64,000 nucleotides of DNA from Geosiphon pyriformis uo1 (Eukaryota > Fungi > Glomeromycota): the NCBI GenBank assembly GCA_016748015.1, contig JAAOMT010000046.1, positions 582,697 to 646,696 on the forward strand, in the 5' to 3' direction. The notes below the pieces were generated by a model, which ran no database searches, had not been told where the DNA came from, and saw only the letters and a list, made by a program, of their open reading frames with translations. Shown here in pieces: positions 1-64,000 of this stretch (position 1 is its first letter; the number at the start of each line of letters is the position of its first letter). The translations under genes were made by a program, and so were the position numbers.

Positions 1-1330
1 TTACCTTGTTAAATGATAATAATGGACATGGAAAAATTAATGCCAGTTTGAAAATTGCCCAGAAGGTTTTTATTGATGGTAGTATATGGAAAGCACAAAG
101 AATTTGATATCTTGCAAAGTATTGGTTGCTTAATAATAAGCTTCCAATATTAAAACATGGAAAACACCAAAAAACAATTAGAATAATTGATGATGAAGAC
201 ATTGCAAAAAGATGTCATATTTGAATTAGAAACCAAAACTTCAATGCCACTCCAGCCACATTTAAAAAATTCATTAAGCATGAATTGTTTCCTAATATTG
301 GAATAATGAAAGAAAAAACTATTAGTCTTACAACTGCAGTAAGATGGCTCAAAATTCTTGGTTATTCATTCCAACAACATTATCAAGGCTTATATTATGA
401 TGGACATGAAAGAAATGATGTCTTGCAATCTCGAAAAGAATTTTTAGAAAAAATATTTGAGCATGAAAAATATATGTCAAAGTATGAAGGTGAATTTATG
501 GATCGAATACGTCCTAACTTACTTAATGGAAAGAAAGAAAGAGTTCTTGTAGTCCATGATGAATGCATTTTTTATTCAAATGATGGCAAGCGTGGCATAT
601 GGGCTGAACATGGAAATTTGCCACTAAGAAAAAAAGGAAATGGAAGATCAATCATGATCAGTGAATTTCTAACTGAAATTTACGTTTACAACAAAATGAT
701 ATAGAAAACAATTCTAATATACCGGAAGAGGCATGATGCTATTTGCAACCTGGTATAAATCAAGATGGTTATTGGACAGCAGACCATCTTCTTAAACAAA
801 TTAAATGTAAAGCAATTCCAATTTTTGAGAAATTATATCCGGACTGTACAGCTGTATTTGCTTTCGATAATAGCTCTAATCATGCAGCATTTAGTAAAGA
901 TGCTTTAATTGCAAGCAGAATGAATTTAAGTTCAGGTGGAAAGCAATCATTGATGCGAGATACTTCTTTTGGATTAGATAATCAATTACAATCGATGATC
1001 TTCCCAGAAACATATTCAGACGAAAAACTTCGAGGATTGCCTAAAGGAATTAAACAAGTATTNNNNNNNNNNNNNNNNNNNNATTAGTAGAATATGCTAT
1101 AAAAAAGTATAAATCTCATAGAAGAATTCCAGATAATATTTTTGAAGAATTAGACAAATTATATAATATTCAAACTTTGTAATACTGTATTTGGTTTTAT
1201 ATTATATAAAATTTAATAAAATTTTATTTTTTATTATAAATAATATATTAAAAACACATGTATATTAACCAATAAAATTTAATTATATAAATAAAAACAC
1301 GTGAGGATCATCATTTAAAATTTCGGACTG
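1..1330 (+). mobile_element. Decayed IS630/Tc1/mariner-like DDE DNA transposon, 5' end outside the window and spanning the N gap
   Basis: ORFs 285-704 and 743-1062 carry VHDECIFYSND..GRSIMISEFL and AVFAFDNSSNH motifs typical of fungal DDE transposases. After the gap the C-terminal motif KKYKSHRRIP is readable (~1100-1130). In-frame TGA stops and a frameshift near 680. Putative terminal repeat ends ...tttcggactg at 1330, followed by Gypsy integrase sequence. Confidence 0.75.
1063..1082. other. Assembly gap (20 N)
   Basis: Run of N. Confidence 1.
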
Positions 1331-1739
1331 ATCTACATTTTTGATGATTATAAATGGTTTGCATCATAGAGTGGAAAATTTGAACATAAATAAGATAGAC
1401 TATTTTATATCCACAAAATTTTAGGCAATAAATTATACAAGTTAAGACTGAATGACAAAGTACTAGCAAAAGTTGTACATAGAGATCAATTGAAACATTA
1501 TTATTCCAGAAACAATCTTAAATCATTAATTTCACAAATTAATATACATTCCCCTTTAATTAATTCTGAAGATATTTCTTGAAATTTAGAACCAATAGTT
1601 ATAATAGAACAACAACCAAACTTGAACATTTAATTTAACATTTTTATAATAATCCCTTTAAAATACACAAAACATAAAAACAAAAATAATAAATAATTAC
1701 AAGAAATACTCAAATCCAAAAACAAATAAAAACTCTATA

Positions 1740-2490
1740 TCCTAAAAATAATTTTTTTTATTCTTTTTTTTTTAAATTTTACTTATTAATTAGTCATTGT
1801 ATTATAATTATTCCTCAAAATATTCAACAAATATTCCAAAAATTAATGTTAGTTTTAAAAACACTTCCTAACTTATCCATAATAATTAATAAAAGTTAAA
1901 TTAATTACACACAAAAAAAAACCATAACACTAGTAATAAATAATTCTCAGAATTATCACTCTTATAGAAAAAAACAAAAAATTACTTTGAAAATTAATTA
2001 CCAGAACTTTTGAAACAAGCACTAAAAAAAAACCTTTTATTTGTCCATATGAACATTCCACCAAATACCACAATTCAACAAAAACTTCTACTATTTTTTA
2101 ATAAACAAAACAATGAATATACCCTTATTCATAGATATTTTTATATTAAAAAAACACTTTATGAATGAAAACTGGAACTTAAAGCAACAAACATCACTCC
2201 TAAAGCTATACAAAAACAAATTCACAATGAATTCAAGACAGTAGCTAGACCAATAAACACTCATTACAAACTTAGAGCAGTATTTAGACTCTATAATTTA
2301 TTCAACACTTGTGAAAACATCTTACAAAATCCAATACTTTATCCAATAAAGATTCAATATATTGGAAAGTTTACAGAACTGAAATTTCAACAATTTTCAG
2401 ACCAGATTACTTCAATTATTTTGGACTATTATTTTAACATCACAGATAGTGCTTGAATTTCAATGGAACTCAGTCTTGAGAAGAAAATTA
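1740..2490 (+). pseudogene. Family A ORF3 remnant (unknown function; start approximate)
   Basis: Stop-interrupted translation HRYFYIKKTLYE*KLELK...LRAVFRLYNLFNTCENILQNPILYPIKIQYIGKFTELKFQQF, with the same residue pattern as ORF3 of families B and D. Confidence 0.55.
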
Positions 2491-4255
2491 TGTTACCAAT
2501 AGAATTTTAGCTATTAATTAACATGAAATTATTCTCATAATTTTTATTATTAATTAGCATATACTATTATCATTTCAATTATCACTTATTATTTAATCAA
2601 ATTATCAAATATTATTACTTAATTAATAACCCAATTTGTACTATAGAAATTAAGATGATCAAATTACACAATACTTTGAACCATTTAATATAGTCAAAAT
2701 TTGCCAAAATTGATAAAAAATTGGCCGAAATAATTAATAATTTGTAAAAATAACTTGTAGTTTACTGAAATGTATCTTTAGTTTACTAAAATTAGAGCAA
2801 AGAGAAAAATGCAAGTTTAAAGACTAGTACTACAACAAATTATATAAAAAAAAAGCTTTTTTCTTCAAGAAAATATATCTTCTCATAGTATTTTATCATA
2901 GTATGTTACTTTAGATATCTTAATTAGAACAAATTATCTTTTACATATCTCAAATAAAAATTAAATATTCAAAAACCAAATCCTTTAAAATTATTACACT
3001 TGAAATTTTTTCAACACAACTAATATTTTGAAATTAATTAGCTACTAATTTCAGTAATCTGTTAGTGATTTCAGGTCTGAATAAAAAACGTTTCTCTTAA
3101 CAGAATTCTATTTTTTTTACATTTTTTTTATTTTATTTTATTTTATTTTCTTATTATAATCATTAGAATAGCCTATAAATAAGATTTCTGTAGAAGAGTT
3201 GACTTTTATAACAAAGTAACTACACATTTTAGTAAGCTTTTAAACAAGCAATTCTTGGAAAAGAGTTGACATTTACTACAATGTAACTACATAAAGTAAC
3301 TGGCACAGAATTGGCTATTCTACTTATAAGCCCAGTAGTTCAAATTATAAGAAATAATTTGAAAATAAATTCAGTTATTGAAGGTTCAACTGCTTCTAAA
3401 AAATATTGTTACAGGTGATTATTTGGGGTTTCAAAGCAAATAACAAATCCATAACTTGGTGCTCAATTGATATAATGATGTTGGTTTCTAAAGATTTTCA
3501 TAACTTAAAGGTTTTGGGTTAAGTTCTTTGTATAATAAACAGAAATTTAATGGTATGTAATTTTTTAGTAATGAGTTTCTCAATTTCTGTTTTCAGCTTG
3601 GTGGCCAGTTTATTCTGGCAGTCGTGTCCTTCTGGTAAGCTATCTGTTAATATATATATAATTCTACTCTTATTTCTGGGTCTTTTATCAGACTATTTAT
3701 GATGTTAATAATTTAACACTTTAATTTTTTTAATCAATTAGTACAACAACAAGAAATAACAAAGAAAAATAAAAGAAAATAAAGAAATAAACCAAGGCAA
3801 TAAATGTTAATATTCCATCAATAGCCATAATCAAGAGCTATTGTTTCAGTATGATTAAGTATCAATTACTATCAACATGAAGTGTTAATAGTAAAAAGTA
3901 GATTTGAGATATTGAATAATTATTTATTAATATTTGTGATGTAAAAGGTTGCTTATATCAAATCTAAACTGAGAGATCTGTCTTTTTTTTTTAATATTAC
4001 TGTTATATATACATAATTAATGTTCTACAAGATCGCTCACATTCCTAAGTGATGTGCTATGATTTTTTGAGCAATATGTCATAATTTCTAATATTGCTCC
4101 ACATTGTTGAGCAATGTGCTTATGTACTAGCTACTACTCTTCTATTGGTCTACTATTTTCTATATCTGTTTTTTTTTTATGAGTAACAACATAAAAGTAG
4201 TAACAGACAGACATTAACAATATTTAAGAAAAGAGACTAAAAACCTTTGGTAACA
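2491..4255 (+). repeat. Family A 3' LTR, interrupted by a solo LTR at 3407-4188
   Basis: TGT...ACA ends. Colinear with 29050-30019 once 3407-4192 is removed. Confidence 0.9.
3407..4188 (-). mobile_element. Solo LTR related to family B
   Basis: TGTTACAGG...GAGTAACA ends, similar to LTRs 11368-12277 and 20702-21612. Flanks atat/acat; the uninterrupted A LTR has acgt at this site. Confidence 0.85.
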
Positions 4256-4500
4256 TCAGCAACAGACTTTTTAGACTTCTTATAAGATGCATCACAAGAG
4301 TAAATGCTGTTCACACATTTTTTTTAGTGCTCAATTAGGTCCTCAAACCAGTCAAATCAGAGCCAGAAACACCAGCAATCATTTTTGCTGGTTTTATTGC
4401 AATAAAATTAGGCATGTTTGAAGAAATAACTGATAAAAAAAAGGGAAAAAGAAGAAAAAAAAAAGCTAAAACTTCAAAAAAAAAAAATTTCACTCTCATT
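4256..4500 (-). pseudogene. 5' fragment of an older LINE ORF1
   Basis: Minus strand reads MPNFIAIKPAKMIAGVSGSDLTGLRT*LSTKKKCVNSIYSCDASYKKSKKSVA after a T-rich leader. It resembles LINE ORF1 N-termini of this type (recollection plus compositional similarity to 5269ff). Confidence 0.45.
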
Positions 4501-5268
4501 ATAGCCAAAAAATTGACAAGAAAAAGTTTTTTGCTAATTTTTTAATTTACATTATAATATTAGAAAAAAAGTTTTTAATATAATATTAATATTATTATAT
4601 AAATAAAATTAAGAAATTTATAAGAGATTAATCATAATTAAAATAAGATATTAATATTTAATATATTAAAAAAACTATTCTATAATAATACTACAAAGTA
4701 ATTATATGTTTAATAATGTTTTTACTCAAAAAAAAAGGCTTAAAAATTAGTATTTTATTATAATCTATGTTATTAAAATTTACTTTAAACTTAAAATATA
4801 CAATGATTTTAAAAATACCAACCAAAAAATTAGCAAAGTTATTTATAATATTCTTTATAGAAAGCAAATTTTTCTTTATTTGAAGTTTTTTACCAGTATT
4901 TTTATTCAAAAAAATAAGAATCAAAGCAATCAAAAAGCCAATAAACTTAATAACAAATTTTATCAAAACAATCAAACTTAAAATTTAAGTTTCAAAAAAT
5001 TTAATTTAGATTTAATAACAAAATTAACAATAAATATTACTAAAAAGACAGCAAAAAGAGAAATCAAAAAAGTAAAGTCTTAATATAAAATTTTTTACCA
5101 ACTAAAATTAACATAAAAAATTTAAAATTAATAAAAAACTTAAAAAACAAAAAATTTCTTTCTCTTGTACATCCAAAATTCCCCAAAGAGCACAATTTTG
5201 AAAGAAGTTTTTTTTGTTTTTTCTGTCTGTTTTATTTCACCATTTCTTTTATACATAACCCATTTGTT

Positions 5269-7155
5269 GTGGATATGGAAGCTGCTTCTAGTGGCAGTTC
5301 GTCAAGTTCGAAGGCTCCCTTGGGTGCTTTTTTTGGTTCTACTGGTGGCTCCTTTTCACAAAAAAAAAGAGTTTCTCTTTGCAATGTCAAGCATTTTGGT
5401 ATTAAAGGTGGTGTTTCTTTGGCCAAACCTCATTCTGATGAGGGCATGTACTCTGATATGGAAAGTGATTTTAGTAATAGTTTTGTTGATGACATTTTGG
5501 TTGGTAGTAGTAATAAGTCTTTTCTTGGGTTGGCTGCTACAACTCCTAAGGCAAAGAGAGTTAAAAATGATTTGGCATGTAGTTCTCTTCTTGGTTCTCT
5601 GGATTATGACATGGCTGATGATAATGATGGTTTCCTCCTTCTCCCTCTTGGTATTTCTTTGGAAAAAAAGTGGTTAGATCCCAAAATAGTCAAAACTTAG
5701 GTGGAAGTTGCTGTGAAAAAATCTTTTGCTCTGAACATTAATCTTTTAGCTGTAGAAGGCAAATCGGCTATGGCCAAAACTCAAGTCATCAGAAAATTAT
5801 TTTCGAAAATCAATGGTTTTGGGGGGGCCACTACCCTCTCAAAATTTGAAGAGATCATCAGATTAATGTTTACTTCATCAGAGAGCATAGAAAAAGCCGT
5901 TTTATTGGCCAGAGAAAATAACGTCATAGTAAACAGCAATCTTAAGAGACAAGAAATTTGCTCAGATCAGGCTGTAGTAATCAAGAAAATTCCCATGGAC
6001 ATGCCAAAAGAAATAATAGTCACCACAGTATCCAAGTTTGGTCAAGTGGTGTCAATCTGATTGCAACTCATTAAGCTGTGGCAGAAGGCTGTGGTGGAGT
6101 TTGCTGAATTGAGTCAGGCAGATTGGCTGGCAGCTAAGTGGTCTTTTTTGATTGGGAAAGATTCAGTGTGTGTGGCCAAGGCTGTGGGGGATTGTGAGAC
6201 ATGAGTATCTAGAGATTGGTATAGGGTGCTTTTGTTTACTTTGCCGGTGGGAACAACAGTTCATGATCTTGGTGATCTTTTGACAGGAACTGGTGGGAAA
6301 ACTTGCATCATAAATCATTCCTTAGACACTGGTAACAGAGTTTGTTGTGCTGTGGTTTGTTTTGAGAATGATGAGGTGTTGGAGTCTGTGTTTTGTACGG
6401 AGCATATTTTTGGTGGGGTGAGACTTTTTTGGGCTAGATTGGACTTGGTTCGGTGTGAATGGTATGGGAAACTTGGTTATTCTGTTCTAGAGTATAATGC
6501 TGAGATTTCAACTCCTCCTAAACTTTCCAAGTTATTTAAAAGGGTTGTCTCTGATGAGGACCGCCTTCAGTTGGCCAAGCTGTATGTGAAAAAGAGTGTG
6601 TCTATTTCTCAACCAGCTGCATTTGGCGGCAGATCATGGGCCCAGGTTGTCTCTCTGATATCTTTATCTAATAGTCCTCACTTTGGTTTTAGTTCTGGTT
6701 TTGGCTTCTCTTCTGATGCCTCAGGTGTGGTTGGTTACTCGTCTCCTGTGGTTCCTGTTTATTCATTTTTGGAGACTTGTCTTGCTTCTTTGGAACGTTC
6801 TTTGGAACTTTTCACAGATAGGGTGTCTGGTATTGTAAACAAGCTTGACAATTTAAACTTGGTGCCCATGGCTCTCACCTCCTCTTCTCAGCCCTTGGTT
6901 ATCCCTGTTATGGCAAATGTAGAATTTGGTTCAGATATGGTTCTGGATAATTCTAAGTCTGTGGTTCTTCCCCTCTCTTCAGTTTCCTCTGGTGTCTTGA
7001 ATTTGGGTTCGAGTAGTTCAAAAATTTTGACTTCAAAAGTGGGCTGTTTGGAGTTGAAGTTGATGGCTCTCGAAGCTTTGGTTTGTTTAGTATTGGAGAA
7101 GTTAGATCAGATGTGTGCTGGCTCAGGTTCTGCAGTCTCTTCTTTATTTCAATAA
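5269..7155 (+). pseudogene. LINE ORF1 (gag-like nucleic-acid binding protein) with premature stops
   Basis: Same-frame ORF pieces 5269-5700, 5701-6060 and 6226-7155. RRM-like segment, decayed CxxC..H..C knuckle (RCEWYGKLGYSVLEY), coiled-coil-like C-terminus. Confidence 0.8.
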
Positions 7156-10100
7156 ACAGTTTGGTTTGAAGAATTGCGATGTGTAATATGAGGGACATGA
7201 ACATTCCTGCCAAACAGGATGATGTAGTTGGATGACACATGGATTCTGGAAATGACATTTCTATCATTACAGAGACAAAGTTAAAATCTGGCATTAAGCC
7301 ATGGATCATGAATAAGTTCCCTGATGTTCATATTTTTACATCAGGGCTTGATACAGATTCTTCTGGTGCTGGCATGGGTGTTATTATGAACTTTTCTGTG
7401 GCTCAGCATGTTTTAAAGATCGATAAAATTCCTGGTTAGTTGATTTCAATTAGGTTTTTGTTTAAGGGCAAACTTTTAGTTACAATCATAGGTATATATG
7501 CAGGTGCGTCTGCTAGTGTGCATTTTGGTTAGGCTCTTGCTGTCAACTCCTTGATTACTAGTGCTATCAACTCAAGCTCTTTTGTTGTCTTGGGTGGAGA
7601 CTTCAATAAATCAGATACCAAGAAAAGTGCTAGTCTCAAGAAATATGCAGATTTGGGTCTTGTTAACTCTTTCAAAGGACATTTTTTGGCTAGTTCACTT
7701 ATGTGAAGCAACTCCAGAGATATAGAAAAAATTATTGATTATATTTTTGTTAGTGAAAACTTAGCTTTTGCTCTGATGAAGTAGGACATTGGTGTGGTTA
7801 TGGAGTTTTTCAACACAGATCATAAGATGATTTCAGTTTCAATTGGATTAAAGAGTCTTCTTGATGCTCAGCTAAACAGTATTTGCAAACAGGCCAACAG
7901 AAACAGATGGAAGTTTGACTTTAAGGATGCTGACCCTTTCAAATGGTTATGGTTTAAGGATAATGTGTCTGCTGCTCTGTTTTTGGTCATAGGCAGTTTT
8001 TTGAGTGCTAAAGTTCTCAGTAATCTGGATGAGATGTGGGATGTGTTGTGTGGAATTATGGTAAGAGCCACTGATGCTACATTTTCTAGGCACTGGTTTA
8101 GTGAATTTGACTGTTCAAAAAACAGACATTCATCAAGGTTCCTTGGACTTGAATTGTTGGTGGCTAAGGTCATCAAGAGTTTAAATACAGGTGATAAGCA
8201 TAAGTGTGATTGTCTGATCAAGAGGTGGTTTCTGGTTGATTATAAAGAGGCTTTCAAGTTTGATTTTTTGGTTCAAAATGGGGCTAATTTGGTAGAGGTG
8301 TTCAAGCATCTATCTCAGGTTAGGAAGTGTTATAAGAAGTTTAAGTATTATGAATTCAGAGTGGCAAGAGATACAGCAATTCAAAGTGCTATCAATAAAT
8401 GCATGAAGAATTTCAGTTTTAACAAAGGTGGTATAATTAGGAGTATTTTGGAGCGGTCTTTTCATAAGATTGTTTTGGACCACTTGGTCATAGGTAATGA
8501 ACTGGTTTTGGATCCAATTGAGGTGAAAAGCAGGGTTGATAGTATTATGGTTAACTAGACAAGAGAGCATATGTCACCTTTAGTGATGCCCTCCAGGTGG
8601 ACCCACCAATATGTGCTTTTGGATTATGTAAAAGATGATGCCTTCTCTGATGTTATGAATGACATCCATTTTAGTGAATTGGTGAATGTAATTTTGGATC
8701 TATCTGATGGCAAAGCAGCTGGCCTGTCTGGTATCTCTAATAAGCTATGGAAGTATTGTGGTAATGATATGCTTGAGTGTTTGTTGGGTTTCTTAAATTC
8801 TTGCCTAAATATTGGTGAGGTTCTGGCCCTTTGGAAAAGAGCTTGGGTTTTTATGATCTCCAAACCATATGAATGGGATGGCGTTCTTATGAATACAAGG
8901 CCCATTGCATTAATCGAAACAGTCAGAAAGATACTCTCTAAATTATTGTCTGACTGTATTTTTTTGGCCTGTTCTAGATTTGATGTTCTCTGGAGTGACA
9001 ATTTCTTAGTCCTAAAGGGTACTTCCACTCAATCTCCGGTTTTTGCTGTTGGTTCAATCATAGAAAATGCTCTGGAGAAAAATAGGGAGGTTTGGTTGGT
9101 GTTGCAGGATATGCATAAGATCTATGATTCTGTTGGTTGGCAGCAGTTGGAAGTCAGTTTGAAACAGATCAAAATATGTGGCAGATTTGTGTTGTTTTTT
9201 AGAAACTTACATGTAGGCAAGATTAATAGAGTGATAACTGATTTTGGCCTTTCAGATGGATACTGTGTATTGGATAGTTTGAATTAAGGAGAGGTCTTCT
9301 CTCTTCTCTTGTAGAGGATTTTTTATGATTCTTTGTTGTGTGAGGTTAAGGGTCATGAACATTTATATGGTTACAGAATCAATACCAACTTTGTAGTAAA
9401 ATCTGGCCAAATTGAGTCTAGTGGTGGTCAGTCTTTATTTTTTGCAGCAGGTGCATTTGTGGATAATACTATCTGGATTGGTAATGGTTAAGTGTTGACA
9501 CAACATATCCTGGATATTGTGGGCAAATTTTTTGAGGTTAATGATATTGCAATTAACAGTGAAAAGACTGTGGCAATTTCTATTAACAAAAGGGTTTCGG
9601 ATGTGTCTCTGCATATTAATGGACTATCTATCTCTATTGTTAAACAAGGTGAGGCTCATAAATATCTGAGTATTTTCTTATTGACAGATGGGTTGTCTAA
9701 GCCCAGTTTAGCCAAAGCTCAATCGGATGTTAGGTTCTTTTCCAATATGGTTCTCAGAAAAGCTTTGACAAATAAACAATTTGTGTACTTGGTGTCTTCG
9801 GTCCTGCAACCCATTGTCAGCTATTGCACACAATTCAGCTTTGTTTTTAAGAGTGTCTGCTTGAAATAGGATGTTATGTTGAGGAAAGGTCTCAAATCTA
9901 AAGCAAATTTGTCTTGAGATTTTTCCAGTGAGGCTTTATATCATCCCTTTCTTTATAGTGTGAGAACTTTTGAACAGATCCAGGCTGAAGGGAAGGTGGC
10001 TTTATTGGTTTGGTTCTCAAATACACCTGGTATTCTGGGGCATTTGTTTGAACACCGTTTTTTGGATCTACAAATATTAGGGTGGGCTCCATTAAACCCC

Positions 10101-11367
10101 TTGCAACATCCTGTTAAGTTGAGGGTCAGTTCCTTTAATAATTTTTTCACTGGTATGGTTAGAATTTTTTTGGACAATGATATATATTTGGCCAACAATT
10201 TGCCTTGTGCTTTTCATGGTGCTGGTCACTTCCCTGTGTTGATGATCTTGAGTAGCTTCTTTTATTTTGGTGTGGTCTCTTCTTTAAAGCATTTTGGTGT
10301 TGCCTTTGGTGACAGATTATTGGGCAAAGATGGATCAGTTCTCAGTTAAAGGACTTTTTGCCACTGGAAGAGACTAAGTTCCAGGGGTCCTGTACCCTTG
10401 TGGTACTCTGAAGTTTCTGCATACATGGATGATTACTGTCCTATTTCTGGTGGTTTGTTCATAGTCTCTGGTGGCTCAAACTTTTTTGATTTGGAAAGAT
10501 ATTTGGTTGTTCGGGAATGTTTACATGAATTCTAGTCTGATGCCTTCGCAGTGTATACTGATGGTTTTTTGTCTCATTTGGGCACTGCTAAGGTTGTGAG
10601 TGGGGCTGCAGCTTATTTTCCCGATACTGATGTGGGTATTGGCATTGAGGTCAGTGGGTTGTTTTCTTCTACTATGGCTGAACTTCATGCTGTTGTTCTG
10701 GTACTGGAATGTGTTCCTTTTTCATGTTTGGTTGTTATTAACACCAATAATCAGACTACTATTAATGCATGTGCTTCTGAATTGGGTTTAATTGCTCCTG
10801 ATTTCAGGAACAAATGTTGAATGGAGAGGCATTATATTCACAAATTGATCGAGGATAAGGACCTTTCTGTTGGGTGGGTGAAGGTAAAGGGCCATTTGGG
10901 TGATGCTCACAATGACAAGGCCGATGCTTTGGCTGGGCATACTGCTCACTCCAATTTGTCTCTTCCTATGAGTATTCGGGAAAGATGCATCATGGCTCAT
11001 GGTCAGGTTGTCTTGGGCAATGTTCGACATTTTGTTTGGGATATTTATAGATCTATTTGTCATGCTCAATAGGAGGCTGGTCCTGGCTCTGTGGTGATTG
11101 ATGAAGAGTTGATTGGAAGTGTATGGCTTCAGTTTAGCACCCAGACTCCCACATGCTGTCAGGCTTTATAAGCCGAGCTTCAGCTGTTTTCCGTATCTAC
11201 TTAATAAAAGTGGTCCATAGGAAGTTACCAGTTGTTATTCATAAAAGGTTGTATGATAAATGTTATCCTGGGGTTTTCTGTTTGATGTGTGGTGATGTTG
11301 AATTGTCGGATCATGTGTTTATTTGTCGAAGTAAAGCAACTGTGCATGCTGATATTTTGTTGGGTGG
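7152..11367 (+). pseudogene. LINE ORF2: AP endonuclease, reverse transcriptase, RNase H, C-terminal zinc finger
   Basis: IAMCNMR..ISIITETKL..LGGDFN..IDYIF (APE). GKAAGLSGI..TRPIALIE..QDMHKIYDSV..FVDN (RT). YTDG..AELHA..WVKVKGH..NDKADALA (RNase H). CLMC..H..C finger. Many TGG->TGA/TAG and CAA->TAA stops. Confidence 0.9.
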
Positions 11368-12277
11368 TGTTATAGGTGATTCTTTGGGGTGTTGAGTGAA
11401 TAACAAATCCATAACTTAGTGCTCAAGACAATTGGTGATGATGATAATCTGAAGGTATTTTATCTGAAGGTTTTCCAATTGAGTTCTTTGTATAATGGAC
11501 AGAGATTCAATGGTAATAGTTTATTAGTAGTTTCCTGGCACCGTAGTTTCACCGATTGCTTGCTCAGCTTGATGGTTGATGATTTTCCTGATACGATATC
11601 CTCCATAAGTATATACCAGTGTGGTTTCCTGACATCAGTTCCTCCATAAGTCCTCCAAGAGTAAGTGTTGTTTAAGCAAATTTATTCCTCTATAAGTTCT
11701 CTAAGAATAAGTATTTTTTAGTAAGCTTTATTCCTCCGTAAGTCCTCCAAGAGTAAATCTTTTAATCAAGTTAGTAGACAACAAAGAAAATAAAGAAAGA
11801 TAAAAGAGAAAATAAGAAATAAGCCAAGGTGATTTGCAAGTTAATATCTTGTCAATAGCCATGATCAAGAGTTATTGTTCCAGTATGGTTAAGTATCAGT
11901 TACCATTAACATGAAGTGTTGATAGTAGAGAATGAATTTGATATAGTGAATAATTATTTATTTGAGAATTGTGGTAACTAAGCTAAGAATTCTTGGTGTT
12001 CCTTCTTCTTTTTCTGCTTCTAATACTACTGCTATATATACATATTTAAGATTCTTCAATTTCTCAATTCCTTGCAACAAAAATTCTGGAATTCCTGGAA
12101 TCCTGCGATTTCTAGTGAGAGAAATCCTGCAATTCCTTGTTAGAGAATTCTGAAATTCCTGGAATCTTGCAATTCCTCTGAGAGGAATCTTGGAATTCCA
12201 CATTTACTACATCTACATCTGATTGGCTAATATCTACTAATTAATAATACTATATTTCCTATATTCTATGAATAACA
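11368..12277 (-). repeat. Family B 3' LTR
   Basis: TGTTATAGG...GAATAACA; direct repeat of 20702-21612. Confidence 0.95.
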
Positions 12278-12296
12278 TTATTCTCTCCTTTTAATA

Positions 12297-12950
12297 TTAA
12301 GCTCCGTCAAAATCTAACTTCTTTAATTTCCCTTCTTGAATTATTTCCTGAACTTCTTTTTTGAGTATTACTTGTGTTATTTTAGTTTGTAGTTCTTTAA
12401 ATTGGGCATTAGTCATTTTTTCCAATTGATTACTTGTAACTGTATCCATTGCTGTGTTGAGTAAGATTTCTGGTCGGTCTTGAAATCCCATATATAGCCA
12501 GTAAATGGCTTGAGCTTGTGTGGTTAGATTGTTCTTTCCCACAAATTGTTTTAGTTGTCTCAATATTGTTGTGTTAAATAACCATTTTGTTTTCTTGGTG
12601 TACAAATTCTGGATATTTACGTGTTGTCCCAAGTGGAAATAACAATAGTTTTTCAGAAATTGTTGTGTCCACCAAGTCCATGTTTCTCTGGTAAGTTCTT
12701 GGTGTAATCCGACTATTTGTTGTTCTGTTATGGCCAATTTTATTTTGGTCATAATCTTGTCAACAACATTTTCAAGTCTTTTCTGTGTTTTGTTTTGTGG
12801 TATCTTTGCCATTTTTTTGTAACAAATAGTTTGTTGATTGATTGTAATTTCCATCTTCTGGTGTTAGATTAATTGAAAAATTTGTTGGGTTAGTGAATAG
12901 ATATTGTCCATAATTTTCATTTTTCTGATCTCTTCTGTCATGTCAACCAT
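12297..12950 (-). CDS. Family B ORF3, unknown function (not env-like)
   Basis: 185-aa open frame 12297-12854, extendable in frame to an ATG at 12950 through one TAA. Homologous to family D ORF3. Confidence 0.7.
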
Positions 12951-12984
12951 ATTCTTATATATTCTTTTGTCAATCAATTGGATA

Positions 12985-14354
12985 TGTTGTTGTCAAAAAT
13001 AATAATTGGTTCCAAATCTCATGGAATCTCATCTGGTTGGATTAGTATTCTCTGTACTCCTAATTGTGGGATATTACTGGTGGATGCTGATGCTATATAG
13101 TGGTATGGTTTCAGTCAATCTCTATGTGCTGCTTTGGTCAAGATTTTGTTATTCAATCTTAATTTGTAAGCTCCATTTCCTAGAATTTCTTCTATGTGAA
13201 ATGGTTCATCCCATTTGGGGTCAAATTTTCCACTCCATTGTTTTTCCGCTTTGGTATAATATAGTAGTACTTTGTCTCCAATTCTGAATTCAACTGGTTT
13301 ATCTGGTAGTTAGTTATCATGTCTTTTTTTTGTTTCTCTTGTGACCTCTGTATGTTATCAGCTATTCTTCATCATTTGTTTTCTAATGTTTTCATTAAGT
13401 TATATGTTCTTTTCAACAATGTGTTTTTGAAATTTTTTTCTGTTATTGGTTCGATTAGGTATGTGCTGACTTCTATTTCCACTGGTAGTGTTGCTGTTCT
13501 ACCATATACTAATTCAAATGGTGTTGCTTGTGTAGTATCTTGCTTCATTGTCTGATAAGCAAATAGTACTGATGGTATCAACAAATCTCAATCATTCTGG
13601 TTTTCTTGGCTGAGTTTAGCTATTGCTTTACACAATGTTCTGTTGAATCTTTTGACTAATCTATTGGTTTGTAGATGGTATGGTAATGATAGTGGTCTCT
13701 TAATTCTGAATCTTTGGCTCAATTCTGTTAATGTTCTGTTCACAAAATGAGTTCTTTGGTCTGATAATAATTCCTTTGGACATCCATGTCAACAAATTAA
13801 ATCTTGATGAACAAATTTGGCAATGGATTCTGCATCTGCTCTTTGAATTGCTTTCGTCTCTGGCCATTTAGTAAGATAGTCCATGGCTACTACTATGTAT
13901 CTGTTTCTTCCGTTGGTGATTGTTAATGATCTGATTAAATCAATTCTAATACAATTGAATGGTTGTTCCACTTTGATTGGTCTTAATGGTTTACTGGGTT
14001 TTGTATCTTCTCTTCGCTGACAAGCATCACAATTTGAACATATTGGATGATGTCTGGATACATTGATGGCCAATAGTATTTTTTTCTGGTTTTTTCTATG
14101 GTTGCTTCTTTGTGAAAGTGTTCTGTTGTTGAATTTGAGTGCATATTGAATAATATTGTCTCTTTTTTTGGCTCTGTAATTACTCTGGTTGGTTGCTCTA
14201 AATCTCTTCTATTTTTCTGATAAAGTATATTTTGGTGAGTGATAAAATATTTTAACTGTTGTTTGATACTCTTTCATTTTGTTTGAAATAAATTCTCCTT
14301 GAACTGTTGAGTGTTTATATAATGTTGCAGTTGTTGATATTTTTGTATGTTCAT
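12985..14354 (-). pseudogene. Family B integrase, stand-alone ORF
   Basis: Own ATG (MNIQKYQQLQHYI), CDACQ zinc motif, RIDLI..MDYLTKWPE core, WDEPFHIEEILGNGAYKL tail, no chromodomain. Confidence 0.88.
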
Positions 14355-14416
14355 CTTTTGTTATATTTTTCGTTGGTATTGTTCTGGTTTTGTTATATTT
14401 TTGGGTTGAAATATTC

Positions 14417-15700
14417 TTAAATTTGTCTCATTCATGACAAACTGTCAGCATTTCCATTGTCTTTTCCCTTTTTATAATGTATAGTATAATTATATGGTGC
14501 AAGTGCCATTTTCTATCTTAACTGTCTTCTATCTCCAAATTCTTGTTTTTGAAGTAATGTTAATTCTTTGTGATCTGTGTATACTTCAAACTTCTGGCTC
14601 AAGTATTCTTTCTATTTTATAACTGCCCAGTATATTGCTAAGTGTTCTTGCTCTGGTGTTCCATAGTTTTTTTCAGCTGGTGTTAAACCTCTGCTGGCAT
14701 ATGCTACTGAATGTTCTCTGCCATTTGGTCTTCTCTGAGATAGTACTGCTCCCAATACTTGGCCAGATGCATCAGTGGTAATGATGAATGGTTTGCTGTG
14801 ATCTGGATAGATTAGTACTGGAACTTAAATGAGCTTTCTTTTCAGAATATCAAAAGCTTCTTGTTAACTTTCTGTCCATTCATATTTTGTATTCTTGGTT
14901 TGCAGTTGGTTGAGTGGCTGCGCTATCTTGGAAAAGTTTTTGATAAAATGTCGATAGTAGCTGGTGAATCCCAAGAATAATTTCAGTTCTGTCATATCAG
15001 TTAGCACTGGAAAGTTTTTTACTATTTCTATTTTCTCTGGATCCGTTTTGATGCCATCTTTACTGACTATGTGTCCCAAGAATTTTAGTTCTGTTTTGCT
15101 GAAGAAGCACTTTGTTGCATTTAACTTTAGTCCTGCTCTTCTTAGTCTTTTGAACACTTGTTGAAGATGATGAAGATAATTATCAAATGTCTTTGAGAAT
15201 ACATTGGTGTCATCCAAGTATACAACTACTGATTTCTACAATAAGCCAGTATAAACAATTTTCATTAGCCATTGGAAAGTGGCTGGTGCATTGGTTAAGC
15301 CAAATGGCATTACTTTAAATTTGAAATTTCCTTCTCTGGTGATGAATGCTGTCTTTTCTTTGTTGGCTGGATCCATGGCTACTTGTCAGTAACTACTGTC
15401 CAGGTCTAATGTTAAAAACCATTTATTTCTACCAAAAGCATCGAATAATTCTTGGATCCGTGGAGTGGAGTAGCTATCTCCACAAGTTACTCCATTGAGT
15501 TTTCTATAATCCACACAAAAGCAAATTTTCCCATTTTTTTTCCAAACAAGTACCACTGGTAATGACCATGGGCTCATTGATGGCTGAATTAGCCTATTGT
15601 CAAGCATTCAGTTTATTTCTTGATGAATGATCTTGTGGCTAGCTGGTGGTACTCTGTATGTTCTTTGTTTAATTGGCATTGTATCTCCAGTCTTGATCTG
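14417..15700 (-). pseudogene. Family B reverse transcriptase and RNase H
   Basis: SPWSLPVVLV..FCVDYRKLN, LDL.SSY, YLDD, FLGH, FLGFTSYY, TDASG, YTDHK; ends GNADSLS*MRQI*. Confidence 0.92.
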
Positions 15701-16251
15701 ATACTGGATAATGTCAGTTTGGCCAAACTTATTTTTGCTGGCAAAAATGTCATTGAAATTGTTGAGCAACATTTTAAGTTGCATACATTGGAGTGGATCT
15801 AAGTTTCCCATGTTCATTTGTTCCAACTGTTCTGGTTGGAGCAAATAACATTTGCTTCGTCTATATATCATTTGTGATGTGATATTGACATATCCACAAA
15901 GCTGTGAAAAATTTGGAATGGTACTTAGTGGTTGATCCTCTATTTCTGTGGTCAAATATCCAATAATAGTTCCTTCCAGTATATTGACAATATTTCCGGT
16001 GTTGTTGTAAATGGGAATTTTAATGTGGTTATAGTTCTTGGCTGGTATGTGGAGATTGATGAGTCCAACTTCTCCTAATTCACAAAGACTTGCTTCTGCT
16101 TCAAAAATTTGTGCTTGGTTTTTTATCTTCTTCTCTATTGTTATCATGTACTGATCATATGGTAGAATGGAAATTGCTTGACTGGTTGAGATAATTTCTC
16201 CTTGGCCAACCATTTTTTCTTCTGCCATATTGACTGACACATTTATTCTAT

Positions 16252-16642
16252 CTGTTGATCTAAATCCCTGTATTCCTCTCGCTGTTATTCCTAATTTCTC
16301 TCTTTTTTCCACTGATACTAACTGAGCTACTCTAACCAGAGGCAGGAATATTGTCTGTGCTATCTTTTCATTGAGCTCTATTATATAGGTCTTTTCTGAG
16401 TCATTTTGTAGCATAGCGATGATATTTTCTATATATCTCATGTCAATTATTCCTCCTCTTATATTAATTCCTCTTTTCACTAAACTACTCCTAGATGCTA
16501 ATTGAACTATTGTTGTTACTAGAATTTTTAGTGCTACTTTCAGATCAATATAGGTGTGTGAATGTGGTTCCAATTTGATGGTCTCTTTTCCTGAATACCT
16601 CAGATCAAACTTGACATCAGTATCATGTACACATTTAGGCAT
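16252..16642 (-). pseudogene. dut: dUTPase domain within family B pol
   Basis: Trimeric dUTPase motifs: P.CVHDTDVKFDL (I), ASRSSL (II), GGIIDMRYIENI (III, decayed IDAGYxG), EKIAQ (IV), RGIQGFRST (V). Confidence 0.85.
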
Positions 16643-17899
16643 GATATCTTCATCATTATCGCTGAACTATTTTAGTTCCAATTCCCTGGTGAGGTCAGGA
16701 ATTGTGATATATTGTTCGTATTTTGTATCGGAGTTTGAATCTGAGTTGGAATCAGTATTGTTGTTGTTGCCATATTGAACAGAGCTGGAACCAGTGTTTT
16801 TATCATTATCATTATTGGAGTTTGAATCAAAATTGAATGGTGATCCTAATTCCAATGTGCAGCTGCTGATTGGTTCCTCTCCCTCTGGGATTGTGTAGAT
16901 TATGCAGATTGGTGGATTGTAAATGAGGTCACACTCATTACAATATTGAAAGTCACATGGGATCAAACAGTGGTCACATAATTAAGTGTTTAGCTGTGCT
17001 AACCACTCTTTTTGTTCTTCTCTTATGAGTGCTAGTCATTGGTAGTGTTCATGAAATTTCTTGGGATCATCCTCAATGTTGCCAAAAACATCAAACATTG
17101 CAACATATTCTGGCTCTGGGAGGGATAATGGATTGGTTTGATTTCCCACAACTCGCTAGCTGTAGCTTTTTCTGCCATTGCATATGCCATTCTCCAGATC
17201 TTATGTTTATTATGTGAGTAGCTTTTTAAACGTCTTAAGGCTTGTTTTCATGCATCGTCGATTGAGGTCTCTTTTTGTACCCAATTGTTTATTAGGATTG
17301 TGTATGGGCATGTTTTATCGCACATTTCTTCTTGCCTTGGAATGTCATTCCACATTCTTTTGTCCAGAAGTGTTTCTCCACATGCTAGGCATAGTATATT
17401 GTCTTATTTTCCTATTTTTAGTGGTCAGCTATTGTATTCAATGATGTATGGGCGACAATAGTATCTTGTTGCTGTCTGCTAGTTTTCGTTGTTGCCACAA
17501 CATGCACCTATTGTCGACAATTTTTTGCCACAAGTGATGCATTCGAGTTTAAGTTGATGGTAGGTGGCCTGAGATTGTGTAGAATATGGGACATATGTAG
17601 GGGTAGTAAATTGTGCTGGCTCTTCTTCTTGTTCCTTCCCTTTTTCTTTTTCTTTTCAAGTCCATTCTGTGGTTGGTTTACTTTGGCTGTTATCACTCCA
17701 AGATCCCTGATTTGTTCCCCAGGTAAGTTCTTCTTCCTCTTTTCTTTTTCTTTTGTCATCTCATGATAGTATGGGTGATAGTTTGTTGTGGTCAGCGTTG
17801 GCCCAGAAGACTTGGTAAGCTTTTCAGGTAGGTTTCTCTTTCACCTCTTTCAGTTCGATCAATAGTTTCTCTCTTGAAGGAGTCTTGAAGTGGCCACAC

Positions 17900-20642
17900 G
17901 TGACCAGTACACATATGTGTTGGCCCTAATATGTTAGCTGGAGTTCCTGGGTGTTCCAGTTTAATGTCACGTTGACTTTGAATAGCCAGTCATTACCAAC
18001 AAGAGCTTGGTATTGAGTGGCTTTCATCACTAAAACTTTAATGAAAGTCATAATGCCATTGACTTTAAAAGAGAAGTCGTCAATTTCACCAATTGGAGTT
18101 TTGGTCGTTCCATCGGCTGTGATAATTCTGGCACTGGCAGCTTAATCAACTCGACAACCTAATTGATCTATAAGCTGTCTTGTAATAATGCTGTTAGCTG
18201 ATTCACTATCTAGAATGAGTTTGATGGGGTGACCATCAACTCTGGCATCCGTGTATATCGCTGTGATGGGTTTTTTTTCGAGGGCAGCTCTACTAAATAA
18301 CAGTACCGGTGTGGTTTCTTTGAGTTTAAAAGGAAAGATAACTGCTAGAGATTTGTCGTTGGAGATGGTTGCTGGTGGAATCATGTTGGTAAGTAATTGC
18401 TGATTGGATTCTGGTTTGTTGAATATGGCATCTTCTGGGGTAACCAGGAGACTTAAATAGTGTTGGGAATTTGGGTTTTGGGCATGACCGGTATTCAAAT
18501 TCTGTGGGCATAATTCTGATTGTGGGTTTAATGAACTGGGAACTGGTTGGTGAACAACCATCGCCGATCTCCAGTTTTGAGTGACTCTGGATTGAGGGTT
18601 GTCTGATGTTATTTGAGCTGGATTCTGGGGCAGTGTTTGAATTAGTTGGAGTTGATAGATGATTTGTGGCTGTGGTTGATATATTACTTGTGGCTGTGGT
18701 TGATAAATTGGGGTTTGATATACTGGTGCAGGCATTTGATACATTGGCTATGTTACTGGCAGATAAGCGGATTGATATTGTTCTTGATTTTGTTGATATC
18801 TTGGAGTTTGAAATTGGCAATTGGAGTTTCTATATTGATTTCTCGATTGTGGATGGTTATAAGCATTGCAGTTTGCTCTGATGTGCCCTTGTTTACCACA
18901 GTTGTAACAGACGCACATCTCTGGCTGCCACTACTGATTGGCTGATGTTGAGAGATGCACTTGATTTTGGGAACGATTGTAGTTTTCTGGATTGCTGTGT
19001 TGTTAAGGCGGTTGATAAATTGTGTGATTGTCAGCTAAGTATTCTTCTAATTTCTGATTAATTGAATCACTGAATTGTTTCAATTTAGAGTCCAATTCAG
19101 ATGATCCATTCATCACTAGGTTGACAGCTTGGGCGTGATTAGCCTTGAGTTCTATGGCTTCAAAATCTCTAGCATGTTATTGCAGTTGGTAGGTTGGCTG
19201 GGTGCATTGGGAATATCTATTGGAGGATGCTGCTGCGCAATCCTCTGATAAACTGATTTAAAATTTGTGGTGCTGTGAAGTAGTTAGCTTCAATAGCCTG
19301 AATCTGACGCAGATTTTTATGGAAGCGTCCCAGGTAAGTGGTGATTGCTTCAGTGTCTCCTTGTTTGATGGTGTTGAAGGTGTTGACTAATCTGTTGATG
19401 CTATTATTATTGCTAAAATATCTTAGAAGCTCAGTTTTGAACTGCTGAAATGTTTGTGGTGGGGTGACTAAACTCTGACACCATGCATCTGTGGTATTCT
19501 GGAGAAAATAGGGGATTGCTTGAAGAGTTCTAGTGTTGTTCCAATTATTGGCGACAATTGCTTTTGCAATGTTGTTTATCCATGTTTGTGCATTATTTTT
19601 GTTGCCAGTAAATTTTTCAAGTTTGGCTATAGATGTGTATGCCATTTGTTGCTGCACAGGTTGTTGAAGTTGTTATAGTGGTGGTTGAAGCAGCTGTTGG
19701 ACAGGTTGCTGAAGAGGCAGTTGATTTGGTTGATGCGGCTGTTGGATAGGTTGGTATATAGATTTGCCTATTGGATCAATTGGTGGTTGATCAATGATGA
19801 TATTTAAAGGTAAGTTATTCTGATTAATTTGTTTAGGGTTTTGCAGTGTTTGAATATTTAGAGTTGTGTTTTCTGGATTTTCTAAATTTGGGTTTATTGG
19901 AGTTTAAAAATTTGGGGTTTCAAATTCTGAGTTTTCTAAGATCAGGTTTTGGTAGATGAATCCTTGATCCTCACTTTCTTCTTCTTCTTCCTCTGATAAT
20001 TCCCACGGAGTAGCGGCTCCGAAATCTGGTTGGGGTATTGGTAATTAAATTCCTAATGGTGTTGGGGATCGTGATTTAAATCTTTCAAAATATGCTCCGT
20101 ATGATTCTAGTAAGTCTTCTTTCCATTGTTTGCTTTGAAACTGAAATTTTCCAAATGTTGATGTCATGTTTGAGGTGAATACATCTGCTGATGAAATGTT
20201 GATGGCACTTCCAGGTGTGTAGTGATATGATGAAGCAGTTAGTAATTCTACTCTGTGTTTCTTCCAACTAAGTAACTGTATTTCTTTTGGTGTTGCTGCT
20301 GGTGTTTGTATTCTTCTTTTACCTTTGTCTGCATAGGTAATGGGAAATTGTTGTTGTGTGTATCTTTCAATGATTTGATTAATTTTCCTAATGATTGGAG
20401 CAAAACTGTGATTTCTTGGTAAGCTGGTGTGTTGAAATAATTCTGCATAGAAATTTTCTCTTGTTAACTCGATATTAACTGTTTCCTCCTAAACAGTTTG
20501 TGATTTTATTATTGATGTAATAGTTGAAGACTGATTTGGCAGGGTAGTAATTATTGTTTAATCCTAATAGTTGACTGTATTGTTGAAACAAGAATTTTGC
20601 GAATCCTAAGTGATTGGCTCCTATAATTTCTGATTCTGCCAT
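17900..20642 (-). pseudogene. Family B gag and aspartic protease
   Basis: ATG at 20642 (MAESEIIGANHLGFAK). Retrotrans_gag-like ORF 19217-19657, CCHC-like remnant near 18890-18935, Q/P-rich linker, protease LILDSESANSII (decayed DSG) in ORF 18142-18744. Confidence 0.85.
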
Positions 20643-20682
20643 GTTTGAATTTGTGTTGGTGTTGGTTCTCTGTAGGATTATA

Positions 20683-20699
20683 CCTCACAGGGAGCACCA
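20683..20699 (-). promoter_or_regulatory. Primer binding site TGGTGCTCCCTGTGAGG, probably for elongator tRNA-Met
   Basis: Starts with TGG 2 nt after the LTR. The complement CCTCACAGGGAGCACCA resembles 3' ends of eukaryotic elongator tRNA-Met as I recall them. Confidence 0.8.
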
Positions 20700-20701
20700 A
20701 A

Positions 20702-21612
20702 TATTACAGGTAATTCTTTGGAATGTCGAGTAAATAACAAACCCATAACTTGGTGCTCAAGACGATTGGTAATGCTGATAATCTGAAGGTTTTTTAATTG
20801 AGTTCTTTGTATAATGGACAGAGATTCAATAGTAACAGTTTATCAGTAGTTTCCTGGCACCATAGTTTTGCCAATTGTTTGCTCAGCTTGATGGTTGATA
20901 ATTTTTCTGATATGATATCTTGCATAAGTGTATACTAGTATGGTTTCCTAATGTCAGTTCCTTCATAAGTTCTCCAAGAGTAAGTGTTGTTTAAGCAAGT
21001 TTATTTCTCTGTAAGTTCTCCAAGAATAAGTATTTTTTAGTAAGCTTTATTTCTCCATAAGTTCTCCAAGAGTAAATCTTTTAATCAAGTTAGTAGACAA
21101 CAAAGAAAATAAAGAAAGATAAAAAAGAAAATAAGAAATAAGCCAAGACGATTTGCAAGTTAATATCCCATCAATAGCCATGATCAAGAGCTATTGTTCC
21201 AGTATAGTTAAGTATTAGTTACCATCAACATGAAGTGTTGATAGTGGAGAATGAATTTGATATGGTGAATAATTATTTATTTGAGAATTGTGATAACTAA
21301 GCTAAGAATTCTTGGTGTTCCTCTTTCTTTTTCTGCTTTTAATGCTACTGCTATATATACATATTTGAGATTCTTCAATTTCTCAATTCCTTGTGACAAA
21401 AATTCTGGAATTCCTGGAATCCTGCAATTCCTGGTGAGAAGAATCCTGCAATTCTGGAATCCTGCAATTCTTTGTCAGAGAATCCTGAAATTCCTGGAAT
21501 CCTGCAATTCCTCTGAGAGGAATCTTAGAATTCCACATTTACTATGTCTATATTTGATTGGCTAATATCTACTGACTAATAATACTATATTTCCTATATT
21601 CTATGAGTAACA
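20702..21612 (-). repeat. Family B 5' LTR
   Basis: TATTACAGG (decayed TG)...GAGTAACA; adjacent to the PBS. Confidence 0.95.
21405..21535. repeat. Tandem ggaatcctgcaattcct-type repeats in family B U3
   Basis: Also at 12085-12200 with fewer units and at 23260-23370. Confidence 0.75.
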
Positions 21613-21616
21613 GCGG

Positions 21617-22073
21617 GACCACTTTGTGGAAGTTATTGCTGGTGGGCTGCTTTTCAGCATCCTCTCCTATGTTGCATACTCTGCTTGCTGGTTGTCATGA
21701 TTCAGAGATGTATATGCGATTGTGTAAAGGCTTTGTACTGAGAGAATGGGTCGATGAAGCTACTGTGCATTTCAAAGATTATAATCGGGCTGTTTTGGTG
21801 GTGGCTGATTTTGTTCAATGCCTGGCAGAAAAACACCAGTGTGGTTTGTAATTACCCAGAGCTAAGTTTAAAGTAGACATGGAACGTTGTGGTTTGGTTT
21901 GTGCTTCGGAAATTCCCATTGGTCTTTTAGCTGAATCTATTAAACATTTGTTTGGTAGAATTGTTTGTCTTCTTAGAATTGATAAGGTGTTTGCCATCAG
22001 TTTTGGTTTGCACAAGGCTAGCCTTTTTTTTTCTGGTATTTGTGATGGTATCAAAGTTTACATAAGTGTGTAG
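21617..22073 (+). pseudogene. LINE ORF2 C-terminal remainder after the Gypsy B insertion
   Basis: ...LCKGFVLREW...FFSGICDGIKVYISV* continues the ORF2 tail and is followed by the 3' UTR and poly-A. Confidence 0.8.
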
Positions 22074-23181
22074 TGTTGCCTAAATTGGCCTGAGTGGCTA
22101 GTCACATGTAGCAAATACATGAGCCACATTTAGTTAGATTCACTTAGCTTGCATTTGTATACTAGATAATGATTGGGCTGCACTCATTAAACAGAATAAA
22201 AAAAAAAAAAAAAACTTAATAGATAATTTAAAAAAAATTAATAATATTTTATAGTTAATAAATAAATAATTTAAATTTTAACATCTATAATAATAGTAAT
22301 ATTTAAGAATTTTTTATTAAATATAATATTTACATAAAATACTAGTTTTATAATAGCAAAATCCAAAAATTCTTAAAAGTCAAATGTTATAATAGCAAAA
22401 TATTAATAATAATAAAATTTAAAAAAATAAAAAATAAAACAAATATGATTACCAATCTGAAATATTATATCATTAATTTTAAAGACAATATAATAAAAAA
22501 AATTGACCAATTTAGTCTTAAAAAATTTCTTAAAATAAAAATTTTTTTTTAATTAAAAAAAAAAAATCTGAACACTGTTTTTTTATTAATACAGATTAGT
22601 TACTAAAAGCAGCAATAACAGAAAAAAGTTCTTAAAATTAACAATGACATATTGTCACAAACCAATAGACTTTAATTTAACAGAAATAATAATACAAAAA
22701 ATACCAAAAACATTTTTAATATTATTAAAAAATATATTAAAAAAAACATTATAGAATATAATAAAAATGTAAAAAAAAGAACTAAAACCACTATAAAAGA
22801 TTTAGCAATCTTAAATATAATTAAAAAAAAACCACTAATAAAAACTTTAATAGCAACAACCAAAAAAACTTTGAAAGCAAAATTCACATAAAACAACTTA
22901 ATATTGTCTTTAAAAACTAATTTAAATCTAACAAAGCCAAACAATAAATAAAATAAAAATTAACTAATACTAATTTGATTTTAAAAATAAAATTAAACAC
23001 CAAAGTAGAAGTTATCTATTTAAAAAATCTTTAATAACTAGAAATTATTTCTTAAACATTATTAAAAACAATACCAAAAAAAAAAAGAAAAAAAATTGAT
23101 TTAGTTTCTATTTAATCAGTTTAATTCTTAAAATCAGATAATTTAACATGTTGTTTTATTTTTAAGATCAATAATAAATAC

Positions 23182-23631
23182 TGTTATTCATAGAATATAG
23201 AAAGTATATTAGTATATAAATTAGCCAATTAGAAGAAAACATAGTAAATATGGAATTTTAGAATTCTTTTTAGAGAAATTGCAAGATTTCAGAAATTTTA
23301 GGCTTTTTATATGAGAAATTACAGAATTCCAGAATTCCAGAATTTTTTTTAAAAGAATTACAGGATTCCTGGTGTAAAGAATTGAGAAATTGAGAAATCT
23401 CAATTATGTATATATAGCAATAGTATTAGAAATAGAAAAAACAGACTTTTTAATTTAGATTTTATTTAAGCAACCTTTGAATTCACAAATATCAATAAAT
23501 AATTATTTGCTATCTCAATCTACTCTCCACTATTAATACTTTATGTTGATAGCAGCCAATACTTAACTACACTAGAACAATAGCTCTTGATCATGGCTAT
23601 TGACAAGATATTAACATTAATTGTCTTGGCT

Positions 23632-23664
<33 letters not shown>

Positions 23665-24010
23665 TTTCTTTTGTATTGTTGTATACTAATTGATTAAAGA
23701 TTAAAGCACTGAGTTACAGATATTATAGAAACTGGTAAAATACCCATAAAACAAAAGTAGAGAACTCATAAATTTGAGAATAGCTTACCAGAAAGATTAC
23801 TGGTTACCATGCTGAGAAAAAAATTTGATGAAATTGCAATTTTAGGAGACTATTGAAACAATAATTGAATCTCTAACTATTATTCAAAAAATTTAACCAA
23901 AACCTTCAGACAATCAAAAAAACTTTCAGATCATAACTATTGTATCAGTGATTAATACCAAGTTATGGGTTTGTTATTTGATTTAAGATTCCAAATAATT
24001 ACCTGTAACA
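23182..24010 (+). mobile_element. Solo LTR related to family B
   Basis: TGTTATTCATAG...CCTGTAACA, reverse complement of the B LTR pattern. Perfect TSD atac/atac. Confidence 0.9.
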
Positions 24011-24552
24011 ATACAAGTAATTAATACTGTTTTTTTAACTTTTTGGCTTTTTTGGTTATTTATAAAATAGTAATAATGATAATATTAATAGTAAAAACAA
24101 AAAAACTAATTAACAAATTGGTTTGTTATTAAAAACTTTAAGACTCTTAAAAAGATAAAAACAGCTTTTTATAACTAATATTTAAAGAAAATATTATTAG
24201 AATATTCTGTTTAATTGTTTTAATAATAAAAATTTTTTTTGTTAAAACTTTATTAGTTATTATAAAAAAAATAATATATAAAACTTTTTTACTTTTTGTT
24301 TTGATCATAATTATAAAATAAAAAAAGAAAAAGAGTTTTTGTAAATTTTTTTTTTAATAATTAATTAGTTAATAAAAATTTAATTTAAAATTGAACAAAT
24401 TAATATTTATAAATTTAATTAAATAAATAAAAAATTTTAACTTATTTTTTATAAAATATATAAATAAAAGTAAATTAAATTAATGTTTTTAGTTTTTTTA
24501 ATTCAACATAATTTTATTATGTTTTCAAAAAAATAATTAATTATTAAAATAT

Positions 24553-25291
24553 TGTTATAGTTGAAATTCATAGTTTTTATTAATTATTATATATATTAGC
24601 CACTAATATTATATAATTAGCTACTCTATTTTTAAATAGTAATTATTGATCTAATTAATAACTTAAATATTGATCTAATTATTAATTTAATCATTGATCT
24701 GAACAATAATCTAATTATTAATCTGATTATTAACTTAGTTATTAATCTGGTTATTGACTATTTTCAATAGCTATATAAATAATAAGTTTCTTAGCTGTAA
24801 AAAAATATAATCAAATATAAAAAATAAAAGAAATAAAATAACAATTATTATCTCAATTTTTTTTATATTACTTATTTCTCTTTTTTTATTTTTAAGTATT
24901 TAAATATCTTGGAATAAAAAATTATTTGTTGGTATTTTCTTACTCTTTTTCTGATTTGTATAATTGTAGTATTTGAAGATTATTGAATAAAACATGATTG
25001 AAAAATACATCTAATATCTAATATTAAATTTTAAAAGTGTTAATATAATACATAAAATTATATTAGTATATAATTATTTGTTAACAATATGAACTATTTT
25101 TCTACTTTTAGATTTTCTGATTATTTTTTAAAAAAAATAGTGATTAAAATATTTTATGAGACTAATCTTGCATATTGAATTTATACTTATTTAATTTGTT
25201 TTTTAAAATTGAATTTCTTTTAATTTATTCTATTACCATACAATCCTGTTTTTTCTTGCTATCTGTTAATTTGTTACTCTAATTTGTAACA
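24553..25291 (+). repeat. C1 5' LTR
   Basis: TGTTATAG...TGTAACA, followed by taaaag and a decayed PBS. Confidence 0.9.
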
Positions 25292-28200
25292 TAAAAGTGG
25301 TGTTTTTTGTAAAATTGTCAAAATCCACTTATTTTTTTTATTGTATGGATAATTATTTATATTTGTCACAACAATTAGAAAAACACTTTGCAATATACAA
25401 CAAAAACAACCTAAATTTTATTAAATTCAATTCTTTGCTCTTCTGCTTAATCTGTTTTCTATTGAAAAACAATTCAGTAAACAATTTCAAGATTTTTGGA
25501 ACTGATTCTTAAACAAATATTCAGCTGAAATCTATATAGTCTATACAATCTATTTTTTTGATCAAGCTTACTTTGAAAAAACTTTTGAAAAGTAAAACAA
25601 CTATATTAATTAACTTTTATATTCAACAACTTTTGACTAACAGTTTTTTGATTTCAAATATTTGAATTATCAAATCCATATCTGAATTGTTGTCTATTAA
25701 TTAATTAAAACTTTCTTTAAAACAGAAAAAAAAAATTACCAAACTGTTTTTGTTTTTGATTCTTTTTTAAATAAATTAAATCATTCTATACAAACAACTA
25801 TTTTTGAACTAATAGTTGCTAATCTTATATAAGCAAACATTTTGATTGTTTTTTAAGACATACAAACTGCTTTAAAGTGAAAAAACAACATTTTATTACC
25901 ATTATTTAGAGATAATATATAAAATTCAATTAAATAATTAAACAATTTTGAAAAAACAGCTACAGTCAACCAATATAATGCTAATTACAAATTCTAAATT
26001 GTTGATGACTATTTTCAAGGCTTTTTTGCTATTTAATTCTCACAAAAAATTGATGTTAGTGTTCTCTAAAAAAATTTTAAATAGATATTAACAAATACTA
26101 AAGAAGAAAATATCTCTTTTACTATTTAGTTTAAAAATAAATTTAAGACTTCCATTTTAATTTCCAAATAGTATATGGAATTAGAAAAAAAAATTCAAGA
26201 CTTTGATAAAGTTGTAACTAAATATGTCAAAGCAATAAAAAATTTTATCAAATAAGTAGACTCTGAAAAAAATTAAACAAAAAACAAAAGATTTATTCTT
26301 TTACAAAAGTATTGAAAACTAACTTATCTTATGTTCTTTGGTTTTTTTTGGTCCTAAAAAATAATTTCTTTACACAAATAATTAAAAACAATCAAAAAAT
26401 GCATTTAGAATTCATACTTCCAGTTTTTGTTTCTGCTTCTGTTATGGTCCCTGTTGTACAAATAGCTATTATTTTTTTTGCTCTTTAAACTTAAAATTTT
26501 AATAAACAATTAATAGATAAACTTACAGCCAATCTTGCCTGGTTATTAGAATCATTAACTTAAGCAGTTAGAAAAACTCAGCAATTTCAAAAACCTAGAT
26601 TTAAATCTTGTTTTAATTAATTTTAGTAGTCTCTTTATTAAAGACAAAAAATTATGGCCCATTTGTATATTATTACTGTAGATTAATTAAACATTTTTTA
26701 AAAGATTACAACAATTTTTTTTTGTTTTCTCCAACTTTTAAAAATAATAATAATTAAAACAACAGATCTATTAATAATAGTGTTCTTAATTAAAGACTTA
26801 ATTATATTAATATCAATTTTTTTGGAAAGAATTTTCTAGTTAAAGCCACTATTTATTAACTTTTAAACTAATAGATACATCTCTAAAAAGTAAGAGTACA
26901 AGCCAACCAGAAAAAAACTTTTTTTTTATTTTTAACTTAATTGATAATAATTATAATATAAATAAACTGGCTATCAATTCTTTTAAGTCTATAAAAAAAA
27001 AAAAAAAGCCAAAGTTGATTTTACCACAAATTTTAACAAAGTTTTAATTTTTACTATTAATAACAATAAGTCATCAAAAGCTAAAGTTTTTAAAAATTCT
27101 TTAAAGTTGAAATCTTCAGAGATAGTACAAAAATCTCATAGAAACTTTTGCATACATTATTTTTGGCCAATTAATAACCTATTTATAGTTTAAAAAAATC
27201 TTCACAAATTTCTGATTTTAAAAAAAAACACTAAAGACTAATAAATGTTCTTATTAAGCTAGACTTGTTAATAATAACAATATTATTTCTTTAATTTGCA
27301 AAGTTCAAGTGGGTGGTTATTTTATTGATTTAATTCTAAACAGTAAATAATCTGTTAGTATTATTGTTAAATACTTTTTTGAAGCAATTGACAGAAAGAT
27401 TAATAAATCTTCTACTTAACCAATAACTAATATGCATAAAAATAAAATAAAAAGTCTGAATATTATTAAAGCTGTTCTTATTTGCATTAATGACATTAGA
27501 ATTAAAACTGAAATAAAAGTATCTTAAGTTAAAAAATACACCATAATTGTTGACAATAAATAGCTTAAAAAAACCAAAGTTTTACTTAACTATAAACTGT
27601 GTAAATTAAACATCAAATATAGAAAGAAGTCTATTGTAATTAAGTACTGTTATTAAACAATTTTTTCAGTATTCAAACAAAGCTCAGAAAAAAAATAATT
27701 AAATGATAAAAAAAACAATTATGAAAAAAATAAAGAAGAACAAAAAAAAACTGCTAAACTTGTTTATATTATCTTTATCAATAATGACAAGTCATTAAAT
27801 AATATTAAAGCTAACAAAAAAAGAATTATTGTAAATAACAAACTAATTTGCTGGTTCTACTATAATATTTTTAGAAGAATTTTTAATAGAAAACTTGACA
27901 AAAAAGCCAAATATAGTTATTAATAATATGGTTCTTATACTTAATACTAGTACAATAAACTATTGTATTCTTTTAGTAATAAATACAAATTCTGCTTAAT
28001 TTATTACAAAAATTGGAAATTTATTAGCTTAATATTTAAAAAAAAATAAAAGAAGTACAAAAGTTCTTTAAAAATGAATTATTAAAGATATAGTTATTAA
28101 TAGTAAAACAAAAAAAACTCTTTTTTGAAGAAAAAAAAGTAAACATTAAAAACTTACTAATTAAGAATAGTCCAGTTATCTCAAAAAAAAGTGATATTTC

Positions 28201-29049
28201 TAGATGTATTTATATAATACAACATACTATTACCACCAGAAACTTGTTTTATTCATTTAAAATCTTATTAATCTAATTGTCATAATAATAATTTCATCAA
28301 GAAAGAAATAAACTGAATAAAAAACCTTGAATTTATACAAAAAACCAAGAGTAAATAAGCATTTTCAGTTGTAGTAATATTTACGAAAAGTAAAATTCTA
28401 CATTTCTGTATTAACTATTGCCAATTAAATATTATTAAAAGAGATATATACTTATTTCTCAAATTAATGCAATACTAAATCAATTTAATAGTGCTGCTTT
28501 TTTTTCAATTATTGATTTAACTATTGAATTTTAACAAGTAAAAATGGATCCAGAAAGCAGAAAAAAAAACCACTTTTATTACCAAATACAGCATATATAA
28601 ATTTACAGTTATGCTTTTTGGTCTTACCAATATTTTTCTTATTTTTAACACTTAATAAATAAAATATTTAAATCAGTAAAAAAACTTTGTTTTGGTCTAT
28701 TTGAATGACATAATAATATACACAAAAACCTAAGATGAACATATTAAACATTTATAAAAAGTTTTTAATCTTTTTAGAAATATTGGTCTTAAAATTAATT
28801 TAATCAAATTTTTTTTAAATAACAATTTACTTAATTTTTTGGTCATTTTATCACAAAAGATAGAATCTTCTCTGATTTAGCCAAGATTGAAAAAATCCAA
28901 AATATTAAATAATCAATAAACATTCATAAATTATGTTTTTTTTTGATTTGGTATTTTATTATTGAAAATTTATCAAAAATTTCTCCAAAATTACTTTTTC
29001 TCTTAATTAGCTACTTAAAAAAACTGTTAATTATTACTGAAATATACAT

Positions 29050-30019
29050 TGTTATCAGTAGAATTTTAGCTATTAATTAGCATGAAATTATTCTCATAAT
29101 TCTTATTAATAATTAGCATATATTATTATCATTTTGATTATCACTTATTATTTAATCAAATTATCAAATATCATCATTCAATTAATAATCCGATTTGTAT
29201 TATAGAAATTAAGATAATCAAATTACACAATACTCTGAACCATTTAAAATAGTCAAAATTCGTCGAAATTGATAAAAATTGGCCGAAATAATCAATAGTT
29301 TGTAGAAATAACTTGTAGTTTACTGAAATGTATTTTTAATTTACTGAAATTAGAGAAAAGAGAAAAATGCAAGTTTAAAGACTAGTACTACAACAAGTTG
29401 TATAAAAAAAGAGCTCCTCTTTTTAAGAAAATGTATTTTCTCATAGTATCTTATCATAGTATGTTACTTTAAATATCAATTAGAACAAATTACCTTTTAC
29501 ATATCTCAAATAAAAATTGAATATTTAAAAACCAAATTCTTTGATTATTATACTTGAAATTTTTTCAACACAACTAACATTTTGAAATTAATTAGCTACC
29601 AATTTCAGTAATCTGTTAATAACTCCAGGCCTGGATAAAAAAACGTTTTTCTTGACACAATTCTATTTCTTTCACATTTTTTTTTTTTTCTTTTTTTTTT
29701 CTTATCATAATTATTAAGGTAGCCAACAAATAAGATTCTTGTAGAAGAGTTGACTTTTATAACAAAGTAATTACACATTTTAATAAGCTTTCAGATAAGC
29801 ATTCTTGAAAAAAAGTTGATATTTACTACAATATAACTATACAAAGTAATTGGTACAGAATTGGCCATTTTACTTATAAGCATAACAGTTCAAATTATAG
29901 AAGATAATTTGAAGATAAATTCAGTTATTGGAGGTTCAACTGCTTCCAAAAAACGTGAAAATAGCAACAAACAAACATTAACAATATTCAAGAAAAGAGA
30001 CCAAAAACCTCCAGTAACA
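29050..30019 (+). mobile_element. Solo LTR of family A inside C1 pol (RT/RH linker)
   Basis: TGTTATCAG...CCAGTAACA, TSD acat/acat. The flanks rejoin to match C2 at ~35660-35680. Confidence 0.93.
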
Positions 30020-31231
30020 ACATTAGCAAAAAATTGTTGAAACTCTAAAGAAAAACTAGTCATTAAACCAATTCTTATGTAATCTAATCTAAATTAATCT
30101 TTTATTTTTTATATTGATATATTTGGCTTTAGACTTAGTGTTATTTTTTTTCAGAAAGATTAAAATAACAAAGAGCATATTATAACTTATGTCAGCTAAT
30201 TACTTTCTTTAGCAGAACAAAACTACTTAATTATTGAACAGAAATGTTTAGCAGTAATATGAACTACTAGTTATTAAAATAAATATCTTCTTGATACCAA
30301 ATTTCTGGTGATAACAGATTATTAAGTCTTGGTTTAGCTGTAAAAAAAAAAAGCTGAAACATAAATGAATAATTTGCTGGATACTTTACTTAGATAAATT
30401 TAACTATAATATACAATATTACAAAGAAGCTTATAATCAAAATATTAATATTTTTTTTAGACTTATTATCTAGTAATAATACAATCTTCTTAAACCAAAT
30501 CAACTTAATTATTAATAACTTCTTCTTAAAATAAACATGATAATAAACTTGGACAACTATTTTGTCTTAATAAAATTTTTGGATAAAGAACAATATTCAT
30601 CAAAATATACTTAACAGCAAAAAAAATATTTGCAAAAACAATTAAATTTCTATTTGATTTGTCAAAACCAATTATAAAATAAAAATAAAAAAAACACTAA
30701 TTGTTCTTAAAGAGTCATTAGATTTAAAAAATAAAAAATTGTAATTTACAATATATATACTAATTTATTAGCTAAACATTTTGAAAAGACTAAAATAATT
30801 CAAAAAATACTTGCTTATTATTATTAATTTATCTTAGAAAAAACATTGCTGAATATATTAAAATCTGTAATATCTGCCAAAAAAAAAAAACTCAATCACA
30901 AAAAAAATATTTATTTAATTTTTGTTGGGTAACTATTTAACAAAATTGGTATAAATATTGTTAAACCTTTAATTATAATTCCTAATAGCAATAAATACAT
31001 TATCACAACTATTAACTATCTTATAAAATAAGTAGAAACAAGAGTTATTTCAGATTAAACAGCAGTTTTTATTGTTAACTTTATTTATAAAGACATTATT
31101 TGTCATTATAACTATTGTTATAGGTAAACTGGTAGAGTATTGTTATGGTTGAAACCCATAATTTTTATTAGTTATCACATGTATTAGCCACTGATGTCAT
31201 ATAATTAACCATTCTATTTTTAGATAGTAAT

Positions 31232-31312
31232 CATTGATCTGATCAATGACCTGACCGTTGACCTGATCATTGACCTAATCATTGACCTAGTTGTTGACCT
31301 GGTCATTGACCA
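31232..31312 (+). repeat. 12-bp tandem repeat (ttgacctgatca-like) in family C U3
   Basis: About 6-7 units here. Copy number differs at 24645-24760, 38243-38285 and 56641-56695. Confidence 0.8.
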
Positions 31313-31883
31313 CTTTCATTAGCTATATAAGTAATGAGTCTCTTAGCTGTAGAAAATCATCTCTCAGACAAGAATTAAATAAATAAAAATAACAACTTTC
31401 ATCTCAATTACTCTCTTATCACTAATTTCCCTTTCTCTATCTTCAAGTATCTGAACATTTTAGGATAAAAGATTACTTGTTGGCCTTTTTCTGTTTGAAT
31501 AATTATAGTATTTGAAGACTATTTGTATAAACATGACTGAAGAGCACAAGTTGATACCTGATATTGAATTCTAAGAGTGTTAATGTGAAGGCATAGAATT
31601 AATACTAGTGGTGATCAATTGTTGATAGTACAGACTATCCCTCTACCTTCAGATTCTCTTGTTACTTTTTGAAAAGAATAGCGACTGAGATATTTTATGA
31701 AACTGATCTCGCACATTAAATCCATACTCATTCAATTCACTCATTGAAGTTGAATTCCCTTTGATTATTTCCATTACCCTACAATCCTGTTCTCCCTTGC
31801 TATCCGTTAACTTGTTACTTCAACCCGTAGCATAAAAGTGATGCTCTCTGTGAGGTTGTCAAAATCCATTTGTTTCTTTATTG

Positions 31884-33444
31884 TATGGGTGATTATTCAT
31901 ACCTACCACAACAATCAGCAGAACACTTTGAAGCACACAACAGAAATGATTTAGACTTTATTGAACTCAATCCTTTGCCATCCTGCTTAAATTGCTTCCC
32001 CCTTGAAGAACAATCCAGTAGACAATTCCAAAACTTTTGGAACTGGTTCCTGAATGAGCATTCAGCTGAAACCTACACAGTCTACACAATCTATTACTTT
32101 GACCAAGCTTACTTTGAAAACAACTTTGAAGAAAGAAACAACAATATCAATCAGCTCTTATACTTAGCAACCTTTGAACAACAACCTCCTGAATTCGAAT
32201 ATCTAAATTACCAAATTCACATCTGAATTGCTGCCCATCAATCAGCTGAAACCCTTTTTGAAACAGAAAAAGAAAGTTACCAAACCACTCCTATTTTTGA
32301 TTTCTTCTCAAATGATTCAGATCATTCCACTCAAACAGTAACTTTTGAACCAATGGCCCAAAATCCAATGCAAGCAAACATCCTAGCCACCCTCCAAGGC
32401 ATACAAACTGCTTTGGGGTAAAGAAACAACACTTTATTACCATTATTCAAAAGTGATACACAAGATTCAATTGAATGATTGGACAATTTTGAAAGAACAG
32501 CCACTGCCAACCAATATGATGATGAGTACAAGTTCCAAATCATTGGTGGCTACCTTCAAGACTCTTCTGCCATATGGTTTTCACAAGAAACCAATACCAA
32601 TGTCCAACACAGAATTATCAGATGGACACCAGCAGATGCAGGAGAAAACAATACCTTTTTCACTATCTGGTTTGAAAACAAGTTCAGAACCCCAATCTTA
32701 ATATCTAAATGGCACATAGAACTGGAAAAAAGAACCCAAGATCCTGGTGAAGTTGTAACTGAATATGCTAAAGCAATCAGAAAGTTAATCAAGTAAGTAG
32801 ACTCTGGAAGGAACTGAACAGAAGAACAAAAGATTCACTCCTTTACAAAAGGATTGAGAACTGACTTATCTTATGCTCTTTGGCCTCTTTTGGCTCTAAA
32901 AGACAACTCTACAATGGATATGGCTATTGAACTTGCCCAAAGAATTGAAAATAACCAAAGGATGCATCTGGAATCCACACTTCCAGTTTTTGCTTCTGCT
33001 CCTGTCATGGCCCCTGCTCCTCAAGTAGCTGCTACTTCTTTTGCTGCCCAAACCCAAGACCCAAATGAACAATTGATAGATAGACTCACAGCTAACTTTG
33101 CCCGGTTATTAGAACCATTGGCACAAGCAGTTAGAGATAACCAGCAACCACCAAGACTTAGATATGAATCTTGTTTTAACCAGTCCCAGCAACCTCCCTA
33201 TCAAAGACAGCAAAATCGTGGCCCATCTGTGTGCTATTGTTGTGGATTAACTGGACATTATTTAAGAGATTGTAACAATCCTCCACTGCCTCCTCCAGCT
33301 CCCAGAAACAATAACAACCAAAACAACAGACCCAACAACAACAACAACAATATCCTCAATCAAAGACTCAATCATGCCAACATCAATTTCTTTGAAGAGG
33401 ATCCCCTAGTTGAAGCCACTGTTTATTAGCCTTTAAACTGGTAG
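31884..33444 (+). pseudogene. C2 gag
   Basis: Capsid-like region (ORFs 32479-32796 and 32854-33429) and zinc knuckle CYCCGLTGHYLRDC. Natural stop TAG at 33442-33444. Confidence 0.88.
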
Positions 33445-33480
33445 GTGCATCTCCAAAGGGTAAGAGTACAAGCCAACCAG
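33432..33480 (+). promoter_or_regulatory. Putative -1 ribosomal frameshift signal (T TTA AAC plus downstream stem-loop)
   Basis: Heptamer is in gag phase, two codons before the gag stop. The -1 frame is the pol frame. Conserved in C1 and C3. Confidence 0.75.
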
Positions 33481-36122
33481 AAGAAAACCCTTTTTACATT
33501 TTTAACTTAACTGATGATAACCATGACATGGATGAACTAGCAATCAACACCTCAGAACCAACCAGAAAGAAGAAGAAAGCCAAAGTTAATTTCGTTCTAG
33601 ACACCAACAAAGCCTCAACTTCTGCTGCTGATAACAATGAGCCACCAAAGGCTAAAGTTTTTAAGAATCCTCCAAAGTTGAAACCCCCAGAAATTGTACA
33701 AAAATCTGGATCCTATTTTGTTGTCAAAGATTTCATGGAAACCCCAGCACATATTACCTTTGGCCAGTTAATGACCCATCTACAGTTCAGAAAGGATCTT
33801 CACAAATTCTTGATTCCAAAGAAGAAGACACCAAAAACCAACAAGCACCCTTGCCAAGCTGGACTTGCTGACAACAGCAATTTCACCCCTCTGATTTGTA
33901 AAGCCCAAGTGGCTGAATACTTTATTGACTTAATTCTGGACAGTAGATCATCTGTTAGTGTCATTGCCAAACACTTCTTGAAAGCAATTGGTAAAAAGAT
34001 TGATGAACCTTTCACCAGACCAATAACCAATGTACATGGTAACAAAAAGAAAGGACTGGATATTGCCAAAGCTGTTCCTGCCCGCATCAATGGAATTAGC
34101 ATTGAAACTGACATAGAAGTTTCTGAAGCCAAGAAATACACCATCATTGTTGGCAATGAATGGCTCAAGAAAGCAAAAGCTTTGCTTGATTATGAACTTT
34201 GTAAATTAACCATCAGATGTGGTGAGAAACCCATTGTGGTTAAGTGTCACCATTGGACAACTTCTCCAGTACCCAAACAAAACCAAGAAGAAGAACAATC
34301 AGATGAATCAGATAATAAAGAGAGTGATGAAAAAAAAGAACAAGAAGAGCAAGAAGAAACTGCTGAACTCGCCTATATCACCTTTACCAGCAATGGCAAA
34401 CCACTGGACAATGTTAAAGCAGACAAAGAAGAAATTATTGTAAATGGCAAGCTGATCTGCTGGTCTTATTATGATATTCTTAGAAGAACCTTTAAAAGAA
34501 AACCTGGCAAGAAAGCCAAATACAGTTTTTGGTGACATGGTCCTTGTGCCTGGTGTTAGTGCAACAAACCCTTGTATTCTCCAAGCGATGAATGCAAATC
34601 ATGCCTGATCTATTACAGAGATTGGGAACCAATTAGTTTGATACCCAGAGAAGAATTGAAAGAAGTACAGAAGTCTTTTGAGAATAAACCACCTGAGATC
34701 CAATTACTAATTGTAGAACAAAAAGAACCCTCCCCAGAAGAAAAAAAAATAGACATTGAAAATTTGCTGGCTAAAAATAGCCCAGTTATCTTCAAAGAAA
34801 GTAATATCCCTAGATGTACCCATGTAATACAACACACCATCACCACCAGAGAAACTTGACCCATCTATTTGAAGTCTTATCAATCTAATCGGTGCAATGA
34901 TGAGTTTATCAAGAAAGAGATAAACCAGATGAAAGAACTTGGATTCATACAAGAAACCAAGAGTGAATGGGCTTTTCCAGTTGTAGTGGTATCCAAGAAA
35001 GATGGAACACTATGCTTCTGTGTCGACTACCACCAATTAAATGCCATTACTGAAAGAGACATGTACCCACTTCCCAAGATTAATACAATGTTAGATTAAT
35101 TCAAAGATGCTGCTTTCTTCTTAACCATTGACTTAACTGCTGGATTCTGGCAAGTAGAAATGGATCCAAAAAGCAAAAAGAAAACTGCCTTCATTACCAA
35201 GTATGGTATCTATGAATTCACAGTCATGTCTTTTGGTCTCACCAACGCCCCTTCCACCTTTCAATGCTTAATGGATAAAGTATTTGAATCAGTCAAGGAA
35301 AACTTTGTTCTAGTCTATTTGGATGACATAATGATATACTCAAAAATCTGGGATGAACACCTGGAACATTTGCAAAAGGTTTTTGACCTCCTTAGAAATG
35401 CTGGCCTCAAGATCAACCCAATCAAATCTTTCTTTGGAAGACAATCCATCCAGTTCCTTGGTCATCTTATCACAAAAGATAGAATCTTTCCTGACCCAGC
35501 CAAAGTTGAAAAAGTCCAAAACATTAAACAACCAATGAACATTCATGAACTATGCTCTTTTCTTGGTTTGGCCTCTTATTATCGCAAATTTGTCAAGGAT
35601 TTCTCCAAAATCACCTCTTCTCTCAATCAGCTACTCAGGAAAAATGTCAATTACTATTGGGGAACACATTAGCAAAAAGTCTTTGAAACTTTAAAGGAAA
35701 AACTGGTTACAGAACCCATCCTCAAGCAACCTGATTTAGATCAACTCTTTATCCTTCACACTAATGCATCTGGCTTTGGACTTGGTGCTGTTCTCTCCCA
35801 GAAAGATGAAGATGGCAAAGAACATGTCATAGCCTATGCCAGTAGAACTTTTTCCCCAGCAGAACAGAACTATTCAGTTACTGAACAAGAATGTTTAGCA
35901 GTAGTATGGTCTACCAGTTACTGGAGTAAGTATCTTCTTGGTGTGAAGTTTTTGGTAGTAACAGATCACCAAGCTTTGGTTTGGCTGCACAACAAAAAGA
36001 GGCTAGAACACAAATGGATAACTCACTGAATACTCCACTTGGATGAATTAGACTATAATATTCAACATCACAAAGGAGCTAATCATCAAAACGCTGATGC
36101 TTTTTCTAGACTTATTATCTAG
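33432..36122 (+). pseudogene. C2 pol: protease, acidic and Cys-rich spacer, RT, RNase H (no dUTPase)
   Basis: LILDSRSSVSVI, FCVDYHQLN, YLDD, FLGLASYYRKF, TNASG, TDHQAL; ends NADAFSRLII**. Confidence 0.92.
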
Positions 36123-36186
36123 TAACAGAACAACTCTCTCAAACCAAACCAACTTAATTATTAGTAATTTCCCCTTTTTGACAAAC

Positions 36187-37423
36187 ATGATAATGGACTT
36201 GGACAACTACTCTGTCTTAATGGAATTTTTGGGTAAAGAACAATACCCACTGAAATACACATGACAACAAAGAGAACATTTGTGCAAACAATCAAATTTC
36301 TATTTGATTTGCCAGAACCAACTTTATAAAAGAAATAGAAAAGATTCTGACCGCCTCCAGAGAGTCATCAAATTTGAAGAAAGAGAAATTGTGATCTACA
36401 ATATGTACACTGATCCATTAGCTGGACACTTTGGAAAAACAAAAACAATTCAGAAAACTCTAGCTTACTATTATTGGCCTACCTTGGAAAAAGACATTAC
36501 TGGATACATCAAAACCTGTAATATCTGCCAAAAAAAATATTCATCCAATCTTTGTTGGTCAACCCTTTGACAGAATTGGTATAGATGTTGTTGGACCTTT
36601 AACAATAACTCCTAATGGCAACAGATACATTATCACAGCTACCAACTATCTTACAAAGTGGGTAGAAGCAAGAGCCACTCCAGACTAAACAGCAGTCTCA
36701 ATAGCCAATTTCATTTATGAAGATATCATTTGTTGCCATGGCTGCCCCAAAAAATTTTTATCTGACAGAGGAAGAGCTTTTCTTAGTACACTTGTTGAAA
36801 AACTTTGCAGAAAAATGGGAATACATCACAAACTTTTCTCTTCTTATCACTCCCAAACAAATGGCCTAGTGGAACATTTTAATAGAACACTATGTGAAAC
36901 CCTAGCCAAAACCAGCAAAGAAACAAACTTATGGAACAAAGTACTGTCTTCAGCTTTGTTTGCTTATAGAACTGTGAATTATGACATAACAAGTTATGAA
37001 TCCTTTTATCTACTCTATGGACGAATAGCAACCCTACCAATAGAAACTGACATTGAAACAATACCCTTTAAAGAAATAACAATAGGGAATTACAAAGACA
37101 TTTTGCAAAGAAGACTTGATACCATTCTTGACTCATTAGTAGAAGCATGGATAATTGCCTTTGAAAAGATAAAACAATTCCAAGAGAAGCTTAAGAAAAA
37201 AAAAACATATAAAACACCTTCCTTAAGTGTTGGTGACTTAGTTTTAGAATACCGTTCAGACAGAGACAATGTCTATAGTGATAAATTCTCTAGCTGGTGG
37301 AAAGGACCCTTTATAGTCAACAAAGTTTTGAACAATGGTTCTTATATTTTATAAGATTAATATGGAACAATCTTCAATGATTACTCTGTTCATGACACAC
37401 GATTCAAGAAATATCACAAATGA
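36187..37423 (+). pseudogene. C2 integrase, stand-alone ORF
   Basis: ATG at 36187/36193, DPLAGHFG..CNICQ, GIDVVGPL, QTNGLVE, WKGPF tail. Confidence 0.88.
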
Positions 37424-37428
37424 CTTGA

Positions 37429-38181
37429 TTGGTTATCTGTTGTGGTAATACTGACCTAAATGATCAACAAAAATCAGATATAAATAAATGTACCATTCCC
37501 AAAACAAAGATATCTTCAATTGACATGAACAATTATTTCCTAAATCAAAACATTCAAAATGCTTTCTACACTCTCCATAAGTACTGGATCAAAAATTATC
37601 CAAATGCTACTTTGACCATTGGAAAACAAACCACCATAACTGATAACAGTAGAACACATACTGTTATTAGACCAAAAAAAACCACTACCAGAAGAGAAAG
37701 AATTGGTAGCAAAATGGATAAGTATTTGCTGGAAAGCATAACAGCAGCAATACTTATACCTTCCATAACAATTGAAAAAACGATTAAGAAAATCTTGCCC
37801 ATAGACAAAAACTTGTCATATAGAAAACAACTAGAACTCTATAGTCATTTTGGTGAAATCATAGAAGAAATGAAGCTCATAAAGAAAACAACTTCAGAGA
37901 TACAAGTGGAAATTTTAAGCATTATATGTTTAGATGTTCCAAGAGTTTTGATCATTGCAAGAAGAGCCAAAACTCTTATACAAAGATTTGGTCTCTTGGA
38001 TACAAAGCTTATTTCATCTCAAGTACTATACACTCTATCCACAAAAGACTTCAACAAACTAGTTAGTTTTGAGTTAGACAAAACTCTTCAATTAGAATAC
38101 CCTATAAATAGCTTGATTTCGCCAGAGCTTAATCTCTTTGAAGAGGATGATGTTATGGTTGAAACCCATAATTTTTATTAG
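37429..38181 (+). CDS. C2 ORF3, unknown function; reads through the PPT into the 3' LTR
   Basis: 250-codon uninterrupted frame (first ATG at 37525). Degenerate copy in C1 at ~55860-56580. Confidence 0.7.
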   Translation: MVICCGNTDLNDQQKSDINKCTIPKTKISSIDMNNYFLNQNIQNAFYTLHKYWIKNYPNATLTIGKQTTITDNSRTHTVIRPKKTTTRRERIGSKMDKYLLESITAAILIPSITIEKTIKKILPIDKNLSYRKQLELYSHFGEIIEEMKLIKKTTSEIQVEILSIICLDVPRVLIIARRAKTLIQRFGLLDTKLISSQVLYTLSTKDFNKLVSFELDKTLQLEYPINSLISPELNLFEEDDVMVETHNFY

Positions 38182-39396
38182 TTATCACATGTATTAGCCA
38201 CTGATGTTATATAATTAGTCACTCTATTTTTAGATAGTAATCATTGACCTGATCAATAACCTGACTGTTGACCTGGTCATTGATTACTTTCATTAGCTAT
38301 ATAAGTGATGAGTTTCTTAGCTGTAGAAAATCATCTCTCAGACAAGAATCAAATAAATAAAAATAACAACTTTCAATCACTCTCTTATTGCTAATTTCCT
38401 TTTCCTTACCTTCAAGTATCTAAACATCTTAGGATAAAAGATTACTTGTTGGCTTTTTCCTATTTGAATAATTATAGTATTTAAAGACTATTTGTATAAA
38501 CATGACTGAAAAGCACAAGTTGATACCTGATATTGAATTCTAAGAGTGCTGATGTAAAGGCATAGAATTAATACCAGCAGTGATCAATTTTTGACAGTAC
38601 AGACTATCCCTTTACTTTCAGATTCTCTTGTTACCTTTTGAAAAGAATAGCAACTAAGATATTTTATGAGATTGATTTCACACATTGAATCCATACTTAT
38701 TCAATTCACTTATTGAAGTTAAATCTCCTTTGATTATTTCCATCACTCTACAATCTTGTTCTTTCTTGCTATCCATTAGCTTATTATTCCAACCTGTAAT
38801 AGTATAGTGGTAATGTTTGGTGCTCTAGCTTTAGGTTATCTTTTAAAATTGTCTGCTTTTTCTGCCATGTCAGTGTTATCAGTCTCTAAAGATCTATTTC
38901 TGGCTGTGAATTTATCCATTGAGTTCTTTGGTTATAAGGCACAGAGTTTGTCTTTCAATGTTTTCTGTAAATGTGAACTTTCTTCTCTGCACTAACAAGC
39001 ATAGTTGTTAGGGTCTGGCATTGTTTTTTTGCCCTTCTAATAAGCTACCAAGATAATATTAATATCCAAAACTTAAGGGAAGCTTCCTTTTTTTACCAGA
39101 CTATCACAAAGTCTATTCCAAGACAATCAATTTTTCTATATTGCCAATGACATCTGTCCCAGAACAAAAATAGGAAATACTGATTTTAATTTCAGTTAAA
39201 ATCTGTAAGATTGGAGAACATGAATTGGTGAATTGGATTTGGTTTTGATAATTTATTGTATTTCAGACTATGGATATATGATAAGTATATTACAAAGTAA
39301 AATTTATTCTTAACTAACTGTCTGACTTTTCAATTTCTACAACTACTTGCTTTTATATATTCTTTTGGTTTTACAAAATTGCTTTTAATTGCTTCA

Positions 39397-39483
39397 TTAT
39401 TGCTAGCTATTGCTCATTATTGCTAACTATTGCTTATTATTGCTAGCTATTACTTGTGTTTATTAGCTATTGCTTGTGTTTGC
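39397..39483. repeat. Tandem tattgctagctattgct-type repeats in family D U3
   Basis: Also at ~48315-48390. Confidence 0.7.
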
Positions 39484-39590
39484 TCTGTGTTATCTCGAGT
39501 TGTACCTTATTTTTCTTGTTATGTTTCTTTGTTACATTTTTTCATAGCTTTTTGGTTTTTTTCTACTTGGATAACATTATCTCTTCCTTT

Positions 39591-40253
39591 TTAAAATTGA
39601 GCTTCTGTGAAATCATCTATTTTAGCTAAGTTTGTGTTTTCTGTAAAGAACTCGAATGTTGCCTTTAGTATTGTTTTTTGTAGAACTTCAAATTGGGTGT
39701 TTGTCATCCATCCTATGTTGTTGACTGTGATAGTTTTCAGAGTTTTGTCTAGTAGTACCATTGGACAGTGTTTAAATGCTGAATATAGTCAGTATGTTGC
39801 TTTGTAGTATAAGTTTAAGTTGTTTCTTCCCACAAATTCTTTTACTTGTCTGTGAGCTTCTTTGTTGATTGTTCAACAGTTAAGATCTTCATATGGGCTA
39901 TCTAATCCTAATTATAATCCAATTTTAAATAGCCAATAGACAAGTGAAAGTTTTTTTTTTCATTTTTTTGCATTTTCAGGTGTTCATTCTTTTGTTACCA
40001 GCTCTGCTGTTTGCCTATTCAGACTCTCTCTTATTTTCTCAATTCTTACCCAATACAGTTTTATTTCTGTCATCTTTCCCTTCTCCTTAGCTGTGTCAGG
40101 TCCTATCTTTGCCATATCCCTTTTTCTTTTTCTTTCATAAGAATAGATTTGCTTGTAAGGATGGGACAGCTTAGTTCTAATTAAACTCTTGTCCATCTCT
40201 TTCTTGCTCCTATTCCTGTATCATATCTTTTTTTTATCAATTGTGATTTCTAT
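39591..40253 (-). pseudogene. Family D ORF3 remnant
   Basis: RQVKEFVGRNNL..KATY*LYSAF..P..LL....TIT.N....MTNTQFEVLQ aligns with B ORF3 RQLKQFVGKNNL..QAIYWLYMGF..P..LL....TVTSN....MTNAQFKELQ. Confidence 0.75.
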
Positions 40254-40399
40254 TTAAGCAGAAGATTGTTGAATTGCATCAAACAGTTGTTTCAAAAGTT
40301 GTAGAATTTAATCTGAAAGATTTATGTTAAAAAAGATTCTATCATTTTTTTGTTGTTTTCTGGGTGGTATATATATTTGAATTTTCCAATTTAATTTGC

Positions 40400-41777
40400 T
40401 ACATGTTGTCTATATTTTGATAATGATGATTGGTTCCAAATCTTGTGGTATATCTTCTGGTCTAATTAATAGAATTTGTGTTCCTAGTTGATGTACTGAT
40501 GACAATGACTGTTGTTTCACATGATAAATTTTTAATTGATTTCCATAAGCTACTTTCTTTAAAATTCTGTTTTCCAATTATAATTTGTAAGCTCTATTTC
40601 CTAAAGCTTTGTGTATATAGAATGGGCCATCCCACTTTGGGTTGAACTTTCTGTTTCATTGTTTTTCTGCTTTTGTACAATATAATAGTACTTGGTCTCC
40701 AATCTTAAATTTCATTGGTTGTTCAAGTAGGCAATTATCATGTCTTTTTTTTTTGTCGTTCTTGAGTATTACTAATATTGTCAGCTGCTATTCTATGATT
40801 GTTTTCTAATGTTTCCATTAGCTAATATATTTTTTGGTATAAGATATCTTCAAAATTTTTTTCGTTGATAATTTCTGTTGAGTAGGACATTATTTCTTGT
40901 TTAATAAATAACATTGCTTTTCTTCTATAGACTAATTCGAATAGTGTAAACTGTGTTGTATTTTGCTTTAATGTTTGATATGCAAAGAGTACTAAAGGTA
41001 TAAATAAGTCCTATTTTTGTTTATTTTTGTAACTTATTTTTGCTAATGCTTCACATAATGTCCTGTTAAACCATTCTACCAGTTCATTTGTTTGTAGGTG
41101 ATATGGTGATAATAGAAGTTGTTTTATACCAAAATGTTGATTTAATTCAGTTAACATAGTATTGACAAAATGTGTTCCTTGGTCCAACAACAGTTCTTTT
41201 GAGCATCTATATCTGTATATTAGATCTTGGTGTATGAATTTGGCTACTGTTTTGGCGTTAGCTACTTGGATTGCTCTGGTTTCTGGCCATTTTGTAAGAT
41301 AGTCTATGGTTACTACTATATAACAATTTTCTTTGGATGTAATTGAGAGAGGACCAACCAAATCAATCCCAATTCTATCAAATGGATTTCCAACTGGAAT
41401 GGGTCAAAGTGGTTCTGTTATTTTGGCTCCTCCCTTTTGCTGGCATGAGTCACAATTAAGAACATATTCGAAGATATCCTTATACATTGTAGACCAATAG
41501 TATAGATTTGTTGTTCTTTCCAAAGTTATGTCTTTGTTGAAGTGTCCTGTAGTTGGATCGGAATGCATACTATATAATATAGCTTCTTTTTCACTGTCCT
41601 TGATCAATTGTTGTGGGGTGGTGTGGTTTTGTTGTTCTCAATAATAGAGTTGGCTATTTTAAATAAAGTAATTTTGTGTTTGTTCCATATGGTATTTTGT
41701 TTCTGTTAAGATAATATCTCTTTGAAATATAGTGTCAATAGATACTGATGTAATTGCTAATAAGTAAGTATATCCAT
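40400..41777 (-). pseudogene. Family D integrase, stand-alone ORF (3' end approximate)
   Basis: Own ATG (MDILTY), HSDPTTGHF..CDSCQ zinc motif, GIDLVGPL..IDYLTKWPE core, KWDGPFY tail. Confidence 0.88.
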
Positions 41778-41787
41778 GGGTTTGAGA

Positions 41788-43060
41788 TTAGGTTTGTGGT
41801 ATCCCCAACAAACTGTTGGCATTGGTGTTCTTGAATTCTTTCTTGTAGTAAATCTTGAGTGGGAATTGTTGTAGATAAGTACTCCATCTTACATATTTTC
41901 CTTTCAACTATGGGTTATTGAGTAACCAGATGAGTCTCTTATGATCAGTATATAGGTCAAATGGTTGCCTGAGGTAGTGTTTCCATGTTTGTATGGCCCA
42001 ATAAATAGCAAGGGATTTTAAATCTGTTGTGCTATATATTTTTTCTGCTAAGCTGGTACTGCGACTGGTGTAAGCAATTGAATGTTCTCTTCTGTCTGGT
42101 CTTATTTGTAATAATACAGTTTCTAGTGCATTTTTTGATGTATCTGTAGTAACAATGAATCATTTGGTGAAGTTAGGATAAATCAGTATTGGAGATGTAA
42201 TTAATTGCTGTTTAAGATAGTTGAAGACTTTTTGTTGCCCTTCCTTTTACAAATATGGTATGTATTTTGATAACAAGTGATGAAGGGGTTTTGTGATAGT
42301 TAAGAATTCTTTGACAAATTGGCAGTAGTATCTAGCCAGTCTTAAAAATCTTTATAGCTCTCATAGGTTGATTGGGACTGGAAAATTCTTGACCTTTTGG
42401 ATTTTGTTTAGGTCAGATTTTACTCTGTCTTTGCCGATCACATGTTCTAAGAATTTCAGTTTGGTTTTTCTAAAGAAGCATTTATCAGGATTGAGTTTTA
42501 ATCCAGCATCTCAAAGGTGTTCGAAGATTTGTTACAAGTAGAGCAAATGTTTGTCGAATGTTTCTGAGAAGACATTGGTATCGTCTAAGTATACTATGAC
42601 TGATTTTCATAAGATGTTGAAATGTAGCAGGAGTATTGCACAGTCTAAAAGGCATTACATTGAATTCAAAATTTCTGTCTCAGGTAGTGAATGCCATTTT
42701 CTCTTTATCTTTCAGGTTCATTTCGACTTGTTAATATCTACTGGCCAGATCTAGGAATAAAAACCATTTCTTTTTTTCTAAGTTGTCTAGGATTTCTTAG
42801 ATAAGAGGAGTGGAATAGCTATCTCCTCAGGTAACACTATTTAATTTTCAGTATTCATGCAGAATCATACCTTTCCATTTTTCTTGGTAACTAAGACTAC
42901 TGGAGAGAACCAAAGGCTTAATGATTCTTTAATCAGTCTATTGTCAAGCATTCGTTGTACTTCCTGCTTAATCAGATTATTTCCAGATGGAAGTACTCAA
43001 TAAGCTTGCTGCTTAATAGGTCAAGCATCTCTGGTGTCAATCTGGTGTTTCACAATGTTA
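41788..43060 (-). pseudogene. Family D reverse transcriptase and RNase H
   Basis: VYLDDTNVFS, FLEHVI, TDTSK, YTDHK; ends NANSLLGIPQT*. Contains a frameshift/deletion. Confidence 0.85.
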
Positions 43061-43580
43061 GTGCACTCAAACTCATTTTTGCTGGCAAAAACATCGGCAT
43101 ATTGGTTCAATAGAATCTTAAGTTGCATTTGCTGTAAAGTGTTTAGGTTTTCCAAATTGAGTTTATTGATTTCTTTTGGTGTGAACAAGTAACTTTTTTT
43201 TTGGCAGGTTCTATACTTGTGAGGTAATGTCACAGAACAAGAACAATTGAGTGAAATCTGGAATGAGCTGAGGTTTTTCTGGATTTTGAATATTTGAAGA
43301 TATGGAACTAATGAGAGTTCTCTCAGGAATTTTGATAATGTCTTCAGTCAGATTGTAGATGAGAATTTTAAAGTGTTTATGAGCTTTGGCTGGTAAATAC
43401 AGGTTAGCAATATTGGCTAATAAACAGATCTTAGAATTGGTCTCAAAGACTAGTGCTTGGTTCTAAATTTTTGAGAATATACTGCTGATAAAAAGGGATG
43501 GAAATGATGGTATCAGTATAGATAAGTTCTACCTGGTTACTATCCTTCTCTGTAAAATTGACTGTTATGTTTCCTTTTTT

Positions 43581-43972
43581 ACTTGAGCCAAACCCCTTGA
43601 TTCCTCAGACAGTAAGACCTAATTCTTCTCAGATGATAACCAGAGCTAGTTGGGATATTTTGACTAAAGGTAGAAAGATGGCTTGGACAATTTTTTCATG
43701 AGATTCAATCTTGTAGAGTTTGTTTGAATTGTTTTGTAGTATCACGATAATGTTTCCCATATATTTAGCATTGATAATTTTTCCTTTTACATTGATTCCT
43801 TTCTTTGTAAGGCTCAATCTAAATGCTACTTGTATCATAGTGCTAATAGGAATTTCTAGCACTATTTTGAGATCTATTTTTACCAGAGAATATGAGGCTA
43901 TAATTATGGGTAATTGTCTAGGGTATCTTAATTCAAAATCTACATTGGTTTCATGTGCTTTTTCTGGGCATA
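43581..43972 (-). pseudogene. dut: dUTPase domain within family D pol
   Basis: PEKAHETNVDFELRY...GINVKGKIINAKYMGNI...EKIVQ...*GIKGFGSS. Confidence 0.8.
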
Positions 43973-46900
43973 TTTCTTTGTTGTTGTTACTGTATCATTT
44001 TAATTCCAATTTTTTGGAAAGGTCAGGATACACAAGATATTGTTCTATTTTGGTAGTCTGATTTGGCTCCTAAAATAACATGTTCTTGACAAGTAATTCC
44101 TCTTCTTTTTCAGGCTCAGGTAATTTGGTGATTGGATATAGGATTTTGGAAAGCAGGTTGAACATGAGATCACACTTGTTACAATATTGAAAGTGGCAAG
44201 GAATTAAGCAGTAATCGCATAGTTTGGTATTTAGATCAACTAGCTACTGTTTTTGCTCTTCTTGGGTCAGGCCAATTCTTGATATTGGTTCTAAAATACA
44301 TCAGAATCATTTGTAAAGAAATTATCTGCAGGGTAGTCAGGTCTATTATATTTGGGCATCCAAGAGTTGTCTTTGATTTCTCATATTTCTTCGGACATGG
44401 CACTTTTAGCTTTGGTGCTTACTATTCTCCAAATTTCGTGATTATTGTGTGAATAGCCATCAAGCCTATTGAGTGTTTATTTCCAAGTGTCCTCGATGGG
44501 AGTTCTCTTTTGTACTCAATTGTTGATTAATATGGTGTACTGACAAGTCTTGTCACATGTTCCTCCTCTGTTAGGCACATTATTCCAGAGTCCTTCATTG
44601 GGCAGAATCTTGCCACATGCAAGGCATGGTGTGTTATCCCACTTGCCTTGTTATTTTAGTCATCCAAATCTTTTCAGTAAACAAAATCTGCAGTAGTATT
44701 TGGTAATGGTGGGCAATTCTTCATTGTCTTCGATACATGTACCTATAGTGAATAGCTTCTTTCCACAATTGACACATATTAGTCTTAGAGGTTGGTAAAA
44801 TAAATTTTTTTGGTCCGAGGTTACATATCCTAGTGATGACAATTGGAGTTCTTCTTTGGCTCTGCCTTTTTTTTTTTTTTTCAGGTTGGTGGTAGTTTAG
44901 TTTGATAATTATTCATCCATAAAACCTAATAGATCTTGATGGTCAGTGGTAATGGTGCATCTTCAAATTCAATAAGAGGTTCCTTAGTATATTGGGTTTT
45001 AAAGTGTCCGCACATAGCTGGGACTCAGGCATACTGTCCATTAAACATGAGTTAAAGTTCTTGGGCGCTCTAGTCGAGAGTAGCATTGGCTTTTGACAAC
45101 CAATCATTTCCTACCAGAGCTTGATATTGAGTAGCTTCCATGATGAGTACCTTAGTAGGGATCTGAATTCCATTAATCTCAAAGGGGAAGTTGTCAATTT
45201 CTTCTATTGGGGTTTTTGTGTTTCCATCCACTATAATGATCCAGGCAGTAGCAGCACGGTCTACTCAGTGACTTAGTTGGTCCATAAACTGCTTCGTGAT
45301 TATGCTATCAGCTGATCCACTATCTAGGATTAATTTAATGTCTATTCTTCCAACTCTGACATCAGTGTATAGGGCCGTTATTAGTTTATCTTGATTGATG
45401 GCTGCTCCATTAAAAAGGCTATGGGTGTTTAAATTATTAATGTCAAAAAGAAATATGGCAGCTAGAGTGGTGTCCTCAATAATAGTAACTGGTGGGATAT
45501 TACTTTTTGTTGGCTTGGAAGGTTGGGAGATTTGTTCTATATCCCTCTCTTCCACAGGTATAGATTTATCAAAGCTTTGGTCTTCCATAAGACTGAAGTA
45601 GAAGGCTTGATTCAGGTATCTGGTTGGTGCTGGTTGAAATTGGGCAGGACTGCAAGGGATTGGTCGAGATGATCCACTGTTAATTTGTGCCTGATTGTTG
45701 TTGGAATTCCTCTATCCTTGATTATAGTCTATGGCTCAAGATTTGGGCTGGCTGTAAGGAGAAGTTTGATAGTGAGAGATTGTTTGTGTTATTGGTGATG
45801 GTTAATAATAATTTCAGAGCAGTAGTTGAGTATATGGGACTTGTTGTACATGGGGCAGTTGATTTTAAGGTATAGAATATTGAAATACCATGTTTTGCTA
45901 ATATCTTGGTTGCTGATATTAGTTTCTTTGAGTTTGGTTCATCATCTTTTTTCTGCAGTCACAAACAATGTGTTCAGGTTTTTGGCAATAGTAACAGTTA
46001 CAGGGATCGGATTTCCAAGGTTGTTGCTGTTACTAATGGTTCTGTTGCTATGAGTATCTGCTGTTATTGTTATTTTCTCTTTGTTATGGCAGTTGGTAAG
46101 TTTCTGTGGTTCTGGCTAAGAATCCCTCAATTTTTTGAGTTAATTTCTCACTTAATTGGGTTATCTTTGCATTAATGTTAGAGGTTTTATTGATAACTAA
46201 ATTTACAGCTTGGGTATAGTTCACTTCTTGTTCTGCAGATTCAAAATCACAAGTGAGAGTGACTGTTTCTTGTAGGTTTACCAGATGGCGAGGTCATATG
46301 GATCTTAGGAGACTGCTCTTTAGTCTTTTAACAAATTGATTAAGAACTTGCATAGTGGTATAATAATTCTGCTTAATGGCTAGGATTTGTCAAAGGATCT
46401 GATTGAATCTTCTGAAATAAGTAGTTACTGCTCCATGGTCATTTTGTTTTATTATACTGAATTGATTTTGCAATTGAATGAGTGTATTAGGGTCACAAAA
46501 ATATTGCAGAAATGCAAGTTTAAACTCTGTAAAGGAGGTAGGTTTCTCTGTAAGACTCTGATATTATAAATTGGTAGTTCCAGTCAGAAAAAATGGCAGT
46601 GCCTAAATTATGTGGTCGTCATTCCAACCATTAACAATAATTGCTTTTTCGGCATCCACAATCCAAGAATATGCATTATCTTTTTTACCAAAGAATTTTT
46701 CCAATTTAGCAATATTCTAGTAAGCCATGATCTGGTTAATGAGTGGGATGTTACTAGTTACATTTAAGAGGATTGGTGTCCACATATTCGAGTGTTCTCT
46801 GGGTGCTAATGCTGGTTGCTTTTCTTTGTCATTTGAACCAATAGGTTGTAAGATAACTGTTCCTTCTATCAGAGAAGATACTGATTCTGCTGGGTTTTAT

Positions 46901-47574
46901 GTTGGTGGCTGTTTCCAAGTTGACATATTTCCTTCTGTTTGACTGGCTGTTGGGGTAAGATTTCCAAACAGCAATCCGTATTCTCTTAGTGATTTGGTCC
47001 AATTGTGTTGACCCCAAGAGTGTGGATTTCCAGAAGTATGTAGTGTTTCCAACTGGGTTTCCGGGAGTGGATTGAATACAATTCTACTTTGGGGTGTCTG
47101 ATAATATGAAGGAGTTGTTGGTGAGAGGAACCTTGGTTTTTTGTTGACTGTAGATTTGTCTTAAGCAGTTGTGAAATTATTGGATCCATCCTCATATTCC
47201 TTCAGATCAAATTCTACTGGTTGTTGTACTTGAGGGAATTATTTTGTCATATAGTGTTTAATGTCCATATCAATTATGCGTAGAGTTTTAATGATTGCTT
47301 AAGTAGTAGTAATTGTTAAGTACCCTAGTAAGCTTTGATGGATTTGTTCTTCAAATCTTCCTGTATCAGTTGCACAGCCTAACAAGCAGTTGATTTTTGT
47401 GTTGATATAGTTGCAAAAATCATTTTCTGCAATGGTGGTTTCTGCTGGTATTTCTAGATCTTTTCAAAAGTATTGAAATAGTGCTCTTTTATATGAGAAG
47501 TGGTCCTTTTTTATTGTTTTAATAGTTGCCACTTTTGTGTATCTCTGGGGTGCTCTGTCTCTGTGGATTTATAA

Positions 47575-47591
47575 CCTCACAGGAAGCACCA
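47575..47591 (-). promoter_or_regulatory. Family D primer binding site TGGTGCTTCCTGTGAGG
   Basis: 2 nt from the LTR; one mismatch to the family B PBS. Confidence 0.8.
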
Positions 47592-48779
47592 AATATTATA
47601 AGTAAACTGAATAGAGTATAATGATAATGTTTGGTGCTCTAGTTTTGGGTTATTTTTTAAAATTGTTTGCTTTTTCTGCCATGTCAGTGTTATTAGTCTC
47701 TGAAGGTTTATTTCTGGCTGTGAATTTACCCATTGAGTTTTTTGGTTATAAAACACAGAGTTTGTTTTTTATTGATTGCAATATTTTCTGTAAATGTGAA
47801 CTTTCTTCTCCATGCTAATGAGCACAGTTGTTAGGGTCTGGCATTGTCTTTTCGCCCTTCTGATAAGTTATCAAGATAATGTTAATATCCAAAACTTAAG
47901 GGGAGCTTCTCTCTTTTACCAGACTATTACAAAGTCTATTCCAAGACAGTCAATTTTTCTATGTTGCCACTCCAAAAAAAAAAAAAAAAAGAATTAGTTT
48001 TTGTTAATTATCATGATCAAGAGCAATTGGTTCAAATCATTAAGGGTTCGAGGCATCTATGCCAATGGCATCTGTTTTAGAACAAAAGTAGAAAATACTG
48101 ATTTTAATTTCAGTTAAAATCTGTAAGATTGGAAAACATAAATTGGTAAATTGGATTTGGTTTTGATAATTTATTGTATTTTAGACTATGAATATATAAT
48201 AAGTATATTACAAAGTAAAATTTATTCTTAACTAACTGTCTGACTTTTTAATTTCTACAACTACTTGCTTTTATATATTTTTTTAGTTTTACAGAATTGC
48301 TTTTAATTGCTTTACTATTGCTTGTTATTGCTAACTATTGCTTGTTATTGCTAGCTATTACTTGTGTTTACTAGCTATTGCTTGTGTTTGCTCTGTGTTA
48401 TCTCGAGTTATACCTCATTTTTCTTGTTATATTTCTTTGTTATGTTTTTTCATAGCTTTTTGGTTTTTTTTTACTTAGGTAACACTGTTCTAAAGAACTT
48501 TTATCTAACAGAAAAAGAGTTTTTTTTAGTATATTGGTTGAAAAACTTTGTAAAAAAATGAGAATACATTATAAACTCTTTTTTTTTATTACTTTTAAAC
48601 AAATAACTTAGTGAAACATTTTAATAGAACACTATATAAAACCTTAACCAAAACTAATAAAGAAACAAACTTATAGAACAAAATACTGTTTTCAGTTTTG
48701 TTTGCTTATAAAATTGTAAATTATAACATAACAAGTTATAAACTCTTTTATCTGCTCTATAAATAAATGACAATTCTAT

Positions 48780-51700
48780 TGTTATGAGTTAAAGTAACAA
48801 GCTAATGGATAGCAAAAAAAAACAGTATTATAGGGTAATAGAAATAATCAAAGAAAAAATTACAATAGGGAATTATAAAGATATTTTGCAAAGAAAATTT
48901 AGTACTATTCTTGACTTATTAATAGAAACATGAATAATTGCCTTTAAAAAAATAAAACAGTTCCAAAAAAAGCTTAAGAAAAAGAAAATTTATAAAACAT
49001 TTTTCTTAAGTATTGATAACTTAGTATTGAAATATCATTCAAATAAAGACAATATTTATGATAATAAATTCTCTAGCCAGTAAAAAAAACTTTTTTTAGT
49101 CAACAAAGTTTTGAACAATGGTTTTTATATCTTATAAAATTAATATAAAACAATCTTTAATAATTACCCTATTCATAGTATATGATTCAAAAAATATTAC
49201 AAATGACCTAATTGGTTGCTCATTGTGGTAATATTGATCCAAATGATTAAAGTAATAAAATAAATCCACTATCAATTACTTTCTCTTATATTATTTATTC
49301 CCTTTTTTTCTATCTTTAAGTATCTGAACATCTTGAAATAAAAGATTACTTGTTGGCATTTACATACTTTATCTTTTTTTTTTCTTAATTTGTATTGTAA
49401 AAATTAGCCTAAAAAGTAATTGTTTGTTTTTGTAATTTATTGAATAAAAAAATGATTAAAAAATACAACAATAGCTATTATTAATTCTAAAAATTGCTAA
49501 GTTGAGGCATAAAATAATAGCAGTGGTGTTATCTTGTTAACAATTAAAGACTATTCTTCTATCTTCAGATTTTCAGAAAAAATTTACAACTGTGATTTTT
49601 ATAAGACTGATCATACATATTGAATTCTTACTTATTTAATTTGCTTTTCTATTGTAATTCTCTTTTTAATTATTTCTATCACCTTATAATACTGTTTTCC
49701 TTTGCTATCTATTAGCTTGTTACTTCAATCTGTAACATAAAAGTGGTGCTTTCTGTGAGATTATCAAAATCCATTTTGTTTTTTATTGTATAAGTGATTA
49801 TTTATACTTGCTACAACAATCAGAAAAACACTTTAAAACACATAACAAAAATGATCTAGACTTTATTGAACTTAATTTTTTGCCTTTCAGCTTGATTTGC
49901 TTTCTTATTGAAAAACAATTCAGTAAACAATTCCAAGACTTTTGGAACTGGTTCCTAAATAAACATTTAGCTGAAACCTACATAACTTATATAACTTATT
50001 ACTTTGACCAAGCTTATTTTAAAGACAACTTTAAAGAAAAAAATAACACTATTAATTAGCTTTTATATTTCACAATCTTTGAACAACAGCCTCTTGATTT
50101 CGAATAACTAAAATACCAAATTTACATCTGGATTGCTGTCTACCAACTAGCTAAAATCTTTTTTGAAACAGAAAAAGAAAGTTATCAAACTGCTTCTGTT
50201 TTTGATTTCTTTTCAAGCAAATCAAAACATTTCACACAAACAGTTACTTTTGAATTAATGGTTAATGACCCTATACAAGCAAACATTCTGACTGCCCTTC
50301 AAAGTATACAAACTGCTTTAAAATAAAAAAACAACACCTTATTATTATTATTTAGAGATGATGTATAAGATCCAATTAAATAATTGAATGACTTTGAAAA
50401 AATTGTTACAGCCAACCAATATGATAATAAATACAAATTCCAAATTGTTGGTGGCTATCTTTAAGGCTCTTTTGCTATTTGGTTCTTACAAAAAACCAAT
50501 GCTGGTGCTTACCAAAAAATTATTAGATAGATATTAGCAAATGCTGAAGAAAACAATATTTTTTTTATTATCTAGTTTGAAACAAAATTTAGAACTCCTA
50601 TTTTAATATCCAAATAATGTATAAAATTAAAAAAAAGAACCCAAAGTCTTGGTAAAATTGTAACTGAGTATGCCAAAGCAATTAGAAAGTTAATCAAATA
50701 GATAAACTTTGGAAAAAACTGGACAGAAAAGCAAAAAATTCACTTCTTTACAAAAGAATTAAGAACTAATTTCTCATATGTTTTTTGGCCCTTCCTGGCT
50801 CTTTTTGGCTCTAAAAAACAATCTCATAATAAACATGGCCATTGAACTTGTCCAACAAATTAAGGACAATTAAAGAATGCACTTAGAATTCACACTTCTA
50901 GTTTTTGCTTTTACTTCTGTTATGACTCCTGTTTTTTAAATAGCTATCACTTTTTTTGCTGTCCAGACTTTAGATCCCAATAAACAATTAATATATAGAC
51001 TTATAGCCAATTTTGTCCAGCTATTAAAGTTCTTAGTCTAAGTAGTTAAAAAGAATCAACAATTCTAAAGACCCAGATTTAAATTCCATTTTAATCAGCT
51101 CCAGCTATCCACTTATTAAAGACAACAAAATCATGGCCTATCTATGTGTTATTGCTGTAGATTAATTGAACATTTCTCTAGAGATTGCAACAATCTTTTT
51201 TTGTTTTCTTTAGCTTTTAGAAATAATAATAACCAAAACAATAAAACCAATAACAACAATATTCTTAATTAAAGATCCAATCATGCCAACATCAATTTCT
51301 TTGGAGAGAATTTTCTAATTGAAGCCATTGTTTATCAGTCTTTAAACTGGTAGGCACACTTCCAAAAAATGAAAGTGCAAGTTAACCAGAAAAAAACTTC
51401 TTTTATGCTTTTAACTTAATTAATAATAACCATAACATAAATAAACTAGCAATTAACACTTCTAAATTAACAAGAAAGAAAAAAAAGGCCAAGGTTGATT
51501 TTGTTTTGGACTTAAACAAAGCATTTATATTAATTGCTAATAACAATAAACCATCAAAGACTAAAGTTTTTAAAAATTCTTTAAAGTTGAAATTCTTAGA
51601 AATTGTACAAAAATCTGATCCTTATTCTGTTATCAAAGATTTCATGGAAACCTCAATTCATATTACTTTTAACCAATTAATAACCCATCTACAATTTAGA

Positions 51701-54700
51701 AAAAACTTTTACAAATCTTTAATTCCAAAGAAAAAAACACCAAAAACTAACAAATACTCTTGTCAAGCTAGACTTACTAACAATAACAATATTACTTCTC
51801 TAATTTGCAAAATCCAAGTGGCTGGCTACTTTATTGATCTGATCTTAAACAGTAGATCATTTGTTAGTATTATTGCCAAACATTTTTTTGAAGCAATTGA
51901 CAGAAAGATTAATAAACTCTCAATTAAACTAATGATTAATGTACACAGAAACAAAAAGAAAGATCTGGACATAGCCAAAGCTATTCCTGTTCACATCAAT
52001 GGCATCAGCATTAAAACTAACATGGAAATATTTGAAGCAAAAGAGTACACCATAATTGTTGACAATAAGTGGCTCAAAAAAGCCAAAACACTACTTGACT
52101 ATAAACTTTGTAAACTAATCATCAGATGTGATAAGAAGCCTATTGTGGTTAAATACTATTATTGGACAACTTTTTCTATACCCAAACAGAATCAAAAAGA
52201 TAAGTAATTAGATAAATTAGATAATAAAGAGAGTAATGAAAAAAAAATTCAAAAAGAACAAGAAAAAACTGCTAAATTTGTCTATACTATTTTTACCAGC
52301 AATGACAAGCCATTAGATAATGTCAAAGCTAACAAAAAAGGAATTATTGTAAATAACAAGCTAATTTGCTGGTTCTACTATAATATTTTCAGAAAAATTT
52401 TTGATAAAAAATCTGGCAAGAAGCCAAATACAGTTATTGGTAATATGATTTTTGTATTAGATACTGGTGTGATAAACTTTTGAATCTCCTAATGATGAAT
52501 ACAAATTCTGTCTAATCTACTACAAAAATTGGAAACCCATTAGCTTAATACTAAGAAAAGAATTAAAAAAAGTACAAAAGTCATTTGAAAGTAAACCAAC
52601 TGAGATTTAATTACTTGCAGTAGAACAAAGAGAACTCTCCTTTAAAGAAAAAAAAAGTAGACATTAAAAATCTGTTGACTAGAAATAGCCCAATTATCTC
52701 AAAAGAAGATGATATCTCTGGACAAATCCATGTGATACAACATACTATTATTATTAAAGAAACTTGTCCTATCTATTTGAAACCTTATCAATCCAATTAA
52801 TACAATAATAAGTTCATCAAAAAAAAAATAACTTGAATAAAAAATCTTGGATTCATACAAAAAACCAAGAGTAAATAGGCTTTTTCAGTTATAGTAATAT
52901 TCAAGAAAAGTGGAATTCTATGTTTCTGTATTAACTATTGTTAATTAAATACCATTATTATAAGAGACATGTACTTATTTCTCAAGATTAATACAATACT
53001 AGACAAATTCAATAGTACTGTTTTCTTTTCAACTATTGACTTAACTGCTGAATTCTAGCAAGTAAAAATGGATCTAAAAAGCAAAAAAAAAACTGCTTTT
53101 ATTATCAAGTATGGCATCTATGAATTTACAGTCATGTTTTTTGGTCTCACTAATATCTTTCTTACTTTTTAATGCTTAATAAACACAGTGTTTAAATTAG
53201 TAAAAAAAACTTTGTTTTGGTCTATTTGGACAGCATAATAGTATACTCAAAAACTTGAAATGAACATCTAGAACATTTACAAAAGGTTTTTAACTTCCTT
53301 AAAAATACTGGTCTTAAGATTATCTTAATCAAATCTCTTTTTGGAAATTAATTCATCCAATTCCTTGGACATTTTATTACAAAAAATAGAATCTTTTCTG
53401 ACCCAGCTAAAGTTAAAAAAGTCTAAAACATTAGACAACCAATAAATGTTTCTGAACTATGCTTTTTCTTTAATTTGGCTTCTTACTATTGCAAATTTAT
53501 TAAGAATTTCTTCAAAATCACCTTTTCTTTCAATTAGCTACTCAGAAAAAATGTCAGTTACAGAATCTATATTCATGTAACCTAATTTGGATTAACCTTT
53601 TATCTTTTATACTGATACATCCAGCTATAGACTTGGTATTATTTTTTCCCAAAAAAATAAAAATAACAAAGAACATACTATAGCATATGCAAATAAAACA
53701 CTCTCACCAGCAGAACAAAACTATTTAATTATTGAACAAGAATATTTAGCAATAGTTTGGACTACTAATTACTAAGATCAATATTTTTTTGGTGTAAAAT
53801 TCCTAGTAATAACAGATCATCAAGCCTTAGTTTGGCTGTGTAACAAAAAAAAGCTGAAACATAAACAAATAACTCACTGAATATTCCATTTGGATGAATT
53901 TAACTATGACATTTAACACTATAAAAGAGTTAATCATTAAAATACCAATGCTTTTTCTAGACTTACCATCTAGTAATAGTATAATCTCTCAACCAAATCA
54001 ACTTAATTATTAGTAACTCTTTTACAAACAAACATAATAATAAACTTAGACAACTATTCTGTCTTAATAAAATTTTTGAATAAAGGACAATACCCATCAG
54101 AATACACTTAACAGCAAAGAAAACATTTGCATAAACAATCAAATTTTTATTTAATTTACCAGAATCAACTTTATAAAAGAAATAAAAAAGATTCTGATCA
54201 TTCTCAAAGAGTCATTAGATTTAAAAAAAGAGAAATTGTAATCTACAACATACATACTGATCCATTAGCTAGATATTTTGAAAAAACAAAAACAATTTAG
54301 AAAACTTTACCTTGCTATTATTGATCTATCTTAAGAAAAAACATTGCTAAGTACATCAAAATCTGTAACATCTGTCAAAGAAAAGACAAATTCAATTGAA
54401 AAAAAGATATCTATCCAATCTCTATTGGTTAACTATTTGACAGAATTGGCATAGATGTTATTAGATCTTTAATAATAACTCCTAATGACAATAGATATAT
54501 TATTATAGCTACCAACTATCTTATAAAATAGATAGAAACAAGAGTTACTCCAGACTAAACAGCAGTCTCAATAACCAATTTCATTTATAAAGATATTATT
54601 TGTTACTATAGCTGCCCCAAAAAACTTTTATCTGATAGAAAAAAAGCTTTTTTCAATACACTAATTAAAGAACTTTGTAAAAAAATGAGAATATGTTATA

Positions 54701-55468
54701 AATTTTTTTTTTCTTATCACTCTTAAACAAATGCCTTAATAGAACATTTTAATAAAACACTATATAAAACCTTAGCCAAAACCAATAAAAAAACAAACTT
54801 ATGGAACAAAATACTGTCTTTAGCTTTGTTTACTTATAAAACTGTAAATCATAACATAACAAGTTATAAATCTTTTTATCTATTCTATGAACATATGGCA
54901 ATACTACCAATAAAAACTAATATCAAAACAATATCTTTTAAAAAAATCACAATAGAGAATTATAAAGACATTTTGCAAAAAAAACTTAGTATTATTCTTA
55001 ACTCATTAAACTTCTTTTCATATTACTTATTCTTTTTGCTTTACCTTTAAGTATCTAAATATCTTGGAATAAAAGATTACTTGTTGACATTTATATATCT
55101 TATCTTTTCTTTTTTTTGATTTGTATTATTAGAATTAATCTAAAAAGTAATTGCTTGCTTTTGTGATTTATTAAATAAAAAAACAATTAAAAAACACAAT
55201 GATACCTGTTATTAATTCTAAGAATTGCTGAGTTAAAGCATAGAATAATAGTAGCAGTATTATCTTTTTAACAATTATGGACTATTTTTTTACCTTCAGA
55301 TTTCCAAAAAAAATTTATAACTGTGATTTTTATAAGACTAATTATACATATTGAATTTTTACTTATTTAATTTACTCTCTTATTGTAATTTTTTCTTTGA
55401 TTATTTTTATTACTTTACAATACTGTTTTTTCTTATTATTTGTTAACTTGTTACTCCAACTCATAACA
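48780..55468 (+). mobile_element. Rearranged family C copy C3 with inverted U5 ends, inserted in C1 integrase
   Basis: Structure: inverted U5 (48780-~48868), INT tail (~48860-49250), partial LTR to 49737, PBS 49744-49760, gag-pol-INT to ~55008, partial LTR to 55468. TSD ctat/ttat. Confidence 0.8.
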
Positions 55469-56549
55469 TTATTAATAAAAACTAATATTAAAATAATACT
55501 CTTTAAAAAAATTACAATAAAGAATTACAAAGACATTTTGCAAAAAAAACTTAGTACTATTTTTAACTTATTAATAGAAATATAAATAATTGTTTTTGAA
55601 AAGATAAAACAATTTCAAGAAAAGTTTAGAAAAAAAAAACTTATAAAATACTTTTTTTAAATATTGGTAACTTAGTTTTAGAATACCACTTAAACAAAAA
55701 TAATATCTATAATAATAAATTTTCTAATCAGTAAAAAAGACCCTTTATAGTTAACAAAGTTTTGAAAAATGGTTTTTATATCTTACAAGATCAATATAAA
55801 ACAATTTTCAATAATTGTTCTGTTCATAATATACAATTTAAAAAATATTACAAACAATCTGATTGGTTATCTATTATAGTAATATTGGCTCAAATAATCA
55901 GCAAAAATCAAATATAAATAAATATACCATTTTCAAAACAGAGATGTTTTCAATCAATATGAATAATTATTTTCTGGATCAAAATATTCAAAACACTTTT
56001 TATACTCTTCATGAGTATTAAATTAAAAATTATTTAAACACTATTTTGACTATTGAGAAACAAACTATTATAACTGATAATAGTAAAACACATACTATTA
56101 TTAAACCAAAAAAAACTATTATCAAAAAAGAAAAAATATATAAATATATGCTTAAAATATAACAGCAAGCATATTGGTATTTTCCAATATACTTAAAAAA
56201 ACAATTAAAAAAATCTTGTTTATAAACAAAAACTTATCATATAGAAAACAATTAAAACTTTATAGTCAATTTGATAAAACCATAGAAGACATAAAATTCA
56301 TAAAAAAAACAACTTTAGAAATACAAGTAAAAATTCTAAATATTATATAATTAAATATTTTAAAAGTTTTGATTATTGCTAAGAGTTAAGACTCTTGAAC
56401 ACAAAACTTATTTCATTTCAAGTACTATATACTTTATTCACAAAAGACTTCAACAAATTAATTAGTTTCAAGTTAAATAAAACTCTTCAAATAGATTATT
56501 CCATAAACAATCTGATTTTACTGGAGCTCAACCTTTTTGAAAAAGATAA

Positions 56550-57205
56550 TATTATGATTAAAACCCATAGTTTTTATTAATTATCATATGTATTAACCAC
56601 TAATGTCATATAATTAGCCATCTTATTTTTAGATAGTAATCATTGACCTGATCAATAACTTAACCATTGACCTAATTATTGACCTAGTCATTAACTACTT
56701 TCAATAGCTATATAAACAATGAGTCTCTCAGCTGTAGAAAGATATGATCAAATATAAGAAATAAAAGAAATAAAATAACAACTATTATTTCAATCTTTCT
56801 CATATCGCTTATTCCCTTTTCCTACCTTCAAGTATCTGAACATCTTGGAATAAAAGATTACTTGTTGGCATTTTCCTACCCTTTTCCTGATTTGTGTAAT
56901 TGTAGTATTTGAAGATTATTGAATAAAACATGATTGAAGAGCACATTTGATACCTGATATTGAATTCTAAAAGCACCGACGTGAGGTATAGAATTATACC
57001 AGTGTGTTATCATTTGTTGACAGTACGGACTATTCCTCTACTTTCAGATTCCCTAGTTATCCTTTGAAAAGAATAATGACTGAGATATTTTATGAGACTG
57101 ATCTCGCATACTCATTCAATTCACTCCTTGAAGTTGAATTCCTTTTGATCCATACAATTCTGTTCTCCCTTGCTATCCGTTAGCTTGTTACTCCAACCCG
57201 TAACA
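56550..57205 (+). repeat. C1 3' LTR
   Basis: Follows PPT; ends CCCGTAACA then atat. Confidence 0.9.
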
Positions 57206-58755
57206 ATATTATTAATGAAATATTATTATTTCATTAATTAACTATCTTTTTCTTTTAATTCAAATTTGTTGTATTAATATAAAATACAAAATTTAAACTA
57301 ATAGATCAAATATATTGACAAATTTAAGTCATTATCATACGATGTTTACCTAATTTAGGAAAAATTTTCGGGACCCTGATTTATTTAAATTGAAAATTTT
57401 TTCCACATTGACTTTTAAATTTAGAAAGTTATTGGTTTAATAGCTTCTGTCACGACTTAAAGTCTATGAGCAGAAATAAAGATACTCTACCAACTCAATT
57501 ATGCCAGGTAATCGGGTTTGTTATTCTTCCTTCTTGGGAAGGTGAGGTATCCATCTTTAAGCTGACTTGAGGCACTCTGTTCAGAACACGGCTAATTAAA
57601 AAGGTTATCAACACGACTGCCAATTATTCAGGTAAATCTGGTCTCGGCCTTAAGAAGGCATAATCAATTTCAATTTATGATGATTTTACGTGACAATCCA
57701 ACTCCTAAGGAAAGTCAGTCGACTTTCTTGAGGCCAAAATTCAACGACCTGACTTCCATTTTCATTGTTACTCTTGAGTTTAGTAGTCTGGTTCTAATTT
57801 CTTTGATAAATATTTTACACAGGGATAATCTCAAATTACATAATGTCGACTATAAAGGTGAGATCGGCTGGAAATTTTTCTATTTTATTATCTGTGTCAT
57901 GATGATTTAAATCTTATCCTACACGCAGAATTTTTTATACTGTTGAAAATCCAAATAGTTTCAGCCTTGTCTGATCGCACGTTGTTTAATCAAATTTGAT
58001 AATTGAAAAATTTTGATCATTTTACTCACCTCAACTCCACAAATTATCCAGTGGTTTCTTTCGTATGCTTCCATTTTTTGAGACCAGATTTGAGGTAAGT
58101 GTTCACGTTAATTCAAAATCTTGCGATTTTGAATTTTTCTATTATGATGATATTAAGTAGACGGGCGGACGGAATAAATAATGTCGAGTGTCTACAAAAA
58201 AAACAAAACCTTACTGAACAAATAATAGCAAAATTATCAAATATTATTGTTCTTTTCCTTTCTGAAATTTTATTTTTAAATTTTATTTTAGATCGTGAAC
58301 CAGTATTTCCATCTCGAACTTAGTAATTATATCAAAATCGGAAAAAATTGAATTATTTGTGATTGAAAATATAAACGTTCACCCAAAGTCTGAATTTAAT
58401 TTAATTAACTTCTCTACTGAAGTAATTGCTTGCTAATTTAGACTTTGATGGAGTTGTTTCATCAAATTGATACGTTCAGAAAATTTACGTTATCTGATTA
58501 AATCAACATTCCAGTCAACGCTAATCAGTCTTTAACTAGAATCAGTTAAAGATTATTTGTGATTCATTATTATTTATTAATAAATAATATATTAAAAACG
58601 CTAATATTTTTTTCAATTTGCACAAAAAATATCAGACAATAAAATCAATAATATCTAGACCATAATTCTAAATTACTGGCTGCAGGACGACTGATTAAGA
58701 TCATTTTTGCTAAAGCTTCTAATATGAATTCAGTCTCTTTCCAGTTTTCTTGAGA

Positions 58756-61700
58756 ATGGTAACTATTGATAGATTAACTAAAGAAGAACTTACTAGTATA
58801 ATTGCTGAGGATTTGAGAATCGATGTTGCTTTTCCTTGTTTTTCGCCAGAGGAAGGTACCGGGGCCACAGCTTGTTGTGTGGTAAGTCTTAACTACCGTG
58901 AGAAGGAATCATCAAAGTAAAGGAGTTGATCAATTAACTTCTGCTTGTTTCAAAGGTTCATAAAAACTGGCTAGCCACTTTGAAGCGAGCTCGAGTAGGG
59001 GAAAGAATTAGTCTAAAACGATATTCAACGGATGATACCTCGAAAAATCTTGAGCAAACTAACGAGGATAGACAGGCGCCAACCAGTAATGTTTTAGTCA
59101 GCGTGCTTTTAAAACATGTTTCCCCCGAGAAAAAAAGGTGTTTAGAGGCATACATGATTTGTTTCTCTTGATATAATATGAACCTTTCAGAAAGAATGTC
59201 ACATTGATCCCGCTTAACATGGATTTGGATATCTTCAGGCCTCAGCTATATGGAAAGAAAGAGGAAAATGAAGATAGATTTATGAAATATAATTCTTTTG
59301 ATGAGCTGGAGGTACCTATAAGAACTTTTATCAAAGAACAGCTTCAAGATGTTCCAGGGCCCCATTTGTGGGAGCTCGAAGCAAATTATGAATACTATTA
59401 TCCCCTGTTATCTAATGATTATCATCAATCAAATGCCGATGATTCTAAAATCGCCGAAGATGAATTGACCCGTCAAAAGGTTGGAAAGGTATTCAAAATC
59501 TGAAGTCTATTGTTAGCCATTCTAATTGTTCCAATTTTTATGATTGAAAAAGTTATTCGTAGAAAAGTTTTTGGCCATATTATACCCTGAAAGTGCCTAT
59601 TTTCGTATCTCCCGTTCTGAAAATACTGACGTCAGCATCTCGCTCGAGCTATTGTCTCAATCTTGTGTTCGGGCGGATAAGCCCATCTCCAATCCCAATC
59701 TGATCGATATATTTGCTGTGATCGAGTCCGAAAAAGCTTATTATTTCATGGCACCGTATCGGGGCACCACCTTGGGTGATTTATTGAATTTCAGTTCTGG
59801 TGTTTTGAAATCAAATATCAAAAAGTCCTTTATTGTATTTCAACTCTTAAGAGCTATCAAAGGTCTTCATGAGTTGGGGGTGGTGCATGGAGGGTATGTT
59901 CCTTTCATATTATATAATTCTAATCATTGTTGATTTAAATTGAAGAATTTAATCACATGATGAATACGCCTACTGTTACCAAAATCTCAGAATCAAACCG
60001 TCCAATATAATGGTTGATGAAAACCTTTGGATCACTTTAACAGGATTTGAATGTTTTGCTCCCTTTGCCTCCGTATCAGGCATCTCAGGTCAGTATTTTT
60101 ACTGCTCCATAATATTTGCTGTTAATGACATTGGCAACGGTTAATTTTATGTTTTTTGTAATTCATTGGGGTCTCAGACAAAATTAAAAAACGTGCAGTA
60201 CTCGGAATTCCAAGAGGTTGGAGCTACTTTCTTTTTATGACTTCAAATTGAAAAGAAACTAAATTTGGGCACACATAACTTTTTAATCCCACTTTAGAGA
60301 TTGCTGACGAATCTTTTACTGTTAAATGGGTTCGCGGGGAAATTTCAAATTTCTCTTATTTGATGTCTCTGAATCACTTAGCAGGCAGGTACAAACAAGA
60401 ACGAAATTTTTTATTCTTCGGGAGATTGGTATACATTCTTCCAATATTAACAAACCTGATTTACCCAAAGGCCGCCGCATTGGGGATCCAAATTTTCATC
60501 CTATCTTCCCTTGGATCACAGATTTCACCGGAGCAAATCCTTCGCAAAATTGGCGAGATTTTACCAAAACTAAATTTCGTCTAAACAAAGGTATTATATA
60601 ATTTCGTAAAAACCAGCTCATCGATTCCTCTGTAATATAAGCTTATTTTGAATTCGAAAATGATAGGTGACGAACAGTTGGATTTTACGTTTGATGGCCC
60701 GGTACCACATCATATTACAGATATTTTATCCGATATTACTTATTATGTCTATCTAGCGCGTAAAACCCCGATTCCCGTAGGTTTTTACGTCTGGTTTTTG
60801 GAGGCCTATTCTCATTGAATAATATTGATTTTTTTTCAAAGGTTTTATGTCAATATGTCAGAACCAAGTATGAACCAAACGAATATCCCTCTTCACTTCA
60901 AAGACTTTTTGAATGGACTCCAGACGAGTGTATCCCAGAGTTCTATACAGGTAAAGAACCGGCTTTCCTAAGATGCGCTCGCCGATAAACTAATAAAACT
61001 ATAATATCACGTGGCGTCTTTTAGATTCCAGTATATTCAAATCTATACATCCTGATATGCCTGATCTTCAATTGCCGGGGTTGTTAATTTACAATTTTTA
61101 ACCTCTTGTAATAGTCCATTTAGTTTAAAATCTATTATTTTGTGTTATTAACAATGTGATTGGAAAATTTCGATTCTGAAGATGGGGATCAACTCCCGAA
61201 GAATTCATTCGTATACATTCCGCTGCCTTAGAAAGTGATTTTGTCTCAAGTCAACTTCATAAATGGATAGATTTAACTTTTGGATGCAAGCTAAGCGGTA
61301 TATATAATCCTCTTCTACTTCTAATATAATTTCTTGTTAATTCAAATCATGACGAACCCGTTTAATTAATGAAAGGGGATGATGCCGTTGAAGCCAAAAA
61401 TGTTGCCTTACCTCTTTTGGACGGTCAGGATTCTTTTATGAAACATGGGATTACCCAACTGTTCAACGATGAGCATCCTCAACGTTCATTCAATTGGAAT
61501 CAAGCTAAAAGGTAAAGTTATCAATAAGTTTCCATTAATTTAAAATACAACTAATTGAAAATTTTGGTTGACAATTTAATCTTTAAGGAATTTTACATCA
61601 CAAATAACGGATGATAAAACATCGCTGGAAAAGTTTAATATTTTGAATTCCAAAAGAAGAATTTCTCAAAGAACAACAATTATGGACAAGTCTGGATTGT

Positions 61701-64000
61701 CAAAACTCTCTGAGAAAAAAAATTCTGATTTGTTAATATTTGATATTCCTGCTGCTGAAAAGATTATTGCAAAACCTTCCGGAACAATTTCCCGCAACAA
61801 GAAACAAGTCATTACTGCAAAGCCTTTATCCTTGTACGATTTTGGTAATGCCAATCTCGGGAGGGAAAGAGATTTTATAACGACAACCATGGCTGATCCC
61901 AAAGATCCCCTGGGAAGAATCGAATCCTTGGCGACATTAATGAATTCTATCCCGATAGAATTACCTGATGAAATGAACAGCGACATTTTTACTAAAGAAT
62001 TGAAACACTTTGAGCAAGCACACTCATTCGGAGTCAAATATAAACATTTGAAATCTTCTCATTATCACCCTGATCATGGAGGATTAAATGTAGATAGCGA
62101 AAATTCCAATTTTGTCTCTAAACAATCTTTCGCTTATGCAAGGGCCTGGGACGCTTATTGCCTTGGAAAAATTTTTGATGACATTTATTGTTCTGGCAAA
62201 AAAATAACTCCTTCAGAAATGACTGTGTCCCATTTTCGCACAAATGGGTCCGATTTCCAAAGAGGCATCTCCAAGGTCAGAATAAATCAGGTAGAATTTA
62301 AAAGAGATGGTCTCTTGCCAGATGATAACCCGCCTCAAGTTTGATTTTGATTTCCAAAACCTCAGGCTCCGTTGGCTGTCGACGGTGTCATTGATGCTTT
62401 ATCTTCTCCTGAGTGGATAGAACGTCCTTCCATCGATGCTATTCTCTACACTTCTACGCCGGCAACCAGCTTGCGAGATTACACCACCACCCTACCTATA
62501 CCCGAATGTATCTCCGAAGTATACGATTTCCTCACCCGGTTTTATGCAGCGTAAGAATTTGAAATATTTTGCTCTCCTTTATTAATTCGATAAATGTAAT
62601 ACTTCAAAGATTCAAACTTATTTTTTATTAGGCATTCGAAAGATAGATTGAAATTAGTCAAAGAATCAATCGAAAAAATATGTCATCTAAATGATGAGGT
62701 ATACCTTCAAATCTTTTGTTAATTTATTTATGTATATCGATTGATAATATATGAATAAAATATTTCCTTGATTGTTAAAGGCTTTCAATCTGATTTTGCC
62801 AAGTTTGGTGTCTTTGTACTCGTACGATTCCGTTAAAACTCAAGCCCTCAACCTATTTCCCATGCTTGGTCAACGTTTAGGGGAAGAAGAAACCAAAAAT
62901 CATTTGCTTAAACCTATTGTCTCTCTTTTTGAAGTATGTGGTTTTCAATAATTTTTAGTTTTCTTTTTTTTTCAAAACCTAAGATATTAATTCGCTGTTT
63001 CTTATAAATCAGTCCTCACGCCCTTCCATCCCCAAGATTTTATTTAACTGGGGGATAATCGAACAGTTTTTAAGAAGATTTGGAATAACCAATTTTTTGC
63101 AACAAATTTTTCCTCTCTATTTGGATGCCCTAACTGTGGATGAAAAAATCATCGCCACTGTCATCCCTGATGTCGAATCGGATTTGAAATATATCATTGA
63201 TGCTCAACTTACGTCAAGTCCCATATCAGTTTCTAGCAGGTTTTCATTCGACACTACTTCTATTCCTACAGTCACGGCACTGGCAAATTCGGCACTTGTT
63301 GATATTTGGTTTGTGACTCATTCATTTTCTCCTTATCCATAGTATAAATGAATTCCTGGACAGGCTCCAAAGACCACAATTAACTTTATTCATTAGCTCC
63401 TTAGTAGGACCGATCCTCACCTCCAAATATATCATGAAACAAGTCTATAAATTATTACTTAAAGAATATAGCTCTTTGAACTTGCTGCTACAATCGATTG
63501 CGACAATTGGTATATATAGCTTCAATATTTAGAAAATTTCGGTTTGGTAGCAACTTACTGTTCGACAATATTTTCATTTAACATGTATATTAGGTCAACA
63601 GTTTGGAGAGACATTTACTTATTTGCAATACTCACACGCTATATCGGTCATTCAGACAAGCAGTTCATCAGCCGACTCTCGAAATACCATCATATTAAAT
63701 AATCATTTAGCGCTATTAGAGAAGGTGAATCATCTTATTTAATAGTTCAATCAATTTCTCGGTACTAATCCTTATCTAACATTCCACTGTTATGGTGCTT
63801 AGCTAACCTCACAAATATCAAGTAATAAGCTATTTACGGAATTTGAATCAGGATTGGCTGACGCATTCATTAAAATTTTAGAATGGAGAGAAATCGATAA
63901 AACCACACGCCCTACAGATACAACTCATAATTTAAAAAACAAACTCTCGGTACATCTTAAGATTATTAATTATTTATTGCAGATCAGCAATAATGGTAGC
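58756..64000 (+). CDS. WDR81: WDR81-like protein (kinase-like N-terminal region plus BEACH domain), multi-exon, 3' end beyond the window
   Basis: Spliced translation: [152 protein letters not shown]. Many short GT-AG introns. CpG not depleted. Start codon inferred. Confidence 0.88.

What the first reader, a model, noticed from the sequence alone, without database searches (positions are those of the whole stretch)
31645..31855. U5 boxes complementary to the anticodon arm of elongator tRNA-Met, conserved across otherwise dissimilar LTRs
Known (from memory): eukaryotic elongator tRNA-Met has the arm TCAGTCTCATAATCTGAAGGT. Seen on each element's sense strand, 75-190 nt upstream of the LTR end: family C has ACCTTCAGAT (31645-54) and TTATGAGACTGA (intact at 57090-57101, decayed at 31695-706), the two halves of that arm's complement separated by a spacer. 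Both boxes persist in C3 LTRs (~49561 and ~49599; ~55292 and ~55330) although the spacer sequence differs. Family B has the complement of ATAATCTGAAGGT (20778-90, duplicated at 11444-71 and 23902-30). Family D has the complement of (T/C)AGTCTC-TGAAGGT (47693-707). Inference: a multipartite primer-template interaction, analogous to the Ty1 boxes, the Ty3 bipartite PBS or the HIV A-loop, that unfolds or anchors the tRNA or aids strand transfer.
Basis: partly seen in the sequence, partly recalled or inferred. Interest (0 to 1): 0.8.

Follow-up and report, generated by a model that had tools for sequence, protein, structure and literature searches.

The report
Retrotransposon LTRs grip primer tRNA's anticodon
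Three families of decayed jumping genes in a fungus share one primer-binding site and carry, just upstream of it, short stretches complementary to the anticodon arm of a methionine tRNA, which likely let them hold their tRNA primer at several points at once, as HIV does.

Summary
The window is a nest of dead Ty3/gypsy elements from a Geosiphon pyriformis-like fungus. Families B, C and D share one 18-nt primer-binding site (PBS); the window's only 5 PBS-compatible 18-mers all follow 5' LTRs. Their LTR 3' ends carry sense-strand boxes complementary to the anticodon arm of a tRNA-Met(CAU): nt 47-37 plus 38-27 in 6 of 6 C LTRs, 47-35 in B, 47-39 plus 34-27 in D. C and B beat shuffles, decoy arms and the antisense strand; D alone does not. 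C LTRs cannot be aligned to B/D, but B and D are sister families. Added here: B/D LTRs carry a block complementary to T-arm nt 56-50 (like HIV's primer activation signal) and a U5 hairpin over the PBS. Best reading (0.7): a multipoint primer-template contact that selects and unzips elongator tRNA-Met at initiation of reverse transcription, like HIV's A-loop, C-rich and PAS contacts. Not shown: the host tRNA was not seen, so that PBS and boxes bind the same tRNA is inferred; no function was tested. New variant of a known mechanism; interest 0.5.

The parts
31141..31832 (+). 5' LTR of element C2 (C2 spans 31141-38801, 4-bp target duplication, inserted in the U5 end of D's 3' LTR)
31645..31655 (+). 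C box 1, complement of tRNA-Met nt 47-37 (variable loop and 3' anticodon-stem strand); same box at 25104-14, 38614-24, 49561-71, 55292-302, 57040-50
   Evidence: 0 transversion/indel columns
31656..31694 (+). Spacer between C boxes; predicted weak hairpin in C1/C2, 11 nt shorter and without the 5' arm in C3
   Evidence: 83% cells paired, 54/500 shuffles as high: inconclusive
31695..31706 (+). C box 2, complement of tRNA-Met nt 38-27 (anticodon loop and 5' stem strand); one decayed base at 31701; same box at 25154-65, 38664-75, 49599-610, 55330-41, intact at 57090-101
   Evidence: at 31701 about 88% of contig depth in run X1 reads the complementary base
31839..31856 (+). PBS of C2 (2 decay differences from B's); C1 25298-315, C3 49744-61
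20682..20699 (-). PBS of element B, intact 18-mer TGGTGCTCCCTGTGAGGT, 2 nt after the LTR end
20778..20790 (-). B box, complement of tRNA-Met nt 47-35; also 11444-56 with a second 47-38 copy at 11462-71
20799..20805 (-). PAS-like block, complement of T-arm nt 56-50 as implied by the PBS; also 11480-86, 3520-26, 47734-40, 38920-26
   Evidence: lies in the longest transversion/indel-free block of the six B/D LTRs
20750..20759 (-). Anti-PBS: U5 copy of the tRNA 3'-end sequence, 5' arm of a predicted 18-bp hairpin over the LTR end and first 8-9 PBS nt; in D at 47631-40
   Evidence: 3/300 shuffles in B, 15/300 in D
3496..3512 (-). Solo LTR B3: complement of nt 47-31 with 3 decay differences and one G opposite U39; second 47-39 copy at 3487-95
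23902..23931 (+). Solo LTR B2: two copies of the core box (47-39 and 47-38)
47693..47707 (-). D box: complement of nt 47-39 and 34-27, skipping most of the anticodon loop; also 38879-93
   Evidence: not significant alone
47574..47591 (-). PBS of element D (1 decay difference)
11368..21612 (-). Element B: Ty3/gypsy, gag-PR-dUTPase-RT-IN, inserted in a LINE
24553..57205 (+). Element C1, outer member of the nest (holds solo LTR A, D, C2 and C3)
   Evidence: target duplication ATAT
31116..48484 (-). Element D: Ty3/gypsy with dUTPase, sister family of B

Best explanation
The LTR 3' ends of these Ty3/gypsy elements carry boxes complementary to a tRNA-Met anticodon arm next to a shared primer-binding site, and the boxes likely form a second, extended contact with the primer, probably elongator tRNA-Met, at the start of reverse transcription. 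Shown: boxes, strand, position, shared PBS, conservation in C. Inferred: (1) the tRNA 3' end anneals to the 18-nt PBS, in B and D displacing the U5 anti-PBS hairpin; (2) this frees T-arm nt 50-56, which pair with the PAS-like block in B/D; (3) the weak 4-bp anticodon stem is invaded from nt 47 by the core box that all families share, and family-specific extensions take the loop and the 5' stem strand; (4) up to about 38-40 tRNA bases would then be paired, selecting and holding this tRNA in the particle and setting the timing of initiation, until reverse transcriptase copies through U5 and strips the contacts off.
For: Only 5 PBS-compatible 18-mers in the window, all directly after the 5' LTRs of C1, C2, C3, D, B, in families whose decayed RTs are 44-51% identical between C and B/D. 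Boxes are on the sense strand, in the last 300 nt, above shuffles and decoy arms in C and B. C boxes: 0 of 23 columns with a transversion or indel against 89 of 310 in the rest of U5 (Fisher p about 0.001). The core begins at nt 47 in all three families although C and B/D LTRs do not align. The 56-50 block follows from the PBS itself (T-stem complement plus the universal T-loop bases, established knowledge), stands in 5 of 6 B/D LTRs in tRNA-colinear order, with 15-26/5000 chance for an exact hit in a 40-nt window. Predicted binding of the arm to real 5' LTR-PBS RNA is -8 to -15 kcal/mol, better than 60 of 60 shuffles in four elements and 59 of 60 in D; the free anticodon stem-loop is only -1.3. 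One tRNA-Met gene joins the arm to the T-stem that the PBS implies. Precedent: HIV-1 forced to use tRNA-Met keeps it stably only with U5 made complementary to its anticodon (PMC1797187, passages); HIV U5 C-rich region pairs with variable loop and anticodon stem, A-loop with the anticodon loop (PMC13191261, passages); PAS pairs with nt 48-55 (PMC3675109, passages).
Against: The host tRNA-Met was not seen. No retrieved tRNA has both arm and PBS complement: exact search of genome contigs 0 hits; among 80 distinct viral tRNA genes the nearest 3' ends to the PBS were phage Met(CAT) (22 genes, 1-2 mismatches in 15 nt, different arm), one Lys(CTT) (1) and Ile(TAT) (5 genes, 2-3); six arm-bearing Met genes were 7-10 off. 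D alone and solo LTRs B2/B3 are not significant. Columns are not independent; 70 of 322 11-column windows are equally clean, and the clean run around box 1 extends 13 nt upstream with no tRNA match. Box conservation against flanks could not be shown by column counts in B/D (box duplicated and misaligned). C has no convincing PAS-like block or anti-PBS. The boxes lie 75-190 nt from the PBS, further than HIV's contacts. The R/U5 border is inferred from TATA-like and AATAAA-like motifs only. All copies are dead (LTR pairs differ by about 9%, nearly all transitions). No relative in another species was recovered.
Confidence: 0.7

Rival explanations
1. The boxes bind tRNA-Met but act outside initiation: recruiting and packaging the tRNA, or bridging two RNA molecules, as proposed for Drosophila gypsy's second tRNA site, which is dispensable for cDNA synthesis.
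For: Drosophila gypsy has a second 11-nt site complementary to parts of the anticodon and T stems that binds the primer but is not needed for cDNA synthesis (PMC1635307, sections 19 and 22). The core box is duplicated in 3 of 4 B-type LTRs, as a multivalent capture site might be.
Against: Gypsy's second site is at the RNA 3' end; here the boxes sit just upstream of the PBS in tRNA-colinear order with a T-arm block that is accessible only after PBS annealing.
Confidence: 0.12
2. The boxes are relics of captured tRNA sequence (an antisense tRNA gene with its intron, or read-through of the primer by reverse transcriptase), carried along without function.
For: The C split falls at nt 37/38, the canonical tRNA intron position (recalled), and RT is known to run past m1A58 and stop at the modified A37 of HIV's primer (PMC13191261 figure legend). 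A tRNA-gene-like sequence in HIV-1 U3-R is reported (title seen in a reference list only).
Against: C flanks show no match to tRNA nt 48-72 or the 5' part; B and B3 pair continuously across 37/38 and D splits elsewhere; the same arm is kept in LTRs that otherwise do not align; C boxes lack transversions and indels. Capture may be the origin, but retention needs a function.
Confidence: 0.08
3. The PBS belongs to another tRNA (Ile-UAU or a Lys type), and the Met boxes bind a second tRNA or its fragments, or are a protein-binding motif that resembles the arm by chance.
For: Ile(TAT) and Lys(CTT) genes from viral contigs have 3' ends 1-3 mismatches from the PBS; tRNA-Ile PBSs occur in Candida elements (PMC4139406, passages).
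Against: Every exact 15-17-nt PBS match to a tRNA was a Met(CAT) gene (3 of 3 loci; one search's 17 loci are the same phage gene type); a 21-nt two-part match including the anticodon in C is far beyond 45 decoy arms; eukaryotic elongator tRNA-Met 3' ends resemble this PBS (recalled, no call).
Confidence: 0.1

Closest known systems
HIV-1 extended primer-template complex (A-rich loop, C-rich region, primer activation signal in U5)
   Same: U5 sequences upstream of an 18-nt PBS complementary to the anticodon loop, to the variable loop plus 3' anticodon stem, and to the T-arm 5' strand of the primer (PMC13191261, PMC3675109; passages). HIV forced onto tRNA-Met needs U5-anticodon complementarity (PMC1797187).
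   Different: LTR retrotransposon, not retrovirus; natural tRNA-Met; longer uninterrupted matches (11-13 nt, 21 nt in two parts); 75-190 nt from the PBS; three different split geometries; none tested.
Drosophila gypsy second tRNA-Lys2 binding site
   Same: [quoted passage not shown]
   Different: That site is near the RNA 3' end and dispensable for cDNA synthesis; here the boxes lie in the LTR 3' part just upstream of a full-length PBS.
Ty1 boxes 0/1/2.1 and Ty3 bipartite PBS
   Same: Multipartite pairing of a methionine tRNA primer with retrotransposon RNA (PMC5371799, PMC3592414; passages).
   Different: They use initiator tRNA-Met; Ty1 has a 10-nt PBS; Ty3's extra contacts go to T and D arms and lie in U3; Ty1's lie downstream of the PBS. 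Here the PBS is 18 nt and the target is the anticodon arm of a probable elongator.
Half-tRNA priming (copia, Ty5)
   Same: Involves the anticodon region of a methionine tRNA (PMC5371799).
   Different: Those PBSs match an internal tRNA stretch; this PBS begins with TGG and matches a CCA 3' end.

Membership tests
Metaviridae (Ty3/gypsy LTR retrotransposons) | Two LTRs with TG...CA ends and a short target-site duplication | tested here: met
   B, C1, C2, D: 4-bp duplications, two of them with one decay difference
Metaviridae (Ty3/gypsy LTR retrotransposons) | pol order PR-RT-RH-IN | tested here: met
   C2: RVP_2, RVT_1, RT_RNaseH, Integrase_H2C2, rve in that order; B and D gag-PR-dUTPase-RT-IN by tblastn
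Metaviridae (Ty3/gypsy LTR retrotransposons) | 18-nt PBS after the 5' LTR and a PPT before the 3' LTR (PMC7879559, whole text) | tested here: met
Extended primer-template complex (HIV A-loop/C-rich/PAS type) | Sense-strand sequence upstream of the PBS complementary to tRNA outside its 3' 18 nt, above chance | tested here: met
   C and B met, D alone not
Extended primer-template complex (HIV A-loop/C-rich/PAS type) | The extra site and the PBS match the same host tRNA | tested here: inconclusive
   host tRNA not seen; T-arm block fits the PBS-implied stem; no tRNA with both found
Extended primer-template complex (HIV A-loop/C-rich/PAS type) | Site more conserved than its flanks | tested here: inconclusive
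   met in C (0/23 against 89/310 columns) and for the PAS-like block in B/D, not shown for the B/D anticodon box
Extended primer-template complex (HIV A-loop/C-rich/PAS type) | Site lies in U5 of the genomic RNA | not testable with these tools
   inferred from TATA-like (about 31323) and AATAAA-like (about 31378) motifs upstream of the boxes; no transcript ends available
Extended primer-template complex (HIV A-loop/C-rich/PAS type) | Pairing shown by probing and needed for efficient initiation | not testable with these tools
   only predicted energies
Ty3/gypsy-type 5'-3' bipartite PBS | Second site at the RNA 3' end (U3 or before it) | tested here: not met
   all 7 core matches are in the LTR 3' part, none in internal regions; matches in the rest of each LTR are 5-7 nt, at background
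Half-tRNA priming (copia/Ty5) | PBS complementary to an internal tRNA stretch instead of the CCA end | tested here: not met
   PBS starts with TGG and equals the complement of real tRNA 3' ends
LTR with a captured tRNA gene | Recognisable tRNA gene beyond the anticodon arm | tested here: not met
   ARAGORN 0 genes, Rfam 0 matches at gathering score, no colinear flanking match

The most novel reading that the evidence does not exclude
Two unalignable LTR lineages independently acquired antisense copies of the elongator tRNA-Met anticodon arm, by capture of primer read-through that stops at the modified base 37, and use them with the PBS and a PAS-like block to unzip nearly the whole tRNA from nt 76 to 27: a natural primer-specificity lock that let fungal retrotransposons switch to an elongator tRNA and expand, the natural counterpart of the engineered HIV tRNA-Met switch.
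Probability: 0.2. Interest if true: 0.75.

Novelty: new variant of a known kind. Interest (0 to 1): 0.5.

Why it matters
Whether U5 contacts with the primer's anticodon arm and T arm are a general rule or quirks of some HIV isolates is still argued, mostly on short 6-8-nt matches. Here evolution offers long, unambiguous matches in three geometries (continuous, split at 37/38, loop skipped) on one tRNA, in a high-copy fungal Ty3/gypsy group, giving ready-made natural variants for annealing and probing experiments and a PAS-like element outside retroviruses. It would also be a natural case of priming by an elongator tRNA-Met; none was seen in the listings of the searches, which cover open-access text only.

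Tried and rejected
No host genome is held. Related elements with DNA: none in viral contigs with the single RT, 2 with the alignment, 69 eukaryotic contaminants in genome contigs; of the 41 loci of 4 kb or more among these 71, none had a PBS within 4 mismatches and none had a box inside an identified LTR: a weak negative control only. No RNA holder listed. The read pile-up on the C LTR showed 40 of 205 variant rows, so it could not rank conservation. Consensus fold of the C box region was negligible; spacer hairpin inconclusive; fold of C2 U5-PBS no better than shuffles. A PAS-like or anti-PBS element in C was looked for and not supported. Solo LTR family A has no significant box (22/300, antisense higher). 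Self-priming of the Tf1 type was set aside because the PBS is a tRNA 3'-end complement. Two papers could not be opened, so the HIV U3 tRNA-like element is cited by title only. Earlier-findings look-ups returned nothing.

Full report
Setting. The 64-kb window holds a LINE, a nest of LTR elements and a BEACH/kinase/WD40 host gene whose best named relatives are Gigaspora and Dentiscutata proteins at 32-36%. All 120 listed of 185 homologues of the C2 gag-protease region are Geosiphon pyriformis proteins, so the host is most likely that fungus, 41.2% of whose genome is LTR sequence (PMC11952901, passages; 'PBS', 'primer binding' and 'tRNA' do not occur in that paper's main text). No host genome was held. 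Self-alignment, Pfam and target duplications give: B (11368-21612, minus), C1 (24553-57205) containing solo LTR A, D (31116-48484, minus) with C2 (31141-38801) inside D's 3' LTR, and C3 (about 49246-55468) with LTRs that lack their upstream part; solo LTRs B2 and B3 lie outside. All are Ty3/gypsy by domain order; B and D carry a dUTPase and are sister families (integrase 62%); C's RT is 44-51% identical to theirs. Paired LTRs differ by about 9%, almost only by transitions (74 to 3, 60 to 1, 64 to 1), so C>T/G>A decay must be allowed for. The C LTR is very high-copy (10,276 contigs laid from run X1).

Observation. The recalled arm is a real tRNA-Met(CAT) arm (7 of 9 loci called by ARAGORN). In tRNA numbering all 6 of 6 C LTRs carry nt 47-37 followed, after a 28-39-nt spacer, by 38-27, together the whole 21-nt arm, with only decay-type differences. 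At the one decayed base of box 2 in C2 about 88% of contig depth in X1 reads the complementary base, as do the contigs of X2 and X3 that cover it (X1 may be the window's own source). B has 47-35, B3 has 47-31 with one G opposite U39, B2 and the B 3' LTR have the core twice, D has 47-39 and 34-27. The core always starts at nt 47.

Chance. Longest exact complement in the last 300 nt is 9-13 nt in 9 of 12 B/C/D LTRs against 5-7 on the antisense strand and in the rest of the LTR. A two-box score beats 300 of 300 shuffles and 45 of 45 decoy arms in each C LTR and 299-300 of 300 in B, but not in B2 (17/300), B3 (122/300; the score ignores wobble), D (15/300, 37/300) or A (22/300). Among C LTRs the boxes have 0 of 23 columns with a transversion or indel against 89 of 310 elsewhere (p about 0.001, columns not independent; 70 of 322 11-column windows are as clean; the boxes lie in the second and fourth longest clean runs after the LTR terminus). 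C LTRs do not align with B or D; B and D align weakly. The evidence therefore rests on about two independent lineages.

The PBS. Exactly 5 decay-compatible copies of one 18-mer exist on both strands, each 2 or 6 nt after a 5' LTR. It starts with TGG and is the complement of a tRNA 3' end: 3 of 3 exact 17-nt hits in viral contigs are tRNA-Met(CAT) genes, though of a phage lineage with another arm. A relaxed search gave 63 loci: 46 Met(CAT), 5 Ile(TAT), 2 Lys, 1 other, 9 uncalled, none with the boxes; nearest 3' ends were Met 1-2, Lys 1 and Ile 2-3 mismatches in 15 nt. One tRNA-Met gene joins the arm to the T-stem the PBS implies. That eukaryotic elongator tRNA-Met 3' ends resemble this PBS is my recall, from no call. 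The host tRNA was not seen, so that PBS and boxes bind one tRNA is inferred (about 0.9).

Two additions. First, the PBS fixes the tRNA's T-stem, so the complement of nt 56-50 can be predicted without the host gene. That 7-mer stands 6-26 nt upstream of the core box in 5 of 6 B/D LTRs (0-1 decay; B2 shows a more decayed form), in the order the tRNA requires, inside the longest transversion- and indel-free block of the six-LTR alignment (13 columns, next 6), with 15-26/5000 chance for an exact hit in a 40-nt window. This is the position of HIV's anti-PAS (nt 48-55; PMC3675109, passages). It could also pair partly with the PBS itself. Second, B and D carry a U5 copy of the tRNA's last bases that folds over the LTR end and the first 8-9 PBS bases (3/300 and 15/300 shuffles); in the four B-type LTRs this arm is the longest clean block (26 columns). 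Neither element is supported in C.

Mechanism. The free anticodon stem-loop is weak (4 bp, -1.3 kcal/mol) and is predicted to bind real U5-PBS RNAs at -8 to -15 kcal/mol, better than 60 of 60 shuffles in four of five elements and 59 of 60 in D. The likely course is PBS annealing, release of the T arm to the PAS-like block (B/D), and invasion of the anticodon stem from nt 47, so that up to about 38-40 tRNA bases are paired; this would select the primer and pace initiation until reverse transcriptase copies through U5. In B/D the unpaired boxes could act as a toehold for opening the anti-PBS hairpin. All of this is inference; confidence 0.7. Rivals: packaging or bridging role (0.12), other primer tRNA or chance motif (0.10), functionless captured tRNA (0.08).

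Comparison. It works like HIV-1's U5 contacts: C-rich region to variable loop and anticodon stem, A-loop to anticodon loop, PAS to T arm (PMC13191261, passages), and HIV keeps a tRNA-Met PBS only when U5 matches the anticodon (PMC1797187, passages). Drosophila gypsy has an anticodon/T-stem site, but at the 3' end and dispensable for cDNA synthesis (PMC1635307, abstract and sections 19, 22). Ty1 and Ty3 use initiator tRNA-Met with other contacts (PMC5371799, PMC3592414, passages). It is not a 5'-3' bipartite PBS, not half-tRNA priming and not a captured tRNA gene by the tests listed. Searches listed no paper on these boxes or on elongator-Met priming in fungal elements; only listings were seen for most hits, and subscription journals and bioRxiv supplements are not covered.

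Limits. No relative in another species was recovered, no RNA data, no host tRNA. Verdict: real and well above chance in two lineages; a new variant of a known kind of primer-template interaction; interest 0.5.

Noticed in passing
window 48760-48868 (minus strand): About 100 nt of a C-type LTR 3' end sits inverted inside a C-type integrase gene, joined at one side through a short match to the integrase coding sequence and ending in the LTR terminus at the other: looks like a one-ended or auto-integration product.
   Followed up: partly
window 49246-49737 and 55012-55468: Both C3 LTRs lack the upstream (promoter) part, each follows internal C-type sequence at a different point, and the 3' one is flanked by a 100-nt direct duplication (54909-55009 and 55474-55574); possibly aberrant strand transfers.
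   Followed up: no
window 31116-31140 and 38802-39576; 3404-4187: C2 inserted 25 nt from the end of D's 3' LTR and B3 near the end of solo LTR A1: two insertions close to U5 ends in one window.
   Followed up: no
window 29889-29899 and the matching part of A1: Solo LTR family A has a decay-tolerant match to nt 44-34, 120 nt from its end; not significant and its PBS is unknown, but it could be a fourth family with a box.
   Followed up: partly
window 15611-16666 and 42958-43994 (minus): B and D carry a dUTPase between protease and RT; metagenomic RT relatives also have it.
   Followed up: no
window 37429-38178: A 250-aa open frame after the C integrase runs into the 3' LTR, is kept in C1 (about 65-70%) and has no Pfam match.
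   Followed up: no
window LTR pairs of B, C2, D: Decay is almost all C>T/G>A with CpA the commonest context, then CpT and CpC, a RIP-like or broad methylation pattern.
   Followed up: no
window 31270 (run X3, record 15): A contig of the run guessed to be RNA begins here behind a short G-rich loose end that may be a cDNA adapter (my recall), upstream of the TATA-like box; contigs cannot show starts, so only a hint.
   Followed up: no
L220-L288: 69 loci in prokaryote genome records encode Ty3/gypsy RT relatives, several with two near-identical LTRs: eukaryotic contamination of these assemblies.
   Followed up: partly

Follow-up and report, generated by a model that had tools for sequence, protein, structure and literature searches.

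Fusion to Gag-Pol is the accepted route by which integrase (IN) enters the particle of an LTR element. Essential enzymes that are made apart from Gag or RT and brought in non-covalently are known from foamy viruses (Pol) and from DIRS/Ngaro elements (recombinase); foamy viruses make the whole of Pol from a spliced RNA, and DIRS elements use a tyrosine recombinase and have no canonical LTRs. In Ty3 and Ty1, cDNA synthesis was not restored when IN was provided in trans (PMC5371799), and a free IN therefore needs an extra explanation. The YPYY-integrase groups were named by Bao et al. (2010), who left open the transition between Gypsy and Ginger1 (PMC2836005), and the five int states distinguished in PMC2774666 concern position or loss, with no mention in the portion available of a separate cistron after RNase H. 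Nor does such a cistron appear in the available portions of PMC2836005, PMC2774666, PMC10275272, PMC5972666, PMC5371799, bioRxiv 2021.03.30.436303, PMC13465315, PMC5751038 and PMC3248453. The word 'integrase' occurs 0 times in that of PMC11952901, whose AMF repeat library, like Repbase, GyDB and subscription journals, could hold the families described below or a note on them. A full-text literature search turned up no account of an LTR element in which IN forms a cistron of its own.

The 64,000 nucleotides of Geosiphon pyriformis DNA analysed here (the window) contain three Ty3/Gypsy-type families, namely C (three copies on the + strand), B and D (one copy each on the - strand). They share with Ty3/Gypsy elements the LTRs, a PBS-like site, a purine tract, the order gag-PR-RT-RH-IN, an integrase N-terminus of the YPYY type, H2C2 and DDE, but differ in that IN lies outside Pol and that an extra ORF3 has its own TATA box; some members of the split lineage also have a dUTPase, or long tails behind RNase H. 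As in Ginger1 and GIN1-type genes, the integrase is a free, Met-initiated, Gypsy-like protein beginning at the YPYY region, although here it is found inside an LTR retroelement, without terminal inverted repeats and without an OTU/Ulp1 domain. The UAAUG, AUGA and AUGnUGA overlaps between pol and IN are shared with victorivirus HvV190S, hypovirus CHV1, caliciviruses, SART1 and LINE-1 ORF2, the short A/C-rich gaps recall the 63-nt spacer of LINE-1, and a structure downstream of the stop is shared with SART1. What sets the present elements apart from these systems of coupled termination-reinitiation is the apparent application of the device to an LTR-element integrase.

Organisation of the elements in the window

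Pfam searches of 12 read-through frames recovered gag, protease, RT, RNase H, H2C2 and rve in Gypsy order, with RT and RNase H before and H2C2 and rve after each of the junctions, and additionally a dUTPase in family B. Each family has a pair of direct LTRs (85-91% alike) flanking gag and pol, and a PBS-like motif is common to all three. The element ends of these families, where a 4-5 bp target duplication would lie, are decayed.

The most complete picture is given by the second copy of family C (+ strand). Its 5' LTR (31141..31829), which starts with TGTTA, is 85% identical to the 3' LTR at 38151..38798, before which a purine tract is found. The decayed PBS-like motif (31839..31855) recurs in B (20699, - strand) and D (47591, - strand). 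A decayed gag with a CCHC knuckle (32353..33444; Retrotrans_gag E 2e-4, below the curated cut-off) overlaps pol at a TTTAAAC heptamer (33432..33438), a likely -1 frameshift site judging from its sequence and from the slippery-site rule X XXY YYZ. The pol frame (33432..36125) comprises protease, RT and RNase H (RVP_2, RVT_1, RT_RNaseH), the profile reaching position 430 at 36110, and stops 4-5 codons beyond the RNase H end motif. The integrase gene (36193..37483, 3' end approximate) is decayed, with a frameshift near 36530-36540, and shows the YPYY-type N-terminus, H2C2, DDE and a GPY/F-type end. A TATA box (37479..37485) stands 46 nt before ORF3 (37525..38181; profile E 7e-23, its own copy being part of the alignment), which has its stop inside the 3' LTR.

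The claim of the sequence-only reading that pol ends after RNase H and is followed by a separate IN in all three families was confirmed, the stop being located just past the RNase H end in each. Family B (11370..21612, - strand; LTRs 20704-21612 and 11370-12277, 88% identical; dUTPase at about 16642-16253, before RT) has its junction at 14354..14419, where a TAA (14419-14417), a 62-nt spacer and an ATG at 14354 are found as had been described; a TATA box (12961) and ORF3 follow at 12297..12961. The description of family D (38801..48484, - strand; LTRs 47615-48484 and 38801-39576, 87-91% identical) was equally accurate, with the junction at 41777..41790 made up of a TAA (41790-41788), a 10-nt spacer and an ATG at 41777; its TATA box (40375) and ORF3 remnant lie at 39624..40375, the remnant being recognised at profile E 1.5e-4 with its own copy outside the alignment.

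For family C, TAG TAA is present at 30471, 36120 and 53971, but its interpretation as a tandem stop did not survive comparison with other genomic copies, of which this family has many (22145 contigs of one DNA run could be placed). Position 36120 is mostly C in these copies, giving CAG (10041/14726 depth, 41 contigs), and the first TAG is therefore a decay product, while 36123-25 reads TAA or TGA and is a stop whichever variant is present. The IN start proposed at 36187 reads ACG or ACA-type in a considerable fraction of copies (36188 T>C, 53129/115041 depth). ATG 36193 has no variant listed at 8% and aligns with Met1 of P0001, the closest intact homologue (60% identity over 115 aa). The real junction of family C is thus the stop at 36123-25, within 36120..36125, with ATG 36193, and ATG 36187 is a decay product situated inside an unstructured 67-nt spacer (36126..36192; MFE -1.9, z 0.3) in which neither a TATA box nor a match to the RNA model R1 was found. 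A fresh ATG in every copy, as had been proposed, holds for B, D and the second C copy; at the first C junction (30471..30552), whose IN is broken near 31110 and resumes near 48465-49250, only the non-conserved ATG is left, and at the third (53971..54049) both have decayed to ATA, with no ATG within 100 nt of 53971. The stop-to-start distances of 66, 67 and 63 nt, previously taken as an argument from frame, are indels between dead copies and are little informative. Since the IN frame of the second copy is open back into the RNase H end, the window by itself cannot exclude a frameshift, and the argument that RNase H and IN lie out of frame holds by virtue of the relatives only.

Relatives and phylogenetic position

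Intact natural relatives were used in place of family consensus sequences. A search with the IN core covered 1296 candidates of 157-503 aa, a length range that favours stand-alone forms, and gave 684 proteins at E 1e-20. H2C2 was locatable in 107 of the 120 best of these 684 matches, and 84 of the 107 begin with Met 60-78 residues before its first His. Residues M1, H71, C108, C111, D138, D198 and E234 are invariant in 48 chosen full-length sequences; the YPYY region was judged by eye. Among the matches listed, those with a name are all from Glomeromycotina, the closest being from Geosiphon pyriformis (78% identity over 53% of the query) and the other close ones all from Rhizophagus or Cetraspora, and no chromodomain (PF00385) is present among the 120 closest. 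A search for longer forms (616 among 4071) was headed by three AMF gene models, the remainder of the best 120 of 616 being at most 45% identical.

The converse search of longer forms with the family C RT-RH was confined to the best 120 of 4084, from which 21 plant, algal or animal gene-model rows were set aside. Among the 99 matches left, 93 contain no IN; 67 of these stop at most 30 aa from the RNase H end (mode at 3) and 26 have tails of 76-406 aa. Contig ends may have cut some RT-RH proteins short. An IN is present in six: half of them are R. clarus models, and the others fall with or close to fused outgroups.

A metagenome scan yielded 504 IN-encoding stretches, the best 80 of which were kept. 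RNase H end and IN occur together in 35 of these loci, and 34 of the 35 are split, 18 of them being free of stops in both matched regions; in the remaining 45 an RNase H end was not detected, mostly because the contigs are short. The single fused locus (L062) has 52% GC and an RT that falls in the fused clade at support 97. Two loci (L005 and L023) are wholly open, with a gag-pol of 1612 and 1434+ aa, an IN of 424 and 418 aa and an ORF3 of 143 and 147 aa, respectively, and L039 shows the whole open architecture between LTRs that are 97% alike. A scan of viral contigs gave 14 pattern matches, none of them confirmed. The split is therefore a real, lineage-wide and lineage-defining organisation of Ty3/Gypsy-type elements, and the intact relatives support the earlier description, in which IN has a gene of its own within a multicistronic gag-pol / IN / ORF3 element.

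Split elements stood apart from the main fused group in both an RT tree (228 rows) and an IN tree (147 rows subsampled from 312), which were built with FastTree and included no named reference clades, although a few long-branch fused rows are unsure and deep branches are weakly supported in both. When split rows were held together the likelihood was above that of the free search, with p-AU 0.59 (RT) and 0.65 (IN) on 50 and 46 chosen rows, so a single origin of the split clade is not rejected. Grouping of the IN with two Ginger1-like proteins, labelled as such by their OTU/Ulp1 domains, gave p-AU 0.48. The domain order PR-RT-RH-IN is that of Ty3/Gypsy (Metaviridae), RT and IN are of Gypsy type (RVT_1, RT_RNaseH, H2C2, rve), the nearest fused relatives are Gypsy-type polyproteins, and the best solved relative of the IN in PDB is that of Ty3 (E 1e-52). 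Because IN is not the C-terminal part of a Pol polyprotein in this lineage, the elements are filed as a variant lineage and not as canonical Ty3/Gypsy. The absence of RT that marks Ginger1, like its TIRs and C-terminal OTU/Ulp1 domain, is not seen; RT lies upstream, in an LTR context.

Production of the integrase

We consider it probable, at roughly 0.62, that in the split lineage IN is made by termination-reinitiation on the full-length RNA and ORF3 from its own internal TATA promoter. Translation of pol would end after RNase H on the full-length RNA and terminating ribosomes would reinitiate at the downstream IN AUG, helped in one subclade by a hairpin, while ORF3 would be transcribed separately; IN would then join the particle or cDNA without a covalent link, the most likely way being co-assembly at a site where one and the same RNA is both translated and packaged.

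For the IN step, reinitiation is the favoured route. Stop and start overlap in 9 of the 34 split loci, and only at -1, -4, -8, -11 and -14; the classes UAAUG, AUGA and AUGn(2,5,8)UGA are listed for coupled termination-reinitiation in PMC5972666, and this agreement in spacing favours reinitiation. Inserted ORFs of 85, 263 and 238 aa (L043, L080 and L033) stop on the IN AUG at -8, -4 and -4. ATGs are depleted in 19 spacers of 20-200 nt (8 against 18.5 expected), and a purine is found at -3 of the IN ATG in 52 of 60 loci. Coupled reinitiation typically spans at most 14 nt (PMC5972666), a distance kept in the nine overlapping loci, the inserted ORFs and window family D (10 nt), but exceeded in window families B and C and in 25 of the 34 loci, where gaps of 24-943 nt speak against it. 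The spacers of B (62 nt) and C (67 nt) resemble the 63-nt LINE-1 spacer, for which reinitiation has been proposed (PMC5972666). The long gaps of L016 and L022 arise from a premature stop in the pol tail, and no bridging ORF ending near the IN AUG was found in L039 (727 nt) or L012 (365 nt). The region upstream of the pol stop is conserved RNase H coding sequence in which no TURBS-like element or pseudoknot was identified.

A TATA box occurs at -100..-25 before ORF3 in 18 of 24 cases (2.8 expected) and before IN in 10 of 45 (6.0 expected), once seven IN loci that nearly duplicate others and one ORF3 start adjusted by hand had been taken out; this interval was chosen after hits had been seen, and the Fisher p of 3e-5 is optimistic because the loci are related. 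The contrast recurs in two other intervals (21/24 against 11/45 and 15/24 against 6/45), and the three ORF3s of the window have a TATA box where their INs have none at -100..-25. With TATA before ORF3 and none in excess before IN, reinitiation is the likely source of IN and an own promoter that of ORF3. The expression routes offered by the sequence-only reading may thus be divided, reinitiation fitting IN best and a subgenomic transcript fitting ORF3.

In one IN subclade (support 98) a hairpin lies directly 5' of the IN AUG, in which an 11-nt purine-rich bulge separates two stems, the second of them with a bulged A. It was found in 18 loci by pattern and in 20 by model (L073, and weakly L010, being added), and not in the window families or most subclades by RNA model search. 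In 16 sequences, read in the RNAalifold register, 91% of cells pair, and compensatory changes affect 9 of 14 pairs, a figure reached in none of 500 shuffles and compared with 0-4 in slid controls; thermodynamically the hairpin is weak (mean z -0.5). An Rfam search on 13 hairpin loci gave 0 matches at E up to 1. It would appear to be a new RNA element, and there is a known parallel in SART1, where a structure lying 3' of the stop aids reinitiation (PMC10275272). Use of the hairpin CAG as a splice acceptor was ruled out, as L008 reads CGG with a compensating change in the partner.

The hairpin occurs solely within the 0-30 nt ahead of the IN AUG. This position, together with the compensatory changes, would also suit internal entry on the full-length RNA independent of pol termination, with the hairpin as a small IRES-like element. 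Its restriction to one subclade, its size (about 45 nt, small for an IRES) and the service of the SART1 structure in reinitiation and not in entry make such entry quite unlikely. Production of IN from its own subgenomic RNA, which is the likely route for ORF3, is improbable to a lesser degree; this RNA would arise either through a TATA-less internal promoter or by splicing from a 5' donor. It would account for the good start context of the IN ATG and for the long gaps in most loci, in a lineage that evidently uses an internal promoter for ORF3. Against this, TATA is not in excess before IN, AG immediately precedes the IN ATG in 1 of 60 loci (L058, L062, L066 and L068 left out), an acceptor position is not fixed outside the paired hairpin, and both the confinement of overlaps to -1..-14 and the coupling of inserted ORFs would go unexplained.

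It is very unlikely that an intron, frameshift or readthrough restores an ordinary Pol polyprotein by bringing RNase H and IN back together. Five AMF gene models (P0121, P0122, P0336, P0345 and P0352) do fuse RT-RH to IN, but they use three different junctions, all lose the RNase H C-terminal motif, and a single family accounts for three of them as near-copies. The final 16 codons of RNase H show no conserved GT donor, and there is no conserved AG acceptor either. The spacer is free of stops in the IN frame in the second C copy of the window and in four loci, but the latter are 4 of 25 non-overlapping gaps, where 5.2 are expected by chance, and RNase H and IN stand in frames 0, 1 and 2 in 9, 14 and 11 loci. 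A continuous RH-IN frame within the lineage and a conserved intron, either of which had been named as contrary evidence, were sought and neither was found. That the stops reflect only decay of once ordinary elements is scarcely credible. All window copies are indeed decayed, with in-frame stops at 4/429, 8/429 and 8/278 codons of the RT-RH frame, and the first TAG and first ATG of family C are decay products; but relatives that are young and open have the split at the same point, and the chance that decay alone would give three stops 4-6 codons from the RNase H end, at each copy's own in-frame stop density, is about 5e-4.

ORF3 and wider significance

A related ORF of 120-270 aa follows IN in about half of the loci with sequence there. 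From an alignment of 25 sequences a profile was obtained that finds 611 clusters at 50% identity, and ORF3 is a new conserved helical protein family. No Pfam family is common to its members. The predicted model is all-helical (pLDDT 96), and Foldseek searches of PDB and BFVD gave nothing at E 0.001, the best VIA Z being 4.7; these structure searches would point neither to a new fold nor to a known one, and ORF3 does not appear env-like by Pfam, PDB and BFVD searches.

More tentatively, and against the odds at present, the elements may form a polycistronic LTR lineage in which IN is a free Ginger1-like transposase, made by reinitiation (with the aid of an RNA element in one branch), never fused to RT, and reaching the cDNA by a new route, possibly via ORF3. 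If true, they would bridge Gypsy retrotransposons and Ginger1 DNA transposons as an intermediate that is still alive, and the split lineage supplies a plausible step for the transition between the two. A successful lineage without IN fusion would mean that the rule of fusion is not absolute, and would offer a natural system for how IN finds cDNA. Reinitiation after a very long ORF would, if true, gain a case from a fungal retroelement, alongside a small RNA structure and a protein family that are also new here.

There are consequences for annotation as well. Gene predictors turn split elements into spurious fusion genes by splicing, and rve ORFs that stand alone in these fungi may be misfiled as Ginger transposons or host genes. 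Lastly, the region 1-56 kb of the window is AT-rich and CpG-depleted, with nested repeats, and shows C>T/G>A changes; a hint of RIP-like decay is not needed, as CpG depletion and such changes match the methylated repeats of Glomeromycotina.

Accessory domains and junctions

Besides the separate integrase (IN) gene, a dUTPase lies between protease and reverse transcriptase (RT) in family B (window 16253-16642, minus strand), and a similar domain was recognised by eye at the same place in family D (43629-43994, minus strand). The dUTPase also occurs in several related proteins (P0271, P0280, P0310 and P0331). Where IN would stand, tails of 76-587 aa follow RNase H in metagenome loci L005, L014, L023, L035 and L039 and in proteins P0334, P0351, P0353 and P0251, the last of which, with a long tail, contains a NUDIX domain. 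Some Rhizophagus irregularis tails appear by eye to carry a P-loop kinase-like domain.

At the gag/pol overlap of family C a TTTAAAC-type heptamer is found (window 33432-33438), as also in L001 (4432-4483), whereas gag-pol is a single frame in L005 and L023. In one subclade, a stem-bulge-stem RNA with covariation lies immediately 5' of the IN AUG in these two loci and 18 others (L005:5194-5232; L023:4465-4500); the 13 loci searched gave no Rfam match. Additional ORFs separate pol from IN in L043 (1142-1399), L080 (181-972), L033 (before 1234) and L034 (before 484).

ORF3 (window 37525-38181, 12297-12950 and 39624-40345; L008:1596-2042) belongs to a conserved, predicted helical family of 611 clusters with its own upstream TATA box, for which no fold match was found in PDB or BFVD. 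Six public gene models from arbuscular mycorrhizal fungi (P0121, P0122, P0123, P0336, P0345 and P0352) combine pol, IN and ORF3 through annotated splicing, giving fusion proteins that lack conserved residues.

Element arrangement and other contents of the window

The IN gene of copy C1 houses copy C2 and element D (31110-48490), and that of C3 is broken by an LTR-like piece (55010-55470). Three distant families share a putative primer-site motif a few nucleotides from the LTR end (31839, plus; 20699 and 47591, minus), which may resemble the 3' end of elongator tRNA-Met. A gag-like frame follows IN/ORF3 on the same contig in L001, L002, L008, L011, L014, L023, L026, L028, L048 and L057, the result either of copies arranged in tandem or of the assembly having passed through a single LTR.

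Frames resembling DDE transposase were noted by eye at 225-1087 and 1364-2417 (both plus), with a remnant IN end and a weak ORF3 match from another element 3' of them. A decayed LINE-like element occupies 5089-11165 (plus), with ORF1 and RT-like frames seen by eye. CpG depletion does not extend into 56000-64000, where a host gene with introns shows BEACH/kinase-like frames by eye.
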